Of a stretch of DNA of 64,000 bases, positions 1 to 64,000 are shown piece after piece. The position numbers and the translations under genes were made by a program. Below the pieces are notes generated by a model. It was not told where the DNA came from. It ran no database searches and was given only the letters and a program-made list of their open reading frames with translations. The DNA is from Escherichia phage AV116. Position 1 is the first letter of the stretch. The number at the start of each line of letters is the position of its first letter. The stretch lies in the sequence record OR352946.1. One strand, written 5' to 3'.

Positions 1-266
1 GATTCCCAGTGGATAAAACGGCCAATGAATATATAATTCATTTAAGTGGCCGTCATTTCTCATCTAAATCAGAATTTGCATTTTTGCCTACAAAATCTAA
101 GACTGCCGAACTTTCTTATATGTATAGTTGTCCATACTTTAATTTGGATAACATCTATGCTGGAACTGTGACGATGTATTGGTATAAGGGGAGTAATATA
201 CTTGAGGAAGATCGCTTAGCGGCTATATGCAACCAAGCGATCCGAATACTAGGAAGGGCTAAATAA
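1..266 (+). CDS. t: holin T, C-terminal fragment (gene begins upstream of window)
   Basis: Frame open to window edge; C-terminus ...YMYSCPYFNLDNIYAGT...ILGRAK resembles T4-type holin T; convergent with asiA. Confidence 0.7.
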   Translation, partial: FPVDKTANEYIIHLSGRHFSSKSEFAFLPTKSKTAELSYMYSCPYFNLDNIYAGTVTMYWYKGSNILEEDRLAAICNQAIRILGRAK

Positions 267-539
267 TTAGTTGTTAGAATACATCGCTAAATGACGATAA
301 ATATTTTCAAAACCTTCATTGAATTCACTAATCAGTGTTTTCTTTTCTTCGGCAGTTAAATTTGTAATTAGTTTTCTGAACGAATTCTGATTTAGCTGCC
401 GACCATCTTTTTTAATTCCAATCTCATTCAAGAATCCGATGAAACTTGCTCGGTCTTCAACAATATCTTCCCTAGAGAATTTAATCAAAATAGAAGCAAT
501 AGTAATAATTTCACGTACGATTTCAATGTCTTTATTCAT
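267..539 (-). CDS. asiA: anti-sigma70 factor AsiA
   Basis: 90 aa from internal ATG (MNKDIEIVREIITIASILIKFSREDIV...); length and pattern of T4 AsiA; ORF-track start 584 is an in-frame upstream extension. Confidence 0.8.
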   Translation of the reverse strand: MNKDIEIVREIITIASILIKFSREDIVEDRASFIGFLNEIGIKKDGRQLNQNSFRKLITNLTAEEKKTLISEFNEGFENIYRHLAMYSNN

Positions 540-586
540 AACGTTTTTATTCATTCCACTTAATTGATAGGAGTATAGTACCATTA

Positions 587-802
587 TCAGTGTTGATTGT
601 AAACGGCTTTTTCTACGCTTTTAACGTAATTGGTATAGTCTTCCTGTTCGTACGAGTTTAAGGCTAAGAACAAAGCTAATAGTTCATTATAGACTAAAGC
701 CTCACGCTCACGTTCGGCTTCTACTACGTTCTGAAGATTATGGCTCATATTGTTCCTTATAACTATCAATGTAGTCCTGTATGTCAAAGAATGACATTTC
801 AT
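587..802 (-). CDS. small hypothetical ORF overlapping arn 3-prime end (doubtful)
   Basis: 71-codon ORF in another frame, overlaps arn-like CDS by about 65 nt. Confidence 0.15.
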   Translation of the reverse strand: MKCHSLTYRTTLIVIRNNMSHNLQNVVEAEREREALVYNELLALFLALNSYEQEDYTNYVKSVEKAVYNQH

Positions 803-1040
803 ATTCTAGGACATTAAGAGCCTGTTCTTCAGTGTAGTCAGAACCAAATACGATAGTGATTTCACCGGGTTTAGAATGACTGAAATCAACACTAAACTCA
901 ATTCGAGAACAGACTTCATCTTCCATATCTACGATAACACTACGACACACTTCTCGGTTAACCTGATAAAGCTCTGCAAGTTCTTCACATCGAATAACAA
1001 GTTCAGTGGCAGGATTTTCTTTGATTTTAGTAAGCATAGT
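738..1040 (-). CDS. arn: Arn-like anti-restriction protein (putative)
   Basis: About 100 aa from ATG at 1040 (MLTKIKENPATELVIRCEEL...); position between asiA and motA as in T4. Confidence 0.5.
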   Translation of the reverse strand, partial: TMLTKIKENPATELVIRCEELAELYQVNREVCRSVIVDMEDEVCSRIEFSVDFSHSKPGEITIVFGSDYTEEQALNVLEYEMSFFDIQDYIDSYKEQYEP

Positions 1041-1120
1041 CTTTACCCTTATGTTTTTGTTTGCGTTTAGATTGAAGTTCTGATTTCTTCTTGTCCTTAT
1101 GGACAGAAGCCTTATTGAAA

Positions 1121-1339
1121 TCATGTTTTGCTACAAGATTGTTCATAATGCTTTATAACCTCGTTTAAACATTTATCGGTAAAAGAAAACTTTTTAGCCA
1201 CAGAACATTCGATAATGTGCTCTTTCAAATCTTTAGAGTCGGTATATCCCATCTCAGTAATAAAGTGGCGAATTAAAGCTTTATTCTTATCATTAACAGA
1301 ATTAAAATAATCTGCTTTAGAATCAATTATTCTCATCAT
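1121..1339 (-). CDS. hypothetical early protein
   Basis: 72-aa ORF, co-directional, tightly packed. Confidence 0.45.
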   Translation of the reverse strand: MMRIIDSKADYFNSVNDKNKALIRHFITEMGYTDSKDLKEHIIECSVAKKFSFTDKCLNEVIKHYEQSCSKT

Positions 1340-1604
1340 CTAATTTCCTTAATTGATATTGCAACGAGCTAATAATTTCTTCGTTCATTTTAATATACAT
1401 GTCACGCAAGAAAGGTTTTAACCCATCACGAATAATTGCTAACGTATCACCTTTACATAAATTAACCAAATAAGGATGGTCTAAAGCGTCCCAACCAGGC
1501 TGATTAGCATACATACCATAGTTTTCTTCCATCATATGATTAAGACGTTTGATATCTTGGATACGTGATTCAATAGCATCTTTCTGGAGTTGTTTAATAT
1601 TCAT
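1323..1604 (-). CDS. hypothetical early protein
   Basis: 93-aa ORF, co-directional. Confidence 0.45.
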   Translation of the reverse strand: MNIKQLQKDAIESRIQDIKRLNHMMEENYGMYANQPGWDALDHPYLVNLCKGDTLAIIRDGLKPFLRDMYIKMNEEIISSLQYQLRKLDDENN

Positions 1605-2065
1605 TAATAAAGGTCCTCTGAATAAAGTTCTTTCTCACTTCCACCACGTTCAATACGTACCTGTCCAGCATACGTTGCAATAATCATTGCTTCTTCACGC
1701 GTCCAGTAATTAGAGTATTGGTCAATAAAGCCTTGGTCGTCACCACAAACTTGTTGCGAGACTAATTGAGGACCAACTATATCAAGTACTTCAGCCATAT
1801 CTTTAGAGTAATGACGAACTCCAGGAATAACTAGAGTTCCACCACTCTTCAATTTAAACCTATTAGCCGCACATACTATAACACGTTGAACTTTTTGGTC
1901 ATTATTCCAATAGCACGTTTGCCAACAGATTTCAGGAACTTCATTCATTATATCATCAGCAGAATAATTATAACCGTAGGACTGGAATTTTTCTGCTAGA
2001 CTTTCAGGAGTCTCACGAGACAAGGCCAAATCTAATAGCTCTAAACGTTCTTTAAATGATTTCAT
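1604..2065 (-). CDS. hypothetical early protein
   Basis: 153-aa ORF; 1-nt overlap with downstream ORF. Confidence 0.5.
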
Positions 2066-2391
2066 TTAAACCATTCCTTAATACGTTGCCAAATAGATTT
2101 TTGTGCTTGTTTATTTACACCAATCGAACGAATAATCGGTTGTGACTGCTGATATTCTTTATAATCTTCTTTATAGATTTCGTAAGCGGCATCAACAAAT
2201 GAACTGATCGCTGCCATGTAGTTTTTACGAAGGCCAAATGGAGCGTCATTATTTTCACGAATAACCGTATATTGGCCTGCTTTAATCTTTACAATTGTCC
2301 CTAAATAAGCCCCGTGGTACCAAATATCCCATCCTTCCTGAGTAGGTTCTGCACATTTACGAAGTTCGTTAATAATATTCAGCTTATTCAT
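2062..2391 (-). CDS. hypothetical early protein
   Basis: 109-aa ORF; ATGA overlap with upstream gene. Confidence 0.5.
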
Positions 2392-2401
2392 TATGTATTC
2401 C

Positions 2402-3034
2402 TCACAGTACGTTAGTTACAAGGGTAATGATTTCTTTGGACACATTAGGGAAGTCAATGTAAGTATATTTACCACCGATCTTAATCTTAACATCATTTTC
2501 AAGAGAAGTAAACAGCTTTGATTCAGTTTCTGACATGTTGTATGCAAAGATTCTAAGAGAACCATCTCGACGAATTTCGATCTGACGAATACCTAGAACT
2601 CGTTTTGCAAATCGAACTTCCAAGTTACTACGGTTTTCACCGATTTCTTTAACTTCAACTTTATCTTTAATATTTTCAAAAACAAAGTTTGCTAGTTCAT
2701 GCATTTCAGGAGTAACTCCACGTGCTTTTCTGGTGTTACGTTTCTGAAGAAGTTCTGGAGCATTTTCTTGAGCAAATAGGTCTGCAGCTTTTTGGATAAT
2801 ATCCATTGCTTCGCCTGTTGCTATAAGTCCATCACCAGATTTTTCGACTAAACCTTTCTTAATCAATACACCAATGTTAGAGTTAACAACCGATGCATTG
2901 TATTCTGCTTCCAGAGCTTCACGGACATTGGCAGCAGTGGTGAAGTTGTTCTTAATGATATAAACCATTATTGCAGCAGTTTTTTCATTCAGAGCGTTTT
3001 CAGAAGCTTTGATGATGTAAGTAACTTTAGACAT
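2402..3034 (-). CDS. motA: middle-transcription activator MotA
   Basis: 210 aa; MSKVTYIIKAS...NSNIGVLIKKGLVEKSGDGLI... matches T4 MotA pattern and length; adjacent to gene 52. Confidence 0.8.
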   Translation of the reverse strand: MSKVTYIIKASENALNEKTAAIMVYIIKNNFTTAANVREALEAEYNASVVNSNIGVLIKKGLVEKSGDGLIATGEAMDIIQKAADLFAQENAPELLQKRNTRKARGVTPEMHELANFVFENIKDKVEVKEIGENRSNLEVRFAKRVLGIRQIEIRRDGSLRIFAYNMSETESKLFTSLENDVKIKIGGKYTYIDFPNVSKEIITLVTNVL

Positions 3035-3073
3035 TTTATTTCTCCAATTTGGTTGTTTTGTTTTGATAGGTCT

Positions 3074-3102
3074 ATAATATCATGTTTGAAGCATATGTAA
3101 AC
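3074..3102 (-). promoter_or_regulatory. early sigma70-type promoter (GTTTAC-N17-TATTAT) upstream of motA
   Basis: Minus strand reads GTTTACatatgcttcaaacatgaTATTATagacctatca; leader carries GGAGAA RBS before motA ATG. Confidence 0.55.
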
Positions 3103-3123
3103 TGTTTTGTGAGAAAAATGCAC

Positions 3124-3144
3124 AAAAGGGAGCCGAAGCTCCCT
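3124..3144 (-). terminator. rho-independent terminator (GC-rich hairpin with UUCG loop then T-run) downstream of gene 52
   Basis: Plus aaaagggagcCGAAgctccct; on minus the hairpin is followed by TTTT. Confidence 0.5.
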
Positions 3145-3219
3145 AATCATGTTTGTCCAACCAATACAGCCAAATCACTAGTGCAGCTATTGCGCCGAGA
3201 AATCCTAAGGCTATGGCAC

Positions 3220-4545
3220 TCAAAGTGCCTCCAAGTCTTTAGTGTACTCTGTCACAACATCAGTAGACTTCCAATACTCATTTTCTTCTTTCTTAGCTTT
3301 AGCTTCTTCTGCTAGTTTACGTGCTTCATCGGAAGTGATATGGAAGATGTTAAGACCTACCAGTTTATCGACATGTTCTTTATACATTTCGATTTGTGCG
3401 AGCTCTTCAGTCAAAGCTTTACGAGTCTTGCCCTGAATCACAATTTCGCCGTTGATAACTTTTTTGATGAAGTGTGCCTTAGCAAAAGCCAGTTTAAATG
3501 CTTTTTCAGATTCAAGGATTTTGTTGTCAATACGTTTCTGAACGTAAGTCTTACGGACTTCAACAAAATCTTTGATTAAGTCCACTACGTTATCGTAGAC
3601 AGCTAATTTACCCTTTTCATTAATCACTGTGATGTTTTGTGAACGACGTTCGATGAGACTAAAATCTTTCATGATTTTTTCATGACGTAGCTCTTCATCA
3701 TCAGGAAGCGAGTACTCTTTACGGAACTTCACCTTAAACCCAAAGCCGTGTTCACCGCAATCATCTTCCCATGAGATTAGACCTTTGTCTTCCAACGGGT
3801 CAAGAACCTTACTCACATACGTTTCACGGTCGAATTTATATGGGATTTCAGTTATCTGCATTTGAGTGCGAGATGTGAACTTATATGTTCCGTGAATCTC
3901 ATAGCGCCCATCAACTTCATGTACTTCACCACGGAATTCCGGGAATTCAACTTTTGGCTTAGTGACATTTTTACCTTGAAGAGCTTGTAATACAGCCTTT
4001 TTGACTGATTTAAAACTATGAGGCAGAATATTTGTTGCGTAACCGGTTGCAATACCAGAGACGCCATTCAAAAGAACTGTCGGAATAATAGGAAGATAGA
4101 ATTTTGGTGGAATGTGTTCTTTATCTTCATGAGCTGGAGCATATTCAGTATCTTTATATACGTTATAGAAATTTTTACTTACACGAGCAAAAATATAACG
4201 AGATGCTGCAGCTTTTTGGACTGTTCTAGAACCAAAGTTGCCTTGGCCATCTAACAGTGGATAGTTGTTGTTCCATGTGTTAGCCATTAATGCACCTGCA
4301 TCTTGTGCAGAAGATTCACCATGGTGATAACCTAAATCTGCAACACCGCCTGCAATTGACGCAAGTTTATGAAATTTTTCTTTATTACCACGAGCCAAAT
4401 CTAACGCACGATGAACCACAAAACGTTGAACCGGCTTAAATCCATCAATCATGTTTGGGATTGCACGGTTTTCAACGGTGTACATAGCATATGCTAAGGC
4501 TTCGTTATCAATAATACTTTTTAGATTACGAGAATTCAATTGCAT
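3220..4545 (-). CDS. 52: DNA topoisomerase II medium subunit (gp52, GyrA-like)
   Basis: 441 aa; MQLNSRNLKSIIDNEALAYAMYTVENRAIPNMIDGFKPVQRFV... typical of T4 gp52. Confidence 0.9.
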   Translation of the reverse strand: MQLNSRNLKSIIDNEALAYAMYTVENRAIPNMIDGFKPVQRFVVHRALDLARGNKEKFHKLASIAGGVADLGYHHGESSAQDAGALMANTWNNNYPLLDGQGNFGSRTVQKAAASRYIFARVSKNFYNVYKDTEYAPAHEDKEHIPPKFYLPIIPTVLLNGVSGIATGYATNILPHSFKSVKKAVLQALQGKNVTKPKVEFPEFRGEVHEVDGRYEIHGTYKFTSRTQMQITEIPYKFDRETYVSKVLDPLEDKGLISWEDDCGEHGFGFKVKFRKEYSLPDDEELRHEKIMKDFSLIERRSQNITVINEKGKLAVYDNVVDLIKDFVEVRKTYVQKRIDNKILESEKAFKLAFAKAHFIKKVINGEIVIQGKTRKALTEELAQIEMYKEHVDKLVGLNIFHITSDEARKLAEEAKAKKEENEYWKSTDVVTEYTKDLEAL

Positions 4546-4549
4546 ATTT

Positions 4550-4690
4550 TCACCATATTAATGAACGAATAACCATTATAACATCTGAAATGAAAAGCAC
4601 TACTTTGATTAGTCCAAACATCACACCGTAGTACAGAACCGTAAGCAACAACAAGAGCCCTAAGGCTCCTGCTAAGATTTTCTTAATCAT
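4550..4690 (-). CDS. small hydrophobic protein (46 aa), not in ORF track
   Basis: ATG at 4690 overlapping upstream stop (TAATG); MIKKILAGALGLLLLLTVLYYGVMFGLIKVVLF...; fills 52-ndd gap where T4 has ac/stp. Confidence 0.35.
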   Translation of the reverse strand: MIKKILAGALGLLLLLTVLYYGVMFGLIKVVLFISDVIMVIRSLIW

Positions 4691-4836
4691 TACTCGCCTT
4701 TTAATACGTTAAGAAGAGCTAAGACCGCTAAGGTACCTTGTGATACGGCCTGTTGAAATACTGTTGTTTCGCCTGTAACTAAAGTGTTAACGAATAAAAA
4801 CGACCAACACAACAATGCAATAATCCATGCTACCAT
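4690..4836 (-). CDS. small hydrophobic protein (48 aa), not in ORF track
   Basis: ATG at 4836; MVAWIIALLCWSFLFVNTLVTGETTVFQQAVSQG...; translationally coupled to next ORF. Confidence 0.35.
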   Translation of the reverse strand: MVAWIIALLCWSFLFVNTLVTGETTVFQQAVSQGTLAVLALLNVLKGE

Positions 4837-4888
4837 TTTAATTACCTCAAAAATAAATTAAAGGCCCAACTTAATAGGCCTGTATAAA

Positions 4889-5335
4889 TTAGTAACTCTG
4901 CAGAATGAATTTGAAATTATCTGCCAGAAGACGGTTCATTTCAGTGAGTGTTTGATATTCTGATGTATGGTTGCGAGTGAATGCCAGAGCCAATTGTCCT
5001 TTACCATAACCAGTAGTCAGTGGTTTCATGTTCTTAGCTGCAACAAAGATTACATCATATTCAATATTGTTAGTGCCCATGGTACGGGCTAGTTGTGAAC
5101 GGCCTTGACGAATGTGAGAAAGAATTGCATCCAACCCTTGTTTAGAACGTTGACGTCCTACAAAGAATCGTGCTGCTACTTGTCGCCAATCAGATGAACC
5201 TTTAACAAAGAAGTAAAAACCTTCACGAGAACGAAACTCTTTAGAAACTTCAGAACCGTATTCACCATTACGAACTACTGCAACAACTTCACCGCCAACG
5301 GCCAGAAGGTCTTTACGAGTTAAATATTTGGACAT
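4889..5335 (-). CDS. ndd: nucleoid disruption protein Ndd
   Basis: 148 aa; ...[25 protein letters not shown]...[21 protein letters not shown]...LADNFKF matches T4 Ndd pattern. Confidence 0.65.
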
Positions 5336-5379
5336 GCTAATTTCCTCAATTGATTAATGTTTTTGTAATCCATGAGAGC

Positions 5380-5408
5380 ATTATACTCTGCTCTCAAGAG
5401 TTTGTACA
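5380..5408 (-). promoter_or_regulatory. early promoter upstream of ndd (copy 1 of exact 35-bp duplicate)
   Basis: Minus TGTACAaactcttgagagcagagTATAAT; identical 35 bp recur near 49717. Confidence 0.45.
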
Positions 5409-5411
5409 ATT

Positions 5412-5612
5412 TTATTCGGTTATATCAGAACGTTCAAAAAGCTCTTCAACAGTTAAACATTCAGTGTCATCTTCAATAAAGAATCGAGTCCAACACGTTG
5501 GGGCGATGCAGTTGTGAGTTTGTCCGGCTATAGAAGCTACACGAATAAGTTGCTGACCATTATTCAGGACAAATTTTTCACCAATTTCAACATCTTTAAA
5601 AAGCTTAGCCAT
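5412..5612 (-). CDS. hypothetical early protein
   Basis: 66-aa ORF with upstream promoter motif. Confidence 0.4.
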   Translation of the reverse strand: MAKLFKDVEIGEKFVLNNGQQLIRVASIAGQTHNCIAPTCWTRFFIEDDTECLTVEELFERSDITE

Positions 5613-5640
5613 TTTGTGTTCCTCATGTTTCAGTAGGACT

Positions 5641-5670
5641 ACTATACCATAATCCTACCGTGATGTAAAC
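5641..5670 (-). promoter_or_regulatory. early promoter (GTTTAC ... TATAGT)
   Basis: Plus gtaggactactataccataatcctaccgtgatgtaaac; -10 flanked by inverted repeat. Confidence 0.4.
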
Positions 5671-5862
5671 AATTAAATTACATTAAAATATGTTAAAGCC
5701 AACCATGTTCCAGTGAACGAACATGCAATGTAAAAACCAGTATCACAAATTGTTCTTAGTACAATAAGAAGTGCATTTTTCATAAGTACCTCAATGCAAT
5801 TGAAAATATTATACAAATCATAGGGATACTAAGCAACCATATTCCGATCCACATTTTAGAGC

Positions 5863-6126
5863 TCATATCTCAACTTCCGCGAGTTCCATATATCCTTTGT
5901 TGATAACCTCTTTAAGGTCTTTAGAAAGAATAACACCAAAATGGTCGTTCATATGTCCATTAACTAAACGAGTTATTTCGGCTTCAGATGACATATAAGG
6001 CACGTCTGAGTCCCAATGAGATAGTCCCAAATGGGTATAAATCATCCCTTCGTCATCTGCAGTGTTGTACATTGAAACAAATTCGCCTGTTACTTTATGT
6101 TTTGCGTAGAAAAATTTAAATTTCAT
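5863..6126 (-). CDS. hypothetical early protein
   Basis: 87-aa ORF with upstream promoter and RBS. Confidence 0.45.
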   Translation of the reverse strand: MKFKFFYAKHKVTGEFVSMYNTADDEGMIYTHLGLSHWDSDVPYMSSEAEITRLVNGHMNDHFGVILSKDLKEVINKGYMELAEVEI

Positions 6127-6152
6127 GATGTTATCCTCTTTTAGATAGGACT

Positions 6153-6182
6153 ACTATATCATAGTCCTACTTAGTTGTAAAC
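6153..6182 (-). promoter_or_regulatory. early promoter (GTTTAC-N18-TATAGT) inside 10-bp inverted repeat
   Basis: Plus gtaggactatgatatagtagtcctac...ttgtaaac. Confidence 0.45.
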
Positions 6183-6194
6183 ACTTTTATGAAA

Positions 6195-6876
6195 TTAAAG
6201 ATGAAGATACCACCCGTTGTAGTTGCTCTTGCGGACGATTTTCTTTAGGTCTTCATGGTCTCCCACGAACTTTATAGAATAAGAGAAGACGTCAGGTGAG
6301 GTTTCTTTGACATCTAATATAATAATGCAATCTGCGACTCGATGGTTCAAGAAGGGCCCTATATTGATTCCATTACCACCAGGATAATCACCACTGTATC
6401 CTGTGGTAACCGAAATCCATTTAGAATCTATCTGGTGCGTCTTGACTTCGACACGCAACCCGCAGTATTTAGGATGAGCTAACACGTCCCATGCATACGT
6501 GTACGGGTCTTCTACGTCTTCATTACCTTTATTAACATATCCGTCTAGCCAATTTGCTACTACATACTCTGCAAAGACTGCAACCTTACAACGTCGAACA
6601 ACGTCTTCTTTTATTTGACCTGGATCTTGTTTCAACGAGTACCGAGCAGTGTCAGCAATCTTCACCTTCATTTCACTAGTCAAAAACTCATTCGACAGGA
6701 TAAATGTCGGAAGATTCTTCAGCCTCAACAGCCCCAAGTTCGTCTTTACCATAGATACCTCTGATGTGTAGTTCGCCAAAATAAATGCGGTCACCTTCTT
6801 CAAGATATTCTGCATCTACAGGCGGAATTTCATTAACAACTTCGTCGCATTCTAACCAGCCGTAGTGTGCATCGCG
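6195..6876 (-). pseudogene. rIIB: rIIB-like remnant: no start codon, internal frameshift
   Basis: Protein-like open stretch without start (6691..6876, ...EYLEEGDRIYFGELHIRGIYGKDELGAVEAEE) continues after a frame change into the 206-codon ORF 6195..6815 (...DPYTYAWDVLAHPKY...); the part of that ORF before the shift has G-rich third positions. Confidence 0.35.
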
Positions 6877-7642
6877 TCATCATCCATGTTTGTTCTTTAA
6901 TAACACTTCCGATTGGATATACAATACCACCATAAACAGCCATGATATTACCACGTTCACCCCATGGAGCTTCCTTGGCCAAATATACATCGTCAAATTC
7001 TGGGAAGTATTTAATATCTTTAACACCACGAACTTCTGCAATATCACCTAGAGGACGCATAACATAAGCAATTTCGGATGCGAACTTTTCAAAATCTTCT
7101 GGGTTAACAGGCACAACTACTTCAACGCCGGTCCGGTCATCAGGACCCATCTTATCTACGAAGGTTGGCTTAATCTGTGGACCCGTGTCATCTTGGTAGA
7201 TTACGTAACCACGAACTTCACCGTTGTGATAAGACGTAAGGTTAAACGTATCGGTATATGCTAATGGAGCTTTAGAGCCGAGTCCGAATCCACCAATGAA
7301 ATCGTTACTCGATGTTTTAGTTGAAGCAAAATATGAGTTATAGATTCCTGGCTCTTCGTCATTACCTCGAATGGTGAAATCACTCATACCAGGACCAAAG
7401 TCTCGAACTACAAAACGTGGGTCTAAACGACCTGGAGCCTGAACAATAAACTTATCAGTGCAACCATTAAGAATTTGTCCATCGATACAGTTTGTGATTA
7501 ATTCACGTACACAAGCCAATTCTTTGTTTGTATAAAGGTCATTAGACAAAATCTTATAAACTTTGCTATTGCCTTGAATAGTAAATGCTGTGCTCTTACC
7601 GCCTGAACCAATAATCGTTTCTTTAGCCGTTTCGATAATCAT
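6833..7642 (-). CDS. rIIA: rIIA-like protein, truncated to the N-terminal GHKL-type ATPase domain
   Basis: 269 codons; Bergerat motifs [27 protein letters not shown]; sense ends about codon 261 (KEQTW) then non-coding-like tail; T4 rIIA is about 725 aa. Confidence 0.65.
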
Positions 7643-7654
7643 GTTTTTCTCTCA

Positions 7655-7855
7655 TCACAAGTTACGTTTAAAAATTTCTGCCACTTCGAGAAGTTCTTCT
7701 TTAGTAGCTGTGTCGGTTTGTATTTTATATCGAATTTCCTTAAAGCGTTCTTTAAAGGCTTCAGCTGATTCGATATCAAAAAATCTTTGGATAAGCCGGA
7801 ATTCCCGGAGCACTGCTTTATCAAAAAGTTCCAAGTCCACGTTATATGTTCTCAT
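7655..7855 (-). CDS. small protein (rIIA.1-like position)
   Basis: 66 aa from ATG at 7855 with GAAGAGAA RBS; ORF-track start 7885 reads through the inverted repeat. Confidence 0.4.
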   Translation of the reverse strand: MRTYNVDLELFDKAVLREFRLIQRFFDIESAEAFKERFKEIRYKIQTDTATKEELLEVAEIFKRNL

Positions 7856-7875
7856 AATATTCTCTTCAGTAGATT

Positions 7876-7936
7876 CCTGAGGCACTATTACTAAAGACCA
7901 TATAATCTATCATCTTATGTGTAATAGTGCCTCAGG
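7876..7936. repeat. perfect 16-bp inverted repeat with 29-nt loop
   Basis: cctgaggcactattac ... gtaatagtgcctcagg; intergenic between glycosyltransferase stop and small gene RBS; no T-run. Confidence 0.7.
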
Positions 7937-7947
7937 CGATTCAGGAT

Positions 7948-9048
7948 TTACGCTGTGAAGATTTTATCCCACATCGCAACAACTGCATCTCGATTATACT
8001 TCTTCCATACTGCTTCAGCACGTTTAACTCGAGCTTCGTATGTGTCAGTGAATTCTAATACAGCTTTTGTGTAAAGCGCAACTACTTCTTTCTTAGGAGT
8101 AGAGGAATCAATTTCTACACGCACAGTATCTGGGTCGTATTCGAATGTCGCATGAGGATAATCCTTAAAAACTAACTGGATTACAGGGACACCTTTAGAG
8201 ATGGCTTCAATAGAACTATTCTCTACCGTACCTGTGTCAGGACACGTATTAATAAGTGCTTTAGCTGTTTTAAGACGTTCCATGATTTCACTATGTGGAG
8301 CATCAATAATAACAGGATACTTAGCCGGTGGTGCCCATTTACTAGGACAGTATCCTGCACCATTTTCGCCTAGTGCTTTAATCGCTTCAAGAGCAACATC
8401 AGTGCGACGCATTTTAGTGTCATAACGTTGGGCACTAATAATCAAATCAGTTGCTGGGAGAACTTCTGGCTTTTCGGTCAAACAAATAACCGGGTAGTCA
8501 TCATGTTCAAATAATGGATTTTCACGCCAGTAATCATAATCAATGCTATCAGTAAGAGCTGAAGTCATATGGCAATATTTACGTTCAAATTCACGGAATG
8601 CTTTAGTAGGAGCATAGCTCTTACCACCGTATTTGTGGGTAAGAATAGTTTGTTTCCAAATTTCTACAATACCGCGAGATACAGGCTCAAATGGAGTTGC
8701 CATAAAATTTCTATGAACACTGGATAAACCGGCATCTTTAATTGCGTTAACAGTTAGTTTAGTCGGTTCCATAGTAACAACAAAATCGTATTCATGGATG
8801 CCGGCTAGTTCAACAATCTTACGAGCCATAGTATAACTCATACCTAGACTGAATTTAGTCAGATGACCAACAGGATGATGATTAACTTTCCAGTCACCAA
8901 ACGTGTCATTATCAAAGCCGATATAATCAATATCAGCACCGATGGACACAAGATATTTCAACACATTTAAATGTACTGCTTCAAGGCCACCTTGTACACG
9001 GTCAGGATTAAATGGGACTGCACGAGATGGGATAAACATAACTTTCAT
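7948..9048 (-). CDS. GT-B (GT4-like) glycosyltransferase
   Basis: 366 aa; N-terminus MKVMFIPSRAVPFNPDRVQGGLEAVHLNVLKYLVSIGADIDYIG typical of GT4 retaining glycosyltransferases. Confidence 0.55.
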   Translation of the reverse strand: MKVMFIPSRAVPFNPDRVQGGLEAVHLNVLKYLVSIGADIDYIGFDNDTFGDWKVNHHPVGHLTKFSLGMSYTMARKIVELAGIHEYDFVVTMEPTKLTVNAIKDAGLSSVHRNFMATPFEPVSRGIVEIWKQTILTHKYGGKSYAPTKAFREFERKYCHMTSALTDSIDYDYWRENPLFEHDDYPVICLTEKPEVLPATDLIISAQRYDTKMRRTDVALEAIKALGENGAGYCPSKWAPPAKYPVIIDAPHSEIMERLKTAKALINTCPDTGTVENSSIEAISKGVPVIQLVFKDYPHATFEYDPDTVRVEIDSSTPKKEVVALYTKAVLEFTDTYEARVKRAEAVWKKYNRDAVVAMWDKIFTA

Positions 9049-9074
9049 AATTAAGCCTTATTAAAATTAAAATG

Positions 9075-9092
9075 AAGCTCCCGAAGGAGCTT
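9075..9092 (-). terminator. hairpin terminator (UUCG loop) between HNH endonuclease and glycosyltransferase genes
   Basis: Plus aagctccCGAAggagctt; minus followed by cATTTTAATTTT. Confidence 0.4.
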
Positions 9093-9888
9093 AGGACATC
9101 CAACACATTTTATAACCTTTGCAGGTTCTGTTAGGATTATTTAATGCTTTCAATATATTAGAAGACCCTATATCTAAATACTCCCTTAATTCATAAAGAT
9201 AGTTAAAATCAATAGTTTCACCTGTTTTTACACTTGTGATTCTTATAGGCCTTCTTTCATATTTAGATTTATACAACTCTCTAGTCTTAGCTTTAGTTTC
9301 TTCTGACCTAGGAGTGTATGGTTTAAATCCTTTTGTTTTAAATGTTTCCATTCTTGATTTAGTTATTTTATCCTGGTGTTCTTTTGTTTTTACAGGTGCT
9401 TTTCGCCCATTCTCCCAAGATAACTTGTTGGCCTGTATTATTTTATCTATTGCTTCTTGCGTATGAGTTTTACCATAAAATGGATTTAATTCGCCTATAC
9501 GTTGTGAAGCAATATGTGACATTAATTCTCTTGTTGCTTTAGTATGTTTTTTACCTTTAAATGGATTGCCATTTTTAGCAATCCATTCTTTCATAAATCT
9601 AGAGTGCTCTTTAGAGAATTCTTGTTTAAGCCAATCATAATCTCTAGAATTTCTAGCTCCCATGTAAAAAGCTCTAATAGCCATAAGCATAGAACGGTTC
9701 TTATGAATTTTATAAAGCAATAAATGGGCGATAAAATGCTCTCTAGGGGTCATTTTAACTAGATTTGATTTAGCATTACTCCCACCCATAGATTTAGGCA
9801 AAATATGGTGAGTTTCAGTATAATTAGGAATAGTGCTGCGGTTTTTAGCCGCAGCGATAAGTTTATCATAAATTTTACGATAATTCAT
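9091..9888 (-). CDS. HNH homing endonuclease with NUMOD3 repeats (MobA-like)
   Basis: HHILPKSMGGSNAKSNLVKMTPREHFIAH HNH motif; NPFYGKTHT and NPFKGKKHT repeats; ATG at 9888 overlaps gene 39 stop (TAATG). Confidence 0.8.
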   Translation of the reverse strand: MNYRKIYDKLIAAAKNRSTIPNYTETHHILPKSMGGSNAKSNLVKMTPREHFIAHLLLYKIHKNRSMLMAIRAFYMGARNSRDYDWLKQEFSKEHSRFMKEWIAKNGNPFKGKKHTKATRELMSHIASQRIGELNPFYGKTHTQEAIDKIIQANKLSWENGRKAPVKTKEHQDKITKSRMETFKTKGFKPYTPRSEETKAKTRELYKSKYERRPIRITSVKTGETIDFNYLYELREYLDIGSSNILKALNNPNRTCKGYKMCWMS

Positions 9889-11711
9889 TATCCTAGCATC
9901 CAATCTTTACGGAGTTCAGGGTCGTTACCCATGAGCATTTCAAATAGTTCTTTCCAATTTTCAGGAAGTTTAACTACGTCGTACACAGGGTTTTGAATCA
10001 TTTCTTTATATTCATCCCGCTGAAGTGAGCCCAATCCCTTGATGTATCGAATACTATGCTTAGGCAGTGTATCTTTAACTTCTTCATACTCAGCTACAGT
10101 ATAAAACCATTTTTGAGTTTTGCCAATTTGTGCAATAATTACAGGCGTTTTAACAAAGCGAATACGTCCTTGTTCAAACAATTCAGGCCAATTACTAAAG
10201 AAAGCAAGCAAAGCCGGATAAATACTTCCAAGGCCGTCATGATCGGCATCGGTCATAATTGCAATATTACGGTAGTTCGTATTCTCTGCCTTTTCACCAA
10301 GAATAAGACCCGTGATAGCACAGATATCAAAGAGCTCTTTGTTCTTCATCATATCGGCATATGACATACCCCAGCTATTCATCACCTTACCACGTAATGG
10401 GAATCCGCCGTGTAGTTCACGGTCACGAACATCAATGAGATAACCAATTGCCGAATCACCTTCTGTTAAAAACAATGTCGTATCTGCATCTTTACCACAT
10501 TGGTTAGCTTTAATATGCTTATGAACCTTAGCTTTAGTTGCCTTTTTAGCTGCTTTAGTTTCTGCAGCCTTTTCTGCTGCCAATTTACGAGCTAATGCGG
10601 CTTCAATTATAGGCATTAAAACTGCGTCAGAATTCAAAATATTTTTTGCCAATTTTTTTGTATCTAATTTAATATGCGTCCGAATTTCGCCATAAGGACT
10701 TGTTAAACGCTCTTTGGTTTGGGAATCAAAACGAAGGTTCTTCATTCCACGAACGAACATTAAGAGAGTGAGACATTCCTTGATTCGCGCTTTAGTCACG
10801 TCGATTTTATATTTGCGTTTAATAGCCGGAATTAATTCTTCGCTAATGTCGTCCATCACACATTCAATGTGATGACCACCGTTTTTGGTATGGATGTTAT
10901 TCACATAAGTTAAATGACGGAAGCCATCTGGTGACCGTCCAATGGCAATAGAGCATCCGTCTTGTTCTTGAATGATGGTCTCTTCATCAAATTGTTTAGC
11001 AAACTTCTTAAAGTTACCTTGAATCTTTTTGCCATTAAATTTAAATTCAATACCAGGATAAACGACCGCCAATGTTTGGAGCCGGTCTATAGTAATATCT
11101 TGGTATATTTTTTCAAATTGATTCATTTCAAAATGTGAGAAATCAGGAATAAACTCGACCTTAGTACCGTTGTTTTTAGACGGCTTAGATTTCCAAGAAA
11201 TATTATCAGCGTTATTAGAACAATTAACGGTCAATTCATTTTTACCATCTGAAGTAGTGCCAACAAAAGAGACAGAAAAAATATTTGTTAATGAAGAACC
11301 GACACCGTTTTGTCCACCCGTAACACGTTCTTTGTCGTCACCAAAGTTGCCACCGGCTTTTGTACGTGTCCACGCCGCAACTGGTCCTGGAATTTCTTCT
11401 CCTTCAGGAGTAATAACTGTTTCTTGAGGAATACCTCGACCATTATCTTCAACAGTCACTTTATTAGAATTTAAATCAATACTAACGGAAATTTTATTAG
11501 CATATTTGAAATTGGTTCGAATAGCTTCGTCTACTGAGTTGTCAATAATTTCATCAATTAATTTGAGAACACCTGCAACATATTTAACCTTTTTAAATTC
11601 ACCGAATAGGAAACGTTCTTGTTCTTCATTGGCAACACTTCCAATATACATGCCAGGACGCTTCAAACAATGCTCTTTATCAGATAGCATTTCAATTTTA
11701 TTATCAATCAT
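9888..11711 (-). CDS. 39: DNA topoisomerase II large subunit (gp39, GyrB-like), unsplit
   Basis: About 607 aa from ATG 11711 (MIDNKIEMLSDKEHCLKRPGMYIGS...); one continuous ORF spanning ATPase and Toprim parts. Confidence 0.9.
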   Translation of the reverse strand: MIDNKIEMLSDKEHCLKRPGMYIGSVANEEQERFLFGEFKKVKYVAGVLKLIDEIIDNSVDEAIRTNFKYANKISVSIDLNSNKVTVEDNGRGIPQETVITPEGEEIPGPVAAWTRTKAGGNFGDDKERVTGGQNGVGSSLTNIFSVSFVGTTSDGKNELTVNCSNNADNISWKSKPSKNNGTKVEFIPDFSHFEMNQFEKIYQDITIDRLQTLAVVYPGIEFKFNGKKIQGNFKKFAKQFDEETIIQEQDGCSIAIGRSPDGFRHLTYVNNIHTKNGGHHIECVMDDISEELIPAIKRKYKIDVTKARIKECLTLLMFVRGMKNLRFDSQTKERLTSPYGEIRTHIKLDTKKLAKNILNSDAVLMPIIEAALARKLAAEKAAETKAAKKATKAKVHKHIKANQCGKDADTTLFLTEGDSAIGYLIDVRDRELHGGFPLRGKVMNSWGMSYADMMKNKELFDICAITGLILGEKAENTNYRNIAIMTDADHDGLGSIYPALLAFFSNWPELFEQGRIRFVKTPVIIAQIGKTQKWFYTVAEYEEVKDTLPKHSIRYIKGLGSLQRDEYKEMIQNPVYDVVKLPENWKELFEMLMGNDPELRKDWMLG

Positions 11712-12387
11712 TAGATTTTCTCTCAAATTGCATGACTATATTTTTGTATGAACCTTCCGGAAATCCACGTTTAATGCTTTCTTTAGCAAATTTCCCAACC
11801 TTTGGTTTATCCAATTCTAACCATAATTTATATAAAGCAGATTCATATTCCCATACAGGACTTTTACGATTTTTAAGCCCACACTTTATAAGCGCTTCCT
11901 TTGTATGTTTCTTATTATAAAATGGATTGTTTTTGCCACTCATTGCTTTAGAATGTTCCGGGCGCTTAATTCCATACATCGGATTAAGATCGCCTTTCTT
12001 GATAACGGATTGTAGTTCAATAGTTTCTTCAGAGTGATTGTGTCCATAAAATGGATTTAACTCTTTTGAAACATCCATACCAAAGCACCCATCGACTGTG
12101 GCATAAGACATGTTGAAAAATTTTTCAGATTTAACCACATTATGCAATTTCTGGTAATACAACTCACAAAACGTCGCTTCTTCCCGTGTATCAAATTCGC
12201 CAATAATACATGAATCAAATAAATGAGGATTATCTTTTATCTCTTTATCATAAATTTGTTTATATTTTTTCGACTTTACCGTACCATGATAGTGATTGTT
12301 TGTATGTTTATCAAGATAAGTAGACCCTATATAAAACGGTGGCAACTTATCGCCTGTGTATATTGTTAAGTATGTTATGTATTTCAT
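11704..12387 (-). CDS. GIY-YIG homing endonuclease with NUMOD3 repeats (Seg-like)
   Basis: KYITYLTIYTGDKLPPFYIGSTY; NPFYGHNHS, NPMYGIKRP, NPFYNKKHT repeats. Confidence 0.8.
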   Translation of the reverse strand: MKYITYLTIYTGDKLPPFYIGSTYLDKHTNNHYHGTVKSKKYKQIYDKEIKDNPHLFDSCIIGEFDTREEATFCELYYQKLHNVVKSEKFFNMSYATVDGCFGMDVSKELNPFYGHNHSEETIELQSVIKKGDLNPMYGIKRPEHSKAMSGKNNPFYNKKHTKEALIKCGLKNRKSPVWEYESALYKLWLELDKPKVGKFAKESIKRGFPEGSYKNIVMQFERKSND

Positions 12388-12415
12388 AAAGGTATTCTAT
12401 CATCCGAAATCTAAA

Positions 12416-12436
12416 GCAAAAAGGGCCGAAGCCCTT
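12416..12436 (-). terminator. rho-independent terminator (UUCG hairpin then T5) before the Seg-like gene
   Basis: Plus aaaaagggcCGAAgccctt; minus hairpin followed by TTTTT. Confidence 0.5.
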
Positions 12437-12857
12437 ATTTAAATTTAATTTTCTGAAGTGCATCAATTGCAGCCAAACGCCCTTGTTCACTTTTAACTGT
12501 AACGACCACATCGCCTGATACGATCACCGAACCATCAACAAATTCTATAGAGCCTTTTTTGAAATCGACAGCTGTATCTGGTTCCGGAACTTCTTCAAAG
12601 AATTTAAATTCTGCACCATAAAGCAGAATATCACCTTGCATACTAATGATTGTACGTCCAGGTCCATCGGTTTCAGCGGCAATAATCGAAACGCCGTAAC
12701 CAATCATCTCTTCCACAATAAAATCTTTGGACAATAAAGTAGTATGCAGATTAGTATTAAGACGTTTACCAGTCGTATTAAGAATTCTCAAGAAATTATC
12801 TTCCTGTCCTTTGATAATACGATATTTCTTACCAACTTCAAAACCTTTAAAAGCCAT
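12435..12857 (-). CDS. hypothetical early protein (position of T4 goF)
   Basis: 140-aa ORF; synteny only. Confidence 0.45.
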   Translation of the reverse strand: MAFKGFEVGKKYRIIKGQEDNFLRILNTTGKRLNTNLHTTLLSKDFIVEEMIGYGVSIIAAETDGPGRTIISMQGDILLYGAEFKFFEEVPEPDTAVDFKKGSIEFVDGSVIVSGDVVVTVKSEQGRLAAIDALQKIKFK

Positions 12858-12859
12858 AA

Positions 12860-13039
12860 TTAACCCTTCTTAAGTAAGTCGTAAAAACCACCGTTCACAT
12901 GTTTAGGAGCAGAAACCCGACGAGTAGACAGACGATGACATTCAGGGCAAACATCGGTTTCTCGTTCAGAAATTCTTTTAATTTTTTCATATTCATGACC
13001 ACAATCTTCAGATTGGCATTTATAGTCGTATAACGGCAT
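12860..13039 (-). CDS. zinc-ribbon protein (59 aa), not in ORF track
   Basis: [17 protein letters not shown]...CPECHRLSTRR; CxxC...CPxC; TAATG coupling on both sides. Confidence 0.5.
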   Translation of the reverse strand: MPLYDYKCQSEDCGHEYEKIKRISERETDVCPECHRLSTRRVSAPKHVNGGFYDLLKKG

Positions 13040-13470
13040 TATTGTTCCTTAAAGCGAGCTTTCAACATTTGATACAAAGACCATGCCTGGTCGTTATTTT
13101 CGATAGTAATCGTCATCACCGGAAATTCAGACAATTCGTCAAGTTCACCAGAATCTTGCTCTTCGGACTCTTGATATGGATTTCCAACTTCGTCAAAGAA
13201 CTCTGCTTCATTCGTGGAGAGCCAGATAAAGTTTTCATCAAGGATATCACCGCCTGTTGCGTATCCAACCGTGCCAGTAGATGTCACAATTTTAGTAGGA
13301 CGACCAAGATGGTCAACATCTAATACTTTAAATGGTTCCATGCCAAGACGTCGTGCATAAATCCCATTATCAGTGTGGTTTTTAATAAACTCTTCTTGGG
13401 CACGTTTATCTTTAAATTGGTACCATGAGTTAACGTGGAATTTATTAGCCATTAGTAAGTTTCCTTCCAA
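13039..13470 (-). CDS. hypothetical early protein
   Basis: 143-aa ORF. Confidence 0.45.
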
Positions 13471-13679
13471 TAAGTTGTACCGTTTTCAGTGATTTCACGG
13501 AAGATACCATAGATAGGCATTTCATCGCCGAGTTTTTCGTAAACGTAAACCACTTCGGTGTAGCATAAAAATTCGGTCCAGTTTTTCTGTACAACAACTA
13601 AATCAGGATTAAACAGAACATCTTCAAACTCATCGATGTTTGAATCAGTAGTTACGTTTTTAATGATTTGACGTTTCAT
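13452..13679 (-). CDS. hypothetical early protein
   Basis: 75 aa from ATG 13679 after AGGAGAA RBS; ORF-track start 13724 translates the promoter-leader. Confidence 0.45.
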
Positions 13680-13706
13680 AATATTCTCCTCTTGTTTTGA
13701 TAGGTC

Positions 13707-13735
13707 TATAGTATCATAGACCATAGTTGTTGTAC
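13707..13735 (-). promoter_or_regulatory. early promoter with stereotyped leader
   Basis: Plus ttgataggtctatagtatcatagacc...ttgtac; minus leader AGACCTATCAAAACAAGAGGAGAAtatATG. Confidence 0.45.
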
Positions 13736-13736
13736 A

Positions 13737-14261
13737 TCATTTTAGCAAAATAAAATCAACTTGTTCTGCCAATGAACGTCTAAACATTAATTGACAACTT
13801 CCGAGGATGAAATCAGGTGCTTCATAGACCGCGATGTAGTATCCTTTAGCTTTCAAGAGTTCAACATCCACCTGGTCATCAAACCATGCATAAACCGCAT
13901 CAACACTTTCAAATCCAAAATAGAACCCTTGAGCCCAATCTTCGTTCAATTCAAATGTGTGCTCAATTCTATAGTATCTTAAGATATTTTGTTCAAGGAG
14001 TTTGTCTTCATTTACTGTAGGACGATTAGGGACATTATAGTTGTCGCCGTGATGGTAGAAGTTACCTGAGAGTATTCCATGCTTATCAAGGAACTCCCAT
14101 GTTTCTTCAGAGTTGTCGGTGCCCGACCAACCGTATGGCGAGCGAGGTTCTTTATTCCAAGAGGTTTCCCAAATTCTGACGGCTTTACCATCTTCGATAG
14201 CAATTCCTGGTAATGATTCACGTTGAGTACAAAAACTACGTTCTACGCGATAAACTAACAT
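13737..14261 (-). CDS. hypothetical protein
   Basis: 174-aa ORF. Confidence 0.5.
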   Translation of the reverse strand: MLVYRVERSFCTQRESLPGIAIEDGKAVRIWETSWNKEPRSPYGWSGTDNSEETWEFLDKHGILSGNFYHHGDNYNVPNRPTVNEDKLLEQNILRYYRIEHTFELNEDWAQGFYFGFESVDAVYAWFDDQVDVELLKAKGYYIAVYEAPDFILGSCQLMFRRSLAEQVDFILLK

Positions 14262-14320
14262 ATTATTCTCCTCTGGTTGATATGGTTATAATATCAAAAC
14301 CAAAGGAGAAGTAAACAATT

Positions 14321-14740
14321 TTATGCGAAAGCAACTGGGCTATATTTTTTAATTTGGAATTCAGGAACTACCATGAACTGACCAGCGAAAACGATGTTAT
14401 AAAGCTTAATACCGTCTTCTACCCAACGGTCGCTAATAAATCCGGCGATTTGCTTAGTTTTCCACGGTGTTCCATCAGTTGCCGCAGCAATAGTGAATTC
14501 ATGGTCTTTTTCAACAGAAACTGATCTGCATAGTCCCCATTTGAACGCTTTTTCTTCCGGTTCAATGAATTGGCTTTTAACGTAACCAATGTTACCATCG
14601 GCGTCACGAACTTTAACTTCGTTACGTCCAAAAACCGGATCACTCACAGAAAGAACTTCAACCAACTTCCCGGCAACTTTAGAGCGAGAAGCAACAGATA
14701 CATATACGTAATCACCTGTAGAGAGATTTACAATATTCAT
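14321..14740 (-). CDS. hypothetical protein, tandem paralog A
   Basis: 139 aa; shares VASRSKVAGKLVEV, FKWGLC, GFISDRWVEDGIKLYNIVF with the adjacent ORF. Confidence 0.55.
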   Translation of the reverse strand: MNIVNLSTGDYVYVSVASRSKVAGKLVEVLSVSDPVFGRNEVKVRDADGNIGYVKSQFIEPEEKAFKWGLCRSVSVEKDHEFTIAAATDGTPWKTKQIAGFISDRWVEDGIKLYNIVFAGQFMVVPEFQIKKYSPVAFA

Positions 14741-14749
14741 AATAATTCC

Positions 14750-15214
14750 TTAAGCTTTACGAGGAGACACATAGCGAGTGATTTCAGATTCTTTAACAAC
14801 TCGGAAGTCACCTAAGAATACGATATTGTATAACTTTTCACCATCTTCAACCCATTGGTCACTAATGAAGCCACACATGGTATCAGTTGTGCTTGGATAA
14901 CCGTATTCGTCGATGTAATCAAATTCTTTATCGGTTATAAATTCAACGCCTTTGCAAAGGGCCCATTTGAACTGTGTAGTAGGCTCAACGATATCGCTTG
15001 AAGCAAAGTGGGCACTTACACGAGTTTCCAAGAATTTAGGACTTACATAGGCGAACTGAGTTTCAGTTTTTCCAGAACTAGGAATGATTCGAACTTTAAC
15101 TTCTTTAATACGGCCCATGCCATTAGTACGAAGTCCTACTACTTCAACCAGCTTTCCTGCAGCTTTAGAACGAGACGCTGTCGATACACGTTTAATTTCA
15201 CCAATATTAATCAT
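14750..15214 (-). CDS. hypothetical protein, tandem paralog B
   Basis: About 154 aa from ATG 15214; ORF-track start 15256 lies inside the promoter. Confidence 0.55.
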   Translation of the reverse strand: MINIGEIKRVSTASRSKAAGKLVEVVGLRTNGMGRIKEVKVRIIPSSGKTETQFAYVSPKFLETRVSAHFASSDIVEPTTQFKWALCKGVEFITDKEFDYIDEYGYPSTTDTMCGFISDQWVEDGEKLYNIVFLGDFRVVKESEITRYVSPRKA

Positions 15215-15244
15215 ATTTTTTCTCTCTTTGTTTAAGTTAAATTC

Positions 15245-15274
15245 ATTATACTCCAACCATCCTTGGTTGTAAAC
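15245..15274 (-). promoter_or_regulatory. early promoter (GTTTAC-N18-TATAAT), copy 1 of exact 27-bp duplicate
   Basis: Plus attatactccaaccatccttggttgtaaac; same 27 bp near 57814. Confidence 0.5.
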
Positions 15275-15279
15275 TGGTT

Positions 15280-15957
15280 TTATCGCTGTTTTACACTTAA
15301 CGGGTCAGGATTCTCAGGTACATCTTCAAGGCCAAGCGCATAACGCTGAGCATATTTTAACATCAAAATATCTTTAGCACAATCATGAATACTATCATGG
15401 GCAACGAATCCTTTTAGCGTACCCATCGGTAATGGACACATACTTAATCCTCGTGTCAACGAGTAAGCTTCGATTGCCGTACGAATATCGCGATGAGCCC
15501 AGAATTTAACCGGTTCTAATTTATCAGTATCAATATCTGGTTCAAGAACACCTTCATCACGATAGAGGTCACGAATCAAATCGACCAATATCGGGAAGTC
15601 AAAGCTCATACCACGGCACCACATCTGTGATTTCCGTTGGTCAACTTTATTAGCTCGGCAATAATCTAAAAAGATTTTAATGCCTTCAAGCGTAGTGACA
15701 TCGTCTTCAGACGGAGCCAAGTTTTTACGTGCTTCAGCTGATTGTTCTTTCCACCATTTCATAGTGGATTTAGCGAAAACTCGCTTCCCTTTCTGAGAAG
15801 CTAAATTAAATTTAATTCGCTTACCTCGTTGAACAAGTTCTTCAAACGATTCAACAACTTCAGGGTCTGAATTATATGCAATAACCGCAAGGTCAATAAC
15901 AGCCGCTTTTGATGTATTGCCGAATGTTTCAAAATCTATAATAACATCAGTGCTCAT
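15280..15957 (-). CDS. dexA: exonuclease A (DexA, DEDD 3-5 exonuclease)
   Basis: 225 aa; N-terminal VIIDFETFG Exo I motif; position next to dda. Confidence 0.7.
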   Translation of the reverse strand: MSTDVIIDFETFGNTSKAAVIDLAVIAYNSDPEVVESFEELVQRGKRIKFNLASQKGKRVFAKSTMKWWKEQSAEARKNLAPSEDDVTTLEGIKIFLDYCRANKVDQRKSQMWCRGMSFDFPILVDLIRDLYRDEGVLEPDIDTDKLEPVKFWAHRDIRTAIEAYSLTRGLSMCPLPMGTLKGFVAHDSIHDCAKDILMLKYAQRYALGLEDVPENPDPLSVKQR

Positions 15958-15966
15958 AATTTTCTC

Positions 15967-17280
15967 TCAAATAAAATGGACGTCAAAACGACCACGAGTT
16001 GTGCCGACATACAATAACTGTTTAGCTAGTTCTGAATCGGCATAATGGATACACGGTGTATAAACAAAGGCAGTGTCAACAGACATACCCTGGGCCTTAT
16101 GGAAGGTTGATACTGGTAGTGCCTTCACCTTAGTGAACATACGTTTAGCATCCCAGAATTCGCTCCATGGAGCTTTACCACCTTTATTCCAGAATTTGTA
16201 TGTTTCTGCGGTCTTAGCCAAAAACAAATTGAATTTATAAAGCTCTTCTTCAGAAGAAATAACCTTTATATCTTCGCGGATGTATTCTTCATCATCCCCA
16301 TATGTTTCTACTGTAAGATTCCAGTATCGTATCATATATTCGCCTGAAACACCACGTGCTTTAACGAATGTAGACGTTTCTACAGCATCTCGAATACGAA
16401 CGAATTGCCCATTATTGAAAAGCATTTCGGTCATATTTTTACCATCTAGCTTATATGTCTTAGTAAACGGCTCTTGTAGAACAATGACTTCGTCTTTAAT
16501 AAATGGTTTTTCTGTTTCAAGAAGTTTTCGGCGAATAATTGAATTTAACTTGTCCACCGACTTATTTGTGAATGCCATCATTCGATTTTCAAAAAGGTCT
16601 TCAGGAGTTTTAACGACATTAAAATAGTTCGTCATATACGATTTAAGGTCTGTATATCCATGAACACCATGTCCGTCAACTACTTTATCGTAAATCCATT
16701 TGCCATTACGAATATCAGTTGCAACATCAATAATTGGTGCATTGCTACGTTTAACTTCTGTAAGGTTGCATTGCACAAAGTCTTTGTGAGTGAAGAAAGG
16801 ACTTAGATACGCGGTTGATTCGCCTAGGTCTACCGGACGAATCTGGCATCGGTCGCCGATTCCAATTACTGTGCACCATTTAGGGATACTAGCTAACATT
16901 ATTTTAAACAGAGAACGGTCGCACATTGACGCTTCATCAAATAACAGTACACGACACAAGGCTAAGTCGGGAACCTTTTTCTGTTCAAACAATACGTTTT
17001 CTTCGTATGTAGTTGGGTTGATTTTAAGAATGCTATGAATAGTCGATGCTTCTTGACCGGCAAGTTTGCTTAGAACCTTTTTAGCGGCATGTGTTGGTGC
17101 TGCTAAAATAATACCTGATTCTCCAGAAGAAATAAGAGCTTCAACGATAAATCTAGTAAGGGTTGTTTTACCTGTACCGGCAGGCCCATTAATAGTTACG
17201 TGATGTTTCTTTTCTTTAATAGCTTTCATAACAACGTTGAAGGCGTTTTTCTGGCCTTCAGTCAAATCATCAAATGTCAT
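15967..17280 (-). CDS. dda: Dda DNA helicase (SF1B)
   Basis: 437 aa; MTFDDLTEGQKNAF...INGPAGTGKTT Walker A; strong resemblance to T4 Dda. Confidence 0.9.
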   Translation of the reverse strand: MTFDDLTEGQKNAFNVVMKAIKEKKHHVTINGPAGTGKTTLTRFIVEALISSGESGIILAAPTHAAKKVLSKLAGQEASTIHSILKINPTTYEENVLFEQKKVPDLALCRVLLFDEASMCDRSLFKIMLASIPKWCTVIGIGDRCQIRPVDLGESTAYLSPFFTHKDFVQCNLTEVKRSNAPIIDVATDIRNGKWIYDKVVDGHGVHGYTDLKSYMTNYFNVVKTPEDLFENRMMAFTNKSVDKLNSIIRRKLLETEKPFIKDEVIVLQEPFTKTYKLDGKNMTEMLFNNGQFVRIRDAVETSTFVKARGVSGEYMIRYWNLTVETYGDDEEYIREDIKVISSEEELYKFNLFLAKTAETYKFWNKGGKAPWSEFWDAKRMFTKVKALPVSTFHKAQGMSVDTAFVYTPCIHYADSELAKQLLYVGTTRGRFDVHFI

Positions 17281-17588
17281 CGTAAAGTCCCTGCAATTGG
17301 AATACTAACAATACGGCCTGTGTCCAGGATTCGTTGATACAATCTTTGTGTCTCCGCATCTAGTTTAACGTGTTTCATTTCAAGCTTATTAAACCAGAAC
17401 TTACGCGGAGTTTCGACCATTCTTAGAACTCCCATTTTTAAATCTGTTTTATACTGTGTTTTCAAAGTATCGAAAACTTTATCTGCAATATCCTTTCTAA
17501 AAAATACTGCAGGACGATGCTCATCAAGTGGAACCGGGACAGTAAATCCTTCCATATCTCGATAAACTATTGCATATACATAAACCAT
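17277..17588 (-). CDS. hypothetical protein (dda.1 position)
   Basis: 103-aa ORF, ATGA overlap with dda. Confidence 0.5.
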   Translation of the reverse strand: MVYVYAIVYRDMEGFTVPVPLDEHRPAVFFRKDIADKVFDTLKTQYKTDLKMGVLRMVETPRKFWFNKLEMKHVKLDAETQRLYQRILDTGRIVSIPIAGTLR

Positions 17589-17590
17589 AA

Positions 17591-18337
17591 TTAACCTTTA
17601 ATCAGTTGGAATAATGATGCGCTAAGTGGTAAGCCACGTTTCAATTTTAATTTACCAATGAAACCAATCTTTTCAAAACGTTGCAGACCTTGGATAACTT
17701 TATCATATGTATCGAAAAGCGATTCAGCGTCAGTTAATTTAGTTTTAGTTTTCCAGTCAGAGCCTTTAAGAAGAACGTTGAGTTTAGTAAGTTCATGGCC
17801 TTCTGCTTGATGTGAGCCATTAATGCGTGCTTTCAAAGCAACAATTCTAAGTTTAGACTCATTAGATAAAGGTTGATTTTTCATCATGTTCGCCATATGC
17901 TTAACACGGTTTTCACGTTTTGCTCGGATTTTTAAAATAGTACCATAAACCTTTTTAATTTGGGCCCATTTCTTCTCGTCGAGATTAAGTTTCTCTACTT
18001 TACGAGCAGAAGGATTAGCGATACGTCTTGCAATAGCATCACGTTTCTCAATAAGTTCTTCTAATGTTAAATCAGAACGAGCCGTGTTATATTTTTTCTT
18101 AACTGGGATAACATTACCTTTAATGTAGCCTATATCATTATTAAAACGTTCTAAGGATAATTTCTCACCTTCAACAGAGTTATTAAAAGATTCACCTGAG
18201 TAAGCGCAGACCTTTTGATCAAGAATGTTTTTAATGTAATTAAAGTCTAAGTTAAAATCCTTAGAGCGTCTCTTCGCAGAAGCTCTGGTGTGGTCAAGAC
18301 GACGATTGATTTTGTTAATTTTATTATTTGATAACAT
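17591..18337 (-). CDS. hypothetical basic protein (position of T4 srd)
   Basis: 248-aa Lys/Arg-rich ORF; synteny only. Confidence 0.4.
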   Translation of the reverse strand: MLSNNKINKINRRLDHTRASAKRRSKDFNLDFNYIKNILDQKVCAYSGESFNNSVEGEKLSLERFNNDIGYIKGNVIPVKKKYNTARSDLTLEELIEKRDAIARRIANPSARKVEKLNLDEKKWAQIKKVYGTILKIRAKRENRVKHMANMMKNQPLSNESKLRIVALKARINGSHQAEGHELTKLNVLLKGSDWKTKTKLTDAESLFDTYDKVIQGLQRFEKIGFIGKLKLKRGLPLSASLFQLIKG

Positions 18338-18385
18338 AATATTTTCCTCTGTCTTACGGACGTTAGGTCATTTAGCTGATAAGCT

Positions 18386-18414
18386 TATAATATCATGCCC
18401 TCAGGTAGTGTACA
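18386..18414 (-). promoter_or_regulatory. early promoter (TGTACA-N17-TATAAT)
   Basis: Plus aagcttataatatcatgccctcaggtagtgtacac. Confidence 0.4.
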
Positions 18415-18489
18415 CTCTTTTTTCATAAAATGCTTTAATTTTTTATGTGTTATAATGGTTCTGAGTTCCATCCGGTTATTCCAATTCAG

Positions 18490-19098
18490 TCAGTAACTGA
18501 CAATAGACAGATTCCAGATTGTATAACGTCCATCTTGAATAATAGAATCTACACGCAGTGTAGTCCCTATAGGGAGCATAAATTCACATTCGTCAGATAT
18601 AAGTCTAGCATTAGACCGTCTTGTCGCTTCAGGGAAAGCTCCATTGAACTCACAAGATGGCGCAGCCAGAATCATGTTAAGCATATGTTCACGGAAGTTG
18701 AAAGCAAATGGTGCATCTTTGATGCAGAACATATTAAATGTTCCGTAAAAATTATACGAAGCAAAGTTACGTGCTACACCGAACACTGGGCTGAAGCTCA
18801 TTACTCTGTCAAATTTAATAATACTACCAATGCCTTTATCATCGAGTGTGGCCATAGTTTTCTTAGAGATTCCACGATACATTGTCTCAGGAACAGAAGA
18901 CGACCAATTTCTACGAACAATTGCACTTAAATCTTGTTGGATGCTATCGGGCTTGTTTTCCATACACTGCCACAGTACACTTTGTTCAATGTCGCTGAAT
19001 TGCTCATCGATTTTGTACTGAAGCATATCTTGATAATCTGGGCATTGAGCACGACGAACCATTTCTTCAATTTCACACTCGTTATACGGCATAAACAT
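18490..19098 (-). CDS. modA: ADP-ribosyltransferase ModA-like
   Basis: 202 aa; paralog of the next ORF; length and order match T4 srd-modA-modB. Confidence 0.55.
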   Translation of the reverse strand: MFMPYNECEIEEMVRRAQCPDYQDMLQYKIDEQFSDIEQSVLWQCMENKPDSIQQDLSAIVRRNWSSSVPETMYRGISKKTMATLDDKGIGSIIKFDRVMSFSPVFGVARNFASYNFYGTFNMFCIKDAPFAFNFREHMLNMILAAPSCEFNGAFPEATRRSNARLISDECEFMLPIGTTLRVDSIIQDGRYTIWNLSIVSY

Positions 19099-19125
19099 TT
19101 AGGTTTCTCCTGTGGTTGATAAAGG

Positions 19126-19154
19126 TATAGTATCATCATCGGAAGAGTTTGTAC
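19126..19154 (-). promoter_or_regulatory. early promoter
   Basis: Plus ggtatagtatcatcatcggaagagtttgtac. Confidence 0.4.
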
Positions 19155-19155
19155 A

Positions 19156-19737
19156 CTAAAAATTCAACATTTTTAAATGAATGATTTTGTATAATCGAGA
19201 TAAAGGGTCATATTCTAAGTCTTCAATTTCCACAATCTCAAATCTAGAGATACCTGAGACCATATACTCTTGTTCAGATTCAATCATATCTAGGACGTCA
19301 ACACGCGTTTCTTCCATAACATGCTTAGGGTTCTTTCCGGCAAGTACAATGTTAACCATGTTTTGGTAGTAATCAAAAATGAATGGAGCATTCCTGAGAC
19401 TAAGAATAGTGTACGTCTGATATTCCCATCTCCCGGAGAATTGACGAGCTGTACTGAAATCAGTTGTGAACGATGTTACTCGTCCAGGAGACCAATGACA
19501 TCCAACAGAAAGAAGGGAAAGACGTTCTACTTCTTCTGGAGTTACACCACGGTAGAGTTCTACTGGTACTGTAGAAGTCATATGCTTACGAACAAGATGG
19601 TCTAATTCATAGTGGAAATCCGGGTCTTCCTTAGAATCGGTGCAAGCCCAGAGAATGTTTTGTTCTTGGCGGGTGAATTTGCTATCAATCAGATTTGTTA
19701 GGTATTCACGTTCTTGAAGTTCAGATTGACATGTCAT
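19156..19737 (-). CDS. modB: ADP-ribosyltransferase ModB-like
   Basis: 193 aa; paralogous to modA-like ORF. Confidence 0.55.
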   Translation of the reverse strand: MTCQSELQEREYLTNLIDSKFTRQEQNILWACTDSKEDPDFHYELDHLVRKHMTSTVPVELYRGVTPEEVERLSLLSVGCHWSPGRVTSFTTDFSTARQFSGRWEYQTYTILSLRNAPFIFDYYQNMVNIVLAGKNPKHVMEETRVDVLDMIESEQEYMVSGISRFEIVEIEDLEYDPLSRLYKIIHLKMLNF

Positions 19738-19764
19738 GATAGACCTCCATTTAAAGATAAGCCT

Positions 19765-19793
19765 ATCATAACACGAGAGGAGGGAATGTAAAC
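19765..19793 (-). promoter_or_regulatory. early promoter (GTTTAC-N17-TATGAT)
   Basis: Plus atcataacacgagaggagggaatgtaaac. Confidence 0.35.
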
Positions 19794-19953
19794 TACTTTT
19801 TAAGCTTTCCTGCTAAAGGTCCATCAGGACCAGGTTGTTCTAACATGAATAACGATGCTTTAAAAAGCAATGTCAACCCTTTCACCATTCGATACCATGT
19901 CTCAAAGTCTTTTTCCTTGATTTCTAGTAAGAATTTCTCTTTCAATTTCTCTT

Positions 19954-20142
19954 TCATTTCCAAGGACTCCATGGTGGAGGGTCGTCATAATAAGAGGCAA
20001 GGTCTTTCAGGGCTTCAACAGGTAAACTAAAGCCGTGTCGTTGTATAATACTATCTAGTTCATCAACAAGTTCACTACGATGCACTTTAGGAGCCTCAAC
20101 TTCAGGCTCGTCAAACATACTCATAAGGTCCATATTATTCAC
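19954..20142 (-). CDS. hypothetical small acidic protein
   Basis: 62-aa ORF. Confidence 0.35.
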   Translation of the reverse strand: MNNMDLMSMFDEPEVEAPKVHRSELVDELDSIIQRHGFSLPVEALKDLASYYDDPPPWSPWK

Positions 20143-20599
20143 CTAAATAAAAACTAGGCTGCTCGGAGAATGTTTCTAGCGCTACACCTTTTGTCTTAAA
20201 AAATTTCCAAATAGCTCGTTGCAAATGGATTAAATCTGCTAATGATGTAATAAAGTATTTTTTGGCAAAATACTTATGGTCTCGCTTTTCAAACAAGTCT
20301 AAACGCTTTTCAGGATTCACATAAACTGCATTTTCCGTAGATTCATAACCTAAGTCCTTTATGCCTTCTTCAAGACTAAACGGAGAATTTTTAGAACGAG
20401 TAATAGCTCCAACTCGCTCTACACGAATTTTGTAACCTTTAGGAATCTGCAATTTGCAGAATTCTTCTATGATATATTGCGGATTATTTAGACTTTTGTT
20501 AATGAGAATAGCTATTTCTAGTGGAGTCTTATCTTCCACTGGTATATGTTTAAATGACTTGGCTTCAAGCAAATACATTTTAAATAACATAGCATCCAT
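20135..20599 (-). CDS. hypothetical protein (mrh region)
   Basis: 154-aa ORF. Confidence 0.5.
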   Translation of the reverse strand: MDAMLFKMYLLEAKSFKHIPVEDKTPLEIAILINKSLNNPQYIIEEFCKLQIPKGYKIRVERVGAITRSKNSPFSLEEGIKDLGYESTENAVYVNPEKRLDLFEKRDHKYFAKKYFITSLADLIHLQRAIWKFFKTKGVALETFSEQPSFYLGE

Positions 20600-20805
20600 T
20601 ATAATTTCCTCGATGGTTCACCCATATAAAGTTTTACAATATGTTCGCCTTCATCTTCGACGAGCTTTTCTTCATGTTTCTGGAATTCTTTAGCCATATT
20701 CTCTTCAAGAACATCCAGCCAATCTTCTGGACCGACACCATCGTCCCAGCTTTTAAACCATTTAACTATCTTGTTCATTCGCAGCTCCCTGAGCTTGAAC
20801 CACAA
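20599..20805 (-). CDS. hypothetical protein
   Basis: 68-aa ORF, 1-nt overlap with downstream ORF. Confidence 0.4.
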   Translation of the reverse strand: MWFKLRELRMNKIVKWFKSWDDGVGPEDWLDVLEENMAKEFQKHEEKLVEDEGEHIVKLYMGEPSRKL

Positions 20806-21011
20806 TCAGAATAACTTGACCCAGAATCACCAGGCCAAGACGATACGTATGAATGATTATAATCGGAAGAGCTTGAAGCAGACTTAGGACGAATAACTTC
20901 TTCCATCATGCCGTCACCAATGTATTCCCAACTTTTTTCGTGTGTATCAGGAATAGGCATCATACCTTCGCCTGGTTTAACAGCAAACAACTTCTTCAGC
21001 ATCGTAAGCAT
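20775..21011 (-). CDS. hypothetical protein with Ser/Gly-rich C-terminus (start uncertain)
   Basis: ORF-track ORF 20775..21086 overlaps the upstream gene; start probably at an internal Met. Confidence 0.3.
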   Translation of the reverse strand: MLTMLKKLFAVKPGEGMMPIPDTHEKSWEYIGDGMMEEVIRPKSASSSSDYNHSYVSSWPGDSGSSYSDCGSSSGSCE

Positions 21012-21204
21012 TAATTGTTCCTCGAACAAAACGAACACCACCGTCATCCCAACGGATTTCGACATTAAATTTGACGTCTTCACCATCCATCATGAATGAG
21101 TGTACGACTACATCATCGTAATATCCAAGACCGTATTTCAACGAAACTTCTTGAGCAATCAAAGCACCTAATGTGTTATTAGGTTTAATCCAACGATTTA
21201 ACAT
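20977..21204 (-). CDS. hypothetical protein
   Basis: 75 aa from ATG 21204 preceded by AGAGGAGAA RBS. Confidence 0.5.
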   Translation of the reverse strand: MLNRWIKPNNTLGALIAQEVSLKYGLGYYDDVVVHSFMMDGEDVKFNVEIRWDDGGVRFVRGTINAYDAEEVVCC

Positions 21205-21232
21205 ATTGTTCTCCTCTTGAGTAAGTAAGAAT

Positions 21233-21262
21233 ATCTTAACACAGTTTTTAGTGGTTGTAAAC
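21233..21262 (-). promoter_or_regulatory. early promoter (GTTTAC -35) just downstream of soc terminator
   Basis: Plus ...atcttaacacagtttttagtggttgtaaac. Confidence 0.35.
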
Positions 21263-21271
21263 TGTAGAAAC

Positions 21272-21297
21272 AAAAAAAGGAATCCCGAAGGATTCCT
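21272..21297 (-). terminator. rho-independent terminator after soc (UUCG hairpin then T7)
   Basis: Plus aaaaaaaggaatccCGAAggattcctt; minus hairpin then TTTTTTT. Confidence 0.6.
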
Positions 21298-21305
21298 TAA
21301 ATTAT

Positions 21306-21542
21306 TTAACCACTTACTGATGTAGGGGTAAACATTGCAGCGTTCTTAGTTTTCCAAGTTGCTGCATCAGAAACGACATCAGAATAAGCTGCCTTTTCTG
21401 ACGGAAAGATTTGGTAATGAGAATCTGCAATCCGATGTTCGTTTGAATAAATCTCAAACGGTACAGAAACTTCCATACCTTTGACTTCTTTGCCTTCACC
21501 AGCCGGACGTGTAAAGGTTTTGATATTAACGTAACCACCCAT
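21306..21542 (-). CDS. soc: small outer capsid protein Soc
   Basis: 78 aa; GYVNIKTF...SHYQIFPSEKAAYS... resembles T4 Soc; preceded by TATAAATA late promoter. Confidence 0.65.
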   Translation of the reverse strand: MGGYVNIKTFTRPAGEGKEVKGMEVSVPFEIYSNEHRIADSHYQIFPSEKAAYSDVVSDAATWKTKNAAMFTPTSVSG

Positions 21543-21573
21543 AATTAACTCCTTTGTTGTTTAATTACAGGTG

Positions 21574-21581
21574 TATTTATA
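21574..21581 (-). promoter_or_regulatory. T4-type late promoter TATAAATA upstream of soc
   Basis: Exact TATAAATA on minus strand about 30 nt upstream of soc ATG. Confidence 0.5.
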
Positions 21582-21587
21582 ACTTAA

Positions 21588-22109
21588 TCAGTAACCATTA
21601 TCCTGACGTTCAAAGTTGTGTTGGTTTTTCAAGTAGTAAAGTTTAAAGATTTCTTCAGCGGAAAGACCCAAACCTTGGAACATATTCAGAACAAAGTGGA
21701 GAATATCAATCATCTCGAATTTAATTTCAAGCTGGTCTTCAGGAGACAGTTCATCGATACGACGATTACGATATTCAGCATGTTGTGCTTTCCATGGCTT
21801 CCACACAGAGCTGGCAGCTTTTTCACCGTTGGACATACCACCGAGTGAAGTCAGCAGTTCACGGAATTCATCATCAATATAATCTTTCTGATTACGCAGC
21901 CAATCAACAACATCACCGGCAGTAGCCAATTCATCAGGATGTTTGTTATGTTCAGGCTTGTCATTTGCCAGACGAACCTGTAAAGATTTCTGCATATCAA
22001 GCATTACCTGCAGTGGGTCTTTATCTTCGTGAATCAGAGCATTAAAATAAGCTTCTTCTGCTTTATCAACACCAGAAATAAGTTGTGAACATTCGTTAAA
22101 GTGTGCCAT
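21588..22109 (-). CDS. 56: dCTPase / dCTP pyrophosphatase (gp56)
   Basis: About 173 aa from ATG 22109 (MAHFNECSQLISGVD...DPLQVMLDMQ...IDDEFRELLTSLG...EIFKLYYLKN); ORF-track start is a TTG extension. Confidence 0.75.
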   Translation of the reverse strand: MAHFNECSQLISGVDKAEEAYFNALIHEDKDPLQVMLDMQKSLQVRLANDKPEHNKHPDELATAGDVVDWLRNQKDYIDDEFRELLTSLGGMSNGEKAASSVWKPWKAQHAEYRNRRIDELSPEDQLEIKFEMIDILHFVLNMFQGLGLSAEEIFKLYYLKNQHNFERQDNGY

Positions 22110-22198
22110 TATTTTTCCTTTCAATTCAGTATAAGAGAGTTAATTCTAACATTAATTTTATAAAGCGTAATAAATAATAAGGTAACTAAGGAGATATT

Positions 22199-22396
22199 AT
22201 GTTTAAACTTCCATCGTTAATCAACGCTATTAAAGGCAATAAAAAGAAAACTGCTATCGCTGCAATAGTTGTAGGTGGCATTATTTCATGGAACTTCGGG
22301 ATTGCACCATTGTTAGTTGCCAATGGTATTATAGTTCCTTCTGTTCCATTGGATACTGTAGTTGATTTGGCCTTTGCTATTATAGGGCTTGTTTAA
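22199..22396 (+). CDS. small membrane protein (plus strand)
   Basis: 65 aa; strong RBS ctaaggagatattATG; hydrophobic; convergent with gene 61, stop codons overlap. Confidence 0.4.
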   Translation: MFKLPSLINAIKGNKKKTAIAAIVVGGIISWNFGIAPLLVANGIIVPSVPLDTVVDLAFAIIGLV

Positions 22397-23415
22397 ATCT
22401 TCGAATAACGAGATAATCTCATTTTAGCATGCAACCCACTTGAAATATTCTGTTTCATATATTCTAAAATTTCTTGTGGTGTTGCATTTTCTTTCATTAC
22501 CATATCATTCACATCCTTTGAACTCCATGGAGCTCGGTCCCAGAACATGACACGTTCGCCTGCATCAACTAATCGCTTCATGCGAGCTATAGTATCCGGA
22601 TGCCTAGGTTCATTATCCATTACCCATACCCGACGTTCTTTAAATGGTACCACATCTAAATCTATCGAGCCGCCTGTAATAGCGATTGCATTGGGTATGA
22701 ATAAACTATCAATAGGGCCTTCCATTACCCAGACGTCCCCTTCCTTAACACGTTCAACACCATAAATTTTTGTTGCAGACTCAAACGCTTTAATAGTGAT
22801 ATATTTCTGAGGAGCATCTTTACGAAGTGCACGTCCTTGGAATGACTCGGCCTTCCCATCTTTATTAAAAATAGGAATAACTAAACGTGGTTCGGGAATC
22901 TCTTTCTTATACGTACCAGGTTGAATCTTGTTGACCAATTTGGGCCATTCTAATGTGAACCATAATCTGTTCCATGATTCTTTAGGAATACACCGAGACT
23001 TAACATATTTCACAATAGGATGCTCTTCAGGCAACTTGTCTAGACGAGAACAAGACGGCAAAGAATTTATAGTCTTTTTCTCCGGTTCTGGTTTATGTTC
23101 AGGAACCTTTTCAATCTTTGGTTCCATTCTAGCTTTTTCTTTACGAACTTCCATTAGATATTCGCGATAAAGCTCTTCATCATACTCTTTTAAGTATCCG
23201 GAAATTGTATTATGGTATTGACAGTTATAGCAATGTACATTACCAGGAGTACCGCCATAATACCAACCGCGAGCTTTCATTGCATCTGTCTGAGAGTCGC
23301 CACAAACTGGACATCGAAATGTTAATTTAAATGTGCTTGAATTATTGATTTGTCTAAAACGAGGTAGGTGAGAAAACGCACGATAAGCAAATTCATTATC
23401 TATCCATTCAGCCAT
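22393..23415 (-). CDS. 61: DNA primase (gp61)
   Basis: 340 aa; zinc ribbon CPVCGD...CYNC plus Toprim region; T4 gp61-like. Confidence 0.85.
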   Translation of the reverse strand: MAEWIDNEFAYRAFSHLPRFRQINNSSTFKLTFRCPVCGDSQTDAMKARGWYYGGTPGNVHCYNCQYHNTISGYLKEYDEELYREYLMEVRKEKARMEPKIEKVPEHKPEPEKKTINSLPSCSRLDKLPEEHPIVKYVKSRCIPKESWNRLWFTLEWPKLVNKIQPGTYKKEIPEPRLVIPIFNKDGKAESFQGRALRKDAPQKYITIKAFESATKIYGVERVKEGDVWVMEGPIDSLFIPNAIAITGGSIDLDVVPFKERRVWVMDNEPRHPDTIARMKRLVDAGERVMFWDRAPWSSKDVNDMVMKENATPQEILEYMKQNISSGLHAKMRLSRYSKI

Positions 23416-23454
23416 AGTATTCTCCAGAGGCCTTAAATTAATAAGGCCATCTTA

Positions 23455-23949
23455 TCACAACTTATTAATATTTACTTTAATTCGCTTTCTTTTCTTGGAA
23501 GGAATTTGTTCTGGACCTTTATTTACGACTGCACCTGTAGTAGTTCCTGATGCAATAGCTTGAGGGCTGCCACCTGAATCACCAGCAACCATATCCTCAA
23601 ATAAAGGGAGTTCTTTAAATATTTCTTTCTGTTGTTCTTCAGTAATGTTATAGCGTGAAGCTACAGCACTCCAAGCAGACATCATTGAGGCCATTCCATT
23701 AAGACCCGGAACAGTGCTCATCATTCGCTTCATTGAACGAACTGAAGCATGAAAAGGTGTATAAGCCGCTTTCTCTTCAGGAGTAGAAGGACGTTTAAGA
23801 ACACTTCCACGTTCATCGATGATTTTGGCTTCGTATGCTTTCCATTCGGTAAAAGGTTTTTGCATTAGTCGAATAAACTTATATGCATAAACAGAATCTA
23901 TTGCAGTGTTAATAATACCCATAGGTACCTCCTGAGTATATTTAATCAA
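23455..23949 (-). CDS. hypothetical protein (61.1 position)
   Basis: 164-aa ORF. Confidence 0.5.
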   Translation of the reverse strand: MIKYTQEVPMGIINTAIDSVYAYKFIRLMQKPFTEWKAYEAKIIDERGSVLKRPSTPEEKAAYTPFHASVRSMKRMMSTVPGLNGMASMMSAWSAVASRYNITEEQQKEIFKELPLFEDMVAGDSGGSPQAIASGTTTGAVVNKGPEQIPSKKRKRIKVNINKL

Positions 23950-24139
23950 TTACAAAGATTGCTTTGTCACCATTTATATCTGTGACTTCATATGTAGTGC
24001 CTTCATACTGTGGAATATTCCAAATTACACCGTCATTAGCTTTTACGCTAATATGGCATTGGTGTTTTGAAACAACTTCATAATCTTCAAAACTTGTAAA
24101 AACACTAATTTTAGAACCAGTGCAAATTGCAGTAGTCAT
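23942..24139 (-). CDS. hypothetical protein (61.2 position)
   Basis: 65-aa ORF. Confidence 0.4.
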   Translation of the reverse strand: MTTAICTGSKISVFTSFEDYEVVSKHQCHISVKANDGVIWNIPQYEGTTYEVTDINGDKAIFVID

Positions 24140-24140
24140 T

Positions 24141-24800
24141 TTAACCTCGATTCATAAATGCATTAAATATTTGGTCATCAACAGAAATTTCTAATTCGAC
24201 TTCAATTGCTTCAGCCTTTTCTTCAGGTGGTAATTCGTATCCACACACTACAATTTTTTCATCGATATCAAAATATACAGAAGCAATACGATTAATGTTA
24301 TTTTCAGTTAAGTCTAAATCAACATCAACATCTTTTTGATCTACACTTAAAGGATAACTAATACGGGTTATTTTATTATCTTTAACAAAGAGTCCGCCAA
24401 CGTACTCTGTACTACGTTTGAAGTTTACACGTTTCCGAATTGAAAGATATGATACATCTTTACCGTGAGCTCGGCTCATAGGACATAATGAATAGCTAGA
24501 ATAAGAGATGTCAAATCCTACACCTTCAATATGAGCCAACGTGTCATGATTAAACCAATTATAATCATATGCCAAATCCATTATATTGTAATATGTGAAA
24601 GGCACAGGATTAACATCATATGTTGTACCTTTAAAATCTGCCCAGGCAACGATTTCGTTATCTTTAACAATTACAAAAATTACACCAATATGGTATCCGT
24701 TATTATTTTCATTCGGCGTTATATTATAACATTGTGCATTAGGAAATTTACCATATTTAAATGGCGCATTTTTGTGCATATAATAAATCATATTATTCAC
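24141..24800 (-). CDS. hypothetical Asn/Tyr-rich protein
   Basis: 219-aa ORF in markedly AT-rich DNA. Confidence 0.45.
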   Translation of the reverse strand: MNNMIYYMHKNAPFKYGKFPNAQCYNITPNENNNGYHIGVIFVIVKDNEIVAWADFKGTTYDVNPVPFTYYNIMDLAYDYNWFNHDTLAHIEGVGFDISYSSYSLCPMSRAHGKDVSYLSIRKRVNFKRSTEYVGGLFVKDNKITRISYPLSVDQKDVDVDLDLTENNINRIASVYFDIDEKIVVCGYELPPEEKAEAIEVELEISVDDQIFNAFMNRG

Positions 24801-25086
24801 CTGTGATTTCGGTTACGATATCTTTGTTATCGAAATTAGGGTCACAATACAAAACATAGTTGTACTGCATGATACCGCCAGACTTAAGTTGTTCAACAAC
24901 TTTATTAACCATATTAGGACGGTCTCGTTTAGTGATGTTCATGATATCAGAGAAGATTTGTTGTTCAACATCTTCTTGATTTGCAGTCATTGACCACTCA
25001 CAGAGGTCTTTATCATAACCTGCCGTAACTGGAGCCGGTGCACATGATACTGCAAGTAAGATTGCTGCCAATGATAACTTTTTCAT
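24793..25086 (-). CDS. sp: secreted/lipoprotein, Spackle-like (putative)
   Basis: 97 aa; signal peptide with LAVSC lipobox-like cleavage site; size and position as T4 sp (61.3). Confidence 0.45.
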   Translation of the reverse strand: MKKLSLAAILLAVSCAPAPVTAGYDKDLCEWSMTANQEDVEQQIFSDIMNITKRDRPNMVNKVVEQLKSGGIMQYNYVLYCDPNFDNKDIVTEITGE

Positions 25087-25116
25087 TTTAACTCCTTAGT
25101 TGATTTGATAGGACTA

Positions 25117-25145
25117 CTATACTATAGTCCATCTATAATGTAAAC
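25117..25145 (-). promoter_or_regulatory. early promoter
   Basis: Plus ttgataggactactatactatagtcc...gtaaac. Confidence 0.4.
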
Positions 25146-25149
25146 AAGT

Positions 25150-25398
25150 TTATTCTTTTTCGCGAATAATAATTACTTGTTGAGGCTGCTGAGCAGATTT
25201 CTTTTCGGCAACGATAGACCAAATTAAAGTTCCAATCCAACCAATCATCGTCCAGTTAAAGAGTAAAGATACAAAGAAGATTGCTGTTGTGCTTTTTGTG
25301 CCACGAATAAGTGCTATTACCCAAGGCAACATGTAAATGATGATTGAACCAATACCTGCGATTAAAACTGCTACTGAACTAGCTACGAATAATTCCAT
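25150..25398 (-). CDS. two-TM membrane protein, superinfection-immunity (Imm)-like
   Basis: 82 aa; LPWVIALIRGTKSTTAIFFVSLLFNWTMIGWIGTLIWS resembles Imm-family signature. Confidence 0.4.
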   Translation of the reverse strand: MELFVASSVAVLIAGIGSIIIYMLPWVIALIRGTKSTTAIFFVSLLFNWTMIGWIGTLIWSIVAEKKSAQQPQQVIIIREKE

Positions 25399-25425
25399 GT
25401 TAATTTCCTCTTGATTTGTTATGTT

Positions 25426-25456
25426 TATAGTATCTTGTTTTAACTTTGGTGTAAAC
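25426..25456 (-). promoter_or_regulatory. early promoter
   Basis: Plus gtttatagtatcttgttttaactttggtgtaaac. Confidence 0.35.
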
Positions 25457-25459
25457 CAA

Positions 25460-25828
25460 TTAATTAAATTTGTTTAAACGTTCAATACACTGGACGTAGT
25501 TATTCGCGATTTGTTTCTGGGTAGGCTCTTTACCAGTTGTTTCAACATAGCGAATGAATGCGATTTCAGTAGCCTGTAAACAATGCTCTTTAACACGTTG
25601 TTCTTTTGACATAGCTACAGTATCAGAATCACGATAACGTTGAGCATGAGCATCAGCTTGAATCATTCGATTACCTACAGTAACCGGGTCTTCCACTTCA
25701 ACTTTAGGTTGGTCGTACTGTTTAACATTCGGATTGTAAATCAGTTGGCCGACGTTATTAGGGATAAAGCCATGAGCACCACATCCGGTTAATCCAAATA
25801 CCATTGCTAAAGCGATTAATTTTTTCAT
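25460..25828 (-). CDS. putative lipoprotein
   Basis: 122 aa; MKKLIALAMVFGLTGC signal peptide with lipobox. Confidence 0.5.
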   Translation of the reverse strand: MKKLIALAMVFGLTGCGAHGFIPNNVGQLIYNPNVKQYDQPKVEVEDPVTVGNRMIQADAHAQRYRDSDTVAMSKEQRVKEHCLQATEIAFIRYVETTGKEPTQKQIANNYVQCIERLNKFN

Positions 25829-25899
25829 TTCAATTTCCTCTGTAGTTGATAGAAAGATAGTAACACAGTATGTGGGGCTTGTAAACAGTTATTTTAAAA

Positions 25900-26088
25900 T
25901 TATCGAAAATCTGCTTCGAAAACTTTCTCATCATTAACAAATGCTTTAACTAATGCGTTGTTCACTTCAGCAAGTTGTACCGCAACCCACTCGATTTCTT
26001 CACGATCACCTGATAACATGATATCTTTAGTGAACATCTCGCCGCTTTTAAACCAACCGATAAAAGTAACTTTAGTTAATTTGCTCAT
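25900..26088 (-). CDS. dmd: Dmd-like antitoxin (inhibitor of RnlA/LsoA-type toxins), putative
   Basis: 62 aa from ATG 26088 (ATGA coupling); ...VTFIGWFKSGEMFTKDIML...LAEVNNALVKAFVNDEKVFEADF resembles T4 Dmd as recalled. Confidence 0.4.
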   Translation of the reverse strand: MSKLTKVTFIGWFKSGEMFTKDIMLSGDREEIEWVAVQLAEVNNALVKAFVNDEKVFEADFR

Positions 26089-26402
26089 ATTTCCTCGCAA
26101 AATGCCCATTCAGCGTGATAAACTGTAGCACCTTTAGTGTCATTCATTTGAACTACATCTACCGGAGAAATTACTCGATAGAGACGTGGTTCACCTCCAT
26201 AAGAGCGTGCTGCTCGTCCTGCATAAATCTTTGCTAAACCGATATCTTCAGTAAAGAATACACGATCCAAGTTTTTCTTACGTCCAGTTTCAGACAGAAC
26301 TCCTGTTTCTTCAGGAGGACAAAGCATGTTTTCGATGTTAGCTGAACTACTTGAACCGTGATAAAAAATCTTAAATTCTGCTTTACAATCGATGGTTTTC
26401 AT
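26085..26402 (-). CDS. hypothetical protein
   Basis: 105-aa ORF. Confidence 0.45.
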   Translation of the reverse strand: MKTIDCKAEFKIFYHGSSSSANIENMLCPPEETGVLSETGRKKNLDRVFFTEDIGLAKIYAGRAARSYGGEPRLYRVISPVDVVQMNDTKGATVYHAEWAFCEEI

Positions 26403-26427
26403 TTTGTTCTCCAGTAGTTGATAGGTC

Positions 26428-26457
26428 TATAATAACACAACTACTGGAGAAGTAAAC
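26428..26457 (-). promoter_or_regulatory. early promoter (GTTTAC-N18-TATAAT)
   Basis: Plus ttgataggtctataataacacaactactggagaagtaaac. Confidence 0.45.
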
Positions 26458-26832
26458 TTAAAAACGTAATTTAGATATATCTGCGTTGATTTCGTTTTGG
26501 TTTGCGTCGTATGCAATTAAACGAACCGCTTTAGATGGGTCATTCAATGCATAGAAATGATGGAACATTGCTCGAACGATATCACCATTTACGAGTTCTA
26601 CCTGGATAGGAGAACCTTTTTCGAGTTGGAAATGTTCATAAGCTTTGATGGTTCGTAGATAATCAAGTTTTTGATTTCCGGCTCCAACTATTTGTACGAT
26701 ACGTTTGCCCATGTTTTCCATACGAGATACAATAGTTTTAGGAGCAAGAATAACGTAGGTTGCCAGCGGAGAAACTACTTCAACAGTTGTGTTTTCGGTG
26801 ATTGCAGTAAAAATTGCTTGAGACATATTCAT
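26458..26832 (-). CDS. hypothetical protein
   Basis: 124-aa ORF. Confidence 0.5.
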   Translation of the reverse strand: MNMSQAIFTAITENTTVEVVSPLATYVILAPKTIVSRMENMGKRIVQIVGAGNQKLDYLRTIKAYEHFQLEKGSPIQVELVNGDIVRAMFHHFYALNDPSKAVRLIAYDANQNEINADISKLRF

Positions 26833-26898
26833 AATGTTTTCCTCTTGGTTGGTGTAAGTACATCATATCATGCCTAGAGGAAGATGTAAACCCCGAAA

Positions 26899-26914
26899 GG
26901 AGACCGAAGTCTCC
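26899..26914. other. GC-rich UUCG-loop hairpin downstream of gene 41 (T-run on plus side)
   Basis: ggagacCGAAgtctcc followed by ttttt on plus strand. Confidence 0.4.
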
Positions 26915-26920
26915 TTTTTA

Positions 26921-28363
26921 TTAAAATTTTAACTCGTTGGCTAAGCTATCTAGGTCAGCACGTGTTGCTTTGGCTTTACCTACGCGTTCCGTACGATTCA
27001 CCTCTGCCTGACGCATCTGAGCACCTGCGTTTTCATTTACTGTGTTAGGTGTGTTCATGCCTTCTTGCTCAATCTCAACCCATTTCTGATTGCCTTTACG
27101 TACACCCATCAGGAATTTATTCCACTTATTCTTATCACCATATCGTGATTTGATTTGTTTGATAAGTTGTTGTTCAGCTTGTGCAAGTTCTTCGGTTTCA
27201 ATTACGGCCAACATGAAATCTGCCGTTGCTGGTAAACCTGCTGATTCTGCAATATCACTCATGTTCATGTCTGAAGCATCCCATGCTGCACGTCCTACTT
27301 GAGCTGCAGTCCATAGAACTGTTTCAGATTCTACTGCTAATGCACGAAGTTCTTCTGCGATAGCTTTAACTAATGTGTAGCTATTTTCAGTGTAAACTCT
27401 GATACGACAAGACCCACAAATACCTAAGTAATCAACCATGATTACAGATGGCACAAAGTTCTTCTTGAGTTTCAATTCATTAAGCAATGCACGGAATGTA
27501 TTAGCATTAGCTCCGCCAGTAGGATACTGTTTAACTACTAAACGTCCTAATGTGGATTTTGAACGCCATTTTTCCATCTTGGCTTTATATTCAGCATAAG
27601 ATACGTTACCATCATCAATATCATCGAGCGATACGTCAAGCATGTTTGCATCTATACGCTTAGCACAAACTTCTTCAGCCATTTCCATAGAAATATAAAG
27701 AACATTATGACCTGTTTGAAGATAATCTGCAGCAAGTGAACAAAGGCCTAAAGATTTACCAACGTTAACACCGGCCATTAAAACATTCAGTGTACCGGTT
27801 TCAGCACCACCTTTAGTGATTTTATTCAAAATGTTTAATTTGAACGGGACCTTACGTGCTTTGTTCAGATAAGAAAGCCAGCGTGCTTCATAGTCTTCCA
27901 TCCAGTCATGTCCAACATAACTATCGAACGAAATTGAAAGTGCTTGACGCATAATATCAGGAATAGCTCCTACGTCAGGCATTTTCTTGTTACGTTGTTC
28001 TGGAGGTAGTTCAGCATTAGACTGAATCTCAATGATTTTGGACGTAGCATTATACATCGCTTTTTGCTGGACATATTTCTCAGTTTCTTTAACCAACCAT
28101 TCATGGTCTTCAGGAATATCAGCCAATTTTTCAATTAGGTCTGAAGTTCCTTTATATTCGGCTTCAGTTAAAGAACTGTTATCTAAAGCCACCTTTAATG
28201 CATTGATAGATGGCATTGCATTATATTCATTAACGTGGCTCTTTATAATTTTAAAGACGTTTTTTGCCGGTCCACGCTCAAAATACTCAGAATCCATATA
28301 AGGCCATACCTTAGAAAAATAAGCCTGGTCGTATACTAGATGAGACAAAATAATTTCTACCAC
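26921..28363 (-). CDS. 41: replicative DNA helicase (gp41, DnaB-like)
   Basis: 480 aa; Walker A LMAGVNVGKS; T4 gp41-like throughout. Confidence 0.9.
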   Translation of the reverse strand: MVEIILSHLVYDQAYFSKVWPYMDSEYFERGPAKNVFKIIKSHVNEYNAMPSINALKVALDNSSLTEAEYKGTSDLIEKLADIPEDHEWLVKETEKYVQQKAMYNATSKIIEIQSNAELPPEQRNKKMPDVGAIPDIMRQALSISFDSYVGHDWMEDYEARWLSYLNKARKVPFKLNILNKITKGGAETGTLNVLMAGVNVGKSLGLCSLAADYLQTGHNVLYISMEMAEEVCAKRIDANMLDVSLDDIDDGNVSYAEYKAKMEKWRSKSTLGRLVVKQYPTGGANANTFRALLNELKLKKNFVPSVIMVDYLGICGSCRIRVYTENSYTLVKAIAEELRALAVESETVLWTAAQVGRAAWDASDMNMSDIAESAGLPATADFMLAVIETEELAQAEQQLIKQIKSRYGDKNKWNKFLMGVRKGNQKWVEIEQEGMNTPNTVNENAGAQMRQAEVNRTERVGKAKATRADLDSLANELKF

Positions 28364-28372
28364 GATAACTCC

Positions 28373-28735
28373 TTAAAAGAATTTAAATTTTTTCTTGGTT
28401 CGTTCATTAAAAGCTTGTTGTACTTGCATTGTAACACATTTTTCAACATGTGGTGCAAGTTCTGCTTTTCTGTCCTGGTCAAGAACTGCAAAGTCCATTA
28501 CGATTTTACCATCAACCCAGTCTAGTTTTGTAATATAGACTATATGATGGGAACCGTCTTCAAGTGTAATCAGAATCTCTTGAATGACATTTTCCATTGC
28601 TGAACGGATAATTTTAAGAGATTCATTAAACACTCGTTCTTTGCGAATGTCCTCCCCTTCCGAAGAAGGGGATTCATCAACGATTTCTAGATTTAAATCA
28701 TCGAGATTATTCATCGAAATCTTCCATTTCGTCAA
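28373..28735 (-). CDS. 40: gp40-like protein (head vertex assembly chaperone position)
   Basis: 120-aa ORF between 41 and uvsX as in T4. Confidence 0.5.
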   Translation of the reverse strand: MTKWKISMNNLDDLNLEIVDESPSSEGEDIRKERVFNESLKIIRSAMENVIQEILITLEDGSHHIVYITKLDWVDGKIVMDFAVLDQDRKAELAPHVEKCVTMQVQQAFNERTKKKFKFF

Positions 28736-29879
28736 GGTCGTTTTCTATATCTGCTGCAGACGGAGCATCAGAAGTTTTAACCGGAACTTTAGTTGTTGCT
28801 TTGCAATTAATAAGGTCGTTAACAGCGTCATCAACTTCTTTAATAGAAGAGATAGCACCTAGTTTATATTTAGTTTCAATTGCATCTCGGAAAGGTTTGT
28901 GTTTAAACAAAGGTCCCCAGAATTCTACACAATCAGTAGCTTTAGCACGCCATGATTTTTCTTCACGAATCATTTCACCTGTTTCTTCGTCAAGGAATTC
29001 ACGAGCATACCAACCGGCTTTAGGCTTAACTACAAAACCAATTTCAGTTGCCATTTCTAACAAGCCACTGAATGGGTCAATACCGCCATCAAAATTAACC
29101 GTGATCGGGAAAGTAGATTTCTCTTTAACTGTACGAGATTTTTCCGCTTTCAACGTGAAGTCATAACCGGTCAATTCTGTACCTTCTTTAACCTGACGTT
29201 TAGAGATAAAAAATACCGTGTTGGCAGAATAAAGAATACCTGTACCACCGCCCATAATCTCTTTAGGATACAATCCGCCGATTTCCATTGCTGTATGGTT
29301 AATTGCAACACATGGAATATCTTTAATAGTCAGATAAGGAGTCACAATGCGGAACAGAGATTTAAGTGCCTTAGCACGAGACATATCACCTACAACTTTC
29401 TCGTTCAACGCATCTTCGGTTTCTTTCTTAGATGCAGTATTACCGATTGAATCGATAAAGATAATAACTTTATCACCGCGTTCAATAGCGTCAAGCTGAT
29501 TAGTCATATCAACTTTAAGTTGTTCGACAGATTGAATCGGAGTATGAACTACACGGTCTAAATCAACACCCATTGAACGAAAATAAGATTCTGAAGCACC
29601 GAATTCTGAGTCATAAAACAAACAGATTGCATCTTTATATTTCTTCATATACGCTGCAACCATAGTTAGTCCAAACAACGTTTTAAAGTGTTTAGAAGGA
29701 GCAGCAAAAATAGTTAAGCCTGATTGCAATCCTGCATTCAGAGCACCACCTAATGCAATATTCAACATCGGAATACGAGTAGGGACTTCATCACGATTAT
29801 TAAACAGCTTAGACTTAGTCAAGTCTGCAGTCATTTTAGAAGTAGAAGCTTTAATCAGACGAGATTTTAAATCAGACAT
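28707..29879 (-). CDS. uvsX: UvsX recombinase (RecA-like)
   Basis: 390 aa; RecA core with acidic C-terminus; T4 UvsX-like. Confidence 0.9.
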   Translation of the reverse strand: MSDLKSRLIKASTSKMTADLTKSKLFNNRDEVPTRIPMLNIALGGALNAGLQSGLTIFAAPSKHFKTLFGLTMVAAYMKKYKDAICLFYDSEFGASESYFRSMGVDLDRVVHTPIQSVEQLKVDMTNQLDAIERGDKVIIFIDSIGNTASKKETEDALNEKVVGDMSRAKALKSLFRIVTPYLTIKDIPCVAINHTAMEIGGLYPKEIMGGGTGILYSANTVFFISKRQVKEGTELTGYDFTLKAEKSRTVKEKSTFPITVNFDGGIDPFSGLLEMATEIGFVVKPKAGWYAREFLDEETGEMIREEKSWRAKATDCVEFWGPLFKHKPFRDAIETKYKLGAISSIKEVDDAVNDLINCKATTKVPVKTSDAPSAADIENDLDEMEDFDE

Positions 29880-29932
29880 TGTATTTTTCCATAGGCATCA
29901 TTATATTTTACTCATGTTTAAAAGATAAGATG

Positions 29933-29960
29933 ATTATATACTAAGGGTTATACAGCATTT
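29933..29960 (-). promoter_or_regulatory. candidate MotA-dependent middle promoter upstream of uvsX
   Basis: Minus aaATGCTGTA-N12-TATAAT (MotA-box-like at -30). Confidence 0.25.
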
Positions 29961-29977
29961 AAAACTTTAAATGGCTC

Positions 29978-30526
29978 TTAACGAGCCCATTTGATAATTT
30001 CTGTAATCAAATAATTACGTTCGCTTGCATTAAATCCTATAACTTTGTTAGCACCATCATGATTAAGTAATTGATACGTTTGGATTTTGTTATGAATTGC
30101 AAACTCTTCAAAATGTGAAATGACTGTATTAAAACCGAATGAAGACAAAGTAATAAGGTCGTCTTCAAAACTTTCAGTCATTTCGTTACGTGTTAAAATA
30201 ATTGTGAACACATCATGGTTTTGGCAAAGACGAACATAATCCTGTTCATAAACGTCAAGAACCGAGTCCGCATCTTGTCGAATACGTCCATAAACCCAGT
30301 TACTAATATATCCACGGTCTAATAGATAAATCTTAGTAGGGTCTAAATAATTCAACATTGTTTCGAAACAGCCAACTTCATTTCGAGACTTAACATCGAA
30401 ACGTCCATCAACCGTTCGTTTAGGGAAATCAATCTTTACATATCTTTCACTAATTTCCATTATGTCATTAATGAAAGTTGTTTTACCAGCATTATCTGGG
30501 CCATCTACTAAAATAATTTTAGCCAT
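29978..30526 (-). CDS. P-loop kinase-like protein
   Basis: 182 aa; Walker A ILVDGPDNAGKTT, Walker B IYLLDRG. Confidence 0.5.
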   Translation of the reverse strand: MAKIILVDGPDNAGKTTFINDIMEISERYVKIDFPKRTVDGRFDVKSRNEVGCFETMLNYLDPTKIYLLDRGYISNWVYGRIRQDADSVLDVYEQDYVRLCQNHDVFTIILTRNEMTESFEDDLITLSSFGFNTVISHFEEFAIHNKIQTYQLLNHDGANKVIGFNASERNYLITEIIKWAR

Positions 30527-30527
30527 T

Positions 30528-31427
30528 TTATTCCTCGATTACGACATCTTCGTATTTAGGTATATTATACGGTGAAGAAATTAAAGCGTTAAAGTAGATG
30601 AACTCACCAAGACCTGGATGGAATACTTCTTCAGGATTTTCGAAATATTGAATCTTCGGACGTCCTTTAAGAATTTGATAGTACTCAGTTTTAGTTGGTT
30701 TAAAAATTCGAATCAACGCTTCTTCAGGATACTTATTTCTGTCGAAGCTATTATTTGGATCGGTTATATAAAGCGGTTGGCCTAATTGAATTGCACATTC
30801 AACCACTTGTTCAAAACGATAGCACGGGTCACTAATTCGAAATGGATGAAAAATACCATCTAGATGAATAGGAGCCAAATCACCTACAAGACGCTGCATG
30901 ATGGAAGGACGTATAACTTTCTGCGTTACGATAATCTTATTACCATCTGCACCTGCGTTAACCAGCACTTCTTTTTGACGTTCATTCAACACAGTAGTTT
31001 GAAGTGAACGATTAACCGACAACATATCAGTTTTTAAGAATTCGTCAATATAAAAACGTGGTTTATTAGGGTCTGCAGTGATATTGAAATTGAATTCTAC
31101 ATCAAAAGCGCCGTCATATCCAGTGATATCTGTGATTAGAAAATCACAATCATAATAAGCAATTAATGAATCAACCACAAATTCATTTTCAGACCAGAAA
31201 TATTTACGAGTGTTATACGCGTTATCTTTATACCATAATGGAACAAACTTAAATTCTGGAAAAAGACGTTCGCATTCTTTAATATCAGATGCATTACGTG
31301 GATATGTAATCACATCACCCGGATTAGCACGGTGCAAATGAAGTTGGAAGTTGCCATCCTTAAGGATAGCATACTGTCCAGTTTCATAAGACCGCATACT
31401 CAAGATAGGTACGCGGAAAATAGCCAT
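30528..31427 (-). CDS. hypothetical protein at the beta-glucosyltransferase locus (candidate DNA sugar transferase)
   Basis: 299-aa ORF between uvsX and gene 42 where T4 carries beta-gt; no recognisable GT motif. Confidence 0.4.
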   Translation of the reverse strand: MAIFRVPILSMRSYETGQYAILKDGNFQLHLHRANPGDVITYPRNASDIKECERLFPEFKFVPLWYKDNAYNTRKYFWSENEFVVDSLIAYYDCDFLITDITGYDGAFDVEFNFNITADPNKPRFYIDEFLKTDMLSVNRSLQTTVLNERQKEVLVNAGADGNKIIVTQKVIRPSIMQRLVGDLAPIHLDGIFHPFRISDPCYRFEQVVECAIQLGQPLYITDPNNSFDRNKYPEEALIRIFKPTKTEYYQILKGRPKIQYFENPEEVFHPGLGEFIYFNALISSPYNIPKYEDVVIEE

Positions 31428-32143
31428 TAGTCAAGGAATCCTTTAACATAATCAAAATCACGTTCAAACACATGGGCACTTACCATGGTATGAGTATAAT
31501 CACCAACTTCTACACCACATTCGTTAGCGATATAATGAAGTAATTTTCCTTGGAGATAAAAATCCAACTGCATAACAACAGCACAGTTCTGGGAACGCAT
31601 ATGACAGTGGGTATAAAGCTTACCGTCACGAATATAATAGGTCACTGAGTCAGTACATGGATATTCAAGCGTTTCGTCTGAATCAAGCAAAGCCTGATCA
31701 GAACTTTCTAGAATTTGGAACACAACTCTTCGGGAGTTAGGCTTCTCTTTAAGTTCTTTTAGAAGAGCTGGTAATTGAGCCGCAATGCGAGGACCATAGA
31801 AAGTGTTGAAGTTCGCCGGCAAAACATCTGATTTTGGTTTAGAAATAAATTTAGCGACATTAGGATATGCCTTAAACGCTTCTTCTGCATTGGTACCACC
31901 AGAAATCATAAACTTCCAGAAGTCTTCGGCATATTCATAAGAGATGCGGTTAATACGTGGGTCGGTCATTTTGAATGATGATGGAGTGTCAACAACTACT
32001 GTCATAGACCCAATTTCATTACAACGTCCAATACGAGAATCAGTTACGAATTCCGGGTTTTCTAAAATTTCACGATTGACTGCTTTAAATGCGGTTTGAA
32101 AATCTGCGGCTTTGATATATTTCATTGTGTTATGTTTTCCCAT
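31427..32143 (-). CDS. 42: dCMP hydroxymethylase (gp42, thymidylate-synthase fold)
   Basis: 238 aa; ...RRVVFQILESSDQ...YPCTDSVTYYIRDGKLYTHCHMRSQN... TS-like active-site region. Confidence 0.6.
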   Translation of the reverse strand: MGKHNTMKYIKAADFQTAFKAVNREILENPEFVTDSRIGRCNEIGSMTVVVDTPSSFKMTDPRINRISYEYAEDFWKFMISGGTNAEEAFKAYPNVAKFISKPKSDVLPANFNTFYGPRIAAQLPALLKELKEKPNSRRVVFQILESSDQALLDSDETLEYPCTDSVTYYIRDGKLYTHCHMRSQNCAVVMQLDFYLQGKLLHYIANECGVEVGDYTHTMVSAHVFERDFDYVKGFLD

Positions 32144-32162
32144 GTTTACCTCAATACAATTT

Positions 32163-32188
32163 ATTATATACTCAATTCGTAAAGCTTA
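32163..32188 (-). promoter_or_regulatory. candidate MotA-dependent middle promoter upstream of gene 42
   Basis: Minus AAGCTTTA-N11-TATAAT. Confidence 0.25.
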
Positions 32189-32325
32189 TTTGAATTTCTT
32201 GACAATGTTGATATAACGTAAAGCTTCAGCATCGATACTTCCAAGAACACTATGAAGAAATGCGTCAGCGTAGTATTCCAATTGAACAGGTTTCTTTAAT
32301 CACTTTAGCCGCTTTAGTTTTAAAC

Positions 32326-32345
32326 AGGCCCATCAGGGCCTTTTT
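32326..32345. other. hairpin with plus-side T-run (terminator-like, orientation ambiguous)
   Basis: aggcccATCAgggcct then tttt on plus strand. Confidence 0.3.
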
Positions 32346-32422
32346 AAGAATTTGTTCGTTAGTGTTCAGTTTAATAGTCAAAATCTCTTCGTTAAGTTTA
32401 TAATTAAAAGTTTTTCTAGAAA

Positions 32423-33592
32423 TCATTCCGGGTACCTCAAAGCGTCATCAGAGTTAGTTATATCAATAATAGATATAGAGTTTTCTGCTAACCCGTTTTT
32501 AGATAATTGACGTTTATAATATCTTTCACAATATGTACACGTCGTCCCGCAGATTTCATTAGCACAATCGAAATCTGGATGTCTGAACCACCTTTTTTCT
32601 AAAAAGCCATCTAACAAAGAGGTTTCAATATTTACTGTATGTGAAAACTCAGTTTCGTTTTCAAGAGTGAAAATGGTCTCTAAAGGCTTCCACAGTTCTA
32701 ACAAATTACCTTCAAACTTTTCAGAAGCGTATGCTTCAAGAACTTTCAAAATGTAGTCTGTGCTACCTGTACGTCCTGAAACTTTGAATTGAGTGATACC
32801 AATATCATTATAAAGTTTCAAATCTTGAGGACGAACAAAACGAGTTCTCAACCAGTTAAATGGGTCTGTATCACGAGCTTTAATACAGTGCTGCATAGGA
32901 TATCCGTTTAAGGATTTAGCATCATCAGCGGTAACATCAGTACTATGGAAAATATAGCAAGAGTCACGATAGCTACAATGTGTTGTATACCCTTTACCAG
33001 CATTAGAACAGAACTCATTTACAAGAACTTCAAATATTATATTGTTCTTATTGCAAAACTCTGCTGCACGCTTCAGGAAAGAAACTGAACGGTTCTTATG
33101 AATTCCGCAGCAGACCTTTTTGATATTATACTGGTCATGCAAGTATTTGATTTGAGTTACAGCATCGACATGTAGAATTGTTGAAACTTCAATCTCAATG
33201 TCTTTATTGACTTCACGAACAATTTCCATAACAACAGGGTTAGCGATAGTAATACGCCATACGCCTATTGACCAAAGATACTGAACATAATCCTGAATAG
33301 CTTTCTTCTTCCACTCAACTAGTTCTCTTTTTGAACCAGGATTTATCGTGTTGAGTGTATAGTTAAAGCAAATACCTAATTCGTTACAACGTTTAACGTA
33401 GTCTTCTAACATCTTTTTGTCAACGTCAGGAAGCCTAAAATCAGGTCTGGCTGCTACAAAAGCCATTTCTCTTGTAGAGCCATATACTTCGTTTATCAAG
33501 CTATTAGGATAGGTTTTATTGAGCTCTACGATTTTATCAAGAAGAGCTAAATCAAAATTCGTTCCGATTTTAAAAGTATTCATTTTTTGCAT
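32423..33592 (-). CDS. Cys-rich protein of unknown function (weak peptidase-U32/TIM-barrel-like pattern)
   Basis: 389 aa; NEFCSNAGKGYTTHCSYRDSC and C-terminal CANEICGTTCTYC clusters; part of sugar cassette. Confidence 0.4.
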   Translation of the reverse strand: MQKMNTFKIGTNFDLALLDKIVELNKTYPNSLINEVYGSTREMAFVAARPDFRLPDVDKKMLEDYVKRCNELGICFNYTLNTINPGSKRELVEWKKKAIQDYVQYLWSIGVWRITIANPVVMEIVREVNKDIEIEVSTILHVDAVTQIKYLHDQYNIKKVCCGIHKNRSVSFLKRAAEFCNKNNIIFEVLVNEFCSNAGKGYTTHCSYRDSCYIFHSTDVTADDAKSLNGYPMQHCIKARDTDPFNWLRTRFVRPQDLKLYNDIGITQFKVSGRTGSTDYILKVLEAYASEKFEGNLLELWKPLETIFTLENETEFSHTVNIETSLLDGFLEKRWFRHPDFDCANEICGTTCTYCERYYKRQLSKNGLAENSISIIDITNSDDALRYPE

Positions 33593-33638
33593 CTCGCGTT
33601 AATTGATGCGATGGTTTTTGCAGGTCTTACTTAAATTA

Positions 33639-34040
33639 TTATAGATTCGGTTTATACGATTTAAATGTTTCGAATTCGCCTTTATTCATAAGAGCTTTGA
33701 ATTCGTCAGGACGCATAGCTTTGTCGTCGATAATCCAATCATATACTGGTTTATGTGTTAGCAAATTATGGTACTTCAAGCCAATGTTTGCCAAGTTCTG
33801 AATCAGACTTGGGAGAATGTCAATTGCTATACGTCCAGGACCTACTGACTTCATACCGCGAGCAGTGTAAAGCGTTATGGTATGCCCTGCATCATACAGG
33901 GCATTAATGGCAGACACCATTTCGACGTCTGGTTTGAAGTTCACGTAATCACGATTGTTATTCCACTCTGTTATACAATCATCGACATCAAAACAAAGAT
34001 TAAGCATGTTTTCTACACGGTGCATTAGATTCGTTCCCAT
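33639..34040 (-). CDS. HAD-superfamily phosphatase (small)
   Basis: 133 aa; motif I FDVDDC, motif II TLYTARG, motif IV DWIIDDK. Confidence 0.55.
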   Translation of the reverse strand: MGTNLMHRVENMLNLCFDVDDCITEWNNNRDYVNFKPDVEMVSAINALYDAGHTITLYTARGMKSVGPGRIAIDILPSLIQNLANIGLKYHNLLTHKPVYDWIIDDKAMRPDEFKALMNKGEFETFKSYKPNL

Positions 34041-35710
34041 TGATGAGTGATATCGCCACCGATTGGACGATAGGAAACACCAGTTTCTTTATCAGTTAGT
34101 ACCCATTTACCAGGATTTTTTGTAATCAGAGTAGCCGTTACAGGTTCTGCTACGTCATAACTAATAGAGCCGTCCTGAAGTACACGGCCCATGTTACGTA
34201 ATTGCTTAGTCAGAAGTTCCATACCTTTATAATATGCGGCTACCGCTTTAAGTGGATTATTCTTGAAATAACCACCTAATGCAATCCAGATAATTGCCAC
34301 AGCCAAATGATGATATTCATTAAACGAACTCAGCTTTCCATATTTGTAAACTAATGGATTGATGTTAATAGTCACATTACAAGTTGTTTCATCAATAGTA
34401 AACTGTCCCCAGGTCGGATTAGCATTGAATTCATCATAACCTGAAACAGCATAAAGCACTTTAGCTTCATCATACAATTTTGGCCCGTAAATCTTGGTTT
34501 CACCAAAATATCCACGAGGGTCGATAAATTTGACTTCGCCGTTATCAGTAATCATAGTATTACTGAAGTTCGGGTCACCATGAATAACAGAGTACTGTCC
34601 CTGAGAACGGTTATGATAACGAATAAGGTGTTCTAAAGCTTGTTTCAGCATTGGCTTCAGACGTCCAATCTTAGTGTAGTTCACATGTGTGATTTTACCA
34701 AATGAATCAATCAATGGTTGAATGCTTTCACAACGATCAATAACTTTCGTATAGAATTCTTTAGTGAAATCACGACGAACAGTTTCAGGACTTACAAAAT
34801 AAGTGTCTGTGCTGAATTTCAGTGCATCTAAAATTGCATCAACAATTTGTGGACGAGCAAGACTTGATTTGGATTTAATATATTCAAATGCCGGCTTACC
34901 TTTAATGCGTTCCATTTCAAAGTTATTTTCATTAACAGAAACTAACTGAGGAACTGAATCTGATTTCACTTTCAAATACCACGAAATCTCATCTTTCTGA
35001 AGAGCTCGACCTTGTTCAGTTAATGCGAATTTAGTTACAGTTTCTTCACCAATTTCAACTGCATTAAAACTACGATTAAGTTCACGAACTTCATGAGCCT
35101 TTTCAAGTTTAGGCATATCACCAAGGTCGATGATATTCATAAGCTCTGATTTATTGAATGCGCCGCTGTAAAGGAATTCTACGAAATCACGTCCTTTGCA
35201 GTATTCATGAATTTCCTCATCGGTAGAACCCATGTAGAATTCCCAGTCTTTGAACTGATAAATTCCTACAACATTACCACCTGTTGAACCTACGTTAGTG
35301 ATATTTTCACCGTCGAAATTATACCGACATTCATCACCCTTAACATAGATTGCGTTAACATTCCAAGACCATGAACCAAAATCAGGAATAATATCACACC
35401 AGTTAACAATTACATTATGGCCATCTAAATCTTTGTGTAATTTAGCAAGAGCATAAGCAGAACCATACGCTTCATCAACTGTACGAATAGTCACATTGAA
35501 CCCTTCTTGCTCACAATAAGCTCGAACAGTTTCAGCAAATTTTGAATGAACTACTACGATAATTTCATCTGCGCCAAGGTCAGAATAAATTGTATACAAA
35601 TTGCTCAGAATAGTGTCTTGTTTATAGTTAACAAGCACCTTAGGAATATGATGCGTTATTGGATACAAACGAGTTGCCAGTCCAGCACCAAGAATAACAG
35701 CTTTTTTCAT
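34025..35710 (-). CDS. bifunctional sugar-1-phosphate nucleotidyltransferase / APH-type kinase
   Basis: 561 aa; N-terminal MKKAVILGAGLATRLYPIT (G-x-G-x-x-T-R-L NTase motif); C-terminal HGDPNFSN Brenner motif of aminoglycoside/choline kinase family. Confidence 0.65.
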   Translation of the reverse strand: MKKAVILGAGLATRLYPITHHIPKVLVNYKQDTILSNLYTIYSDLGADEIIVVVHSKFAETVRAYCEQEGFNVTIRTVDEAYGSAYALAKLHKDLDGHNVIVNWCDIIPDFGSWSWNVNAIYVKGDECRYNFDGENITNVGSTGGNVVGIYQFKDWEFYMGSTDEEIHEYCKGRDFVEFLYSGAFNKSELMNIIDLGDMPKLEKAHEVRELNRSFNAVEIGEETVTKFALTEQGRALQKDEISWYLKVKSDSVPQLVSVNENNFEMERIKGKPAFEYIKSKSSLARPQIVDAILDALKFSTDTYFVSPETVRRDFTKEFYTKVIDRCESIQPLIDSFGKITHVNYTKIGRLKPMLKQALEHLIRYHNRSQGQYSVIHGDPNFSNTMITDNGEVKFIDPRGYFGETKIYGPKLYDEAKVLYAVSGYDEFNANPTWGQFTIDETTCNVTININPLVYKYGKLSSFNEYHHLAVAIIWIALGGYFKNNPLKAVAAYYKGMELLTKQLRNMGRVLQDGSISYDVAEPVTATLITKNPGKWVLTDKETGVSYRPIGGDITHQWERI

Positions 35711-35745
35711 GTTGAAGTCCTCATTGGTAAGTAGGAGTATTGTAC

Positions 35746-35895
35746 ACTATTCTAGTTAAAGCATTCATACTTTGCTTGTAGTCCAATCATAATCCATCCA
35801 ATCACAAGTGTTGGAATCATTACCGGAGCCGTTAAGCTCCAGTAGATAGTCATGACAAGCATCAATAGTAAAAGTCCTATTGTTATTGCTTTCAT
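35746..35895 (-). CDS. small membrane protein (49 aa), not in ORF track
   Basis: ATG 35895 overlaps upstream stop (ATGA); MKAITIGLLLLMLVMTIYWSLTAPVMIPTLVIGWIMIG... Confidence 0.35.
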
Positions 35896-36527
35896 TGTTC
35901 GCCTCGTAACATGGCACCTAGTGCACCGCCTGGATGGAACTTAAGGAAATCATTAGAGGTAAATCCACGTTCAGACGAAAGGTTGATAGCAAACGTATCG
36001 ATAAGCGCTAACAACAATGTAGTGGACATAGTCGGAGCTAAAGAGTTCTCGTCAACTTCTACCGCGATACCGGTACAGAACGTATAATCAAAAAGAGCTT
36101 CGTATTCTTGTGGAATGTCAGGGTTACAATGTAACAGAATCTGTTTAACCTGAGGACGAATCATACGAAGATGTTTAGCAACACCTATCATTTCTTCAGT
36201 CTTACCAGAACGACTGATGTGAACTAATACATCATTAGGTGCAATAAATCCTGCGTCACCATGAGAATAATGCCCAGTGTTCAAGTACATACTTGGGATA
36301 CCGAGTGAAGCAAAAGTCTCGGAAGCTTTAGTTGCGATATTAGCGTTCTTACCAACACCTGTAATAATTACCCGGCTTTCATAATTACTAAGTCCAGGGC
36401 GTCGAAGAGTTTCTAGAATAGCGTTATAACGAGCAGGGTTTTGACTAATTACTTTAGCCATAGTGGCAAGAGATGAAGCTTGTTTTACGATTGCGTCAAT
36501 AGCGATAGTGATTGGTGTAGTTTTCAT
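35892..36527 (-). CDS. SIS-domain sugar-phosphate isomerase, KdsD/GutQ-type (D-arabinose-5-phosphate isomerase-like), no CBS domains
   Basis: 211 aa; GVGKNANIATKASETFASLGIPS, HGDAG, ISRSGKT, LAPTMSTT, FHPGGALG align with API SIS domain. Confidence 0.7.
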   Translation of the reverse strand: MKTTPITIAIDAIVKQASSLATMAKVISQNPARYNAILETLRRPGLSNYESRVIITGVGKNANIATKASETFASLGIPSMYLNTGHYSHGDAGFIAPNDVLVHISRSGKTEEMIGVAKHLRMIRPQVKQILLHCNPDIPQEYEALFDYTFCTGIAVEVDENSLAPTMSTTLLLALIDTFAINLSSERGFTSNDFLKFHPGGALGAMLRGEQ

Positions 36528-36567
36528 ATTTCTCTCATTTAATTAGTTGGCCGTCCTTGGCATTATA

Positions 36568-39279
36568 TCAAAAATCAAACATATCGAACAGAGATGCTTT
36601 CTTCTCGTAATCGAGTTTAGCTGCTGATGTGAATCCTTCAAGTGGTTTAATAAATGTCTTCTCAAGGAGAACAGTGTAGTCCATCCAATGAAGTACATCG
36701 TCTTTAATTAAATCTGTGATTTCAGTACCAGAAGGCCATGCGATACATTTATCACCGAATGGGTTTCCTTCACGTAAAGGCAGAACATATACTTTTTCAC
36801 CTTCTACAACTTGCGGTGCATCGATATTACCTTTGATAGCCCGGTTATACGTCAGAATTCCACGAATATGGAACGGGCATTTAGGACCAGGGAATCCACC
36901 GACATCATATTTAGCAATGTTATTCGCAGAAGATACCGACGCGATGCTAATATAATTCAATTGACGGAATTCTTTTTCAAACTCTTTAAAATATTCTTGT
37001 AATGATTCTTCACCTTCTTGAAGCATACGACGAATACATTCTTTAAGAGCTTTCTGTACTGCTTTAGGGGTCGAAGATTTCTGAGTCTCTAGACCCATGA
37101 TTTTGAGTTTAGGCTCAGCGTAACGAGTGCCTTCCATATCCCACACGTTTAATGCATAACGTTTCTTACCAGTCCAGAATCCACCAATACCTTTAGAACC
37201 GAGCGGAGGACCAGCGATAGCTTCTCGGTCCATGAACATTAAGTGTTGTTTATTGTTCATGTATTCACACATTTCACGGAAACCTCTATCAATAGCTGGT
37301 TCCATACGTTCACGTGCAAACTTATCTAAGAAGTCTACCCAATGGTTGGTATCACGGAATTTAGATTCACCAACCTTATCGATAATTTTATCAGCAGATA
37401 CGTAAATAGAGTCTGTATCACCATAAAGAACGAAAGCTTCACCTTCTGTACCACAAACTTCATTCAGATATTCATTAACTTTACGTTCAATCCACTGTAA
37501 AGCCATTTGCCCGAATGTTGTGATTGCAGTAGCATTACGCAAATCATAATAACGGAACCAAACGTTGCCAAGTGCACCATAAAGTGAGTTGATAAGCAAT
37601 TTACGGTTAATTTGTGCAGTCATACCTGCAACTTCAGTACGTTGAGCTCTAAACAACATTTCATTAAGAGATTTAGCAGACAACTTTTTAATCTTTTCTT
37701 TAATCTCATCACTGAAGTCGAAACGATAATCAACATCTAATGGTTCGTCAATAGAAAGATTAGGATTATGCAATGCCTCTTTAATTATTTCACCATTACG
37801 TTGAGCTGCAAGCATGTAACCTTTATGTTCTTTACGTTGATTAAAGACCTTAGTGATTTCAGTTGGAACTACACCATCACGGTCTTTATAATACATCATG
37901 CCGTTAGGAGAACAACTGTACACATCTGAAGGACGTTCAGCGATTGCGTTAATATAATCATGTAATGGAGCTACTTTAAACGTTCCTGCTATTGTTTCTG
38001 GGCTAATATTCACTTGGCGAATGATGCTTGGATACAGAGATGTAAGGTCGAAACTCATTACATATTTGTATCGATTTGGAATAGGTTCCTTAACAAAAGC
38101 GCCGGGATAAGGTTGAACCGGGTGAGAACGACCTTGTGGAATCACCTTGTTCTGCTCTTTAAGGCTATTAAAAATAATAGCATCCCATGTTTTAATTGGG
38201 CTAAACACAGATTGAATCTGTATCTTAGCATAATAACCCATGTCCAAGCTCAAGTTGATGAACTGACGCTTAGCATCAATTTGCAATACACGATACACGT
38301 CGATAATGTTATAAGAAATATATCGTTGGTGATTGCTTTCACGAAGCTTAGAAATAGGGCCGTCATATTTCAGTTTACCAACGTTCAATTCAAATTCTGA
38401 AATGTAATCCAGAGAATACGACGGTTGATTGGTAAAAGAGAATTTTTTGTAAAGGTCAATGTAATCAAGAACAGAGATACCGAACAATGTAATGATTTCA
38501 CGAGAACCATACATGTTTTCGATAACTTTAACACGAGTTTTACGATGTGGCGATAAACGTTTCGCAGTAGATTCGCCAAAAATATTCTTGATTCGGTTAT
38601 ACACATATGGAATATCAAATGACTCAACGTTCCATCCGGTTAAAATGACAGGAGTTTTCTGTTGCCAGAAATTGAGATATTCCATCAATAATTCTTTTTC
38701 GTTATCGAACGGCATATAAATGATTTTATCGATAATTTCAGATGGAACTTCATCACCACCTTGTTCTTGAAGCTTAGCAGCGATTTCAATAGACCATTCT
38801 TCTACATTACCATACGGAGAATTCAATAGATCAAATACGTAGAACCTGTCGTCAATTGAGTCATAATGGGTGATAGCATCAATAGGATGCTTTGCTTGTG
38901 CCGGCTCAGGGAACCCGTCCGGAGATGTTACTTCGATGTCGAAGTTAGCCACACGAATTTTTGTATGGTCGTATTTGATTTCATAGTTATAAGTGTCAGA
39001 CAAATACGCCAATTTGAAATCGTCCATGCCAAGTGCTTCAAGTCCGATATCTTCCATGCGTTTAATCCATTGGGAGGCATCACGCATATTAGCGAACAAC
39101 TTACGAGTACACGGCTTACCGTAGATATCGAAATATTTCGTAGCCTGACTTTCTGGACAATGAGCAAACAGTGATGGTTTATATTCTACTTCACGAGTAC
39201 GTTCACGGCCATTAGAATCGATGTAACGTTCAAAAATTGAATCACCAATCTGTTCAACCGTTAAGTAAAATTCTTTCAT
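36568..39279 (-). CDS. 43: DNA polymerase (gp43, family B)
   Basis: 903 aa; YGDTDSIYV motif C, exonuclease motifs; T4 gp43-like. Confidence 0.95.
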   Translation of the reverse strand: MKEFYLTVEQIGDSIFERYIDSNGRERTREVEYKPSLFAHCPESQATKYFDIYGKPCTRKLFANMRDASQWIKRMEDIGLEALGMDDFKLAYLSDTYNYEIKYDHTKIRVANFDIEVTSPDGFPEPAQAKHPIDAITHYDSIDDRFYVFDLLNSPYGNVEEWSIEIAAKLQEQGGDEVPSEIIDKIIYMPFDNEKELLMEYLNFWQQKTPVILTGWNVESFDIPYVYNRIKNIFGESTAKRLSPHRKTRVKVIENMYGSREIITLFGISVLDYIDLYKKFSFTNQPSYSLDYISEFELNVGKLKYDGPISKLRESNHQRYISYNIIDVYRVLQIDAKRQFINLSLDMGYYAKIQIQSVFSPIKTWDAIIFNSLKEQNKVIPQGRSHPVQPYPGAFVKEPIPNRYKYVMSFDLTSLYPSIIRQVNISPETIAGTFKVAPLHDYINAIAERPSDVYSCSPNGMMYYKDRDGVVPTEITKVFNQRKEHKGYMLAAQRNGEIIKEALHNPNLSIDEPLDVDYRFDFSDEIKEKIKKLSAKSLNEMLFRAQRTEVAGMTAQINRKLLINSLYGALGNVWFRYYDLRNATAITTFGQMALQWIERKVNEYLNEVCGTEGEAFVLYGDTDSIYVSADKIIDKVGESKFRDTNHWVDFLDKFARERMEPAIDRGFREMCEYMNNKQHLMFMDREAIAGPPLGSKGIGGFWTGKKRYALNVWDMEGTRYAEPKLKIMGLETQKSSTPKAVQKALKECIRRMLQEGEESLQEYFKEFEKEFRQLNYISIASVSSANNIAKYDVGGFPGPKCPFHIRGILTYNRAIKGNIDAPQVVEGEKVYVLPLREGNPFGDKCIAWPSGTEITDLIKDDVLHWMDYTVLLEKTFIKPLEGFTSAAKLDYEKKASLFDMFDF

Positions 39280-39337
39280 TTAATTTCCTTTAGACGAGTT
39301 ATTGTCTTTTGTTTGTTGATGAACTTATTATACTCCA

Positions 39338-39357
39338 AATGGGACCGAAGTCCCATT
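39338..39357 (-). other. UUCG-loop hairpin between regA and gene 43
   Basis: Plus aatgggacCGAAgtcccatt, adjacent to TATAAT element. Confidence 0.35.
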
Positions 39358-39360
39358 GCT

Positions 39361-39729
39361 TTAATTACCAATTGTATATTTTGCTTTCAAAGTCCAGTCA
39401 TCTTTCTGTTTAAAAGAGATAACACGGAAGTTATTAGTCAGGCCAAACAGATCTTCACGAGCAGAGTCTTCAATAACAATCAAGCCCCAGTCTTCAAGCA
39501 ACTGAGCAATCGAATCACGTCGTTGGTAGTCTTCACCATCAATATCAACCTGACGTCCGTCCATACGCAGCATTTCTTTAAAGTGGACGATGTAGTATTT
39601 ACCTTGCTTTTGGAGGATATGACAAGACTGATAAAGAACTTTATCCTTGTTATTAGCGATGCCCATACGGGTCAGAGTCTCTTTGACTTTCAGAAAATCT
39701 TCGGGGTTCTTCAATTTAATTTCGATCAT
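39361..39729 (-). CDS. regA: translational repressor RegA
   Basis: 122 aa from ATG 39729; ...KPEDFLKVKETLTRMGIANNKDKVLYQSCHILQK...RVISFKQ matches T4 RegA. Confidence 0.85.
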   Translation of the reverse strand: MIEIKLKNPEDFLKVKETLTRMGIANNKDKVLYQSCHILQKQGKYYIVHFKEMLRMDGRQVDIDGEDYQRRDSIAQLLEDWGLIVIEDSAREDLFGLTNNFRVISFKQKDDWTLKAKYTIGN

Positions 39730-39731
39730 TT

Positions 39732-40295
39732 TTACCATTCCAATGCTAATTTTTTAAATTGTTTTTGTTCTTTCACATTTTTTGTAACTTCTTTGAGAAA
39801 CTCATCAGTGACCATGGCCTTCAGTTCTTTAAGGACTATTGGCAACTTGTTATTTTTTTCAAGGAGCCGCTTATACTCGGTAGCATCATTCATGTTGATT
39901 GTGTAATGTTTCATCAACAGTTTGATAACTAGTAACTCTGAAGTGTCTTCAACTAGTTTAGCCCATTTAGAGAATCGACGACCACGCGGAATTGCAGCCA
40001 TCATATAGTTGAAGTGCGCTTCATCACTTAATTCAGAACCGACTAAGTTCATCATGTAAACAGCTGGCATACATTCCGGGAACTGGGATAATGAGTTCTC
40101 AACCATAAATTTTGAGTAGTCGACCTGAGCAATTGACGTAGATTTCTTTTCATTAATAGCATTAATGATTTTAAAGAATTCATTCTCAGGTTTTTCTTTA
40201 AACATGTCAGCACATTTTTGAATCGCATCAGCGTCGTTAGACTTCCATGCAATTTGGTGCTCGTTAAGTTGGACGTCATCATCAAATAAGTTCAT
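39732..40295 (-). CDS. 62: clamp loader small subunit (gp62)
   Basis: 187 aa between regA and gene 44. Confidence 0.7.
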
Positions 40296-40296
40296 A

Positions 40297-41259
40297 TTAT
40301 TTCCAAGTCAGTTCGCAGGTCAGTTGAAGAAGCATATACATAACATGTAATTCAATATTACTTGCTAATCCATGAAACTTATTGTTTTCGCCTGCAATTT
40401 CATAAAGCGAAATAATACTTTTACCAGGTGCAACTTGGTCATAACATTCTGAAACTAATTTATCGATGAACCATGAATAATCTGCGGCATATTTTGGAGC
40501 TAATGCACGAAGTTGTTTGATATCTTTATTTTTCATTGCTTCTATGACATCATCTACCGTGCCACGGTCATTAGTTACGATAGACAAAATACCCGCATCA
40601 AGAACACCTTTAGACGAGTACTGGTCTAATTGACCAATTGTACGACGAAAGTCCGGGAAGTTCTTTTTAACCAGAGCTGCAACAACTTTCATATCAGCGA
40701 TTTCGATATTTTCGTTCTTACAGATTTCAACCATACGATGAATCATTTTCTTCATCATCGAGATTTTATCTTCTTCGGTTGGACGTCCGAATTCGATAAC
40801 TCGACAACGACTACGTAACGGTTCGATAATTCCATCGATGTTGTTAGCAGTAATAATAATAGAACAGTTACTAGAGAATTCTTCCATAAACGTACGAAGG
40901 TGACGTTGTGATTCGGCGAGGCCACTACGGTCAAATTCATCGATAACGATAACTTTCGGCTTGCCTTCCATTGAGACTGAACGAGCGAATGCAGTTAATG
41001 GACCACGCACAAAATCAATCTTACAATCAGAACCGTTGACGAACATCATTTCGGCATTAATATCATTACATAATGCTTTTGCTACGGTTGTTTTACCTGT
41101 ACCAGGAGAAGGAGAGTGTAAAATAATATGAGGAAGTTTTCCTTTAGATACTAAAGACTTGAATGTTTCATGGTCATACGCAGGCAGAATACATTCGTCA
41201 ATGGAAGAAGGACGATATTTCTGTTCTAGAATGTGTTCTTTGGAATTGATAGTAATCAT
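40297..41259 (-). CDS. 44: clamp loader large subunit (gp44, AAA+)
   Basis: 320 aa; Walker [11 protein letters not shown]. Confidence 0.9.
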
Positions 41260-41334
41260 GTAATTTTCCTCATTATCATTAAACTGGAGGATTTCTCCTC
41301 CATAATCGTATCACAATAAACGTAAAGCTTTGAC

Positions 41335-42021
41335 TTAGAAGTCGTGAGTAGAATCGGCTTCCATCGCAATAACATAACTTACTTGAGAGCTTTCAAACTT
41401 GGCTGCAACTTTATCACCAGCTCCCCACAACATTACTTTATAGTTACCTGGCTGGATTTTCATATTAGCCATATTGATTACGAAGTTAAAGTTGTTAGAA
41501 CCATCATAATCGGTAAGAGTCAAAGAATACTTAGGACGAGTTAGTCCTGAATCTTCAACTTTATTATAGCCATTGATAACAATTTTACCATCTTTATTTG
41601 TAATAGCAATTGTATCAATCTGAAGACCACGTGAAACTCGAAGCAATTGTTGAAGGTCTTCAGCTTTAATTTCAGTAATCACAGAAGCTACTGGGAATTG
41701 AATTGGCTTATTAGGAAAAACAATTGTGCTCTTGTCAGCGGCAGGCCAATAAACTGTGGAACGTGTATCTGCAATTTTAATATTGCCATCAGTGTGCATT
41801 GAAATTTCAGCATCATCAGACACTAGACTCAAAATGCTTAAGAAGCTATTCAAATCATAAAGTGCTACGTCAAAATCAATTTCATCAGAGATATTTGCTT
41901 CCGCATAAGTGGTGCCATTAACTGCACGAGTCATAATAAATTTACCTTGACTCAGCAGAATGCCAGAGTTAATAGAAGCGAAGTTTTTCAGAATATTTAC
42001 GGTTTCACGGCTAAGTTTCAT
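41335..42021 (-). CDS. 45: sliding clamp (gp45)
   Basis: 228 aa; MKLSRETVNILKNFASINSGI...ADSTHDF matches T4 gp45. Confidence 0.9.
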   Translation of the reverse strand: MKLSRETVNILKNFASINSGILLSQGKFIMTRAVNGTTYAEANISDEIDFDVALYDLNSFLSILSLVSDDAEISMHTDGNIKIADTRSTVYWPAADKSTIVFPNKPIQFPVASVITEIKAEDLQQLLRVSRGLQIDTIAITNKDGKIVINGYNKVEDSGLTRPKYSLTLTDYDGSNNFNFVINMANMKIQPGNYKVMLWGAGDKVAAKFESSQVSYVIAMEADSTHDF

Positions 42022-42917
42022 TTAGGTTTCCTATTAGCATAATAATTTGTCCAAGTCCGGATAGCACCTTGGTATGATTCATCATTAAAACCATGCTGAA
42101 TTGCATGTTTTCTAAATGTAATATAACTTGGTTTTCCTAAAGCAATCCACAATTCCTTTAATTTTTGTTCATGAAATATCCATGTACCTCTAGCTTTAGA
42201 TTTTCTGAATTTATCCTTAAATTCTTTGGTTGCATTTCTTTTCGAAGCTGCGATAGAGGCCTTTGCTCTATTTTCAGGTTTAGACCAATACAATGTTTTA
42301 GATATTTTTATTTTATCTTTAACATTAGGAGAATTCATTATATCTTTAAATTTTAAAGCAAAATCTCTATCGTTAAACATTTTTTTAGAACGAATAGAAA
42401 CTTTCTCTCTTCGTTCTTTGGTCCAATATGTTTTTTGAAATTCTCTAATTGCGTTTAAATGATTCTCCGACAATTTGCAATTTTTTCTAACACCGACGTA
42501 ATCTTCGTTTATTTCGTTTTTAGAAAGTTTTACTATTTTGCCTGTTTTTAAATTTTTATACGGTGCATATCCTTTAGCTGATATTCTAGACTTCTCGTTA
42601 GCATAAGCCTTATTAAAATATTTTTCATTTGAAACGGCTTTAACATTGAGTTGGAATAGTCTTTCTATTCTTCTAGGGTCTAATGTGGTTTCGCCTAAAA
42701 TTTTTACAGAATATTCGCCTTGGTCTATTAATCTGTTATATAAAGGAGAATACGAGGAATTAACACTACCGGTATATATTTTACCGGTAGAATCTTCAAT
42801 AATATCCTTTCCATTAAAATGACACGAAACTTTAGAACCTATATAATAACACGGGTATTCATTTTTAATCTCACGATTATAAAAGGTTATAAGATATATT
42901 AAATTCATAATTATCAA
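42018..42917 (-). CDS. GIY-YIG homing endonuclease (Seg-like)
   Basis: LIYLITFYNREIKNEYPCYYIGSKV; basic C-terminal DNA-binding region; AT-rich. Confidence 0.65.
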   Translation of the reverse strand: MIIMNLIYLITFYNREIKNEYPCYYIGSKVSCHFNGKDIIEDSTGKIYTGSVNSSYSPLYNRLIDQGEYSVKILGETTLDPRRIERLFQLNVKAVSNEKYFNKAYANEKSRISAKGYAPYKNLKTGKIVKLSKNEINEDYVGVRKNCKLSENHLNAIREFQKTYWTKERREKVSIRSKKMFNDRDFALKFKDIMNSPNVKDKIKISKTLYWSKPENRAKASIAASKRNATKEFKDKFRKSKARGTWIFHEQKLKELWIALGKPSYITFRKHAIQHGFNDESYQGAIRTWTNYYANRKPK

Positions 42918-43330
42918 GCAACAACCATCTGCTTTTTAATAGCTTCAGGCAGTGATTCAATATATTCTGGAATTTTAGAAGCAACAATTTCGCCAGCTGC
43001 AATTAGTTGTTCGTCGGCATCAACACAGTAAAAATCTTCAAGGCGTTCAGAACCGTCTTTATCAAGAACGATTTTAGCACCTGCTTCGATAGAATCTTTA
43101 TAGTGCTTACGCATCAAATGAATCCACATATCAGACACATCGTTATCAATAAAACCATAAATCATAAAACGAGTTTCTTGTGGCAAAGATTGGAGTTTTT
43201 TAGCACTTGCGTCATCACAATGCAGGACCCATGCTTTACGAACACGATTATGGTTATGTGGGTTAGCGTCAGTACGGATAGAAGTAACTTTCAGATCAGC
43301 AGCAGTGAAACCTTTAGCAGTAGTAAACAT
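42914..43330 (-). CDS. rpbA: RpbA-like protein (RNA polymerase binding protein position)
   Basis: 138-aa ORF between 45 and 46; synteny only. Confidence 0.4.
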   Translation of the reverse strand: MFTTAKGFTAADLKVTSIRTDANPHNHNRVRKAWVLHCDDASAKKLQSLPQETRFMIYGFIDNDVSDMWIHLMRKHYKDSIEAGAKIVLDKDGSERLEDFYCVDADEQLIAAGEIVASKIPEYIESLPEAIKKQMVVA

Positions 43331-43342
43331 ATTATTTCTCTC

Positions 43343-43543
43343 TTATTCGTAGAAGTCGGTAACTGTCCATGCGGAATTGCGATTAGACATTATTTTATTA
43401 TACTCATCTTTAAAAGCAGATTTGAGCATTTGTTCAGTAACAATATGTTCTTCACCTGAAAACGTATTGGTCAAAACATATTTTTTAATTTCAGGGACAA
43501 CGAGAAGATGTTGTCCAGTTGAATACTCCATGTTGTTCTCCAT
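43343..43543 (-). CDS. hypothetical protein (45.2 position)
   Basis: 66-aa ORF. Confidence 0.4.
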   Translation of the reverse strand: MENNMEYSTGQHLLVVPEIKKYVLTNTFSGEEHIVTEQMLKSAFKDEYNKIMSNRNSAWTVTDFYE

Positions 43544-43585
43544 TTAACACGATGTGGTCATTATAACCACATCGTGTTAAAGCGT

Positions 43586-45274
43586 TTATGAAACAGTCAT
43601 TACCGTAAATCGTCCAACTTTGCTCATTTGAAGATGTTGTCCATAAGCTTGTGGGTCATGGTCTCTGTGACTAATTATAAACACGTTTGCATCGGTTAGA
43701 GAGTTAAGAATTGTTGAAATAGCTTTAATACCTTCAGAATCAGTCGCGGAATCCATGACTTCGTCCATAATTAATGTATTGATTCTAACACCAGAGACCT
43801 TTTCAGCAATATCTCGCCATGTAAACAACAACGCGATATCGATACGTGCTTTTTCACCTTGACTAAATGAAGCATAACTGAACTCTTCACGACCACGTGA
43901 TTTTATAGATTCATTGAATTCTTCGTCAATAGAAAACACGTAATCAGCTTCCATGATTTTAAGATAATGGTTAATCTGCTTGTTGAACAGAGGCACATAT
44001 TTTTTAATGATAGCACCTTTAATACCAGAATCTTTTAACATATCTGTGATAATACCACGATGGTATTTTTCAAGAACGATATCCGATTTTGTTTTAATGA
44101 TTTTATCAAGTTCTTTTTGAAGCAAAGCTATCTCATCGGCATGGTCGATAAATTCCGCTGAGGCTTGTTCTATTGCAGCTTTAACTTTCTTAGCTTTATC
44201 AATAGTGGCAATCATTGCTTGTTTCTTGGTACGAATATCAGATGCAAGGTCCTGTTTAGTCTTAACATTAGCTCTATATTCGTCCACTAGGACACTCAGA
44301 TTATCTCTGTGGCAGGTAAGTTGCTCGAATGAGTGATTACATTCATGAAGCTTATCGGTAATCTTAGAGACAATAGGATCACCCTGGTGCAACTGTGATG
44401 CGCAAGTAGGACATGTACCGCCATCATGATACATCTTAATAACTTTGTTGTATGAGTCAATTTTAGATTTAATCAAGAATGCTTCTTGTCCTATCTTGTT
44501 GAATGCCTCAGTAGGGTCTTCATCAAGAACGATATTAAGTAGTCGCTCATTAGCTTCTTCGATTTCTGCTTTTAATGAACGAGCTTCTTTAGCTAGGTCG
44601 TCATACATATTCTGTAGACGCGCTACATTATCACCAGATAATTTCTTTTGACGTTCGATATTCTCGTTATAAATCTTAATTTGTTGGATAACACCATCTT
44701 TCTTGGCATCGAGAACTTGTCCCTGGGAATTAAGTTCTCGAACTTGAGACTTATTGATTTTATCCATTTCAGCGAGTGTGCCGACTTCTAAAAGGTCTTC
44801 GACAAGTTTTCTACGAGCAGGGGTGCTAAGAGCCATGAAAGGGGTATACCCTGCCGTCCCAAGCACAACGATCTGTTTAAAAGACGCGTATGACATTCCG
44901 ATGCTACGTTCAAATTCTTCTTGGAAGTCACGACTGCTGGCAGATTCATCAAGACGAACACCGTCAACGGAGATTTCGAAAATATTGGGCTTTTGGCCAC
45001 GTTTAATGAAGTATTTTTTATCATCGAATTCCATCCAAAGCTCAACTAAGAGCTCTTTCTTGTTCGTGCTATTAATGATTTGTCCTTTCTTAACATCACG
45101 AAATGGTTTACCGAAAAGTCCGAAAGTAATGGCTTCTAACATCGTAGATTTACCACCGCCATTTTTACCAGTGATTAATGTCTTTTGAACTTTATCTAAT
45201 TGGATATCAATAGGATTCCCACCTACCGACATGATGTTTTGATAACGAACACGATTTAATTTAAATGATTTCAT
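43586..45274 (-). CDS. 46: recombination endonuclease subunit gp46 (Rad50/SbcC-like)
   Basis: 562 aa; Walker A GKNGGGKST, zinc hook CPTC, coiled coil. Confidence 0.9.
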   Translation of the reverse strand: MKSFKLNRVRYQNIMSVGGNPIDIQLDKVQKTLITGKNGGGKSTMLEAITFGLFGKPFRDVKKGQIINSTNKKELLVELWMEFDDKKYFIKRGQKPNIFEISVDGVRLDESASSRDFQEEFERSIGMSYASFKQIVVLGTAGYTPFMALSTPARRKLVEDLLEVGTLAEMDKINKSQVRELNSQGQVLDAKKDGVIQQIKIYNENIERQKKLSGDNVARLQNMYDDLAKEARSLKAEIEEANERLLNIVLDEDPTEAFNKIGQEAFLIKSKIDSYNKVIKMYHDGGTCPTCASQLHQGDPIVSKITDKLHECNHSFEQLTCHRDNLSVLVDEYRANVKTKQDLASDIRTKKQAMIATIDKAKKVKAAIEQASAEFIDHADEIALLQKELDKIIKTKSDIVLEKYHRGIITDMLKDSGIKGAIIKKYVPLFNKQINHYLKIMEADYVFSIDEEFNESIKSRGREEFSYASFSQGEKARIDIALLFTWRDIAEKVSGVRINTLIMDEVMDSATDSEGIKAISTILNSLTDANVFIISHRDHDPQAYGQHLQMSKVGRFTVMTVS

Positions 45275-45525
45275 ATGTATTCTCTTCGAATGAAGTCCTC
45301 TACATATTTTAACATGTCATCCCTATCAGCAAAATATTCATCTAGTTCTGCATACATAACAACACCTGGTGCATACTCACAGGTAACATACATTGTTCCA
45401 AAGAAACGAGGAGTTGATTCCTCGTAATTCTCAGTCCATTCAACGATACCAATATAACCGTCACCAATACTAAATTCATGACGATGGATTTCATAATCAG
45501 TCTTCGTCATTATACGCATCCTCAA
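45271..45525 (-). CDS. hypothetical protein (46.1 position)
   Basis: 84-aa ORF. Confidence 0.45.
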   Translation of the reverse strand: MRMRIMTKTDYEIHRHEFSIGDGYIGIVEWTENYEESTPRFFGTMYVTCEYAPGVVMYAELDEYFADRDDMLKYVEDFIRREYI

Positions 45526-45754
45526 TACACGCTTCAGCCATTTTAAGAATAGAGCCAGGAGTATCGTTGTCCATTATATTAAAGCTAAATTCAATAGCCC
45601 AGTCGGTGCAGACATGAACTGCTTTAACTTCATTGCCTTCAACGCGTAATGGCTCAATCCAATACTTGATAGTGTTCTCGAATCCATCGTCATCTTTAAC
45701 GTCCATTTCAACTTCAAGCCTGAGTCCAGCATTGTTAAATTCATCTAAAGTCAT
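45497..45754 (-). CDS. hypothetical protein (46.2 position)
   Basis: 85-aa ORF. Confidence 0.45.
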   Translation of the reverse strand: MTLDEFNNAGLRLEVEMDVKDDDGFENTIKYWIEPLRVEGNEVKAVHVCTDWAIEFSFNIMDNDTPGSILKMAEACIEDAYNDED

Positions 45755-46773
45755 TGTGTTGCCTCAATATAAAGTTCGTTGGAATATTTGACCAGCGCTT
45801 CTCTGTCTTCATCTGAGATATCTGGAATCGCGTCAATATATTCTTTAATGATATCTTGAAGTGATTTAATCTCGATTTCCTGGTCGTCATCAGATTCAAC
45901 ACTGTTATCAACTTTAGAAACCATACGAAGAGAGTGAACTACTTTTTCAAGTTCAGATTCAAACTTAGTCAACTCTGAATCAATTTCTGATACTATAACA
46001 CGTACGGCTAGATTAGTATAATCAGAATAATTGATTTTGCCTTTAAATGGATAAGTGATTCGTCGATGCCATGTTGTTTCATTAGGAATAAATTCCATAC
46101 GTTCAACATCAGTGTCAAATACCCAGAATCCGCGCGGGTCGTTCTCATCACCTGCAGTAAGGGTCCATGGTGTCCCAATATATTTGACGTTAGCAGCTTC
46201 AGAGATTGTGTGGAAGTGGCCGGACCAGACTTGTTTATAGGTCTTTAAGAAATCAGGTTCAAGCCCATGAGACTTCATTCCTTTATAGAAATAGAAGCCA
46301 TTTAATTCCCAGTGCCCAACACAATACGCTGCAGAAGAAGTCTTGATGTGCTCTAAGATTTCACCTGTATTTTCTTCACACATCCATGGAATCAAATCAA
46401 TCAAGCACCCATCAAAATCTACTGTAGTTGGCTTATCATAAATTATTACGTTTTTACGATGGCTCAATAATTCTTGAACAGTGTTAGGATATAAGGTTGT
46501 TTTATAAAAGAGATCATGATTCCCAAGTATTGTATGGACTGTTATACCAGCGGCTTCCACCAAATCAAACATTTCACGCGTGAATTCCATACAACGTTGT
46601 GTGGTGTGGGCTCTGACATCAAATGTATCACCATATTGAATCCATGTTGTTATTCCATTTGCGACGGAATAGTCGATCATTTGTCTGAAACCGTCACGTT
46701 GTATAGCTTGAATCCAATCGTCGTCTTTTTTGACGCCTAGATGCAAATCGCCTATATTAAGTATTTTCATCAC
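45751..46773 (-). CDS. 47: recombination endonuclease subunit gp47 (Mre11/SbcD-like)
   Basis: 340 aa; phosphoesterase motifs GDLHLG, GNHD. Confidence 0.9.
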   Translation of the reverse strand: MMKILNIGDLHLGVKKDDDWIQAIQRDGFRQMIDYSVANGITTWIQYGDTFDVRAHTTQRCMEFTREMFDLVEAAGITVHTILGNHDLFYKTTLYPNTVQELLSHRKNVIIYDKPTTVDFDGCLIDLIPWMCEENTGEILEHIKTSSAAYCVGHWELNGFYFYKGMKSHGLEPDFLKTYKQVWSGHFHTISEAANVKYIGTPWTLTAGDENDPRGFWVFDTDVERMEFIPNETTWHRRITYPFKGKINYSDYTNLAVRVIVSEIDSELTKFESELEKVVHSLRMVSKVDNSVESDDDQEIEIKSLQDIIKEYIDAIPDISDEDREALVKYSNELYIEATQ

Positions 46774-47573
46774 ATACCTTTAAATTTGGAGTAAATTATA
46801 TTGTGGTACGATATATCAGGAAACCCTTTATCGACCGCAATTTTTCTAAACTTATTAGGACTTATTTTACCACACTCCATCCATAATGCAAACAACTCGT
46901 CAAAATGCTCATATGCTGGACCTCGACGAGCTTTTGACACAGCAGCACTTATGCGAGCCTTTTTCTCAGAATCAAGGTTTTTAAGAGAATTACTTATTTT
47001 ATTTTTTTGCTCTTCTGAATTGAAGGTGCCTTTTTCCCAGCCTAAAGGTTGGCTTCCTTCATGGAACATTTTTCTTGAAGTTCCATTGGTATACCATATT
47101 TTACCTTTATTGTGCCCTGATGCTTTATATTTTGGTGAGCGTCCTTTTATAAATCCTTCAGGTATAGTAGGAGCAAATGTTTGTTCAAGGGTTTCTGGGT
47201 TATACGAATGTATGTTATTTTTGGCGTTATGAGACCCATATAATGGGTGATTTTTACCAGAAACATCACGCCCAAAGAAACCAGTTGGTGATGCCAAAGA
47301 CATATTCATATACAAAGGATTTTTATGAGCTTGAACTCTAATTTGATAGTCCTTTTCCACCTTTAAAGCTTCTTCTCGTGTTGGATGTTCGCTCAAAATA
47401 CAAGAATCAAACAACGTAGGATTTTCTAAAAGTTCTTTGTTATAAATTTTACGATAGGCTTTAGATAGAATAGTACCATGATACCCGTTTAAATGTTTTT
47501 CTAAGCTAGTCGAACCTATGTAAAAAGGTGGTAGCTTATCTCCAGAATAAATTGTCAAATAGACTATAAACAT
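46770..47573 (-). CDS. GIY-YIG homing endonuclease with NUMOD3 repeats (Seg-like)
   Basis: 267 aa from ATG 47573 (MFIVYLTIYSGDKLPPFYIGSTS...); paralog of 11704..12387. Confidence 0.8.
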   Translation of the reverse strand: MFIVYLTIYSGDKLPPFYIGSTSLEKHLNGYHGTILSKAYRKIYNKELLENPTLFDSCILSEHPTREEALKVEKDYQIRVQAHKNPLYMNMSLASPTGFFGRDVSGKNHPLYGSHNAKNNIHSYNPETLEQTFAPTIPEGFIKGRSPKYKASGHNKGKIWYTNGTSRKMFHEGSQPLGWEKGTFNSEEQKNKISNSLKNLDSEKKARISAAVSKARRGPAYEHFDELFALWMECGKISPNKFRKIAVDKGFPDISYHNIIYSKFKGM

Positions 47574-47597
47574 ATATTTCTCCTTTGATTTAAGGAG

Positions 47598-47627
47598 ATT
47601 ATAACACGCCTTTAATGAAGCGTAAAC
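47598..47627 (-). promoter_or_regulatory. early promoter (GTTTAC-N18-TATAAT) for the Seg-like gene
   Basis: Minus GTTTACgcttcattaaaggcgtgtTATAAT then AAGGAGAA RBS. Confidence 0.5.
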
Positions 47628-47655
47628 AAAAAAAGGAAGCACTAGGCTTCCTTTT
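47628..47655 (-). terminator. rho-independent terminator (hairpin then T8)
   Basis: Plus aaaaaaaggaagcACTAGgcttcctttt. Confidence 0.6.
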
Positions 47656-47718
47656 GATATCGCCTAAGGCTTATAGGTCCTTAGAAATCTGGATGTTCAT
47701 CTTCAACAAAGCTAGTAT

Positions 47719-47934
47719 TCATCGCTGCCACCATTTTTTAAGTTGATGTGAATCTACCCATACCTTCGCTACAGGCTCAATATTAAAAATACCATCGGAC
47801 GTACGTCCAATCATTTTGTATTCGGTTTCAGATTGCTTGATACAAATATCACCATAAGAGCGAAGTCTAAAAGCGGCTCCTACTAGAAGCCGTTTAAACT
47901 TTGTTTGAACTAGCGCCATTAATGATGTCCTCAA
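47719..47934 (-). CDS. hypothetical protein
   Basis: 71-aa ORF; start uncertain. Confidence 0.35.
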   Translation of the reverse strand: MRTSLMALVQTKFKRLLVGAAFRLRSYGDICIKQSETEYKMIGRTSDGIFNIEPVAKVWVDSHQLKKWWQR

Positions 47935-48217
47935 TAGCCTGACGAGTAGTAACCCACTGGATTTTAATTAACTTGTCATTATATGGTTGTCTTAGAATAT
48001 CCCGAGATTTCTTAATAGCATATTCGTAAGCTTCGAAGTTGTTTTGAATTGCTGCTTCTTGAGCATGAGCATAAAGACGGTTTAGTTCAAAACGATTCTT
48101 TTTAAGAATCTTTTCGGATTTTTTACGTGCTTCAGCTTCATTTTTCTTTTGGATTTCTTGTAGCATTTTAGCTACTGCATCTTCTGCTTCTTTATTTTCA
48201 ATAATCTCGGTAGTCAT
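47894..48217 (-). CDS. hypothetical protein
   Basis: 107-aa ORF. Confidence 0.45.
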   Translation of the reverse strand: MTTEIIENKEAEDAVAKMLQEIQKKNEAEARKKSEKILKKNRFELNRLYAHAQEAAIQNNFEAYEYAIKKSRDILRQPYNDKLIKIQWVTTRQAIEDIINGASSNKV

Positions 48218-48218
48218 A

Positions 48219-48428
48219 TTATCTCATTAAATTAAAATAAAAACGTCCGTCCTCTTCAATACAGAACTCATACTCAACCGGAGTCCCATTTATCGAAAAT
48301 AACACGTCATGTGGGTTCAAAGGGTCGATGTCAAAATTAATTTTAAATTCACGACCCAACAGTTTTACCAAATAAGGGATTGCTTCGTCAAAAGGTTCTT
48401 CTAAGTAGTTAGAGATGTCAATTGTCAT
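48219..48428 (-). CDS. hypothetical protein
   Basis: About 69 aa from internal ATG; short overlap with gene 55 end. Confidence 0.4.
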
Positions 48429-48975
48429 CCTCATATAAAAAATCCAAACTAGGCGAATCGCTAACAACTTCCTTCTTTTCAGCCCCAGGAGCTTTATAAG
48501 CGGATTCTTCATAATGCGTCATTTTATCGTAGATGTCTTGAATAAACGTTTCATCTACCAACGCTACCATATCATCGTCATGACTGTCGTAGACATTATG
48601 AACGAAGTAACTATATTTCTTTGCAACTTCCTTACGTTCTTTTTTGATACGTTGGACAAAAGCATTAAAACAAGCTCGAGTTATGTATGCATGTGGGTTA
48701 TTGTACTTAGTTTCGTCGAAATTATGAAGTCCCTTAATAGAGGCTTCAATCCCATCTGCAATCATCTCCTGCTTCCAAGACTGGGTATATCCTGAAAAGT
48801 TGAAACGTTTGGACAGGCCTTCGGCGATAAGCATAATTGCTAAACCGATGGTATCATTCTGACGAATAATTTTGTTTGGGTCTTTATTATTTAAGAGCTC
48901 CTTTTTCCACTCGATTATAGCGGCGAGAAGCTCTTTATTATTCACATAGTTATTTTTAGGTTTTTGTTCAGTCAT
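48418..48975 (-). CDS. 55: late-transcription sigma factor gp55
   Basis: 185 aa from ATG 48975 ([24 protein letters not shown]...[12 protein letters not shown]); T4 gp55 pattern. Confidence 0.85.
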
Positions 48976-49130
48976 AAGTACCTCTTGGCTCAATTCATAG
49001 GTCTATTATATCATAATATTTAGAGACCTATCTTAAAGCACGAGATACTATAAAAGATACATAACTTTTATAAAGTTGTCGACTTAAAATTCACCAATCT
49101 TTTCTTCAGTTATACTGATTCGAGTTAATT

Positions 49131-49358
49131 TCATTCTAGTTCCTTTGCTGCTTCAAGAGCAGCATCCAGCGAATCAAATTGGTCAACGAAATCAATATTT
49201 AACGCATCGTCAACCGTAGCATATAACCACCATTGTTTGAATTCGTATTCAAGAATAAATCCAGGACCTTCAATCTGAGGAAGACCTAGGCTATTTGTAC
49301 CAACTTCGTAACCAGCTAGACGCAGGTCATTAATCAAAGTTTCTGTTAATACGCTCAT
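49131..49358 (-). CDS. hypothetical acidic protein
   Basis: 75-aa ORF. Confidence 0.45.
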   Translation of the reverse strand: MSVLTETLINDLRLAGYEVGTNSLGLPQIEGPGFILEYEFKQWWLYATVDDALNIDFVDQFDSLDAALEAAKELE

Positions 49359-49687
49359 TTTACCGCCTTAACAATTTTCAGGTCAACGAATTTTTTCTTA
49401 CGTTGATTTTTCATACGACGGATAGTCTTTTCAGAGATTTCATGTTTCTGATAAGCTTTAGATTCGACACCAAATGCAGCAACGTCAAATTCAGAAAGAA
49501 TGTATTGCACTAGAATTTCACGAATAGAGTTACGTCCAATTTTCTGCTCATGTTTTTGCATGATTTCATAGAGACGATATTCCCAGGCGTCAAGAACTTG
49601 AGGAGTAACAATATTGCCGGATTCCAGAAGAGCAACAACTTTATCGAAAGCGAAAGAATTAACTACGTTTTTGATTTTAGTAGACAT
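49355..49687 (-). CDS. hypothetical protein
   Basis: 110 aa from ATG 49687; ORF-track start lies in promoter. Confidence 0.45.
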   Translation of the reverse strand: MSTKIKNVVNSFAFDKVVALLESGNIVTPQVLDAWEYRLYEIMQKHEQKIGRNSIREILVQYILSEFDVAAFGVESKAYQKHEISEKTIRRMKNQRKKKFVDLKIVKAVK

Positions 49688-49724
49688 ATTATTTTCCTCG
49701 GTTATTTTATTATCCAATGAGAGC

Positions 49725-49753
49725 ATTATACTCTGCTCTCAAGAGTTTGTAAA
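49725..49753 (-). promoter_or_regulatory. early promoter (copy 2 of exact 35-bp duplicate)
   Basis: Same 35 bp as near 5372. Confidence 0.45.
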
Positions 49754-49756
49754 TCG

Positions 49757-49957
49757 TTATCCGAACTTTTTAGCGCCTTTCCAGCCTTCGTACATAACTG
49801 CACAAGTCAGTAGCACAGCGTGTTGGCATTCTTTGTATTTGTAAATCCAGAACCAGCGTAAAAAGTCTTCATCCTCAACACCGTTGAGTTTCATGTTGGC
49901 GAAGAATTCAGCTCGTTCTTCGCGAAGTTTTTGAGATAACATAGATTCAGGATTCAT
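49757..49957 (-). CDS. hypothetical protein
   Basis: Small ORF, start trimmed to internal ATG. Confidence 0.35.
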   Translation of the reverse strand: MNPESMLSQKLREERAEFFANMKLNGVEDEDFLRWFWIYKYKECQHAVLLTCAVMYEGWKGAKKFG

Positions 49958-50088
49958 TTTGTGTTCCACGCCCCGTTTTCATCGATGAACTTAATCCAGT
50001 CATTTACAGACCATTTAGTTGTATCACCCTTTGGATTAACATTTAAAGTATATAATCCCTGCTTAAAAAGCATTCGTTTGATATTCAT
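49954..50088 (-). CDS. hypothetical small protein
   Basis: 44 aa from ATG 50088 preceded by GAGGAAA RBS. Confidence 0.3.
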   Translation of the reverse strand: MNIKRMLFKQGLYTLNVNPKGDTTKWSVNDWIKFIDENGAWNTK

Positions 50089-50095
50089 AATTTCC

Positions 50096-50389
50096 TCAAC
50101 TGTAACGATAACATTCGTTAGCTTTACGTTTGGCTTCAGTATGAGAAGTATTATAATCATACTCTTCTTTACTGTAAACATCTTTTTTCAACTTACGAAC
50201 TTCTTTGCGGAGTTGTCGATTCATTTCGTTCTTGACTTCAGAATCAACGCCTTTCATACGTTTCCATTTATCTGAGCGGAAGATGTTTTCAACCATGTCT
50301 TTGTGGCTAACACCGTCAGGAGCTTTACGTTTACCAAAATAGTCGTAATCACGAACTTTCAAATCTTTACGACGATACGTTTTACCCAT
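50096..50389 (-). CDS. hypothetical basic protein
   Basis: About 97 aa. Confidence 0.4.
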   Translation of the reverse strand: MGKTYRRKDLKVRDYDYFGKRKAPDGVSHKDMVENIFRSDKWKRMKGVDSEVKNEMNRQLRKEVRKLKKDVYSKEEYDYNTSHTEAKRKANECYRYS

Positions 50390-50396
50390 AAGTACC

Positions 50397-50645
50397 TCAG
50401 AGGTTGATTGATACAATGCGTTTGATAAAATTCACTTCACTTACTGAAAGGTCTTTAAGACCGATTGATTCTAAACGCTGAATAAAAGTCAACATTGGGA
50501 TATAGTCCCATTGTGTTTTAGTCGTTTGATAAGTACGGACGCCATTAGCAATTTCAACATGCAAATCGGAAATGGTAATGAATACCGGTCGCTCGTCATT
50601 AACTTTAAGGGTTAGAACAACTTTCTTTGAATCTAAACTAATCAC
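50397..50645 (-). CDS. hypothetical protein
   Basis: 82-aa ORF. Confidence 0.45.
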   Translation of the reverse strand: MISLDSKKVVLTLKVNDERPVFITISDLHVEIANGVRTYQTTKTQWDYIPMLTFIQRLESIGLKDLSVSEVNFIKRIVSINL

Positions 50646-50944
50646 GGCTTAATTTCCTTCGCAATTGAACAGAAGATACCACGGTCACAAAGCATTTCAC
50701 CAATTTCTGGATATTTGATTGAACGGTACCAAACATCCAGGCTTGAAACTCTGGTTATCCGTACTGCATTACCGTTGACAGAATAGTACTGGTCAACCTT
50801 AATTTCTTTATCTTCAATTGTCATTTTATTTTCCTCTATAGTAGATGGTTTAATCTTAACACATCTATCGAGGATGTAAACTGTTTTATGAAAATATTTT
50901 TGATTTGAGAGGGGCACAAGGAGATAGTGAAGTGAAGATTCCAA
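50642..50944 (-). CDS. hypothetical protein
   Basis: 100-aa ORF. Confidence 0.45.
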   Translation of the reverse strand: MESSLHYLLVPLSNQKYFHKTVYILDRCVKIKPSTIEENKMTIEDKEIKVDQYYSVNGNAVRITRVSSLDVWYRSIKYPEIGEMLCDRGIFCSIAKEIKP

Positions 50945-50989
50945 TGGATTATATTAGAAATGAGATAAAGAAGACCAGGCGGCACCTGG

Positions 50990-51298
50990 TCAATCTTCTA
51001 TGATATCAGAGTCGTATCCTAATGAAATCAAGGACTTTTTAAACTCTGCAATATTCTTTTGTTTCTTATCATTTAAAAATATGACAGGATAACGAATATT
51101 AAGTGAAGTGAATCCTGCACGTTTAGCAAGAGATACGATTAAAGGACGGTCATATTCAATCTTACCATTATTAGTGAGGACTTTATAAAATGTATAAGGA
51201 GCATTGAGCTCCTTTAAAAGTTTTGTAACAGTATAACATCCTGGACAACGTCCAACTTCTTCAGGGATGCCATAAATTTCAATCTTGTTGTGTTCCAC
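50990..51298 (-). CDS. nrdH: glutaredoxin-like protein NrdH
   Basis: 102 aa; CPGC redox motif. Confidence 0.7.
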   Translation of the reverse strand: MEHNKIEIYGIPEEVGRCPGCYTVTKLLKELNAPYTFYKVLTNNGKIEYDRPLIVSLAKRAGFTSLNIRYPVIFLNDKKQKNIAEFKKSLISLGYDSDIIED

Positions 51299-51300
51299 AA

Positions 51301-51513
51301 TTATTCCTTGCCAAGAACAGAATTCAGTTTATTAGTAATTTTGTCCAAACGTTCATTGAATTCGCTGGAGGATAAACCCTTTTCCGGAGAAATTAAACTA
51401 ATCACGAAAAATACACCAGTAAAAGGAATAAGAAAAATAGCTCCAACTGCCATAAACAAAAAGAACGTTACAGTTGTAAGAAAATCAGCTAAACCTTTAC
51501 GAAATTTGTACAT
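51301..51513 (-). CDS. small membrane protein
   Basis: 70 aa, one or two TM segments. Confidence 0.45.
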   Translation of the reverse strand: MYKFRKGLADFLTTVTFFLFMAVGAIFLIPFTGVFFVISLISPEKGLSSSEFNERLDKITNKLNSVLGKE

Positions 51514-51623
51514 ATTTACCCTTAATTAACTAAGAATTGATAATCATTAAACTATATTGCGAATAAAATTCTGGACCAAAACGAAAAATCATATCATTTA
51601 TAGTATCCATAATGTAATTCAAT

Positions 51624-52094
51624 TTAATCATGTTTCCACACCCCATCGGTATTTGACCAAAGTCGCTGATTATCTGATCCTCGCCACAGTTTTTTGGTCG
51701 GAAGATTTTTCTCATACTTCCCATCAATAATAACATCAACATATTTAAGCATTTCTAGTTGTTTAATATCTTCAAACTTATATCCTGTCCACAACCAAAT
51801 GCTTTTATTGGGATAAAGATTTTTTACTGTTTGAACAATGCAATGAATAACATCTCGGTTATCAGGATAGAGAGGGTCACCTCCGGTTATAGTTAATCCT
51901 TCTATATAATCATTATTCAAACATTCAATTAATTGTTCTAGTGTTTCACCAGTGAATGGAATACCATTTCTAGCATTCCATGTTGATTTATTATAACACC
52001 CTTCGCATTTATGCAAACAACCTGTAACGAAAAGAACGACCCTACAACCAGGGCCATTCACAAAATCGCAAGGATAAAATCTATCATAATTCAT
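51624..52094 (-). CDS. nrdG: anaerobic ribonucleotide reductase activating protein NrdG (radical SAM)
   Basis: 156 aa; CLHKCEGC cluster motif. Confidence 0.85.
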   Translation of the reverse strand: MNYDRFYPCDFVNGPGCRVVLFVTGCLHKCEGCYNKSTWNARNGIPFTGETLEQLIECLNNDYIEGLTITGGDPLYPDNRDVIHCIVQTVKNLYPNKSIWLWTGYKFEDIKQLEMLKYVDVIIDGKYEKNLPTKKLWRGSDNQRLWSNTDGVWKHD

Positions 52095-53908
52095 TGGTGT
52101 TTAACCCTATGCATGATTTCTTTATTTTTACCGAGATTAAATCCGCGTTCGTTCGGATTTCCCAAATAGCCGCATGTTCTTCTTATGGTGTTCATCTTTT
52201 TAGGATCAGTTTCTCCGCAAACTGAACAAACAAATCCATTTTCGGTAGGAGTCATTTCATGAGTACTTCCACATGTAAAACATTTATCTACTGGCATATT
52301 AACACCAAAATAATCTAAATGTTGTGCAGCATAATCCCAGACAGCCTCAAGTCCTTTTAAGTTATTTTTCATATCAGGAAGTTCAACATAAGAAATGTGA
52401 CCACCTGTCGCAATGAAATGATACGGCGCTTCACGAGAAATCTTTTCAAACGGAGTAGTATTTTCTTCTACTGAAACGTGGAAACTGTTAGTGTACCAGC
52501 CTTTATCGGTAACATCTTTTACACTTCCATATTTTTCTGTATCAAGTTTACAGAAGCGATAACAAAGGTTTTCAGCAGGAGTAGAATACAAACTAAAAGC
52601 AAAACCAGTTCTTTCAGTCCACTGTTTAAGATGAGCATTCATTTTAGTTAAAATTTCTTGTCCAATATCACGACCGACAAGAATATTCAATTCATGAATA
52701 CCGATGTATCCTAAAGACACTGAACTTCTACCGTTTTTAAATAGCTCAATTATATCGTCATCAGGTTTAAGACGAACCCCGAATGCACCTTCTTGGTAAA
52801 GAATAGGAGCAACAGTCGCTTTAACTCCTTTTAAGGAACTAATTCTACACATCAAAGCTTCAAAACACAGGTCCATTCGTTCATTGAATAATTCAACAAA
52901 TTTCTGTTCATTGAACTGTGTTCCAATATAAGAATCTAATGCGATACGAGGAAGATTCAGTGTTACAACGCCGAGATTATTACGACCGTCAAGAATTTCA
53001 TTTCCAGTTGAATCTTTCCATACGCTCAAGAAACTACGGCAACCCATCGGAGAAACTGGAACTGAAGAACCGGTAATAGCTTTATTATTCTTAACTGAAA
53101 TAATGTCAGGATACATTCTTTTGCTTGCACATTCTAACGCAAGTTGTTTAATATCATAGTTTGGATCATCTTTATAAAGATTAACACCTTCTTCAAAAAA
53201 CATAACAAGCTTAGGGAAAATAGGAGTTATTCCATCACGTCCAAGGCCTTTAATGCGGTTTTTAAGAATTGCCTTCTGAATCATTCGTTCAGTCCAGTCA
53301 GTTCCCGTACCAAATGTAATTGTCACAAAAGGCGTTTGTCCGTTTGAACTAAAGAGAGTGTTTACTTCATATTCATAAGCTTGGAATGCATCGTATACGT
53401 CTTTTTCTGTTTTAGATTGAGCATAATTCAGAATGTCTGGTATTTGCCATTTTTCTGCATCTTCAACATGTTTAGCGTATGTGCGTTTAACATAAGGAGA
53501 AAGAACTTTATCGACATTCGCAAATGTAGTTCCGCCATACTGGTGTGAAGCAACTTGTGCAGTAATTTGTGCCATAATTGCAGTAGCAACGCCAATAGAT
53601 TTAGGCGTTTCAATTTGAGCATTGCCTAATTTAAATCCATTCTCAAGCATTCCTTTTAAATCTACTAAACAGCAATTAGTAAAAGGCAATGATATACTAT
53701 AATCTAAATCGTGAAAATGAATTAATCCGACATTATGAGCATTTACAATATGGCTCGGAAGAATACTACAAGCGATATGTTTAGAAACAATACCGGCCAT
53801 TAAATCTCTTTTTGTTGGAAAGACACGAGAATCTTTGTTGGCATTTTCGGTATTTAATTCTTTATCTTTATTTGAAATAAAATTTAAAACATCTTTCTCT
53901 AAAGACAT
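52091..53908 (-). CDS. nrdD: anaerobic ribonucleoside-triphosphate reductase NrdD (class III), intron-less
   Basis: 605 aa; glycyl-radical motif RTCGYLG; C-terminal zinc site. Confidence 0.95.
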   Translation of the reverse strand: MSLEKDVLNFISNKDKELNTENANKDSRVFPTKRDLMAGIVSKHIACSILPSHIVNAHNVGLIHFHDLDYSISLPFTNCCLVDLKGMLENGFKLGNAQIETPKSIGVATAIMAQITAQVASHQYGGTTFANVDKVLSPYVKRTYAKHVEDAEKWQIPDILNYAQSKTEKDVYDAFQAYEYEVNTLFSSNGQTPFVTITFGTGTDWTERMIQKAILKNRIKGLGRDGITPIFPKLVMFFEEGVNLYKDDPNYDIKQLALECASKRMYPDIISVKNNKAITGSSVPVSPMGCRSFLSVWKDSTGNEILDGRNNLGVVTLNLPRIALDSYIGTQFNEQKFVELFNERMDLCFEALMCRISSLKGVKATVAPILYQEGAFGVRLKPDDDIIELFKNGRSSVSLGYIGIHELNILVGRDIGQEILTKMNAHLKQWTERTGFAFSLYSTPAENLCYRFCKLDTEKYGSVKDVTDKGWYTNSFHVSVEENTTPFEKISREAPYHFIATGGHISYVELPDMKNNLKGLEAVWDYAAQHLDYFGVNMPVDKCFTCGSTHEMTPTENGFVCSVCGETDPKKMNTIRRTCGYLGNPNERGFNLGKNKEIMHRVKHQ

Positions 53909-54720
53909 AATTCTAATTTATCCTTTTGAAATTCTTCGTCTAAATATGGGTTCCAACCCATTTTAAACCTTTTGATGAAATTATCAATTCTAAATTTCGG
54001 TAAATTTAACTCCGCAAAAATAGATGATTTACTTTTAAAATCTGGACCTAAATAATCATATAAAATTTCTGCGTATTTTAACCATAATATATAAGTACCA
54101 GATTTAATTGCGTTCGGAGTTTTCCAAGGTTTTACACCATACATCGGATTTCCACTTCCTTTATGCCTGATAGAAGATGAAATTCCAATTTTAATTTTAG
54201 CTTCCTTTGTATGCGAAAATCCACGATGCGGATTTTCTTTCCAGTATTTTTTAGCAGCTTCTGATATTTTCTTTCTGGCTAAATTAGTATGATGCTTTCC
54301 ATAAAATCCATGATTTTTGCCTTTATTACGATTTCTTTTAATCATGGTTATTGATTGCTTTTCTCTAGTTTCTTTAGAAGGAGAAATACCATATGTCGTA
54401 AATTTGCCATCAGCATATGCTAAATTAAAATACTCTTTATTCCATACATCTTTTTCTATATTCTTTTGAAATTCAGCTTCAATGCTAGTTATTTGTTCAT
54501 CTCCGACTAATTGAAAATATAATATTTCAACTTTCGGCGTTTCTTTCAATAAGGCTTTTTGAAATTCGGAAGATGACGAAGACGAATAATAAAATTTACC
54601 ATTTTTATCAATAATATTCGTTCCATCAAAAGTGCAATTGGTTTTACTTCCAATGTAATAATATGGTGGGGTTTTAGCATTAATTCTATTAATAAATGAT
54701 AGTTTATATACTACATTCAT
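53899..54720 (-). CDS. GIY-YIG homing endonuclease (free-standing)
   Basis: VVYKLSFINRINAKTPPYYYIGSKT; NPMYGVKP NUMOD-like repeat. Confidence 0.75.
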   Translation of the reverse strand: MNVVYKLSFINRINAKTPPYYYIGSKTNCTFDGTNIIDKNGKFYYSSSSSSEFQKALLKETPKVEILYFQLVGDEQITSIEAEFQKNIEKDVWNKEYFNLAYADGKFTTYGISPSKETREKQSITMIKRNRNKGKNHGFYGKHHTNLARKKISEAAKKYWKENPHRGFSHTKEAKIKIGISSSIRHKGSGNPMYGVKPWKTPNAIKSGTYILWLKYAEILYDYLGPDFKSKSSIFAELNLPKFRIDNFIKRFKMGWNPYLDEEFQKDKLELCL

Positions 54721-55190
54721 TTTAAACTCTTTCTAAGCTGCTTTTTGAATGAAGCTATTAATTGTGTTTTAGTATCAGATTCAGTATATTCAAATCCTCT
54801 TTGAAGCATCTCAGCCATCATTTCCTCTTTACCTAGTCTTGAGAACTCTTTAGTTTTGTCTGGAACAAAATTAGGATGGATATTATTATCAGAATAATCT
54901 TGTTTCAAATAAGCAAGAAGAGCTTCAAGCCATTCTAAGTAGTCAACGTTTTGACCTTTCAAACCGGAACGGTTGAACTTATGCTTCATTTGACCTTCTG
55001 CTGCGTTGCACAGATTACAGAGTAATCCACGAACTCTACCGGCTTTTGGCCCGTTTAATTCATGGTCGTGGTCAAGATGGTTACCTTGAACATCAGGGTC
55101 TAATTCACGGTGGCAAATAGGACACTTACCGTTCTGTGCATCATAAAATTTTTGTTTTTCTTCTTTATATTTTGCGCCTGATAATAACAT
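54717..55190 (-). CDS. 49: endonuclease VII (gp49, Holliday junction resolvase)
   Basis: 157 aa; CPICHRELD...HLDHDHELNGPKAGRVRGLLCNLCN matches T4 endo VII. Confidence 0.9.
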   Translation of the reverse strand: MLLSGAKYKEEKQKFYDAQNGKCPICHRELDPDVQGNHLDHDHELNGPKAGRVRGLLCNLCNAAEGQMKHKFNRSGLKGQNVDYLEWLEALLAYLKQDYSDNNIHPNFVPDKTKEFSRLGKEEMMAEMLQRGFEYTESDTKTQLIASFKKQLRKSLK

Positions 55191-55229
55191 GATAAACCCT
55201 TACCTTAAATAGATAAGGGTATTTATAAT

Positions 55230-55427
55230 TTAGTAAACGTTATAAAAGTTACGATGAGAACGTTTAGCTTTGCGAAGCTGACGTTTAGTTGGTCGAACCG
55301 TAAATGGTCGTCCGGAGAAAAAATTCGGATCGGTTTTAATAAGCAAATACCAATCATGCTTGCCATTTTTTAATAAACGGTACAATAATTTAACTTGCAT
55401 AATAATCTCTTCCCATTTCCAAATCAA
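55230..55427 (-). CDS. hypothetical basic protein
   Basis: 65-aa ORF. Confidence 0.35.
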   Translation of the reverse strand: MIWKWEEIIMQVKLLYRLLKNGKHDWYLLIKTDPNFFSGRPFTVRPTKRQLRKAKRSHRNFYNVY

Positions 55428-55528
55428 TCATATCGTTTACTGTAGGTTCATCATAACACGTTTCTTCGTCGTTGTAAACTGTTTCGACGTCTGGCTCGAC
55501 AGTTTCCCATCGAGCCGAATACCATGGT

Positions 55529-55864
55529 TTAACCCCGGAGTTTATTGAGCTCTTCATAATCAATCCAGGATTCTAGCCCTGACGGCAGGTCACATTCAAT
55601 GTTCCACAGAAGCTCTTCAATGGCTTGCAGGCGATTATATTCTTCAACGGTAATGGTAACCATTGGTTTTGGCTTTTTAACCATCATGTCATTCATCAGA
55701 ACGTACAGGTCTTCACAAACAGCCGGGTCGTCCCATGTCCATACTTCAGCATCTCGAACCAATGAAGTCGGAATCGAATTTAAAACTTCAAGCTTAGTAG
55801 GAGCATCAGGGCCGAGAAGAGTTGCTACAAATTTATATGCTTTGGCGAAATCAATATCGTTCAT
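55529..55864 (-). CDS. hypothetical acidic protein
   Basis: 111-aa ORF. Confidence 0.45.
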   Translation of the reverse strand: MNDIDFAKAYKFVATLLGPDAPTKLEVLNSIPTSLVRDAEVWTWDDPAVCEDLYVLMNDMMVKKPKPMVTITVEEYNRLQAIEELLWNIECDLPSGLESWIDYEELNKLRG

Positions 55865-56124
55865 TTAAAATATTCTCGCAGTTGGTCAAATCCACCAATG
55901 TGACTTCCGTCAGGAGCAAACACTTGAGGCATAGTCAATCCAACTTGTGATTCGCGTCCAAGCTTAACAAGAAGCTCAGTAATTTTCTCATCGTCGAACA
56001 CACCTTTTTCTGGCATAACATTAATGAATTCGAACGGCTGTTTCTTAACAGTCAGCAATCGTTTCGCATTATCACAATAAATGCATTTATGAATAGTAGA
56101 GTCATACCCGTACACTTTAAACAT
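55861..56124 (-). CDS. nrdC: thioredoxin/glutaredoxin NrdC
   Basis: 87 aa from ATG 56124; CIYC active site. Confidence 0.75.
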   Translation of the reverse strand: MFKVYGYDSTIHKCIYCDNAKRLLTVKKQPFEFINVMPEKGVFDDEKITELLVKLGRESQVGLTMPQVFAPDGSHIGGFDQLREYFK

Positions 56125-56530
56125 TATTTTTCCTTTCATCGATTAAATATGCAACGCCAAATACAATACATGTAATAAAACCTGTGATACAGATAGAAAC
56201 CAACAACACCGTACCAAAGAACCAAATCAAGTTATCTTTAGTAGTTTGTTTGATATCCATCTCACGAATTTCTATAGCTATCGTATCACCTTTATTCAGA
56301 AGCGTATAAAACGAAGGTGATACATGCCTGTCAAAAACTCGTCCTTGCTCATCTTTATAGACTGCAATAAATTCTAATTTAGAATATTTTCCTGTAGATT
56401 GACCTGAAATTAATTCCACTACCTCCACAGGAATTACTTTAGTTTCCATGTAAGTATTCTGGCTGTTCCAAATGAATGGAATGATGGCAAAAACTAAAGC
56501 TGCGATAAAACAACGAAGGCTATATCTCAT
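56117..56530 (-). CDS. membrane protein
   Basis: 137 aa; N-terminal and C-terminal TM helices. Confidence 0.5.
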   Translation of the reverse strand: MRYSLRCFIAALVFAIIPFIWNSQNTYMETKVIPVEVVELISGQSTGKYSKLEFIAVYKDEQGRVFDRHVSPSFYTLLNKGDTIAIEIREMDIKQTTKDNLIWFFGTVLLVSICITGFITCIVFGVAYLIDERKNNV

Positions 56531-56835
56531 TATAATGTTCTCTCAAATTTGTGGAAGCATTTACGGCATTTCAATTTCAAGTTATCGGTGGTCCAGTTAA
56601 CCAGTTGGACTTGGATAGTTCCACATTCCGGGCATGGATGTTTTGCTGCCGATTTGGCAGCATTTTCACGTCGTTCAACCATTTTCATGATTTCGTTCCA
56701 TGCCGGAGGAACGAACTCTTCTTCACCGTGGATTTTATCTTGCTGAACAAATTCAATATTTGAACTATCGTCAATAAACTTAACCAAGCGGTGATTAGTG
56801 TTCATATCAATATCCTCTAAAAGACGTAGTTTCAT
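56530..56835 (-). CDS. zinc-ribbon protein
   Basis: 101 aa; CPECG...CRKC. Confidence 0.5.
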   Translation of the reverse strand: MKLRLLEDIDMNTNHRLVKFIDDSSNIEFVQQDKIHGEEEFVPPAWNEIMKMVERRENAAKSAAKHPCPECGTIQVQLVNWTTDNLKLKCRKCFHKFERTL

Positions 56836-57785
56836 TATAAAACCTCAATGGCATTTCGTAAACCATCCGCTTTCGCATTCAGAGCTTTTAACGATTTAGT
56901 TTGTTCTGCAATCTGGGCTTCGACTTCTTTAAGACGAGATTTGAGATATTCGCGTTCTTCTCTTAAGTTATCAACTTTTTCTGCTTTAGGTTCTTTAATA
57001 GTCTTAAGTTTATACCCGTTAGGGGACTTCAGCTTAATTCGGGTACGAGAACTGTATAACATTGAACCGTTATCTTCGGATTCGTCGAACGTTTCAACAA
57101 CATCCATAGTCTCTAACAATGTAATAAGTTTATAAGACAACGAACGAACGGTTTTGTTATGCTTATTAATTTCTTCGGCTTTCATGGTACCGAGATTACG
57201 TGAGTAGTAATAAGGAACCTGGATATCAATTGACAATGATGCGTTACCATTACCAGTTGGTTTGAATACTGCAGTAACCCAATCTTTAACATGAACTTTA
57301 TTTGTACGACCATCACCGCCTGTGAATAATTTACGAGAATGTTTAAAAAGCATATTCACTTGGTTATTGAATTCACAAGCAAATTTATCAGCAAATTTAG
57401 TTTCAGGAATGGTAGATAACCAATCAGCTAAATGAGTCTTTTTAACATCGTTAATAATAGTAAATTCAACCAAATCGGTTTTAGATGTCACAGATTTAAT
57501 AAAGCTCGGCTTCATAAAGTTTTTAATGTTATCGCGAGCTACAGTAGAAGATAATAAACGAGAACGTTTGAACCATTGAAGCAGTGTCCCTAATGATTGA
57601 GAATACGCATTCTGAGTATCTTTACAGATATGATTTTCTTGGCCTGTGTATGTACCAAAATCGCGAAGAATACCACTTACTACATCTCGGTGTGGAACAT
57701 CAAATCCTAGTGCACCAGAAGCGCGCTGAGCATGAATGTTAGCGATAAGACCGGCAAAGTATTCAATGTAATGTGAACGTGTCAT
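56835..57785 (-). CDS. hypothetical protein with C-terminal coiled coil
   Basis: 316-aa ORF. Confidence 0.55.
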   Translation of the reverse strand: MTRSHYIEYFAGLIANIHAQRASGALGFDVPHRDVVSGILRDFGTYTGQENHICKDTQNAYSQSLGTLLQWFKRSRLLSSTVARDNIKNFMKPSFIKSVTSKTDLVEFTIINDVKKTHLADWLSTIPETKFADKFACEFNNQVNMLFKHSRKLFTGGDGRTNKVHVKDWVTAVFKPTGNGNASLSIDIQVPYYYSRNLGTMKAEEINKHNKTVRSLSYKLITLLETMDVVETFDESEDNGSMLYSSRTRIKLKSPNGYKLKTIKEPKAEKVDNLREEREYLKSRLKEVEAQIAEQTKSLKALNAKADGLRNAIEVL

Positions 57786-57813
57786 AATATTTTCCTCTCG
57801 TTAAGATAGAAAG

Positions 57814-57845
57814 ATTATACTCCAACCATCCTTGGTTGTACATCA
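57814..57845 (-). promoter_or_regulatory. early promoter (copy 2 of exact 27-bp duplicate)
   Basis: Plus attatactccaaccatccttggttgtac. Confidence 0.45.
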
Positions 57846-58838
57846 TTCCTTAAGAAGTTTTACTACCTGAATAAGATTAGCTCGTTCTGTTTTATTTTTA
57901 CCGTTTAAGCCTGCTAATCGTGAGATTTCATCGTCAGTCTGTTGAATAGTTACATTAAGTTCGTTAATCAAAGCTTCAAAGTATTTGATTTGCTCAGCAT
58001 GTTTTGATTCAAATTTCTGAACCGGATTAACGTATTGATTCAGTTCATCAATAAGGTCTTTAAGAGCATCTTCTTGGTTGATATCATATTCAACTTCTTT
58101 TATTTCTTCAACAAGCTCGTCTTTATATCTAACGTCTTTTAGTCCTAGTGCTGGTCCTGAAATCTCTTCTTTAAGAGTACAAACATATCCAATACGGTAT
58201 CCAATGCCGTCTCGCTTGATATCAACTTCGTCGATAAATCCACAATGTTTAAGACCAGAGCCGATTAGGTTAAAATATCCTTGACGTCTTCCTTCAAACG
58301 TTACACGAACTACTAAGACGGTTTTGCCACCGACCTTTTGAAGCTCACATTTATAAAAGTCAGTTGAACCTGAATAACGTGGATGAGTTTTAAAGTTCAT
58401 CTGACGATCTAGACCCATTTGTAAGCGTGCTGATACGGCCAGAAAACGTGTTTGGTTCTCGTTAAGATGAGCAACAATCCATTTCAAAGGCATTTTACCC
58501 TGTTCACGACCGAACAAATCAGTACGTCCTAAATTACGCAGGATATTGTTAGAGTTAATCATCGACAGAACGTTAAGTTTATTCAGCGCGCTGAAGATTC
58601 CATCGGCCATTGATTTTCCGTAACCTTTACACGCTTTAATAAGCGCTCGCGGTAGATTAGTATAGATTTCAGATGGCATATGAAAATCAAATTTACTAGT
58701 CAGTAATTGATGAACTTGGATAGCAATTTGCTCATAATTAAGTGCTCTGCGATCGTTATGGTCTTTAAACCACACTTTAATCTGTGAAGCACATAAACCG
58801 TTAATTTCATGTTTTACCGCATCAGATGTAATGCTCAT
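57843..58838 (-). CDS. hypothetical protein with C-terminal coiled coil
   Basis: 331-aa ORF. Confidence 0.55.
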   Translation of the reverse strand: MSITSDAVKHEINGLCASQIKVWFKDHNDRRALNYEQIAIQVHQLLTSKFDFHMPSEIYTNLPRALIKACKGYGKSMADGIFSALNKLNVLSMINSNNILRNLGRTDLFGREQGKMPLKWIVAHLNENQTRFLAVSARLQMGLDRQMNFKTHPRYSGSTDFYKCELQKVGGKTVLVVRVTFEGRRQGYFNLIGSGLKHCGFIDEVDIKRDGIGYRIGYVCTLKEEISGPALGLKDVRYKDELVEEIKEVEYDINQEDALKDLIDELNQYVNPVQKFESKHAEQIKYFEALINELNVTIQQTDDEISRLAGLNGKNKTERANLIQVVKLLKE

Positions 58839-58900
58839 AACTATTTCCTCAGATTGAATTGGAACTCAAAACCATTATAACCCGTCCTTGGGTAAAGCGT

Positions 58901-59428
58901 TTATGCGTGAACCGTCTTTAAACGTTCTTCAAATTTCCGAAGAGTACTAATACGTTCTGCTTTCTGTTTTGTATAGTTTGCAATACGTTCTGAAGTGAGA
59001 GCGTATCGTTCGTTTACTGTTTCTTTCATGAAGTCAGGGATTTCACGAGAAGCTTTAATTTCATCAAACTTATCGAGTACTGCCTGGTCTTCAGCAATTA
59101 AATTTTCGTACATCTCGATATCTTTCTTGATGAAGTCGATATCTTCCTGGGTTACTTTGGATAAACGAGATGCTTTATCCTTTTTGTACTGCTCGTTAGT
59201 TTCACGAGACCAGAATAATGTACGTTTTTTGTTAGTGTTTTTGTAGACTTCCACAATTCCAACTGAATCGATGATAACAATCCAATTCCAGCGAGATTTG
59301 AAAATCTGACCTCCGTCCACGGTAATCTCGTTACCATAAGCAATGTCATTAAAGAACTTGCTTTGTGCTTCAGATTTAAATTTACCGTCGTTATAATTTA
59401 CCAGGTTGAAAATATCTTTAGCGTTCAT
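58901..59428 (-). CDS. hypothetical protein
   Basis: 175-aa ORF. Confidence 0.5.
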   Translation of the reverse strand: MNAKDIFNLVNYNDGKFKSEAQSKFFNDIAYGNEITVDGGQIFKSRWNWIVIIDSVGIVEVYKNTNKKRTLFWSRETNEQYKKDKASRLSKVTQEDIDFIKKDIEMYENLIAEDQAVLDKFDEIKASREIPDFMKETVNERYALTSERIANYTKQKAERISTLRKFEERLKTVHA

Positions 59429-59454
59429 GTTTTACCTCCAGTAGTTGATAGGTC

Positions 59455-59484
59455 TATAATAACATAACCATAGACCTTGTAAAC
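59455..59484 (-). promoter_or_regulatory. early promoter (GTTTAC-N18-TATAAT)
   Basis: Plus gataggtctataataacataaccatagaccttgtaaac. Confidence 0.5.
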
Positions 59485-59486
59485 AA

Positions 59487-59774
59487 CTAAAAGAAACTTT
59501 TTTCGGTATTTTTTCCACTGAACCAAACCGACTTCGGGATTTTTTGTAATTTTTCAGATTTAAGTTTCTCTTCCTGCTCTTTCTTATATACACCCTTGTC
59601 GTACTGGAGCATCTCTATGGCATTCTTTTGCAAACAATCTAAGGTAATTAAGGCTTTAGTTTTTCCTTTCAAGGAAGAGTCCTGGCGAACCTCCTCGCTA
59701 TATTGCATCGTAGAACTAACCATACGATGAGCATAGAGTTCGACTGCTGCTTTAATTTTTTGCATAAAATCCAT
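59487..59774 (-). CDS. hypothetical protein
   Basis: 95-aa ORF. Confidence 0.45.
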   Translation of the reverse strand: MDFMQKIKAAVELYAHRMVSSTMQYSEEVRQDSSLKGKTKALITLDCLQKNAIEMLQYDKGVYKKEQEEKLKSEKLQKIPKSVWFSGKNTEKSFF

Positions 59775-59912
59775 AACATATCCTCTTTGATTTGTACATC
59801 ATTATTTTTAAATATTTCTATGCCCTCAGTAGGTTCCTGGTGTCCTTCTTTGAGGTAAGCCATATGATTATTCATCTTTATGGCTTTTGTTACCTCAGAA
59901 CTTCCTATAAGC

Positions 59913-60905
59913 TTATTTCAGTAAAGTTACTTCGGAGATTTCTTCCCAACCATCTTTATCAGTTGAAATAAAATCTGCTACATAAAGAGCCGTACGTAAT
60001 GATACATTGCGAAGACGAGATACGTTAGCCTTCATCCAGGACAATGCTTTATACGTTTCTGCATCCGTCAGACCACGTTTCTGCATCATGTCAGTAGATA
60101 ATATTACATCTTCAACTCGAACCATAATCTCTTCATTAGAGTGTACTCCAAGGTCGAGATACACTGAACGAGATACTAAAGCTTGAAGGTGTGGAGCAAG
60201 TTTCGAACCGCGTTCTAACTCTTTATCGATATCAACGTTTGTAATGAAAACGATAGTACCTTCAAACTCAAATTCTTTATCAATACCCTTATCATCGAGA
60301 TAAGATGACGCAGTGCTCCAACAAACTTTGCGTTTATCTCCGGTATCTAATGCTGCTTTAAGAAGATTCAAGATGTCCATATCTGAGAATACGTCAACGT
60401 CGTCGATTAAGAGAACGCTGTCTGCATCACGGTTGAGCCAAAGTTGTTCGTAAAGGCCAATACCAGAGATTTTACCATTAATACTTTTGTATTTGATGAA
60501 ACCATTATCATTAGCATTATTAAGTGCTTTATCCAGAGAATACGTCTTACCAATACCTGCTGCACCTGAAATAATGAGTGAACGAATTTTGCCATCAATA
60601 ATGCCATTCGTCATCATGTTCATTACTTTAAAGCGTTTGTTGATACGAGTTTTCATATCTTCAGTGCTTTCAGCAACTGCAACTGGTGATGTCTCAACTC
60701 CTTCCATTACGATGTCTGATTTGAAGACCCATACTCCACGTTCAGAACCATCAATCATAACGAAAATTTTACCATCACCTAAGTGGGAACATTCAGGATT
60801 AAGCTTTGCCGGGAACCAGGTCTTTGTGGCAACATAAGAACCAGAGATTTCGTTATTACGATAGATACCTTTTTTGATTTGAACGTTGAACATTTTATTC
60901 TCCAA
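59913..60905 (-). CDS. P-loop ATPase (AAA-like)
   Basis: 330 aa; Walker A ISGAAGIGKTY, Walker B LLIDDVD. Confidence 0.6.
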   Translation of the reverse strand: MENKMFNVQIKKGIYRNNEISGSYVATKTWFPAKLNPECSHLGDGKIFVMIDGSERGVWVFKSDIVMEGVETSPVAVAESTEDMKTRINKRFKVMNMMTNGIIDGKIRSLIISGAAGIGKTYSLDKALNNANDNGFIKYKSINGKISGIGLYEQLWLNRDADSVLLIDDVDVFSDMDILNLLKAALDTGDKRKVCWSTASSYLDDKGIDKEFEFEGTIVFITNVDIDKELERGSKLAPHLQALVSRSVYLDLGVHSNEEIMVRVEDVILSTDMMQKRGLTDAETYKALSWMKANVSRLRNVSLRTALYVADFISTDKDGWEEISEVTLLK

Positions 60906-60932
60906 ATTTACTCATTTCGTTTCGATAGGTCT

Positions 60933-60961
60933 ATAATAACATGTTTAAAGCAAAAGTAAAC
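60933..60961 (-). promoter_or_regulatory. early promoter (GTTTAC-N17-TATAAT)
   Basis: Plus gataggtctataataacatgtttaaagcaaaagtaaac. Confidence 0.5.
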
Positions 60962-60963
60962 AA

Positions 60964-61182
60964 TTATTTGCGACGAGTTTTTTTGGTAAGAGGTTGAAAG
61001 AACACTGCTTTACCAGCAGGAGTCAAAGTGACTCGTAATGCATTACCGATTCCCAAGGATGCTTTAACCAGACCTTTAGATTTCAGTTCACCGAATGCTT
61101 GACGTTGGTCTGCATCACGAGTGTTAACCATAAGACCTTTATCACCAGCTTCACGAATCATTTCTAACATTTTGGTTTTCAT
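60964..61182 (-). CDS. hypothetical protein
   Basis: About 73 aa from ATG 61182; ORF-track start translates promoter-leader. Confidence 0.45.
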   Translation of the reverse strand: MKTKMLEMIREAGDKGLMVNTRDADQRQAFGELKSKGLVKASLGIGNALRVTLTPAGKAVFFQPLTKKTRRK

Positions 61183-61209
61183 TTTGTTCTCCTCTTGTTT
61201 TGATAGGTC

Positions 61210-61238
61210 TATAATAACATATCCTAAAAGCATGTACA
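61210..61238 (-). promoter_or_regulatory. early promoter (TGTACA-N17-TATAAT)
   Basis: Plus gataggtctataataacatatcctaaaagcatgtacac. Confidence 0.45.
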
Positions 61239-61277
61239 CTACTTTTTAAAAATATTTGACCCCCTAAAGGGCCCGAA

Positions 61278-61293
61278 GGCCCTTATCATTTAT
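61278..61293 (-). other. GC-rich UUCG-loop hairpin downstream of nucleotidyltransferase gene
   Basis: Plus agggccCGAAggccct. Confidence 0.35.
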
Positions 61294-62275
61294 AGTATGA
61301 ATTGTGGTTTTCTAAGTAGACTTGCTCAAGAAAGTCATCCCAGAAACTCATATCTACTTTTTGTTGCATACCGTTCTTAGCGGCTTGTTCCGATGCTTGT
61401 TCAACTTGGTCAACGATATCTTCTAGGAATTCTTGTACAGTTTTAAACGTATGTTTACCAAGCTTAACATCGAGAATAAATGGAGCATCCTGAAGTGGGT
61501 AAACCAGGTCGCCGGTTTTGTAAATTTCCAATAATTGAAGTCCACCACGACATGCATGACTCAATGCTTTCCAATCAATACCTTCATTGGCTTCAGCCTT
61601 ACGAGCACGTTCACCATAGTTCTCTTCCAGTTTAACCAGGATGGCATTGAACTCTTTGTTAGTTAACGTATCTTGGAATTTACGGTCCAACAGACTATAA
61701 AATGTTTGCTTACCTGTTTTCTCGTTTTCGGTTTCAACCCATGAAGCAAATTCACCTACAGGCAGAACATTCTTCATATGTGATAAACGAATTACTGCAC
61801 CATTATCAAAGTATTGTCCCCATTCATTAGAACGTTTAAGGGCTTGACGAAGAACAGCCAGTCGAGAACCCTTGACACCGTATTTAGAAGCTTGCTTACG
61901 GACATACCCTAAATAAGATTTCATGTTAGTAGTATAGAAACGAGACCTGTTATCTTGAATATACTTCCATACATCAGGCAAATCAGATTTAACTACTAGA
62001 CTTTGTGGAGTGTGAAGCATATCTAATGCGACGGTTTCACCATCCGCAGCTAGTTTAAAGAAATATTTGAGACTGTACAACTCATGGTCCACGTCGTCTT
62101 TTGTGTTCTTAGAAGATGTGTTATTCGTGTTCTTGCTCATGTGTTCTTTAACGTTACCGGTCAAAATATCACGAGCATGAGGGACATAAATTTCTTTAAA
62201 ATCGATGTCAGATTCAGGAGTAGACGTTCCATAAAGGTGGCTGCCAAAGTAGCCTTTCATAATTGTTTTCATCAT
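61286..62275 (-). CDS. Pol-beta-superfamily nucleotidyltransferase
   Basis: 329 aa; N-terminal GSHLYGTSTPESDIDF fits G-S-x(9-13)-D-x-D. Confidence 0.5.
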   Translation of the reverse strand: MMKTIMKGYFGSHLYGTSTPESDIDFKEIYVPHARDILTGNVKEHMSKNTNNTSSKNTKDDVDHELYSLKYFFKLAADGETVALDMLHTPQSLVVKSDLPDVWKYIQDNRSRFYTTNMKSYLGYVRKQASKYGVKGSRLAVLRQALKRSNEWGQYFDNGAVIRLSHMKNVLPVGEFASWVETENEKTGKQTFYSLLDRKFQDTLTNKEFNAILVKLEENYGERARKAEANEGIDWKALSHACRGGLQLLEIYKTGDLVYPLQDAPFILDVKLGKHTFKTVQEFLEDIVDQVEQASEQAAKNGMQQKVDMSFWDDFLEQVYLENHNSYYK

Positions 62276-62745
62276 TTAGCCTTATATTCAAGAGTAGGAC
62301 AGACTTTTTCTTTACGAGCTTTAAGGTATTCGCCTATTAATGATTTCTTACGTTCAATAGGCTCAAGTCCATTTTTAATTCGTTCTTGGTTTTGTGCAAT
62401 GAGCTCAATTTCTTTATAATATTTTCTGTCGTTATATTTGTCTAACAACCAAGACGGACCAATTACCAACCCGGTAGCAATAAAAGCCATGACTGCCACC
62501 ATTAAAATGCCTACACCAATTGAAGCTGGAACTAATGTCCATAGACTGCTAAAAACAAAGAATTTAGTTAAAATTTCCTGGCCAATGATTGTGACTGCTG
62601 CTAAAATAGCAAATCCAATAATTGAAACGGCCAATACCGGGATTAACGTTTTCCAAAAATAAGCACACAACGTTTTCGGCCGATTCCATGTACTATTGAA
62701 CGCGGCATAAATTTTAAAATGCCAAGAGTTTTCATTGATAATCAT
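62272..62745 (-). CDS. multi-pass membrane protein
   Basis: 157 aa; at least three TM segments; ATGA coupling to the nucleotidyltransferase gene. Confidence 0.5.
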   Translation of the reverse strand: MIINENSWHFKIYAAFNSTWNRPKTLCAYFWKTLIPVLAVSIIGFAILAAVTIIGQEILTKFFVFSSLWTLVPASIGVGILMVAVMAFIATGLVIGPSWLLDKYNDRKYYKEIELIAQNQERIKNGLEPIERKKSLIGEYLKARKEKVCPTLEYKAK

Positions 62746-62754
62746 AATAATTCC

Positions 62755-63285
62755 TTATTTCAAAGTCGGGATAATGGAATCAAGATAAGCTTTAAGAGCA
62801 ACTGCTTCATCTTTGTCTAATGTAATGATATGTTGACGAAGGTCATCAATTTGACGAATAACTACGACATCACCGTCTTCATAAGAAGGATTAACGCCTA
62901 GGACTGTTGTATAGTCAGGGCGGTCCTGATTTGTAATAAAAGCATTACGGCATTTAGCCCATTGAAGTTTGGCCTTTTTGGCTGTTTCAGATTCAATGAA
63001 TTCTTTCACCTTAGCGACAAATGTTTTCCAATTATTAATAGAAAAACATTCATCTTCGGTTTCGATATTAACCCCACTATAAAGTCCGTGATAAAAACGA
63101 ACTTGAAGGTCTTCATCAATGTTAATTACAGATGCATGACCAGGTGGATTGAGTTTCAAAATCTTGTCTAGTTCCATAGGAAGAATAGTAACAACATCAT
63201 CTTCTTGCGTCAGAACATACGCATAACCACGTTTTTCGATACATAAATCGCCAAACAACTCGGTTGTTTCAATTACAGTTTTCAT
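62755..63285 (-). CDS. hypothetical protein
   Basis: 176 aa from ATG 63285. Confidence 0.5.
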   Translation of the reverse strand: MKTVIETTELFGDLCIEKRGYAYVLTQEDDVVTILPMELDKILKLNPPGHASVINIDEDLQVRFYHGLYSGVNIETEDECFSINNWKTFVAKVKEFIESETAKKAKLQWAKCRNAFITNQDRPDYTTVLGVNPSYEDGDVVVIRQIDDLRQHIITLDKDEAVALKAYLDSIIPTLK

Positions 63286-63286
63286 A

Positions 63287-63466
63287 TTATTCACCAATTA
63301 AAGTTTCAACAAAATTCACCAAAGCATCCTGGCAAGCATCAACCTGATTTTCATAAAAGTCTCCGTTATCATTTACCGCGTGATAAGCTACAACATTCAA
63401 ATCTGAATCGGCTTCACGTAGGTCACGGATAAGGTCCATCAATTTATTAGCTTGTTCACGGGTCAT
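63287..63466 (-). CDS. hypothetical acidic protein (59 aa), not in ORF track
   Basis: MTREQANKLMDLIRDLREADSDLNVVAYH...; ATGA coupling upstream. Confidence 0.35.
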   Translation of the reverse strand: MTREQANKLMDLIRDLREADSDLNVVAYHAVNDNGDFYENQVDACQDALVNFVETLIGE

Positions 63467-63573
63467 TTTACCATACTCGTTTCAATAAGATTCACTATGC
63501 CGTTTACCATGTTATAAGTAAACATCGGATAATTGTATTGTATCACAACGTATACGATAAGCAAAAGTTTCAT
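63463..63573 (-). CDS. small hydrophobic protein (36 aa), not in ORF track
   Basis: MKLLLIVYVVIQYNYPMF...; GGAGAA RBS; downstream of promoter at 63603. Confidence 0.25.
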   Translation of the reverse strand: MKLLLIVYVVIQYNYPMFTYNMVNGIVNLIETSMVK

Positions 63574-63602
63574 TTTGTTCTCCATTTGTTTTGATAGGAC
63601 TA

Positions 63603-63631
63603 CTATAACATAGTCCTATCAAGATGTAAAC
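63603..63631 (-). promoter_or_regulatory. early promoter inside 10-bp inverted repeat
   Basis: Plus gataggactactataacatagtcctatcaagatgtaaac. Confidence 0.45.
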
Positions 63632-63864
63632 TACCGATTATGTTTTAAATGTTGATAAAGTTCTTCAACTTGTTTAGGGTCCAAAACAATTAGGTCATTT
63701 TCTTGGCGAAGATAAATCCATCCCTTATCTCCAGGACCATTTTTACAAAACATCACCACCATATCATCATCTTCAGCGCTTTCAGGTAAAAGTTCAAGTA
63801 CACCGTCTTCAGATTTTCCAGTATAATCGTAAAGCATAATATCCTCACATAATCTCGTTAACAT
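63631..63864 (-). CDS. hypothetical acidic protein
   Basis: 77-aa ORF. Confidence 0.45.
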   Translation of the reverse strand: MLTRLCEDIMLYDYTGKSEDGVLELLPESAEDDDMVVMFCKNGPGDKGWIYLRQENDLIVLDPKQVEELYQHLKHNR

Positions 63865-63994
63865 ACATTTGCAATTCGGTGTGGGCGTCAGCCATCTTTT
63901 TCATAGCTCTGTTAATGTCGATGTCTCCATCTTCGCAACCATGAGCATTTTCCCAATCAGATACCGCATTAGCGTACTCTTCAATCAAAAACAT
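63848..63994 (-). CDS. small hypothetical ORF at window edge
   Basis: 48 aa from ATG 63994. Confidence 0.2.
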
Positions 63995-64000
63995 TAACTT

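Follow-up and report, generated by a model that had tools for sequence, protein, structure and literature searches.

In T-even-type phages, sugar-decorated cytosines are a shield against CRISPR-Cas, restriction enzymes and DNA glycosylases (PMC13216743), and they also influence the engineering and sequencing of these phages. Arabinosyl-5-hydroxycytosine has been identified in virion DNA of RB69 by LC-MS and NMR and of Mosigvirus NP by HPLC/MS, the sugar being ether-linked straight to the C5 oxygen of 5-hydroxycytosine (PMC13326640, PMC13390438). RB69 DNA carries beta-D-Araf-(1-3)-alpha-D-Araf-O5-dC; 5hodCMP is made by RB69 gp48 (PMC13326640), and UDP-arabinofuranose by a bifunctional enzyme of the AfhE / RB69 gp52:53 type (PMC13326640, PMC6024577).

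RB69 gp46:47 and gp79 of Acinetobacter phage DLP3 have been named, by prediction, '(alpha-)arabinosyltransferase 1', and RB69 gp45 'nucleotide kinase' (Lee et al., NAR 2026, PMC13326640). [quoted passage not shown] TH1_063 of Shewanella phage Thanatos (300 aa), which adjoins the ThyA homologue TH1_062 and is a 47.5% identical orthologue of the AV116 protein described below, is reported to have yielded UDP-xylose in vitro when given UTP and xylose-1-phosphate, and to have left plain DNA, dCMP and dCTP unglycosylated (PMC12838424); its description there as a UDP-xylose pyrophosphorylase agrees neither with the fold nor with the role of transferase proposed both here and in PMC13326640. No biochemical proof of the activity of this protein family was found in the accessible literature.

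The AV116 locus and its modified base

The window, a stretch of 64,000 nucleotides from Escherichia phage AV116 (OR352946.1), belongs to a Mosigvirus (RB69 group), and the region is 98-99% identical at the nucleotide level to many Mosigvirus genomes. The earlier note rightly observed that the slot of T4 beta-gt, between uvsX and a supposed gene 42, is filled here by two unrelated ORFs of 182 and 299 aa. The features discussed are:

7948..9048, minus strand: 366-aa second GT-B transferase (RB69 ORF003c, Bas46 Aat, HY126 glycosyltransferase; PDB 9iqz/9ir0, E 1e-241)
28707..29879: uvsX, flanking the 182-aa/299-aa ORF pair, with the ThyA/gp42-like ORF on the other side
29978..30526, minus strand: 182-aa ORF, thymidylate-kinase-like P-loop kinase (orthologue of RB69 gp45 and DLP3 gp78)
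30528..31427, minus strand: 299-aa ORF, predicted GT-B glycosyltransferase ('GT299'; orthologue of RB69 gp46:47, DLP3 gp79 and Thanatos TH1_063)
31427..32143, minus strand: 238-aa ThyA-family protein, predicted dCMP 5-hydroxylase (5hodCMP synthase; PDB 9iqc/9ir2 match)
32423..33592, minus strand: 389-aa peptidase-U32-family protein (RB69 gp50; Pfam PF01136, E 7e-11)
33639..34040, minus strand: 133-aa HAD phosphatase (AfhF / RB69 gp51 type; NCBIfam TIGR01689, E 4e-13, below the curated cut-off)
34025..35710, minus strand: 561-aa sugar-1-phosphate nucleotidyltransferase and kinase (AfhE / RB69 gp52:53 type; Pfam NTP_transferase, N-terminal)
35892..36527, minus strand: 211-aa arabinose-5-phosphate isomerase (KdsD/KpsF type, RB69 gp55; Pfam SIS, PHROG 5670)
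46770..47642, minus strand: 290-aa HNH homing endonuclease, in the T4 alpha-gt slot (PHROG 10820, E 1e-75)

The 299-aa and 182-aa proteins are orthologous to RB69 gp46:47 and gp45 in conserved order, which was checked in NRG-P0074. ORF046c/047c of RB69 (AY303349), which adjoins ORF048c, matches the 299-aa protein at 99.3%; the gene is split by a sequencing error in the RB69 GenBank record, whereas AV116 has a single intact ORF, and there is no substantive difference between the AV116 protein and RB69 gp46:47 or DLP3 gp79. The ThyA-like, 299-aa and 182-aa genes are joined by a stop/start overlap (TAATG) and a 1-nt gap (TAAAATG) and would form a translationally coupled cassette of hydroxylase, transferase and kinase, in which the two ORFs come second and third. 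This cassette probably supplies the core enzymes of the pathway that gives RB69-like phages their arabinosyl-5-hydroxycytosine DNA, and thus of the arabinose version of the cytosine-sugar defence. The assignment of the locus is already published for the RB69 orthologues, so that the guess of the earlier note, although largely right, is no longer new, and the finding mainly confirms that a reading of raw sequence can recover the locus. What is added here is the conservation of the gene triad in 44 of 44 evaluable related loci, the gene fusions in both orders and the transferase pattern of phage LC53. The useful questions concern the timing and substrate of the first sugar and the role of the tightly coupled, sometimes fused thymidylate-kinase-like enzyme, of which no discussion was found in the accessible literature.

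The ThyA-like neighbour belongs to a different branch of the thymidylate synthase family from T4 gp42, to which it is 25% identical. It matches PDB 9iqc/9ir2 over all 238 residues (E 8e-161) and is near-identical to the HY126 enzyme, a crystallised orthologue described as a flavin-dependent dCMP 5-hydroxylase. In the numbering of E. coli ThyA, its RSQN...QLD motif amounts to D169N and N177D, the aligned segments reading RSCD and PFN in the E. coli enzyme and RSND in T4 gp42; D169N (and N177D) is the signature defined for 5-hydroxylase homologues of ThyA (PMC13326640). With the neighbour thus predicted to be a dCMP 5-hydroxylase rather than the product of gene 42, the modified base of AV116 would be arabinosyl-5-hydroxycytosine and not the arabinosyl-hmC first suggested, consistent with the direct ether linkage found in RB69 and NP.

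The G+C content is 0.31-0.41 over 26-36 kb of the window, an interval with no composition anomaly that would point to recent acquisition. Between 29700 and 36700, promoter-like matches were fewer than in shuffled sequence, and scanning of the strand that carries the genes showed no terminator separating the members of the cassette; over the whole window, the T4 late-promoter motif TATAAATA is less frequent than expected. Upstream of the ThyA-like gene, a MotA-box/-10-like pair (aGCTTTA ... TATAAT) was spotted by eye and carries no claim.

The 299-aa protein and the T4 glucosyltransferases

The T4 beta- and alpha-glucosyltransferases (CAZy families GT63 and GT72) have in common with the 299-aa protein a GT-B fold and, given its proposed role, the use of a UDP-sugar to glycosylate a C5-substituted cytosine; beta-gt also has the same genome neighbourhood. 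They differ in acceptor (5-hydroxymethyl for the T4 enzymes, 5-hydroxyl as proposed for the 299-aa protein), in sugar (glucose versus, as proposed, arabinofuranose) and in length (351 and 400 aa versus 299 aa), and detectable sequence similarity is absent: tblastn of both T4 proteins against the whole window gave only chance matches (E above 1), and hhalign of the 299-aa family profile with T4 alpha-GT or beta-GT gave a probability below 1%. Alpha-gt is likewise missing between genes 47 (45751..46773) and 55 (48418..48993), as the earlier note had stated, the interval being occupied by the HNH endonuclease and a 107-aa ORF without assigned function. The possibility raised there of a beta-gt elsewhere found no support from tblastn of the window, and none is reported in the RB69 genome (PMC13326640).

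The 299-aa protein matches no family in Pfam (E up to 1) or NCBIfam (E up to 0.01) and no sequence in the PDB, whether by single-sequence or 56-sequence profile search; at the level of sequence, the remark that it lacks a recognisable glycosyltransferase motif therefore holds. CAZy GT4 sequence profiles (PF00534, PF13439, PF13692 or similar) also failed to match it, and profile comparison of its family with the 366-aa transferase of the window detected no similarity. The fold check that the earlier note had called for gave a transferase fold: two Rossmann-like beta/alpha/beta domains with an inter-domain cleft, similar to solved GT-B enzymes, with Foldseek supporting the GT-B superfamily and ranking UDP-GlcNAc 2-epimerases first by E-value. 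The protein is thus predicted to be a glycosyltransferase of the GT-B superfamily, recognisable by fold alone. It can be likened to the GT4-type retaining GT-B enzymes sucrose-phosphate synthase (6kih), BshA (6n1x), PimA (2gej) and MshA (3c4q), but is only 7-15% identical to them and, unlike them, has no match to Pfam Glycos_transf_1 or Glyco_trans_4. On inspection of the sequences, R197, K246, H270, P271 and G272 are invariant in the family, as are R12, K23, R33 and R74, and E275 is conserved in the consensus; a clear E-x7-E is absent, the segment H270-P-G-x-x-E275 having no second acidic residue 8 positions on.

In 56 diverse members of the family, 32 positions never vary; it comprises 138 homologue clusters in a large protein collection and is conserved in 348 phage records; judged from sequence, both the 299-aa and the 182-aa ORFs are real genes. 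A scan of one genome per species for 185,579 bacterial species yielded a single match, on a phage-sized contig of 167 kb, and the family appears, within the reach of such a pattern-based scan, to be phage-restricted. LC53 and Thanatos are among the 348 records. LC53, for which a single arabinose is reported, has a 299-aa-type transferase but lacks the 366-aa one, and Thanatos is described as mono-arabinosylated; RB69 and Bas46, with two arabinoses, and DLP3, with three, are all from groups carrying the 366-aa-type transferase. Members of the 299-aa family are acidic, with a median pI of 5.1 and a net charge of -11, more so than DNA-acting transferases (pI 6.1-9.05, net charge -5 to +6). Of the proposal in the earlier note that the protein is a novel arabinosyl-hmC transferase, the transferase part is supported by the fold, but the acceptor would be 5-hydroxycytosine and the RB69 and DLP3 orthologues have already been named; we propose the protein as a candidate base-proximal (first) arabinofuranosyltransferase for 5-hydroxycytosine.

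The 182-aa kinase and the order of steps

Synteny was compared in 46 IMG/VR loci with a transferase at least 33% identical, 44 of which were evaluable for the ThyA-like gene and the kinase. Both genes were present in 44 of 44, the kinase directly downstream of the transferase in 33. An AfhE-like UDP-arabinose gene was found in only 30 of the 46 loci, and the other 16 keep the transferase without any detectable arabinose-activation gene; the kinase therefore tracks the base/transferase side of the pathway and not sugar activation. The triad without arabinose-supply genes, seen in many uncultured phages, looks like a portable cassette for placing other sugars on 5-hydroxycytosine. Natural fusions exist in both domain orders (at least seven transferase-kinase clusters and one kinase-transferase cluster), and their kinase part proved homologous to the 182-aa family (hhalign 95%, E 2.6e-8) by profile-profile comparison, which was used because an HMM built from close homologues is too narrow for fused or distant kinases. 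Fusions of a KdsC-like phosphatase to the transferase also occur; among five fusion-gene contigs fetched (1.7-3.2 kb), context was informative only in L067, where the gene of a phosphatase-transferase fusion is immediately preceded by a thymidylate-kinase-like ORF.

The 182-aa protein has the P-loop GPDNAGKT and matches PHROG 761 'thymidylate kinase' (E 2e-45), which is a phage-cluster label only; with NCBIfam TIGR00041 it reaches 16 bits, the cut-off being 83, Pfam PF02223 is not reported for it, and it falls outside curated thymidylate-kinase membership. Its fold is that of NMP kinases, its best structural matches are all dTMP kinases, and the P-loop (G9, G14, K15, T16) and a DR-x3-S-x3-Y motif are invariant across its family, the P-loop and DR motif being also those of thymidylate kinase and of the T4 gp1 dNMP kinase. 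From its context we propose that it is a kinase for modified dCMP rather than dTMP, and it would in this respect serve a phage-specific modified pyrimidine nucleotide as T4 gp1 does. Unlike thymidylate kinases, it is coupled genetically, and at times fused, to a glycosyltransferase; we know of no description of such coupling for a thymidylate kinase. The idea that it activates the base hydroxyl on DNA, modelled on the 5-hmdU DNA kinases, was rejected: the ether link keeps the bridging oxygen, and the hydroxyl is therefore the nucleophile and not the leaving group.

The pathway that we favour, with moderate confidence, would have four steps. The ThyA-like enzyme would convert dCMP to 5-hydroxy-dCMP, as has been shown for its orthologues, and the 182-aa kinase would phosphorylate the modified dCMP on its way to the triphosphate and polymerisation. 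With UDP-arabinofuranose supplied by the upstream isomerase, kinase/uridylyltransferase and phosphatase genes, the 299-aa GT-B enzyme would, from comparative genomics and the literature, add the first, base-proximal arabinose to the cytosine 5-hydroxyl, most likely after incorporation of the base into DNA, as the T4 glucosyltransferases do. The second arabinose would come, according to the literature, from the separate 366-aa transferase.

Counted against this pathway are the inactivity of DLP3 gp79, the TH1_063 result, the lack of a sequence link to glycosyltransferase families, the epimerases at the head of the Foldseek matches and the acidity of the 299-aa family; moreover, the gp1-type dNMP kinase of RB69 phosphorylates 5hodCMP (PMC13326640), so a second kinase for this substrate looks redundant. 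Alternatively, the 299-aa transferase may arabinosylate 5-hydroxy-dCMP, with the 182-aa kinase phosphorylating arabinosyl-5-hydroxy-dCMP and the polymerase using pre-glycosylated dCTP. Such a pre-replicative order would account for the redundant kinase, which needs another substrate if the gp1 type already takes 5hodCMP; for the fusions in both orders, most simply explained by consecutive steps on one small molecule; for the acidity; and for the failed arabinosylation of 5hoC-DNA in vitro, the mononucleotide having been left as an option by the authors of that work. It also suits the obligate companionship of kinase and transferase in all 44 loci and the nearest structural neighbours, which glycosylate small acceptors, those of sucrose-phosphate synthase and MshA being phosphorylated. 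It would be the first case of DNA-base glycosylation before replication, and the want of a known precedent tells against it, the enzymes of T4, T2 and T6 having DNA as their substrate; for the later arabinoses, addition to DNA has been demonstrated (DLP3 gp76+gp77, RB69 DNA), and plasmid DNA takes up 5hodC without any transferase, so that 5hoC-DNA is a feasible intermediate. The KdsC-like phosphatase fusions imply that fusion may mean a common pathway rather than consecutive steps, and in phages without a gp1-type kinase the 182-aa-type enzyme may simply be the 5hodCMP kinase. We consider the pre-replicative order possible, but rather doubtful.

It is far less probable that the 299-aa protein acts on the sugar donor, as a UDP-pentose pyrophosphorylase like TH1_063 or an enzyme resembling UDP-sugar epimerases. 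The UDP-xylose peak obtained with TH1_063 and the lowest Foldseek E-values, those of UDP-GlcNAc 2-epimerases, speak for such a role, but the nucleotidyltransferase fold differs from GT-B, the cluster already has a nucleotidyltransferase in the 561-aa protein (an activity reported for HY126 AfhE), and the assay described for the Thanatos protein, which was purified from E. coli, was controlled only by omission of the enzyme. In addition, the 299-aa-type protein is kept in the 16 loci without a detectable arabinose-activation gene, and LC53, with its single arabinose, would be left without a homologue of either known transferase family. The 182-aa protein, for its part, might be a non-catalytic or regulatory partner of the transferase, or a kinase for a sugar or for the DNA hydroxyl, rather than the nucleotide kinase of the pathway: DLP3 gp76 and gp77 work only together, so transferase complexes do occur in these phages, fusions to the transferase exist, and the Pfam and NCBIfam thymidylate-kinase matches are below threshold. 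This is unlikely in view of the invariant P-loop and DR-x3-S-x3-Y motif, which argue for catalysis, the uniformly dTMP-kinase structural matches and the presence of the sugar 1-kinase step in the C-terminal domain of the 561-aa protein.

Other pathway genes in the window

The set for UDP-arabinofuranose supply (isomerase, kinase/uridylyltransferase and HAD phosphatase) is complete between 33639 and 36527, with the expected domains. The 211-aa isomerase matches the NCBIfam kpsF/KdsD models (E 1e-30 to 1e-32), and residues 308-409 of the 561-aa protein have weak APH/kinase matches in Pfam. A pathway role is described for the HAD phosphatase of the AfhF / RB69 gp51 type (PMC13326640), TIGR01689 being a capsule biosynthesis phosphatase family.

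The 366-aa transferase at 7948..9048 was overlooked in the earlier note. Its family (HY126 glycosyltransferase/Aat) is distinct from that of the 299-aa protein and is confined to phages of Escherichia/Shigella (Mosigvirus-type) and Acinetobacter, no Serratia or Shewanella record having matched. From the literature it is a chain-extending arabinosyltransferase that adds the second or third sugar, and Bas46 Aat can be deleted (PMC13216743).

The 389-aa protein belongs to the U32 family, as does RlhA, the 5-hydroxycytidine synthase of 23S rRNA (PMC5727448). At four loci (L050, L051, L055 and L053) a U32 gene adjoins or lies near the transferase, and no ThyA homologue was found in the sequence available for them; the 389-aa protein is possibly an oxygen-independent C5 hydroxylase.

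Gene content of the beta-gt slot

The window derives from a Mosigvirus (the RB69 group), one of the T-even-type phages. More than 150 genomes of Escherichia and Shigella phages match the 3.8 kb around the two ORFs in the beta-gt slot at 98-99% identity, AV109 (99.1%) being the closest. As the earlier note stated, this slot is filled by unrelated 182-aa and 299-aa ORFs, spanning exactly the coordinates it gave, and alpha-gt is missing between genes 47 and 55, its place being taken by an HNH-type homing endonuclease and a 107-aa ORF; T4 beta-gt and alpha-gt (from NC_000866) gave only chance matches (E above 1) by tblastn against all 64 kb. The relevant features, including the three homing-endonuclease-like ORFs of the window, are:

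7948..9048: second transferase, 366 aa (PDB 9iqz, E 1e-241)
9091-9903, - strand: MobB-like homing-endonuclease ORF (45% identity to the N-terminus of T4 MobB), between the second transferase and topoisomerase gene 39
28707..29879: uvsX, neighbour on one side of the 182-aa/299-aa pair
29978..30526, - strand: 182-aa ORF, P-loop kinase-like
30528..31427, - strand: 299-aa ORF, transferase candidate
31427..32143: 238-aa ThyA/gp42-like ORF, neighbour on the other side
42018-42917, - strand: homing-endonuclease-like ORF between gene 45 and an rpbA-sized ORF (42914..43330)
46770-47642, - strand: HNH-type homing endonuclease in the alpha-gt slot

The ThyA-like and 299-aa genes share a TAATG stop/start overlap and the 299-aa and 182-aa genes are separated by 1 nt (TAAAATG), so the three genes are almost certainly co-translated as a single unit. 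Upstream on the same strand lie a U32-peptidase-like gene, a small HAD phosphatase, a 561-aa nucleotidyltransferase-plus-kinase and an arabinose-5-phosphate isomerase, followed by the DNA polymerase. The small ORF between the U32 and ThyA-like genes (32144-32426, - strand) encodes 53 aa; a 79-aa CDS is annotated at this position in the related phage NRG-P0074 (L001), and the window may carry a frameshift or premature stop. Public annotation of the module, in NRG-P0074 and other GenBank records, lacks consistency and frequently misleads, with dCMP deaminase as the label of the 561-aa gene, phosphoheptose isomerase as that of the HAD phosphatase, and either dCMP hydroxymethylase or thymidylate synthase as that of the hydroxylase; some records call the 299-aa gene an RNA polymerase binding protein.

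Transferase, hydroxylase and acceptor base

The 299-aa protein lacks a recognisable glycosyltransferase motif, as the earlier note had observed: it belongs to no Pfam or NCBIfam family and matches no PDB sequence, whether as a single sequence or as a 56-sequence profile. Profile-profile alignment detected no similarity to T4 beta-GT, T4 alpha-GT or the 366-aa transferase of the window. An alignment of 56 diverse homologues yielded an AlphaFold2 model of very high confidence (pLDDT 94.7, pTM 0.89), and Foldseek agrees on the GT-B superfamily: UDP-GlcNAc 2-epimerases have its lowest E-values, but GT4 transferases such as MshA and HepE its higher TM-scores. The evidence for a predicted GT-B transferase is thus structural rather than sequence-based. 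The family is small: when 1.84 billion representative proteins were searched exhaustively by HMM, 229 members emerged, and a scan of one prokaryotic genome per species (185,579 species) yielded a single match, on a phage-sized contig.

This reading has been overtaken by publications of 2025-2026. RB69 gp46:47, 99.3% identical to the 299-aa protein and a single ORF split in GenBank through a sequencing error, has been named arabinosyltransferase 1, its first-transferase role being a prediction, with gp3 (ORF003c) as the second transferase and gp45, mentioned in a table only, as a nucleotide kinase (PMC13326640); the Thanatos orthologue TH1_063 was reported instead as a UDP-xylose pyrophosphorylase.

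The ThyA-like protein, called gene 42 in the earlier note, cannot be so named: it is only 25% identical to T4 gp42, matches the crystallized enzyme of phage HY126 from end to end (PDB 9iqc/9ir2, E 8e-161), and has Asn for Asp169 and Asp for Asn177 (E. coli ThyA numbering). The D169N signature marks dCMP 5-hydroxylases, in which bound flavin was found (Lee et al., NAR 2026, PMC13326640); He et al., as cited there, give flavin as the cofactor and O2 as the oxygen source. In RB69-type DNA, arabinofuranose is ether-linked directly to C5 of 5-hydroxycytosine (5hoC), in mono- and di-arabinosyl forms, which supersedes the arabinosyl-hmC of the first report in 2018 (PMC13326640, PMC13390438). The proposal of an arabinosyl-hmC transferase, made from position alone, stands essentially in class and role, and fails in its acceptor chemistry.

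The U32-peptidase-like gene within the modification cluster (32423-33592, - strand) belongs to the family of RlhA, which forms 5-hydroxycytidine in 23S rRNA by means of an Fe-S cluster and prephenate (PMC5727448). Four related loci (among L050, L051, L053, L055 and L060) have a U32 gene adjoining the transferase or in its vicinity, and the sequence fetched for them reveals no hydroxylase of the ThyA-like type; the U32 gene may therefore encode an alternative, oxygen-independent cytosine C5-hydroxylase. RB69 gp50 (U32) was entered only as a "sugar or heterocycle reductase", without the link to RlhA (PMC13326640).

The kinase and the level of the first arabinosylation

The 182-aa protein carries a P-loop (GPDNAGKT) that is invariant in its family, together with a DR-x3-S-x3-Y motif, and falls below the curated thymidylate-kinase models of Pfam and NCBIfam. 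It is a pyrimidine-NMP-kinase-like enzyme rather than a sugar kinase. Among 46 IMG/VR loci with transferase identity of at least 33%, the ThyA-like hydroxylase is present in all 44 evaluable for it (adjoining the transferase in 37) and the kinase in all 44 evaluable for it (directly downstream in 33, elsewhere in the cluster in 11), whereas only 30 of the 46 have a recognisable UDP-arabinose gene. On L035, a metagenomic contig from a distant T4-like phage, positions 8790-11576 encode a flavodoxin-like (PF02525) reductase, hydroxylase, 348-aa transferase and kinase, and the vicinity lacks arabinose-supply genes; this fits a hydroxylase that depends on flavin and is served by a reductase of its own, and a sugar donor of another kind. 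The hexose-using Rhizobium phage RL38J1 has kinase, transferase and hydroxylase listed in the same order. These distributions group the kinase with the base and transferase steps rather than with those that activate the sugar.

Transferase-kinase fusions occur in at least seven protein clusters and a kinase-transferase fusion in one (metagenomic proteins P0252, P0256, P0262, P0268, P0277, P0286, P0239 and P0257; loci L062-L065, with contigs too short to reveal context), the fused kinase domain being homologous to the kinase family of the window (hhalign 95%, E 2.6e-8). In eight further clusters (P0166, P0177, P0178, P0180, P0191, P0195, P0225 and P0250; loci L066 and L067), a KdsC-type HAD phosphatase (best PDB match 2p9j, E 4e-13) is fused to the transferase N-terminus, and in L067 a thymidylate-kinase-like ORF immediately precedes the fusion.

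The best-supported reading, which we consider probable, is a three-step cassette that makes, activates and decorates the base: the hydroxylase would produce 5-hydroxy-dCMP (5hodCMP), the kinase would move the modified dCMP towards the triphosphate, and the 299-aa GT-B enzyme would transfer arabinofuranose from UDP-arabinofuranose (UDP-Araf) to the 5-hydroxyl, after which the 366-aa enzyme would add a second sugar. The role of the transferase is held with more confidence than its acceptor. The main rival, rather unlikely in our estimation, is that 5hodCMP receives the first sugar and that only the glycosylated nucleotide is the substrate of the kinase. A gp1-type kinase already phosphorylates 5hodCMP, making a second kinase look redundant; the transferase/kinase fusions point the same way, as does the acidity of the family (median pI 5.1 versus 6.1-9.05 for DNA-acting transferases), and the DLP3 transferases, each alone, showed no activity towards 5hoC-DNA when given UDP-Araf or UDP-arabinopyranose (data not shown in PMC13326640, whose authors cannot tell mononucleotide-level from DNA-level first arabinosylation). 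Each of these four points nevertheless falls short of being decisive, and the phosphatase fusions show that fusion can mean a shared pathway rather than consecutive steps.

Distribution of the two transferases and the rII region

The 299-aa family is found in 348 phage records, including phages of Klebsiella, Serratia, Yersinia, Proteus and Shewanella, among them LC53, for which a single arabinose was reported, and Thanatos, described as mono-arabinosylated. By contrast, the 211 records with the 366-aa transferase are all of Escherichia/Shigella or Acinetobacter phages, groups whose studied members have two or three arabinoses. This distribution fits addition of the first sugar by the 299-aa enzyme and chain extension by the 366-aa enzyme as predicted roles.

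Compared with its nearest relative AV109, the window is missing 2515 bp: rIIA is lost from approximately codon 259 onwards, rIIB is gone entirely, and the small ORF that follows lacks its start. The loss looks like a classical rII deletion, with a 9-bp overlap (microhomology) at the junction near 6867-6875, and leaves rIIA as a 269-aa stub (6833-7642, - strand).

Follow-up and report, generated by a model that had tools for sequence, protein, structure and literature searches.

A likely arabinofuranosyl-5-hydroxycytosine module in Escherichia phage AV116, with a candidate prephenate-dependent cytosine hydroxylase of the U32 family

In the 64,000-nucleotide stretch of Escherichia phage AV116 analysed here (OR352946.1; the window), whose genus is Mosigvirus (RB69-like), we found a cassette of four ORFs, all on the minus strand, running from the 36527-35892 side to the 32423 side between the genes for DNA polymerase and a thymidylate synthase (TS)-fold protein (Table 1). 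A sequence-only reading had described these four genes as co-directional and missing from T4; all of the ORFs were present, and comparison with T4 bore out that its 42-imm-43 interval carries none of them. GC content of the cassette (0.36-0.41) was uniform with that of its flanks, so it is not a recent foreign insertion. The cassette was found at a nucleotide identity of at least 95% in 153 phage records, and its proteins were 96-100% identical to those of phage HY126. The 47-aa ORF has the same size and position in HY126 and Virsaitis27. The 53-aa ORF corresponds to positions 1-52 of 79 in phrog_8601 with the remainder in another frame, and its HY126 counterpart is broken at a different point; it fills the slot that holds a chorismate mutase in other genera, and comparison with chorismate mutase showed no similarity. 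The gene for the Tmk-like kinase accompanies the module in T4-like phages, and a Tmk-like gene was also encoded in the module of a metagenomic phage (L047).

Table 1. Features of the module and its flanks in the window.
Feature	Position	Strand	Match
Thymidylate-kinase-like P-loop nucleotide kinase (RB69 gp45)	29978..30526	-	phrog_761 thymidylate kinase, E 2e-45
Predicted base-proximal DNA arabinosyltransferase (RB69 gp46:47 type; GT1)	30528..31427	-	phrog_3891, E 3e-156
5-hydroxy-dCMP synthase, thymidylate-synthase fold, flavin/O2-dependent (cassette flank)	31427..32143	-	PDB 9iqc/9ir2
53-aa ORF, apparently frameshifted copy of a 79-aa phage ORF family	32265..32426	-	phrog_8601
U32-family Fe-S-type protein, Cys-rich, 389 aa (RB69 gp50)	32423..33592	-	PF01136
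AfhF-type HAD phosphatase, 133 aa	33639..34040	-	TIGR01689
AfhE-type bifunctional nucleotidyltransferase-kinase fusion, 561 aa	34025..35710	-	NTP_transferase + kinase loop
47-aa hydrophobic small ORF, cassette-conserved	35752..35895	-	phrog_3610, E 7e-27
SIS-only D-arabinose-5-phosphate isomerase, 211 aa (RB69 gp55/HY126 XAN60481 orthologue)	35892..36527	-	PF01380
DNA polymerase gene (cassette flank)	36568-39279		

Three of the cassette genes encode a sugar branch. Profile searches, proposed as a check on the sequence-only reading, gave significant SIS, HAD and NTP_transferase matches and weak matches to kinase families. The 211-aa protein matched SIS PF01380 (E 8e-10) as well as KpsF/GutQ TIGR00393 (E 9e-32, model positions 2-153 of 268 only) and KdsD (E 4e-30, SIS half only), and no CBS domain was matched by any profile, in agreement with its earlier description as a KdsD/GutQ-type isomerase lacking CBS domains. 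It belongs to phrog_5670 (E 2e-116), is 97.6% identical to the HY126 protein, and is predicted to divert ribulose-5-phosphate to D-arabinose-5-phosphate (A5P). The minimal HAD phosphatase was likewise recognised correctly: it matched the HAD capsule-phosphatase family TIGR01689 (E 4e-13), shows a DVDD motif I in its translation and is 100% identical to its HY126 counterpart. The fusion of nucleotidyltransferase and kinase, 96.6% identical to HY126 AfhE, was also confirmed, with an N-terminal match to NTP_transferase PF00483 (E 8e-10) and a match of its family profile to LicC 1jyk (E 9e-9). Pfam kinase matches were weak (E 0.002-0.009), and the kinase loop H377-G-D379...N384...D397 was invariant in eight homologues with identities down to 27%.

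According to the passages of PMC13326640 that relay the HY126 work, the C-terminal APH/choline-kinase-like domain of AfhE phosphorylates C1 of Araf-5-phosphate to the 1,5-bisphosphate, AfhF removes the 5-phosphate to give Araf-1-phosphate, and the N-terminal nucleotidyltransferase of AfhE converts this to UDP-Araf. In the order relayed there (A5P -> Araf-1,5-P2 -> Araf-1-P -> UDP-Araf) free arabinose is absent. The same steps would apply to the window, where the fusion kinase domain would phosphorylate C1 to yield Araf-1,5-bisphosphate, the HAD phosphatase would take off the 5-phosphate and the nucleotidyltransferase domain would yield UDP-Araf.

The TS-fold protein matched PDB 9iqc/9ir2 (E 8e-161), whose sequence is 100% identical to the HY126 TS-fold protein; the window's protein was 97.9% identical to that of HY126 and about 20% identical to T4 gp42. 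It carries the substitutions ThyA D169->N and N177->D, of which ThyA-D169N is the signature of 5-hydroxy-dCMP synthases, and activity has been reported for this enzyme type (PMC13326640). The neighbour is a 5-hydroxy-dCMP synthase and not a dCMP hydroxymethylase, and the acceptor base would therefore be 5-hydroxycytosine rather than hydroxymethylcytosine (hmC). In RB69-type DNA, Araf is attached directly to 5-hydroxycytosine and not to hmC, and NMR and MS data show a link to C5 through oxygen with the methylene group absent (PMC13326640, PMC13390438). GT1, a type assigned as glycosyltransferase by structure comparison (PMC13326640), was 99% identical to the HY126 protein. The TS-fold enzyme would make 5-hydroxy-dCMP using flavin and O2, and glycosyltransferases would add Araf to the 5-hydroxyl after replication.

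The sequence-only reading had instead proposed that NDP-arabinose is made via free arabinose (A5P -> arabinose -> Ara-1-P) and is used to arabinosylate hmC supplied by a gp42 orthologue. In formal terms the domain set fits this, the first report on RB69 DNA described arabinosyl-hmC (PMC6024577), and Table 1 of PMC13326640 keeps the wording 'dephosphorylates Araf5P to Ara'. However, the 98% identity of the TS homologue to 9iqc, its D169N substitution, its distance from T4 gp42 and the oxygen link at C5 speak against hmC, and the HY126 kinase acting before the phosphatase, as relayed in PMC13326640, speaks against free arabinose, so that we consider this scheme very improbable. The route from ribulose-5-phosphate to an NDP-arabinose donor for a modified cytosine held up, whereas the free arabinose step did not. 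The earlier idea was thus partly supported, being right in kind, not new, and wrong on the acceptor base and the order of steps.

The region is very probably a Mosigvirus (RB69/HY126-type) hypermodification module for arabinofuranosyl-5-hydroxycytosine DNA, and the window is one more member of the HY126 Afh/RB69 gp45-gp55 system, whose gene set has already been published. The arabinose module, which the sequence-only reading held to be an uncharacterised pathway, has reportedly been characterised in 2025-2026 (Lee et al. 2026, PMC13326640; Mahler et al. 2025; He et al. 2026). Its description dates from 2018 (PMC6024577). The U32 gene has no assigned role in the literature covered here, and He et al. 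2026 and Mahler et al. 2025 may already assign or exclude one.

The Cys-rich product of this gene, previously considered to be of unknown fold, matched Peptidase_U32 PF01136 above the gathering cut-off (E 7e-11), and a U32 TIM barrel is recognisable as its fold; the best PDB match of its AF2 model (pLDDT 87.6) was 5d88 (U32). Ten Cys were invariant in 24 homologues. The canonical U32 motif CX6CX15CX3/4C was half matched, the phage form being C195-X10-C206-X5-C212-X23-C236. A dN/dS of 0.055 between the window and HY126 shows strong purifying selection on the gene. The closest E. coli paralogue was RlhA (hhalign E 3.5e-5, probability 72%), whose E161, C169 and C176 align with E193, C206 and C212, all invariant among the phage homologues, and which shares a C-terminal group of four Cys with the phage protein; hhalign matches to UbiU and TrhP were weak. 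RlhA is the 23S rRNA 5-hydroxycytidine synthase and needs Fe-S clusters and prephenate (PMC5727448). Database annotations name the phage protein 'peptidase' or 'collagenase-like protease', and 5d88 bears the name U32 peptidase. Nevertheless, a collagenase-like peptidase as in GenBank, having nothing to do with DNA modification, is extremely improbable, as the most conserved residues are the ten Cys and a Glu common to the hydroxylase paralogues, all lineages examined had the gene in a context of nucleotide and DNA metabolism, and peptidase activity of the U32 family is poorly founded (PMC5727448, PMC6747719).

The U32 gene was found in 221 phage records with hosts, as far as listed, among Enterobacterales or Shewanella, and its genome matches came for the most part from lineages of gut anaerobes, one of them being a prophage end in an isolate of Phocaeicola. 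Chorismate mutase (PF01817, E 1.7e-11) was encoded in 54 related phage records with U32; in all 16 of these for which positions were compared its gene lay within about 400 nt downstream of U32 and on the same strand, and the pair stays joined where it is relocated within the cluster, Thanatos being an example. Metagenomic phages unrelated to these have U32 next to a gene for DAHP synthase or for a DAHP synthase-chorismate mutase fusion (L047, L044, L045, L049, L062, L002, L033). No chorismate mutase was found in the window's own genus, where the U32 enzyme would therefore rely on host prephenate. Among T4-like phages U32 was found only in genomes with a 5hoC-type TS homologue and GT1. A GT1-type transferase co-occurred with U32 in 25 of 44 non-T4-like loci, often directly adjacent, and a TS of the 5-hydroxy-dCMP-synthase type was near U32 in none of the 44, where metagenomic contigs were viewed over +/-8-10 kb and a TS-type hydroxylase could lie elsewhere; the sole TS match (L035) keeps D169. 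U32 was not detected in, and appears absent from, 57 Acinetobacter phages with the fusion; in one of the phages compared, DLP1, the HAD gene directly abuts the TS gene. Acinetobacter is a strict aerobe. The Acinetobacter phage DLP3 makes tri-arabinosyl-5hoC without U32 (PMC13326640), which indicates that U32 is dispensable in air. Dhakaviruses such as JS98 (E. coli host), which have a D169N-type TS homologue, also lacked U32, and thus not every phage of a facultative anaerobe carries the gene.

On this evidence we link the U32 protein to hydroxylation of the base and not to sugar synthesis. A place in the sugar branch, tailoring or supplying the pentose instead of the base, is quite unlikely, even though the gene is placed between those for the HAD and TS proteins in the window, occurs together with SIS and the fusion in about 13 of the 44 non-T4-like loci, and is labelled 'sugar or heterocycle reductase' for RB69 gp50 in Table 1 of PMC13326640. 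U32 is kept where the cluster lacks the SIS gene (Klebsiella Marfavirus L014, Proteus L031), where the cassette gives way to other sugar genes (GLF in L006) and where no sugar genes were seen (L007, L036, L040, L046, L048, L055), whereas Acinetobacter and Dhakavirus phages lack it although their sugar branch is complete. A sugar role offers no reason for its linkage to chorismate mutase and DAHP synthase, and we know of no characterised U32 protein that is a sugar enzyme.

A prephenate-dependent hydroxylase could also act on a polymer, either on cytosines already incorporated into the phage's DNA or on RNA of the host or the phage (ho5C or ho5U formation as by RlhA or TrhP), tuning translation. 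T4-like phages encode tRNAs. RlhA, the closest paralogue, and TrhP both work on RNA polymers (PMC5727448). Polymer action is nonetheless unlikely: the phage protein lacks the DUF3656 region of RlhA and has half its length, the gene lies within modules for DNA precursors (with genes for dCMP deaminase, Tmk-like kinases, dUTPase and polymerase), in T4-like phages it is confined to genomes that have both the 5hoC-type TS homologue and GT1, and as dCTP is kept out of T4-like phage DNA, few unmodified C targets would be expected.

The balance of these observations tips slightly towards the U32 protein being a prephenate-dependent, O2-independent cytosine C5 hydroxylase and as such a second route to 5-hydroxycytosine. 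It would be an RlhA/TrhP/UbiU-type Fe-S enzyme in which prephenate replaces O2 as the oxygen donor, most likely acting on dCMP. If so, the phage would gain an anaerobic route to 5-hydroxycytosine and hence DNA modification without oxygen. Taken as a whole, this account of cassette plus U32 protein is probably the best explanation of the locus.

Compared with known systems, the window resembles HY126 Afh and RB69 gp45-gp55 (PMC6024577, PMC13326640) in genus and gene order, with nothing substantive different, and these phages also carry the U32 gene. The sugar branch parallels the heptose pathway (HddA/GmhB/HddC), in which a sugar phosphate is turned via a 1,n-bisphosphate and the sugar-1-phosphate into an NDP-sugar by an anomeric kinase, a bisphosphate phosphatase and a nucleotidyltransferase; a weak HddC match (E 1e-4) was seen in the cassette, and a GmhB-like structural match has been noted (PMC13326640). 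It differs in its pentose substrate and in having kinase and nucleotidyltransferase in one chain, with a kinase of the APH/choline-kinase fold. The isomerase shares the SIS catalytic domain of KdsD/GutQ/KpsF, which aligns from end to end (KdsD model positions 47-202), but not the tandem CBS domains, and scores far under the equivalog cut-offs (105 vs 505 bits). The hmC system of T4, with gp42 and alpha-/beta-glucosyltransferases, occupies the same genomic slot (pol ... uvsX) and likewise combines a TS-fold base change before replication with glycosylation afterwards; however, T4 makes a 5-hydroxymethyl group with methylene-THF and uses host UDP-glucose, whereas the window would make a 5-hydroxy group with flavin/O2 and a phage-made donor sugar.

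For the U32 protein the nearest comparison is RlhA (YdcP, 23S rRNA 5-hydroxycytidine-2501 synthase), with which it shares the U32 domain, the aligned Glu and Cys pair and the extra C-terminal Cys group, and possibly the chemistry of cytosine C5 hydroxylation. RlhA has a genetic prephenate requirement, and for the phage gene there is the linkage to chorismate mutase. Differences are the length (389 vs 653 aa) with loss of DUF3656, the displaced third and fourth Cys, and a presumed deoxynucleotide or DNA substrate instead of rRNA. UbiU/UbiV with UbiI/H/F and TrhP with TrhO are pairs of O2-independent (U32, prephenate) and O2-dependent hydroxylases (PMC6747719, PMC10990095). The flavin/O2 TS-fold enzyme and the U32 enzyme might similarly serve one product over the whole O2 range, although this pair would be phage-encoded, with an aerobic partner of thymidylate synthase fold, without a UbiT-like accessory factor, and often with a chorismate mutase or DAHP synthase of the phage's own.

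The genes of this region formed a tight, co-directional run on the minus strand between uvsX (28707-29879) and the DNA polymerase gene (36568-39279), with start and stop codons overlapping at several junctions and the same base composition as the flanks. A 4.4-kb region of 98-99% identity to many Escherichia and Shigella Mosigvirus genomes was found at a nucleotide identity of at least 95% in 153 phage records. The four ORFs and motif calls of the sequence-only reading proved correct, with profile matches for SIS, NTP_transferase and HAD, and T4 lacks the cassette, its 42-43 interval containing just imm and imm.1. A promoter and terminator scan of 29800-36700 returned 22 elements against 25 expected from shuffling; although the whole scan was not above chance, one sigma-70-like element in it (TTTAAA-N16-TATAAT, 33665-33638, minus strand), located where the HAD gene ends and shortly before the start of the gene for the Cys-rich protein, is a possible pointer to separate expression of the latter.

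Coordinates of the genes in the AV116 cluster and of the DAHP synthase-chorismate mutase regions at five related loci
Sequence	Feature	Length (aa)	Coordinates	Strand
AV116	SIS protein	 	35892-36527	minus
AV116	Hydrophobic ORF	47	35752-35895	minus
AV116	Nucleotidyltransferase-kinase fusion	561	34025-35710	minus
AV116	HAD protein	133	33639-34040	minus
AV116	Cys-rich protein (U32)	389	32423-33592	minus
AV116	Small ORF	53	32265-32426	minus
AV116	Thymidylate-synthase (TS)-fold protein	238	31427-32143	minus
AV116	GT1-type protein	299	30528-31427	minus
AV116	P-loop kinase	182	29978-30526	minus
L047	DAHP synthase-chorismate mutase	 	7302-8357	 
L044	DAHP synthase-chorismate mutase	 	8417-9421	 
L049	DAHP synthase-chorismate mutase	 	8344-9384	 
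L045	DAHP synthase-chorismate mutase	 	3-968	 
L062	DAHP synthase-chorismate mutase	 	6931-7965	 

Like phage HY126, AV116 encoded all five orthologues of the HY126/RB69 Afh module in one co-directional cluster. The isomerase (API), AfhE, AfhF, the TS homologue and GT1 were 97.6, 96.6, 100, 97.9 and 99.3% identical to their HY126 counterparts and stood in the same order. Arabinose in RB69 DNA was reported by Thomas et al. 2018 (PMC6024577), who implicated this module, with its SIS protein ORF055c and ORF53_52c, corrected to 561 residues. MS and NMR of RB69 DNA identified beta-D-Araf-(1-3)-alpha-D-Araf directly on 5-hydroxycytosine, and the TS-fold gene product was found to make 5-hydroxy-dCMP using flavin and O2 (Lee et al. 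2026, PMC13326640). As relayed in the same paper, He et al. 2026 assigned arabinose-5-P kinase and UDP-arabinose pyrophosphorylase activities to HY126 AfhE, and 1,5-bisphosphate dephosphorylation to AfhF. Araf-O-5-cytosine is present in virion DNA of RB69, NP, Bas46/47 and HY126 (PMC13326640, PMC13390438), and the pathway shields DNA from restriction and CRISPR nucleases. Judging from its genes, the AV116 module is predicted to be an ordinary member of this arabinosyl-5-hydroxycytosine system. The cassette, which had been taken for an uncharacterised pathway, is thus already published (PMC6024577, PMC13326640) and nothing new in itself. The earlier proposal of a phage-made NDP-arabinose for DNA hypermodification holds, but its free arabinose intermediate does not, as the reported order places the kinase before the phosphatase.

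The sugar-branch enzymes agreed with these assignments. The SIS protein matched PF01380 (E 8e-10), TIGR00393 (KpsF/GutQ, E 9e-32) and the KdsD model (E 4e-30). It shares the SIS domain of the KpsF/GutQ subfamily with KdsD/GutQ isomerases but not their tandem CBS domains: as had been noted from the sequence, the matches were confined to the SIS half (for TIGR00393, positions 2-153 of the 268-position model), the protein is only 211 aa long, and no CBS match was found in it. The fusion was also borne out, with an N-terminal NTP_transferase domain (PF00483, E 8e-10), a GxGxR loop in which G10 and R14 were invariant among aligned homologues, and a family profile that matched LicC (1jyk, E 9e-9). 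Its C-terminus fits the APH/choline kinase loop (HxDxxxxN plus a downstream Asp), and H377-G-D379...N384...D397 was invariant in eight homologues down to 27% identity. In PDB, the family profile reached nucleotidyltransferases and no kinases, and Pfam kinase matches were weak; these matches, the motifs and published structure comparisons suggest a kinase fold. The HAD protein carried motif I (D18-V-D20) and matched TIGR01689, a capsule-phosphatase family (E 4e-13).

Module composition varied among phages. Klebsiella phage Kpn BM7 and Escherichia phage JS98 kept the fusion (42-43% identical), HAD, a Tmk-like gene, a D169N-type TS homologue and GT1. Their clusters contained no SIS gene, and these phages may use a different sugar or a different source of it. 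JS98 also had neither U32 nor chorismate mutase. The module is a target of mobile endonuclease genes: in Erwinia phage Virsaitis27 (L003, 5352-5990) an inserted Seg-like homing endonuclease separates HAD from U32, and in Escherichia phage a20 one is annotated beside the fusion gene.

The acceptor base differs from the hydroxymethylcytosine that the sequence-only reading had assumed when it took the neighbouring gene for gene 42. The TS homologue matched PDB 9iqc/9ir2 (E 8e-161), which are 100% identical to the HY126 TS homologue. When aligned with E. coli ThyA and T4 gp42, it retained the invariant catalytic Cys (ThyA Cys146) and had Asn and Asp at ThyA positions 169 and 177 (RSQN...LD), the signature given for 5-hydroxy-dCMP synthases. 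T4 gp42, a dCMP hydroxymethylase, in contrast retains Asp169 and shares only about 20% identity with it, and tblastn of the window protein against the T4 locus gave no match at E 1e-3. These features point to 5-hydroxycytosine as the base.

The Cys-rich protein, RB69 gp50, had been called a protein of unknown fold, yet it is a member of the Peptidase_U32 family (PF01136, E 7e-11, 42 bits against a gathering cut-off of 22) and is referred to here as U32. A PDB sequence search with it gave no matches at E <= 1. Structure prediction, proposed earlier as a check and run for this protein, yielded a confident AF2 model (pLDDT 87.6, pTM 0.89) whose top solved match was the U32 protein 5d88. In Mosigvirus the gene is under strong purifying selection (dN/dS 0.055 against HY126). 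[quoted passage not shown]

The protein had 282 database relatives; 24 of these, as little as 46% identical, were aligned and shared ten invariant Cys, namely C161, C180, C195, C206, C212, C236 and a C-terminal CX4CX3CX2C at 343-355. Of the four E. coli U32 paralogues the closest by profile was RlhA (E 3.5e-5 over 194 columns), annotated as 23S rRNA 5-hydroxycytidine-2501 synthase, and only this comparison is informative; hhalign of the phage family gave no match to UbiV and weak matches to UbiU and TrhP. RlhA E161, C169 and C176 aligned with the invariant phage E193, C206 and C212. Within the 4Fe-4S family motif CX6CX15CX3/4C, the C206/C212 pair was thus aligned with a spacing of X5 instead of X6, while the canonical third and fourth positions were not Cys, with C195 and C236 invariant nearby. 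UbiU and UbiV indicate that ligand positions vary in the U32 family (PMC6747719), and RlhA likewise has a C-terminal Cys group, which is functionally required (PMC5727448). The phage C-terminal group (U32 gene, 33592-32423) includes a radical-SAM-like CX3CX(aromatic)C triad, and separate radical SAM/SPASM genes lie 1-8 kb from U32 at three compared loci (L001, L007, L008). The resemblance to RlhA would also be compatible with a hydroxylase of RNA or DNA polymers. The neighbouring genes include nucleotide kinases, and for this reason a U32 hydroxylase would probably act at the nucleotide level.

The gene neighbourhood suggested a possible link to prephenate. In Virsaitis27, U32 and the TS homologue are separated by a gene for a chorismate mutase (match to PF01817 above its cut-off, E 1.7e-11). 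By tblastn this gene occurred in 54 phage records, including Serratia phages LC53 and 92A1, phages of Klebsiella, Yersinia, Proteus, Providencia, Edwardsiella, Enterobacter, Pectobacterium and Erwinia, and Shewanella phage Thanatos. In all 16 phages with both coordinates compared, it lay downstream of U32 on the same strand within about 400 nt, and in Thanatos the pair had moved across the TS, transferase and kinase genes but stayed together. Mosigviruses truly lack the gene: tblastn of three phage chorismate mutases against window positions 32100-32460 gave a best E of 0.1 on the wrong strand, and the slot holds a small, apparently frameshifted ORF with no similarity to chorismate mutase. In the interval 32144-32426 (minus strand), this 53-aa ORF matched only positions 1-52 of the 79-aa phrog_8601 family, the remainder continuing in a different frame (…YADAFLHSVLGSIDAEALRYINIVKKFK), and the HY126 ORF is broken at another point (40 aa). 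It resembles a small gene in decay, or a slippery one, at the position that chorismate mutase takes in other genera.

At seven metagenomic or MAG loci U32 was adjoined by a DAHP synthase; in five of them (see table) a chorismate mutase domain came immediately after it, and in the other two (L002 and L033) the synthase stood alone. At L047 both proved to be parts of a single fused ORF, in a locus with the order GT1, SIS, fusion, Tmk-like, DAHP synthase-chorismate mutase, HAD, U32. As predicted from these genes, uncultured phages encode the first shikimate-pathway enzyme and the prephenate-forming step near U32. We also considered whether the DAHP_synth_1 genes beside U32 could be Kdo-8-P synthases using arabinose-5-P, and rejected this: DAHP synthase models matched at E 3e-70 against 3e-17, and at U32 loci they were better by 30-50 orders of magnitude.

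Relatives of U32 at about 50% identity were found on large phage-like contigs that encode DnaE-type polymerases, and the genes beside them were those for dCMP deaminase, a thymidylate-kinase-like protein, dUTPase and UDG. U32 could in principle be an enzyme of the sugar branch, among whose genes it lies in AV116, and PMC13326640 labels RB69 gp50 only as "sugar or heterocycle reductase". Among 44 loci with these relatives a GT1-type transferase accompanied U32 in 25, often directly adjacent, while SIS and the nucleotidyltransferase-kinase fusion did so in about 13. The genes travelling with U32 across unrelated phages are therefore the base-proximal glycosyltransferase and the prephenate suppliers, not the arabinose genes. 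A TS homologue of the 5-hydroxy-dCMP-synthase type was found at none of the 44 loci, within the +/-8-10 kb seen on metagenomic contigs; the one TS match (L035) was ThyA-like and keeps Asp169. Where U32 occurs alone, the O2-dependent hydroxylase is thus absent from the region examined.

Several of these loci suggested variants. L006 (5777-14179) had its U32 relative flanked by a GT1-type gene, a TET-associated glycosyltransferase (PF20691, E 4e-8), dUTPase/DCD and UDP-galactopyranose mutase (GLF), which suggests galactofuranosyl instead of arabinofuranosyl decoration on the same kind of base. In the DnaE-type phages L001 (9447-11086) and L004 (7504-9083) a dCMP deaminase gene lay immediately upstream of U32 and a UDG domain beside or fused to the polymerase; the hydroxylated base might here be uracil-derived and not cytosine-derived.

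U32 was present in 221 phage records, all at an identity of at least 80%, and the fusion in 373, of which 57 were Acinetobacter phages; no Acinetobacter phage was among the U32 matches listed. The HAD gene and the TS homologue are directly contiguous in DLP1. U32 is dispensable in phages of strict aerobes. A strict rule that a facultatively anaerobic host implies U32 was discarded, being broken by Dhakavirus JS98; Dhakaviruses infect E. coli and have the D169N-type enzyme without U32. Species-representative genomes gave 12 U32 matches, most of them from lineages of gut anaerobes (Oscillospiraceae, Romboutsia, Gastranaerophilaceae, Tannerella, Clostridia); a prophage end in a Phocaeicola faecalis isolate was among the 12. 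There (L069, 3984-7137), U32 was preceded by a 267-aa gene and by a fusion of a guanylate kinase with a methyltransferase (PF00625, E 8e-20; PF08241, E 1.5e-9), an arrangement that hints at a hydroxylate-then-methylate variant.

To our knowledge, the only described route to 5-hydroxycytosine requires molecular oxygen. The hosts of these phages are enteric bacteria whose habitats are mostly anoxic, and ordinary dCTP is kept out of the DNA of T4-like phages. The simplest reading, to which we lean slightly, is that U32 makes the pyrimidine 5-hydroxyl with prephenate as oxygen donor. The wider proposal, on which we are evenly divided, is that U32 would be the first hydroxylase of its family to act on DNA precursors, forming 5-hydroxycytosine without O2 by means of prephenate, the supply of which many phages would boost with their own chorismate mutase or DAHP synthase. 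U32 would be a backup for the O2-dependent TS-fold enzyme in T4-like phages, and U32 with GT1 the only route to glycosylated 5-hydroxypyrimidines in many uncultured, anaerobe-linked phages. The genomes of RB69-type phages include a gene for an anaerobic ribonucleotide reductase (PMC13390438), which fits a lifestyle including anoxic replication. Full-text searches returned no paper that connects these phages with U32, prephenate or chorismate mutase; the discussion in PMC13326640 mentions RNA pyrimidine-hydroxylation pathways without connecting them to RB69 gp50, and a phage Tn-seq preprint did not report gene essentiality for the LC53 or Bas46 cluster.

If true, the proposal would explain how modification, and hence replication, continues without O2, and would account for the presence of chorismate mutase and DAHP synthase genes in phages. 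U32 with a GT1-type transferase would then mark uncultured phages without the TS-type marker as having glycosylated hydroxypyrimidine DNA, which is relevant to therapeutic phage choice and to predicted type IV restriction sensitivity under gut conditions. What remains of value is a specific, cheaply testable hypothesis for U32, the one gene without a role in a topical pathway. Prephenate-as-oxygen-donor chemistry would be extended from quinones and RNA to DNA, and T4-like phages would possess an aerobic TS-fold and an anaerobic U32 enzyme for the same pyrimidine 5-hydroxyl, much like the aerobic/anaerobic pairs UbiI/H/F with UbiU/V and TrhO with TrhP.

Follow-up and report, generated by a model that had tools for sequence, protein, structure and literature searches.

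What kind of gene lies immediately upstream of gene 47 in Escherichia phage AV116, how did it get there, and what drives its expression? The questions arise from a 64,000-nucleotide stretch of sequence record OR352946.1, here called the window, to which all positions refer. The window comes from an RB69-like coliphage of the genus Mosigvirus and is 99.9% identical to the phages AV109, AV114, AV115 and AV118. A preliminary description had placed a Seg-like open reading frame at 46770..47573, and a minus-strand frame of 267 aa, here called seg, is indeed present there. The best overall explanation, to which we assign a probability of about 0.7, is that seg encodes an intact Seg-type homing endonuclease which was acquired with a foreign tract, homes at gene 47 and is expressed in the way proposed below. 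The gene, its parts and its neighbour are:

46770..47573, minus strand: seg-like open reading frame, 267 aa; ATG 47573..47571, stop TGA 46772..46770
47289..47573, minus strand: N-terminal GIY-YIG nuclease domain (aa 1-95), from predicted fold and invariant residues
46773..47021, minus strand: C-terminal helical domain (aa 185-267), putative helix-turn-helix DNA-binding
45751..46770, minus strand: gene 47 (Mre11/SbcD-like nuclease subunit), next downstream of seg at every orthologous locus examined

The gene is free-standing, being part of neither an intron nor an intein. It is preceded by the Shine-Dalgarno sequence AAGGAG (47585..47580, minus strand) and sits between an a-gt.3/a-gt.2 stump and gene 47 in the same (minus) orientation as its neighbours. 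Its frame is intact and full-length, and it belongs to an unnamed orthologous group that is addressed immediately upstream of gene 47.

The family of the protein is not evident from routine searches. The Pfam profile for GIY-YIG (PF01541) scores it at 17.8 bits, the gathering score being 22.6, and matches 10 of the 39 family members at E<=0.01 (best 2.2e-5). NCBIfam yielded no match. Sequence searches of the PDB, be it with the single protein or with the family profile, did not return any GIY-YIG chain, and fold and profile-profile comparisons were therefore needed. At the level of sequence, the profile-profile comparison is decisive and settles GIY-YIG membership where the Pfam score does not: in hhalign, the family alignment matches T4 SegA-G, I-TevI and I-TevII with 97.4% and an E of 1.2e-11. 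The AlphaFold2 (AF2) model of the N-terminal domain, with a pLDDT of at least 90 for aa 1-90 that drops towards residue 95, has the element order beta-beta-alpha-alpha-beta-alpha; it is an alpha/beta sandwich, and the best fold match of the protein is the catalytic domain of I-TevI. Invariant across 39 diverse homologues are Y5, Y9, Y18, G20, Y31, G33, E73 and N90. In the hhalign alignment, IVY (3-5) and YIG (18-20) fall on Y6 and Y17-G19 of I-TevI, while E73 and N90 correspond to its catalytic E75 and its metal-site N90. The Seg signature (D/N)GY(M/H)G(S/T) follows the YIG as NGYHGT (residues 29-34; compare DDGYMGSG of SegA-E). The closest T4 proteins are the N-domain of SegG (31% identity over 120 aa, 1e-6), SegE and the C-terminus of SegA, which the helix-turn-helix-like C-terminal domain of the model also resembles. 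The linker between the two domains is poorly ordered, and its NUMOD3 match is weak and sub-threshold. On fold, profile-profile match and conserved catalytic residues, then, seg is a free-standing Seg-type GIY-YIG endonuclease, as the preliminary description had held, and would be expected to cleave DNA. The HNH label given to the family by PHROG 10820 and several GenBank records is a misannotation; fold and motifs are those of GIY-YIG, and a search for an HNH or beta-beta-alpha-metal motif gave no Pfam HNH match in either the protein or its family.

One canonical residue calls for comment. There is no invariant arginine at the position of I-TevI R27 in the 39 homologues, most but not all of which have K/R at position 26; R66 is nearly invariant, but lies elsewhere. 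The segment or helix that carries R27 in I-TevI is also missing from T4 SegA-E, active Seg enzymes included, in the alignment made here. Might seg then have lost its nuclease activity or been domesticated, as a Seg descendant that serves, for instance, as a DNA-binding regulator of the 47-46 unit and is no longer mobile? The lack of an invariant arginine and the sub-threshold Pfam score would suit such a protein, as would the many truncated relatives: most Tequatrovirus orthologues have some 207 aa and no C-terminal domain, which means that parts of the family may be decaying. I-TevI, moreover, doubles as an autorepressor (PMC2988022). Nevertheless, we consider loss of nuclease function quite improbable. 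All 39 homologues retain the catalytic Glu and Asn as well as both Tyr, the frame is full-length with both domains confidently folded in AF2, and the sharp foreign tract described below indicates recent transfer. An I-TevI-style operator, for which the seg promoter would have to contain a copy of the seg-less allele, was sought and rejected; the best candidate matches at 15/20 positions, which is in the range of shuffled sequences (13-16).

Seg is not alone. The window contains four seg-like genes in total, the other three, and gene 39 next to one of them, being:

12387..11704, minus strand: seg-like paralogue, 227 aa, directly upstream of gene 39
11726..9888, minus strand: gene 39 (topoisomerase)
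42917..42018, minus strand: further seg-like gene
54720..53899, minus strand: further seg-like gene

The kinship with the gene upstream of gene 39, already recognised in the preliminary description, is borne out by 38% identity over 260 aa (E 1e-42) and by the motif YLTIY.GDKLPPFYIGST common to both proteins. The last two genes listed had gone unnoticed in that description, as had the hairpin at the Shine-Dalgarno sequence and the overlap of seg with gene 47, both treated below.

The same description saw seg in the place where T4 carries the alpha-glucosyltransferase gene a-gt. Here it erred. The order in T4 is a-gt.2, mobB, a-gt, terminator/promoter, 47.1, 47, and the Tequatrovirus teqhad has both a-gt and the seg homologue, the latter between 47.1 and 47. 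A replacement of a-gt by seg was likewise rejected: Mosigviruses have no a-gt at this locus, whether seg is present or not. What is constant is gene 47. Orthologues occur directly upstream of it in the Mosigvirus LF82-4, the Tequatrovirus teqhad, the Dhakaviruses IME08 and SHP1, the Klebsiella phage HMGUkp2 and three metagenomic contigs, which amounts to no fewer than three named genera, with unclassified phages of Klebsiella and from metagenomes in addition. The upstream neighbour varies; every orthologue examined adjoins gene 47. The distribution is patchy. The present allele is found in 4 of 767 matching records, and most of the approximately 150 close Mosigvirus records (at least 95% identity over the flanks) are devoid of seg, a handful of Mosigviruses carrying it.

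How the gene arrived can be read from a comparison with the seg-less relative APCEc01. A foreign tract of 1.5 kb, 47887..46371, is embedded in flanks of practically 100% identity: identity is 99-100% down to 47888, 47887..46771 cannot be aligned, 46770..46371 is 55-77% identical, and thereafter the value is 96-100%. The tract comprises an a-gt.3 allele, a stump of a-gt.2, a terminator, a promoter, seg and the first 400 bp of gene 47. Apart from seg and the regulatory sites listed further below, its pieces are:

47719..47934, minus strand: a-gt.3-like open reading frame, 71 aa, foreign Dhakavirus-like allele (phrog_1648, 3e-29)
47681..47700, minus strand: 5'-end remnant of an a-gt.2-like open reading frame, ATGAACATCCAGATTTCTAA, remainder deleted (compare ATGACGAACATCCCGACTTCTGAAAA... 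in LF82-4 and NRG-P0074)
46371..46770, minus strand: foreign 5' 400 bp of gene 47, probable co-conversion tract, from the identity drop versus APCEc01

The a-gt.3-like frame is 79-87% identical to a-gt.3 of Dhakaviruses and cannot be aligned with the Mosigvirus allele. A similar a-gt.2 stump is seen in the metagenomic locus L014. Close relatives of the foreign 5' part of gene 47 are confined to the AV phages; LF82-4 follows at 78%.

A tract that reaches into gene 47 is the signature expected of homing with co-conversion, as far as sequence can tell, and gene 47 is the probable target gene. In a mixed infection the enzyme would cut the seg-less allele, most probably within the 5' part of gene 47, and repair from the seg-bearing genome would copy seg together with flanking, cleavage-resistant sequence. 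The Mre11-like gene 47 nuclease itself processes double-strand breaks. The N-terminal subtype of gp47 encoded here is common to other seg-bearing loci, and a difference of RAHTTQ versus RKAITH goes with the seg alleles most closely related to this one. L012 and SHP1, which represent other seg-bearing subclades, carry the N-terminus of the seg-less type, so seg does not go with a resistant allele of gene 47 everywhere. For this reason, we do not claim a target site from the alignments of seg-bearing and seg-less gene 47.

Of course, T4-like genomes are mosaic in many places, and other indels distinguish the window from APCEc01. The patchy distribution could also stem from a vertically inherited gene that was deleted repeatedly, or from ordinary homologous recombination between phages, with no homing at all. 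We regard this as very improbable, since the foreign tract is centred on seg and enters an essential, conserved gene, where identity is 55% and back at 99% within 100 bp. Also, the same family is tied to gene 47 across several genera with differing upstream neighbours, the pattern that SegF, SegG and SegE are described to show (PMC2988022).

We now turn to the expression of seg. The sites that may govern it are:

47628..47655, minus strand: intrinsic-terminator-like hairpin AAAAGGAAGC-CUAGU-GCUUCCUUUU with a run of 7 T, from folding and scan
47598..47627, minus strand: T4 early-type sigma-70 promoter GTTTAC-N18-(TGn)TATAAT, exact pattern
47579..47598, minus strand: Shine-Dalgarno-pairing hairpin UCUCCUU-AAAUCA-AAGGAGA, -8.6 kcal/mol, z -3.9
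46795..46824, minus strand: candidate promoter GTTTCC-N18-TATAAT in the 3' end of seg, from a motif scan, some 25 nt ahead of the ATG of gene 47

The first of them, with its GC-rich stem-loop and U tract, is a predicted Rho-independent terminator. The stem pairs GGAAGC (47651..47646) with GCTTCC (47640..47635) and is extended by A4:U4 to 10 pairs around a 5-nt loop; at -13.8 kcal/mol (z = -4.1) none of 200 shuffles folds as well. The strong hairpin of the preliminary description thus stands, but not its run of eight T, which has seven (47634..47628), then G and TTT. The promoter is exactly where and what it had been said to be: GTTTAC (47627..47622), an 18-nt spacer and TATAAT (47603..47598), with a TGn extended -10. 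The window has four exact copies of GTTTAC-N17/18-TATAAT, each of them on the minus strand, versus 0.02 expected, and the pattern is therefore not due to chance. The same letters can also be read as a near MotA box, CGCTTCA-N12-TATAAT.

Do terminator and promoter make up a self-contained cassette, private to seg, which arrived together with it and insulates it, as had been supposed? The terminator is not the one resident in Mosigviruses but has a sequence of its own, within the foreign tract; a promoter of the GTTTAC type accompanies both Mosigvirus seg alleles in place of the resident MotA-box promoter; and blastn finds no relative of the terminator-promoter segment beyond the AV phages. All this would fit a private cassette. 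Yet T4 has AAAGGGC-TTCG-GCCCTTT, then AGCTTTA-N12-TATAAT, ahead of gene 47, and seg-less Mosigviruses have GGAACTC-TTCG-GAGTTCC-T7, then TGCTTTA-N11-TAGAAT. As judged from these sequences and from Dhakavirus, the ancestral arrangement already had a terminator followed by a promoter directly before gene 47. Of the two sites, it seems that only the promoter moves with seg: in LF82-4 the resident terminator is still in place, yet there is also GTTTAC-N18-TATAGT, along with an analogous hairpin of different sequence. The orthologues of Tequatrovirus and Klebsiella phages do not have a promoter of their own. Finally, the stop codon of seg overlaps the ATG of gene 47 (TGATG, 46772..46768) and the terminator scan found no terminator-like site between the two genes, which makes seg the first cistron of the 47-46 unit. 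The two sites are thus real enough as predictions, but neither private nor insulating, and a self-contained cassette appears rather unlikely. Instead, seg would have slotted into a conserved junction of terminator, promoter and gene 47 and now head the 47-46 unit. Gene 47 would be supplied by read-through from the seg promoter, perhaps also by the candidate promoter within its 3' end; at the equivalent position, the SHP1 homologue has AGCTTTA-N12-TAGAAT embedded.

The hairpin that pairs with the Shine-Dalgarno sequence adds a possible second level of control. Its left arm begins at the final base of the -10 hexamer. The early-type, possibly also MotA-dependent, promoter would start transcripts about 7 nt past the -10; these would not contain the left arm, and their GGAG would be free. 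Read-through transcripts, which arrive from upstream past the terminator, would carry the whole hairpin and have the Shine-Dalgarno sequence occluded. A gating role, with occlusion in read-through transcripts only, is what we infer from the sequence. Promoters placed within an occluding hairpin, to the same effect, are on record for I-TevI, I-TevII, I-TevIII, segB and Aeh1 mobE (PMC2988022). LF82-4 and L011 have a hairpin of different sequence at the same place, and a manual comparison of the arms, with two independent sequences only, reveals one pair that has changed on both sides in a compensatory manner. A late promoter (TATAAATA) was not found upstream of seg; one site with 1 mismatch lies within the frame at 47310. 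Rfam gave sub-threshold hits only, preQ1-II with 25 bits (gathering 47) and a Brucella sRNA, both attributable to chance.

It is tempting to go further and to propose that the consensus early promoter and the gating hairpin let the enzyme be made in the first minutes of infection, that its target is gene 47, and that 47-46 has been re-timed by displacement of the ancestral MotA-dependent promoter. As a whole, this proposal is doubtful. If true, it would break the rule in T4 that homing endonucleases are expressed middle or late only. The early-type promoter is in any case the one feature that departs from descriptions of T4 endonuclease genes; otherwise, the element is of an ordinary kind for T4-like phages.

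Why, then, does it deserve attention? It offers a well-delimited natural example of Seg-type homing, with an intact gene, a sharp-bordered import of 1.5 kb and seg-less sister genomes. Gene 47 is not among the characterised targets of T4 endonucleases, and no description of an endonuclease at this gene came up in literature searches. The assignment also corrects the widespread annotation as "HNH endonuclease" or "hypothetical protein" of a family with members in dozens of T4-like phages. Last, the locus illustrates how such a gene may be fitted to host transcription: it takes a slot behind a conserved terminator-promoter junction, substitutes the promoter and probably embeds another one for the essential gene downstream.

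Among the known systems close to seg is the paralogue at gene 39 with its orthologues, e.g., the 'GIY-YIG homing endonuclease' of Klebsiella phage Mexia. It has the C-terminal domain in common with seg and, like seg, stands between an essential gene and the terminator-promoter module ahead of it. It differs in having two clear NUMOD3 repeats in the linker and a perfect MotA-box middle promoter, the -10 of which is only 6 nt from the ATG, without a leader and without a Shine-Dalgarno hairpin.

T4 mobB is, like seg, a free-standing homing endonuclease gene in the 55-47 interval, where it lies between a-gt.2 and a-gt. In contrast to seg, it belongs to the HNH family and lies further upstream, ahead of both a-gt and the terminator-promoter junction; tblastn with the seg protein did not find it among 60 of 205 matching records.

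With I-TevI of the td intron, seg shares the predicted arrangement in which the ribosome-binding site of long transcripts is held in a hairpin that the promoter's own transcripts cannot form. Unlike I-TevI, it is not intron-encoded, seems to lack the R27-bearing helix and shows a Seg-type motif, GY(H/M)G(S/T), in its place. Its releasing promoter is of the sigma-70 early type, possibly also middle, whereas that of I-TevI is late, and no operator-like copy of the target was found in it.

A close parallel in genomic habit is T4 SegG, a free-standing GIY-YIG homing endonuclease encoded between genes 32 and 59, which cuts gene 32 of T2. Both genes are free-standing, co-oriented with their neighbours and located directly upstream of an essential replication/recombination gene, and in both cases a co-conversion tract, a probable one for seg, reaches into the adjoining gene (for SegG as cited in PMC2988022, its reference 39). 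The proteins are, however, only some 30% identical, and in the N-domain only, the C-terminal domain of seg resembling SegA and SegE; and the locus of seg is gene 47. SegG is described as a cassette that has no promoter of its own, is transcribed as part of a polycistronic message and harbours the promoters of gene 32 (PMC2988022), whereas seg has a consensus early-type promoter directly upstream.

The window derives from a Mosigvirus, a T4-like phage of the RB69 group. From gene 55 to gene 47 every gene lies on the minus strand, and the coordinates of the preliminary description were all right. In the order of transcription the interval reads:

48993..48418, minus strand: gene 55, the first in transcription order
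between gene 55 and the a-gt.4-like ORF, minus strand: a-gt.5-like ORF
48217..47894, minus strand: a-gt.4-like ORF
47934..47719, minus strand: a-gt.3-like ORF, 71 aa
47700..47681, minus strand: a-gt.2 stump, 20 nt
47655..47628, minus strand: hairpin and T run
47627..47598, minus strand: promoter GTTTAC-N18-TATAAT
47598..47579, minus strand: second small hairpin
47585..47580, minus strand: Shine-Dalgarno AAGGAG
ATG at 47573, stop TGA 46772..46770, minus strand: seg ORF, 267 aa
ATG 46770..46768, end 45751, minus strand: gene 47

The stop of seg overlaps the start of gene 47 (TGATG). Escherichia phages AV109, AV114, AV118 and AV115 are 99.8-99.9% identical to region 45700..49000; their records annotate seg only as "hypothetical protein".

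The seg gene is real and intact and encodes a predicted nuclease, a GIY-YIG homing endonuclease of the Seg type. With this protein the Pfam GIY-YIG model scores 17.8 bits, under its gathering score of 22.6, the NCBIfam search gives no match and PDB sequence searches no relevant one. The GIY-YIG identity predicted in the preliminary description is settled by profile-profile, alignment and fold tests. The family alignment matches T4 SegA-G, I-TevI and I-TevII with 97.4% probability (E 1.2e-11); in this match IVY/YIG of seg aligns with GIY/YVG of I-TevI, E73 with the catalytic E75 and N90 with N90. Y5, Y9, G11, Y18, G20, Y31, G33, E47, E73 and N90 are invariant in 39 diverse homologues. The AlphaFold model (mean pLDDT 80.8; residues 1-90 at >=90) has the beta-beta-alpha-alpha-beta-alpha order of the GIY-YIG fold, and a Foldseek search of the PDB returns the I-TevI catalytic domain as its top three matches (probability 0.91-0.98, target TM ~0.6). 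NGYHGT, which follows YIG in seg, is the counterpart of DDGYMGSG in T4 SegA-E. The protein is of the Seg type, not of the I-TevI type. One caveat is that an invariant arginine at the position of I-TevI R27 is absent from the 39-homologue alignment; in the alignment made here, the segment bearing R27 is also missing from the experimentally active T4 Segs.

The closest T4 protein is SegG, with only 31% identity over the N-domain, so seg represents a distinct, unnamed Seg lineage. It is a new, often mislabelled member of a kind of element that is well known. PHROGs assigns the protein to phrog_10820, "HNH endonuclease" (2.5e-75), and more remotely to phrog_314, "homing endonuclease". The "HNH" label is widespread (LF82-4, QL01, HMGUkp2, teqhad RefSeq and others). 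It is wrong, as fold and motifs are GIY-YIG. The IME08 record leaves the seg homologue unannotated and extends gene 47 too far, into it.

Only four records have the seg allele; its flanks match about 150 records at >=95% identity, most of which lack the middle and so cover only 58% of the query. From 49051 to 47888 the identity to APCEc01, a seg-less Mosigvirus, is 99-100%, and 47887..46771 is not alignable. Taken in consecutive 100-bp bins, the first 400 bp of gene 47 (46770..46371) show 72, 65, 55 and 77%, and from 46370 on the identity is again 96-100%. Within this tract the a-gt.3 allele is Dhakavirus-like (79-87% identity). The 5' part of gene 47 is without close relatives outside the AV phages; next best are LF82-4 (78%) and Serratia and Erwinia phages that likewise carry a seg homologue. 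Homing with co-conversion leaves a foreign block that extends from around the endonuclease gene into its neighbour (PMC2988022). By this analogy, the 1.5-kb foreign block, centred on seg and reaching into the essential gene 47, is the trace that would be expected. Seg was acquired recently, along with flanking DNA, and lies at a family-specific site upstream of gene 47.

The gp47 N-terminal subtype …FDVRAHTTQRCMEF… is common to the window and the seg-carrying loci LF82-4, L011 and L014 (the latter two metagenomic); seg-less phages have …FDVRKAITH(K/R)TMEF… instead. As the seg-less subtype also occurs in two other seg-carrying subclades, we claim no target site. The phosphoesterase motifs GD.H.G, GD.FD and GNHD are retained in the window.

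An isolated 100-bp patch inside the 3' end of gene 46 (43671..43770) is 63% identical to APCEc01, with 92-100% on either side. The related phage NRG-P0074 has, between 46.1 and 46, a gene annotated 'homing endonuclease' (locus L003, 4535..5389). From gene 55 to nrdC (49051..57266) the window differs by several small-ORF indels from the APCEc01 locus, where roughly 1417..1777, 2363..2799, 5903..6225, 7772..8066 and 8765..8949 lack a window counterpart.

By tblastn the family occurs in 205 phage records, 86 of them at >=60% identity (4 at >=99%, 82 at 60-80%). Gene 47 lies directly downstream of the orthologue at every locus examined. The upstream neighbour varies: an a-gt.2-like ORF in LF82-4 (Mosigvirus), a-gt and 47.1 in teqhad (Tequatrovirus), a-gt.2 in IME08 and SHP1 (Dhakavirus), other small ORFs in the Klebsiella phage HMGUkp2, and differing genes in the metagenomic contigs L011, L012 and L014. 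Among the matches listed, many Tequatrovirus copies, at about 207 aa, are without the C-terminal domain; the window copy is full-length. By analogy with the T4 pairs SegF/56, SegG/32, SegE/uvsW and SegA/uvsX, gene 47 is likely the target gene; the review that tabulates these pairs gives no T4 endonuclease at the gene 47 locus (PMC2988022, Table 1).

Comparison of the 47-55 interval across T4-like genomes bears out a free-standing seg before gene 47, but neither a replacement of a-gt nor a private regulatory junction. The position ascribed to seg, that of T4 a-gt, is loose. In T4, a-gt.2, mobB and a-gt lie upstream of the terminator-promoter junction, and 47.1 lies between the junction and gene 47. 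Phage teqhad has both a-gt and a seg homologue, the seg start being the T4 gene 47 start point, and Mosigviruses lack a-gt in the interval whether seg is present or not.

The hairpin of the terminator (47655..47628) is sound (-13.8 kcal/mol, z = -4.1; 0/200 shuffles as good), but its supposed T8 is a run of seven. GTTTAC-N18-TATAAT is exact as described and has a TGn extended -10; with N17/18 the motif occurs four times in 64 kb (0.02 expected), always on the minus (early) strand. The junction itself pre-exists. T4 has AAAGGGC-TTCG-GCCCTTT, then AGCTTTA-N12-TATAAT before 47.1; seg-less Mosigviruses have GGAACTC-TTCG-GAGTTCC-T7, then TGCTTTA-N11-TAGAAT before gene 47; Dhakaviruses have a comparable terminator, then TGCTTTC-N11-TAAAAT before the seg homologue. 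TGCTTTA or AGCTTTA, 11-13 nt from the -10, we take to match the MotA-dependent middle-promoter consensus. Such a terminator-promoter pair before gene 47 is thus not peculiar to the element, and seg appears to have slotted into an existing junction. In Mosigviruses it is the promoter type that accompanies seg: in LF82-4 and L011 the resident terminator is followed by GTTTAC-N18-TATAGT, a hairpin and the seg homologue, the MotA-box promoter being replaced. The window terminator, within the foreign tract, is unlike the resident one. Tequatrovirus and Klebsiella phage orthologues lack a promoter of their own. A second reading of the window promoter, CGCTTCA-N12-TATAAT, comes near a MotA box, so that it could act at early and middle times.

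The element is not insulated, as had been proposed. We found no terminator-like site on the minus strand between seg and gene 47, which would make seg the first cistron of the 47-46 unit. A candidate gene 47 promoter, GTTTCC-N18-TATAAT (46824..46795, minus strand), lies in the 3' coding end of seg, about 25 nt before the gene 47 ATG, its TATAAT falling in the H(N/S)IIY codons, conserved in four seg alleles. Dhakavirus SHP1 has a clear AGCTTTA-N12-TAGAAT embedded at the equivalent place. The candidate recalls the promoters embedded in segG, segA, segE, mobB and mobC (PMC2988022).

The window holds further seg-like genes. The paralogy with the gene upstream of gene 39 (12387..11704, 227 aa) holds, with 38% identity over 260 residues (E 1e-42) and the quoted motif shared. 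This gene is preceded by a terminator, AAGGGC-TTCG-GCCCTT, and a perfect MotA-box promoter, TGCTTTA-N12-TAGAAT (region 11704..12460, minus strand). As the -10 is only 6 nt from its ATG, middle transcripts would begin at or after the start codon; the layout recurs in the Dhakavirus gene 47 seg homologues (loci L006 and L007). Between rpbA and gene 45 there is a third ORF (42018..42917, minus strand, about 296-299 aa), with its stop adjoining the gene 45 start; over the N-domain it shares 38% identity with T4 SegG (E 7e-15) and only 26% with the gene 47 seg. APCEc01 lacks it, rpbA and gene 45 being adjacent there. A fourth (53899..54720, minus strand, 273 aa), between gene 49 (endonuclease VII) and nrdD, has a SegG-like N-terminus, MNVVYKLSF...PPYYYIGSK; its ~870-bp segment is missing from APCEc01.

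Directly 3' of the seg -10 lies a hairpin that the preliminary description had missed, UCUCCUU-AAAUCA-AAGGAGA (47598..47579; -8.6 kcal/mol, z = -3.9), whose right arm is the Shine-Dalgarno. The latter (47580..47585, minus strand) includes GGAG, the sequence at which T4 RegB endoribonuclease cleaves early mRNAs (compare the T4 regB annotation note). A transcript starting at about 47591, the usual ~7 nt past the -10, would be without the left arm, and its Shine-Dalgarno would be unpaired; in one reading through the terminator the hairpin would be complete. At the same position LF82-4 and L011 show a hairpin of other sequence (UUUCUAU/AUGGAGA). When the arms were compared manually, one pair had changed on both sides (U-A to A-U) and two from G-C to G-U; coming from only two independent sequences, these changes are suggestive of conservation, no more. 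Neither an I-TevI-like operator in the seg promoter nor a known RNA family at the locus was found. An early-type promoter, a hairpin gating the Shine-Dalgarno and a transcription unit that includes gene 47 would make a plausible arrangement. The gating logic is the one established for I-TevI, I-TevII, I-TevIII, segB and Aeh1 mobE (PMC2988022). Their promoters, however, are late, whereas that of seg fits an early-type consensus, which, if active, would be the one real departure from these systems.
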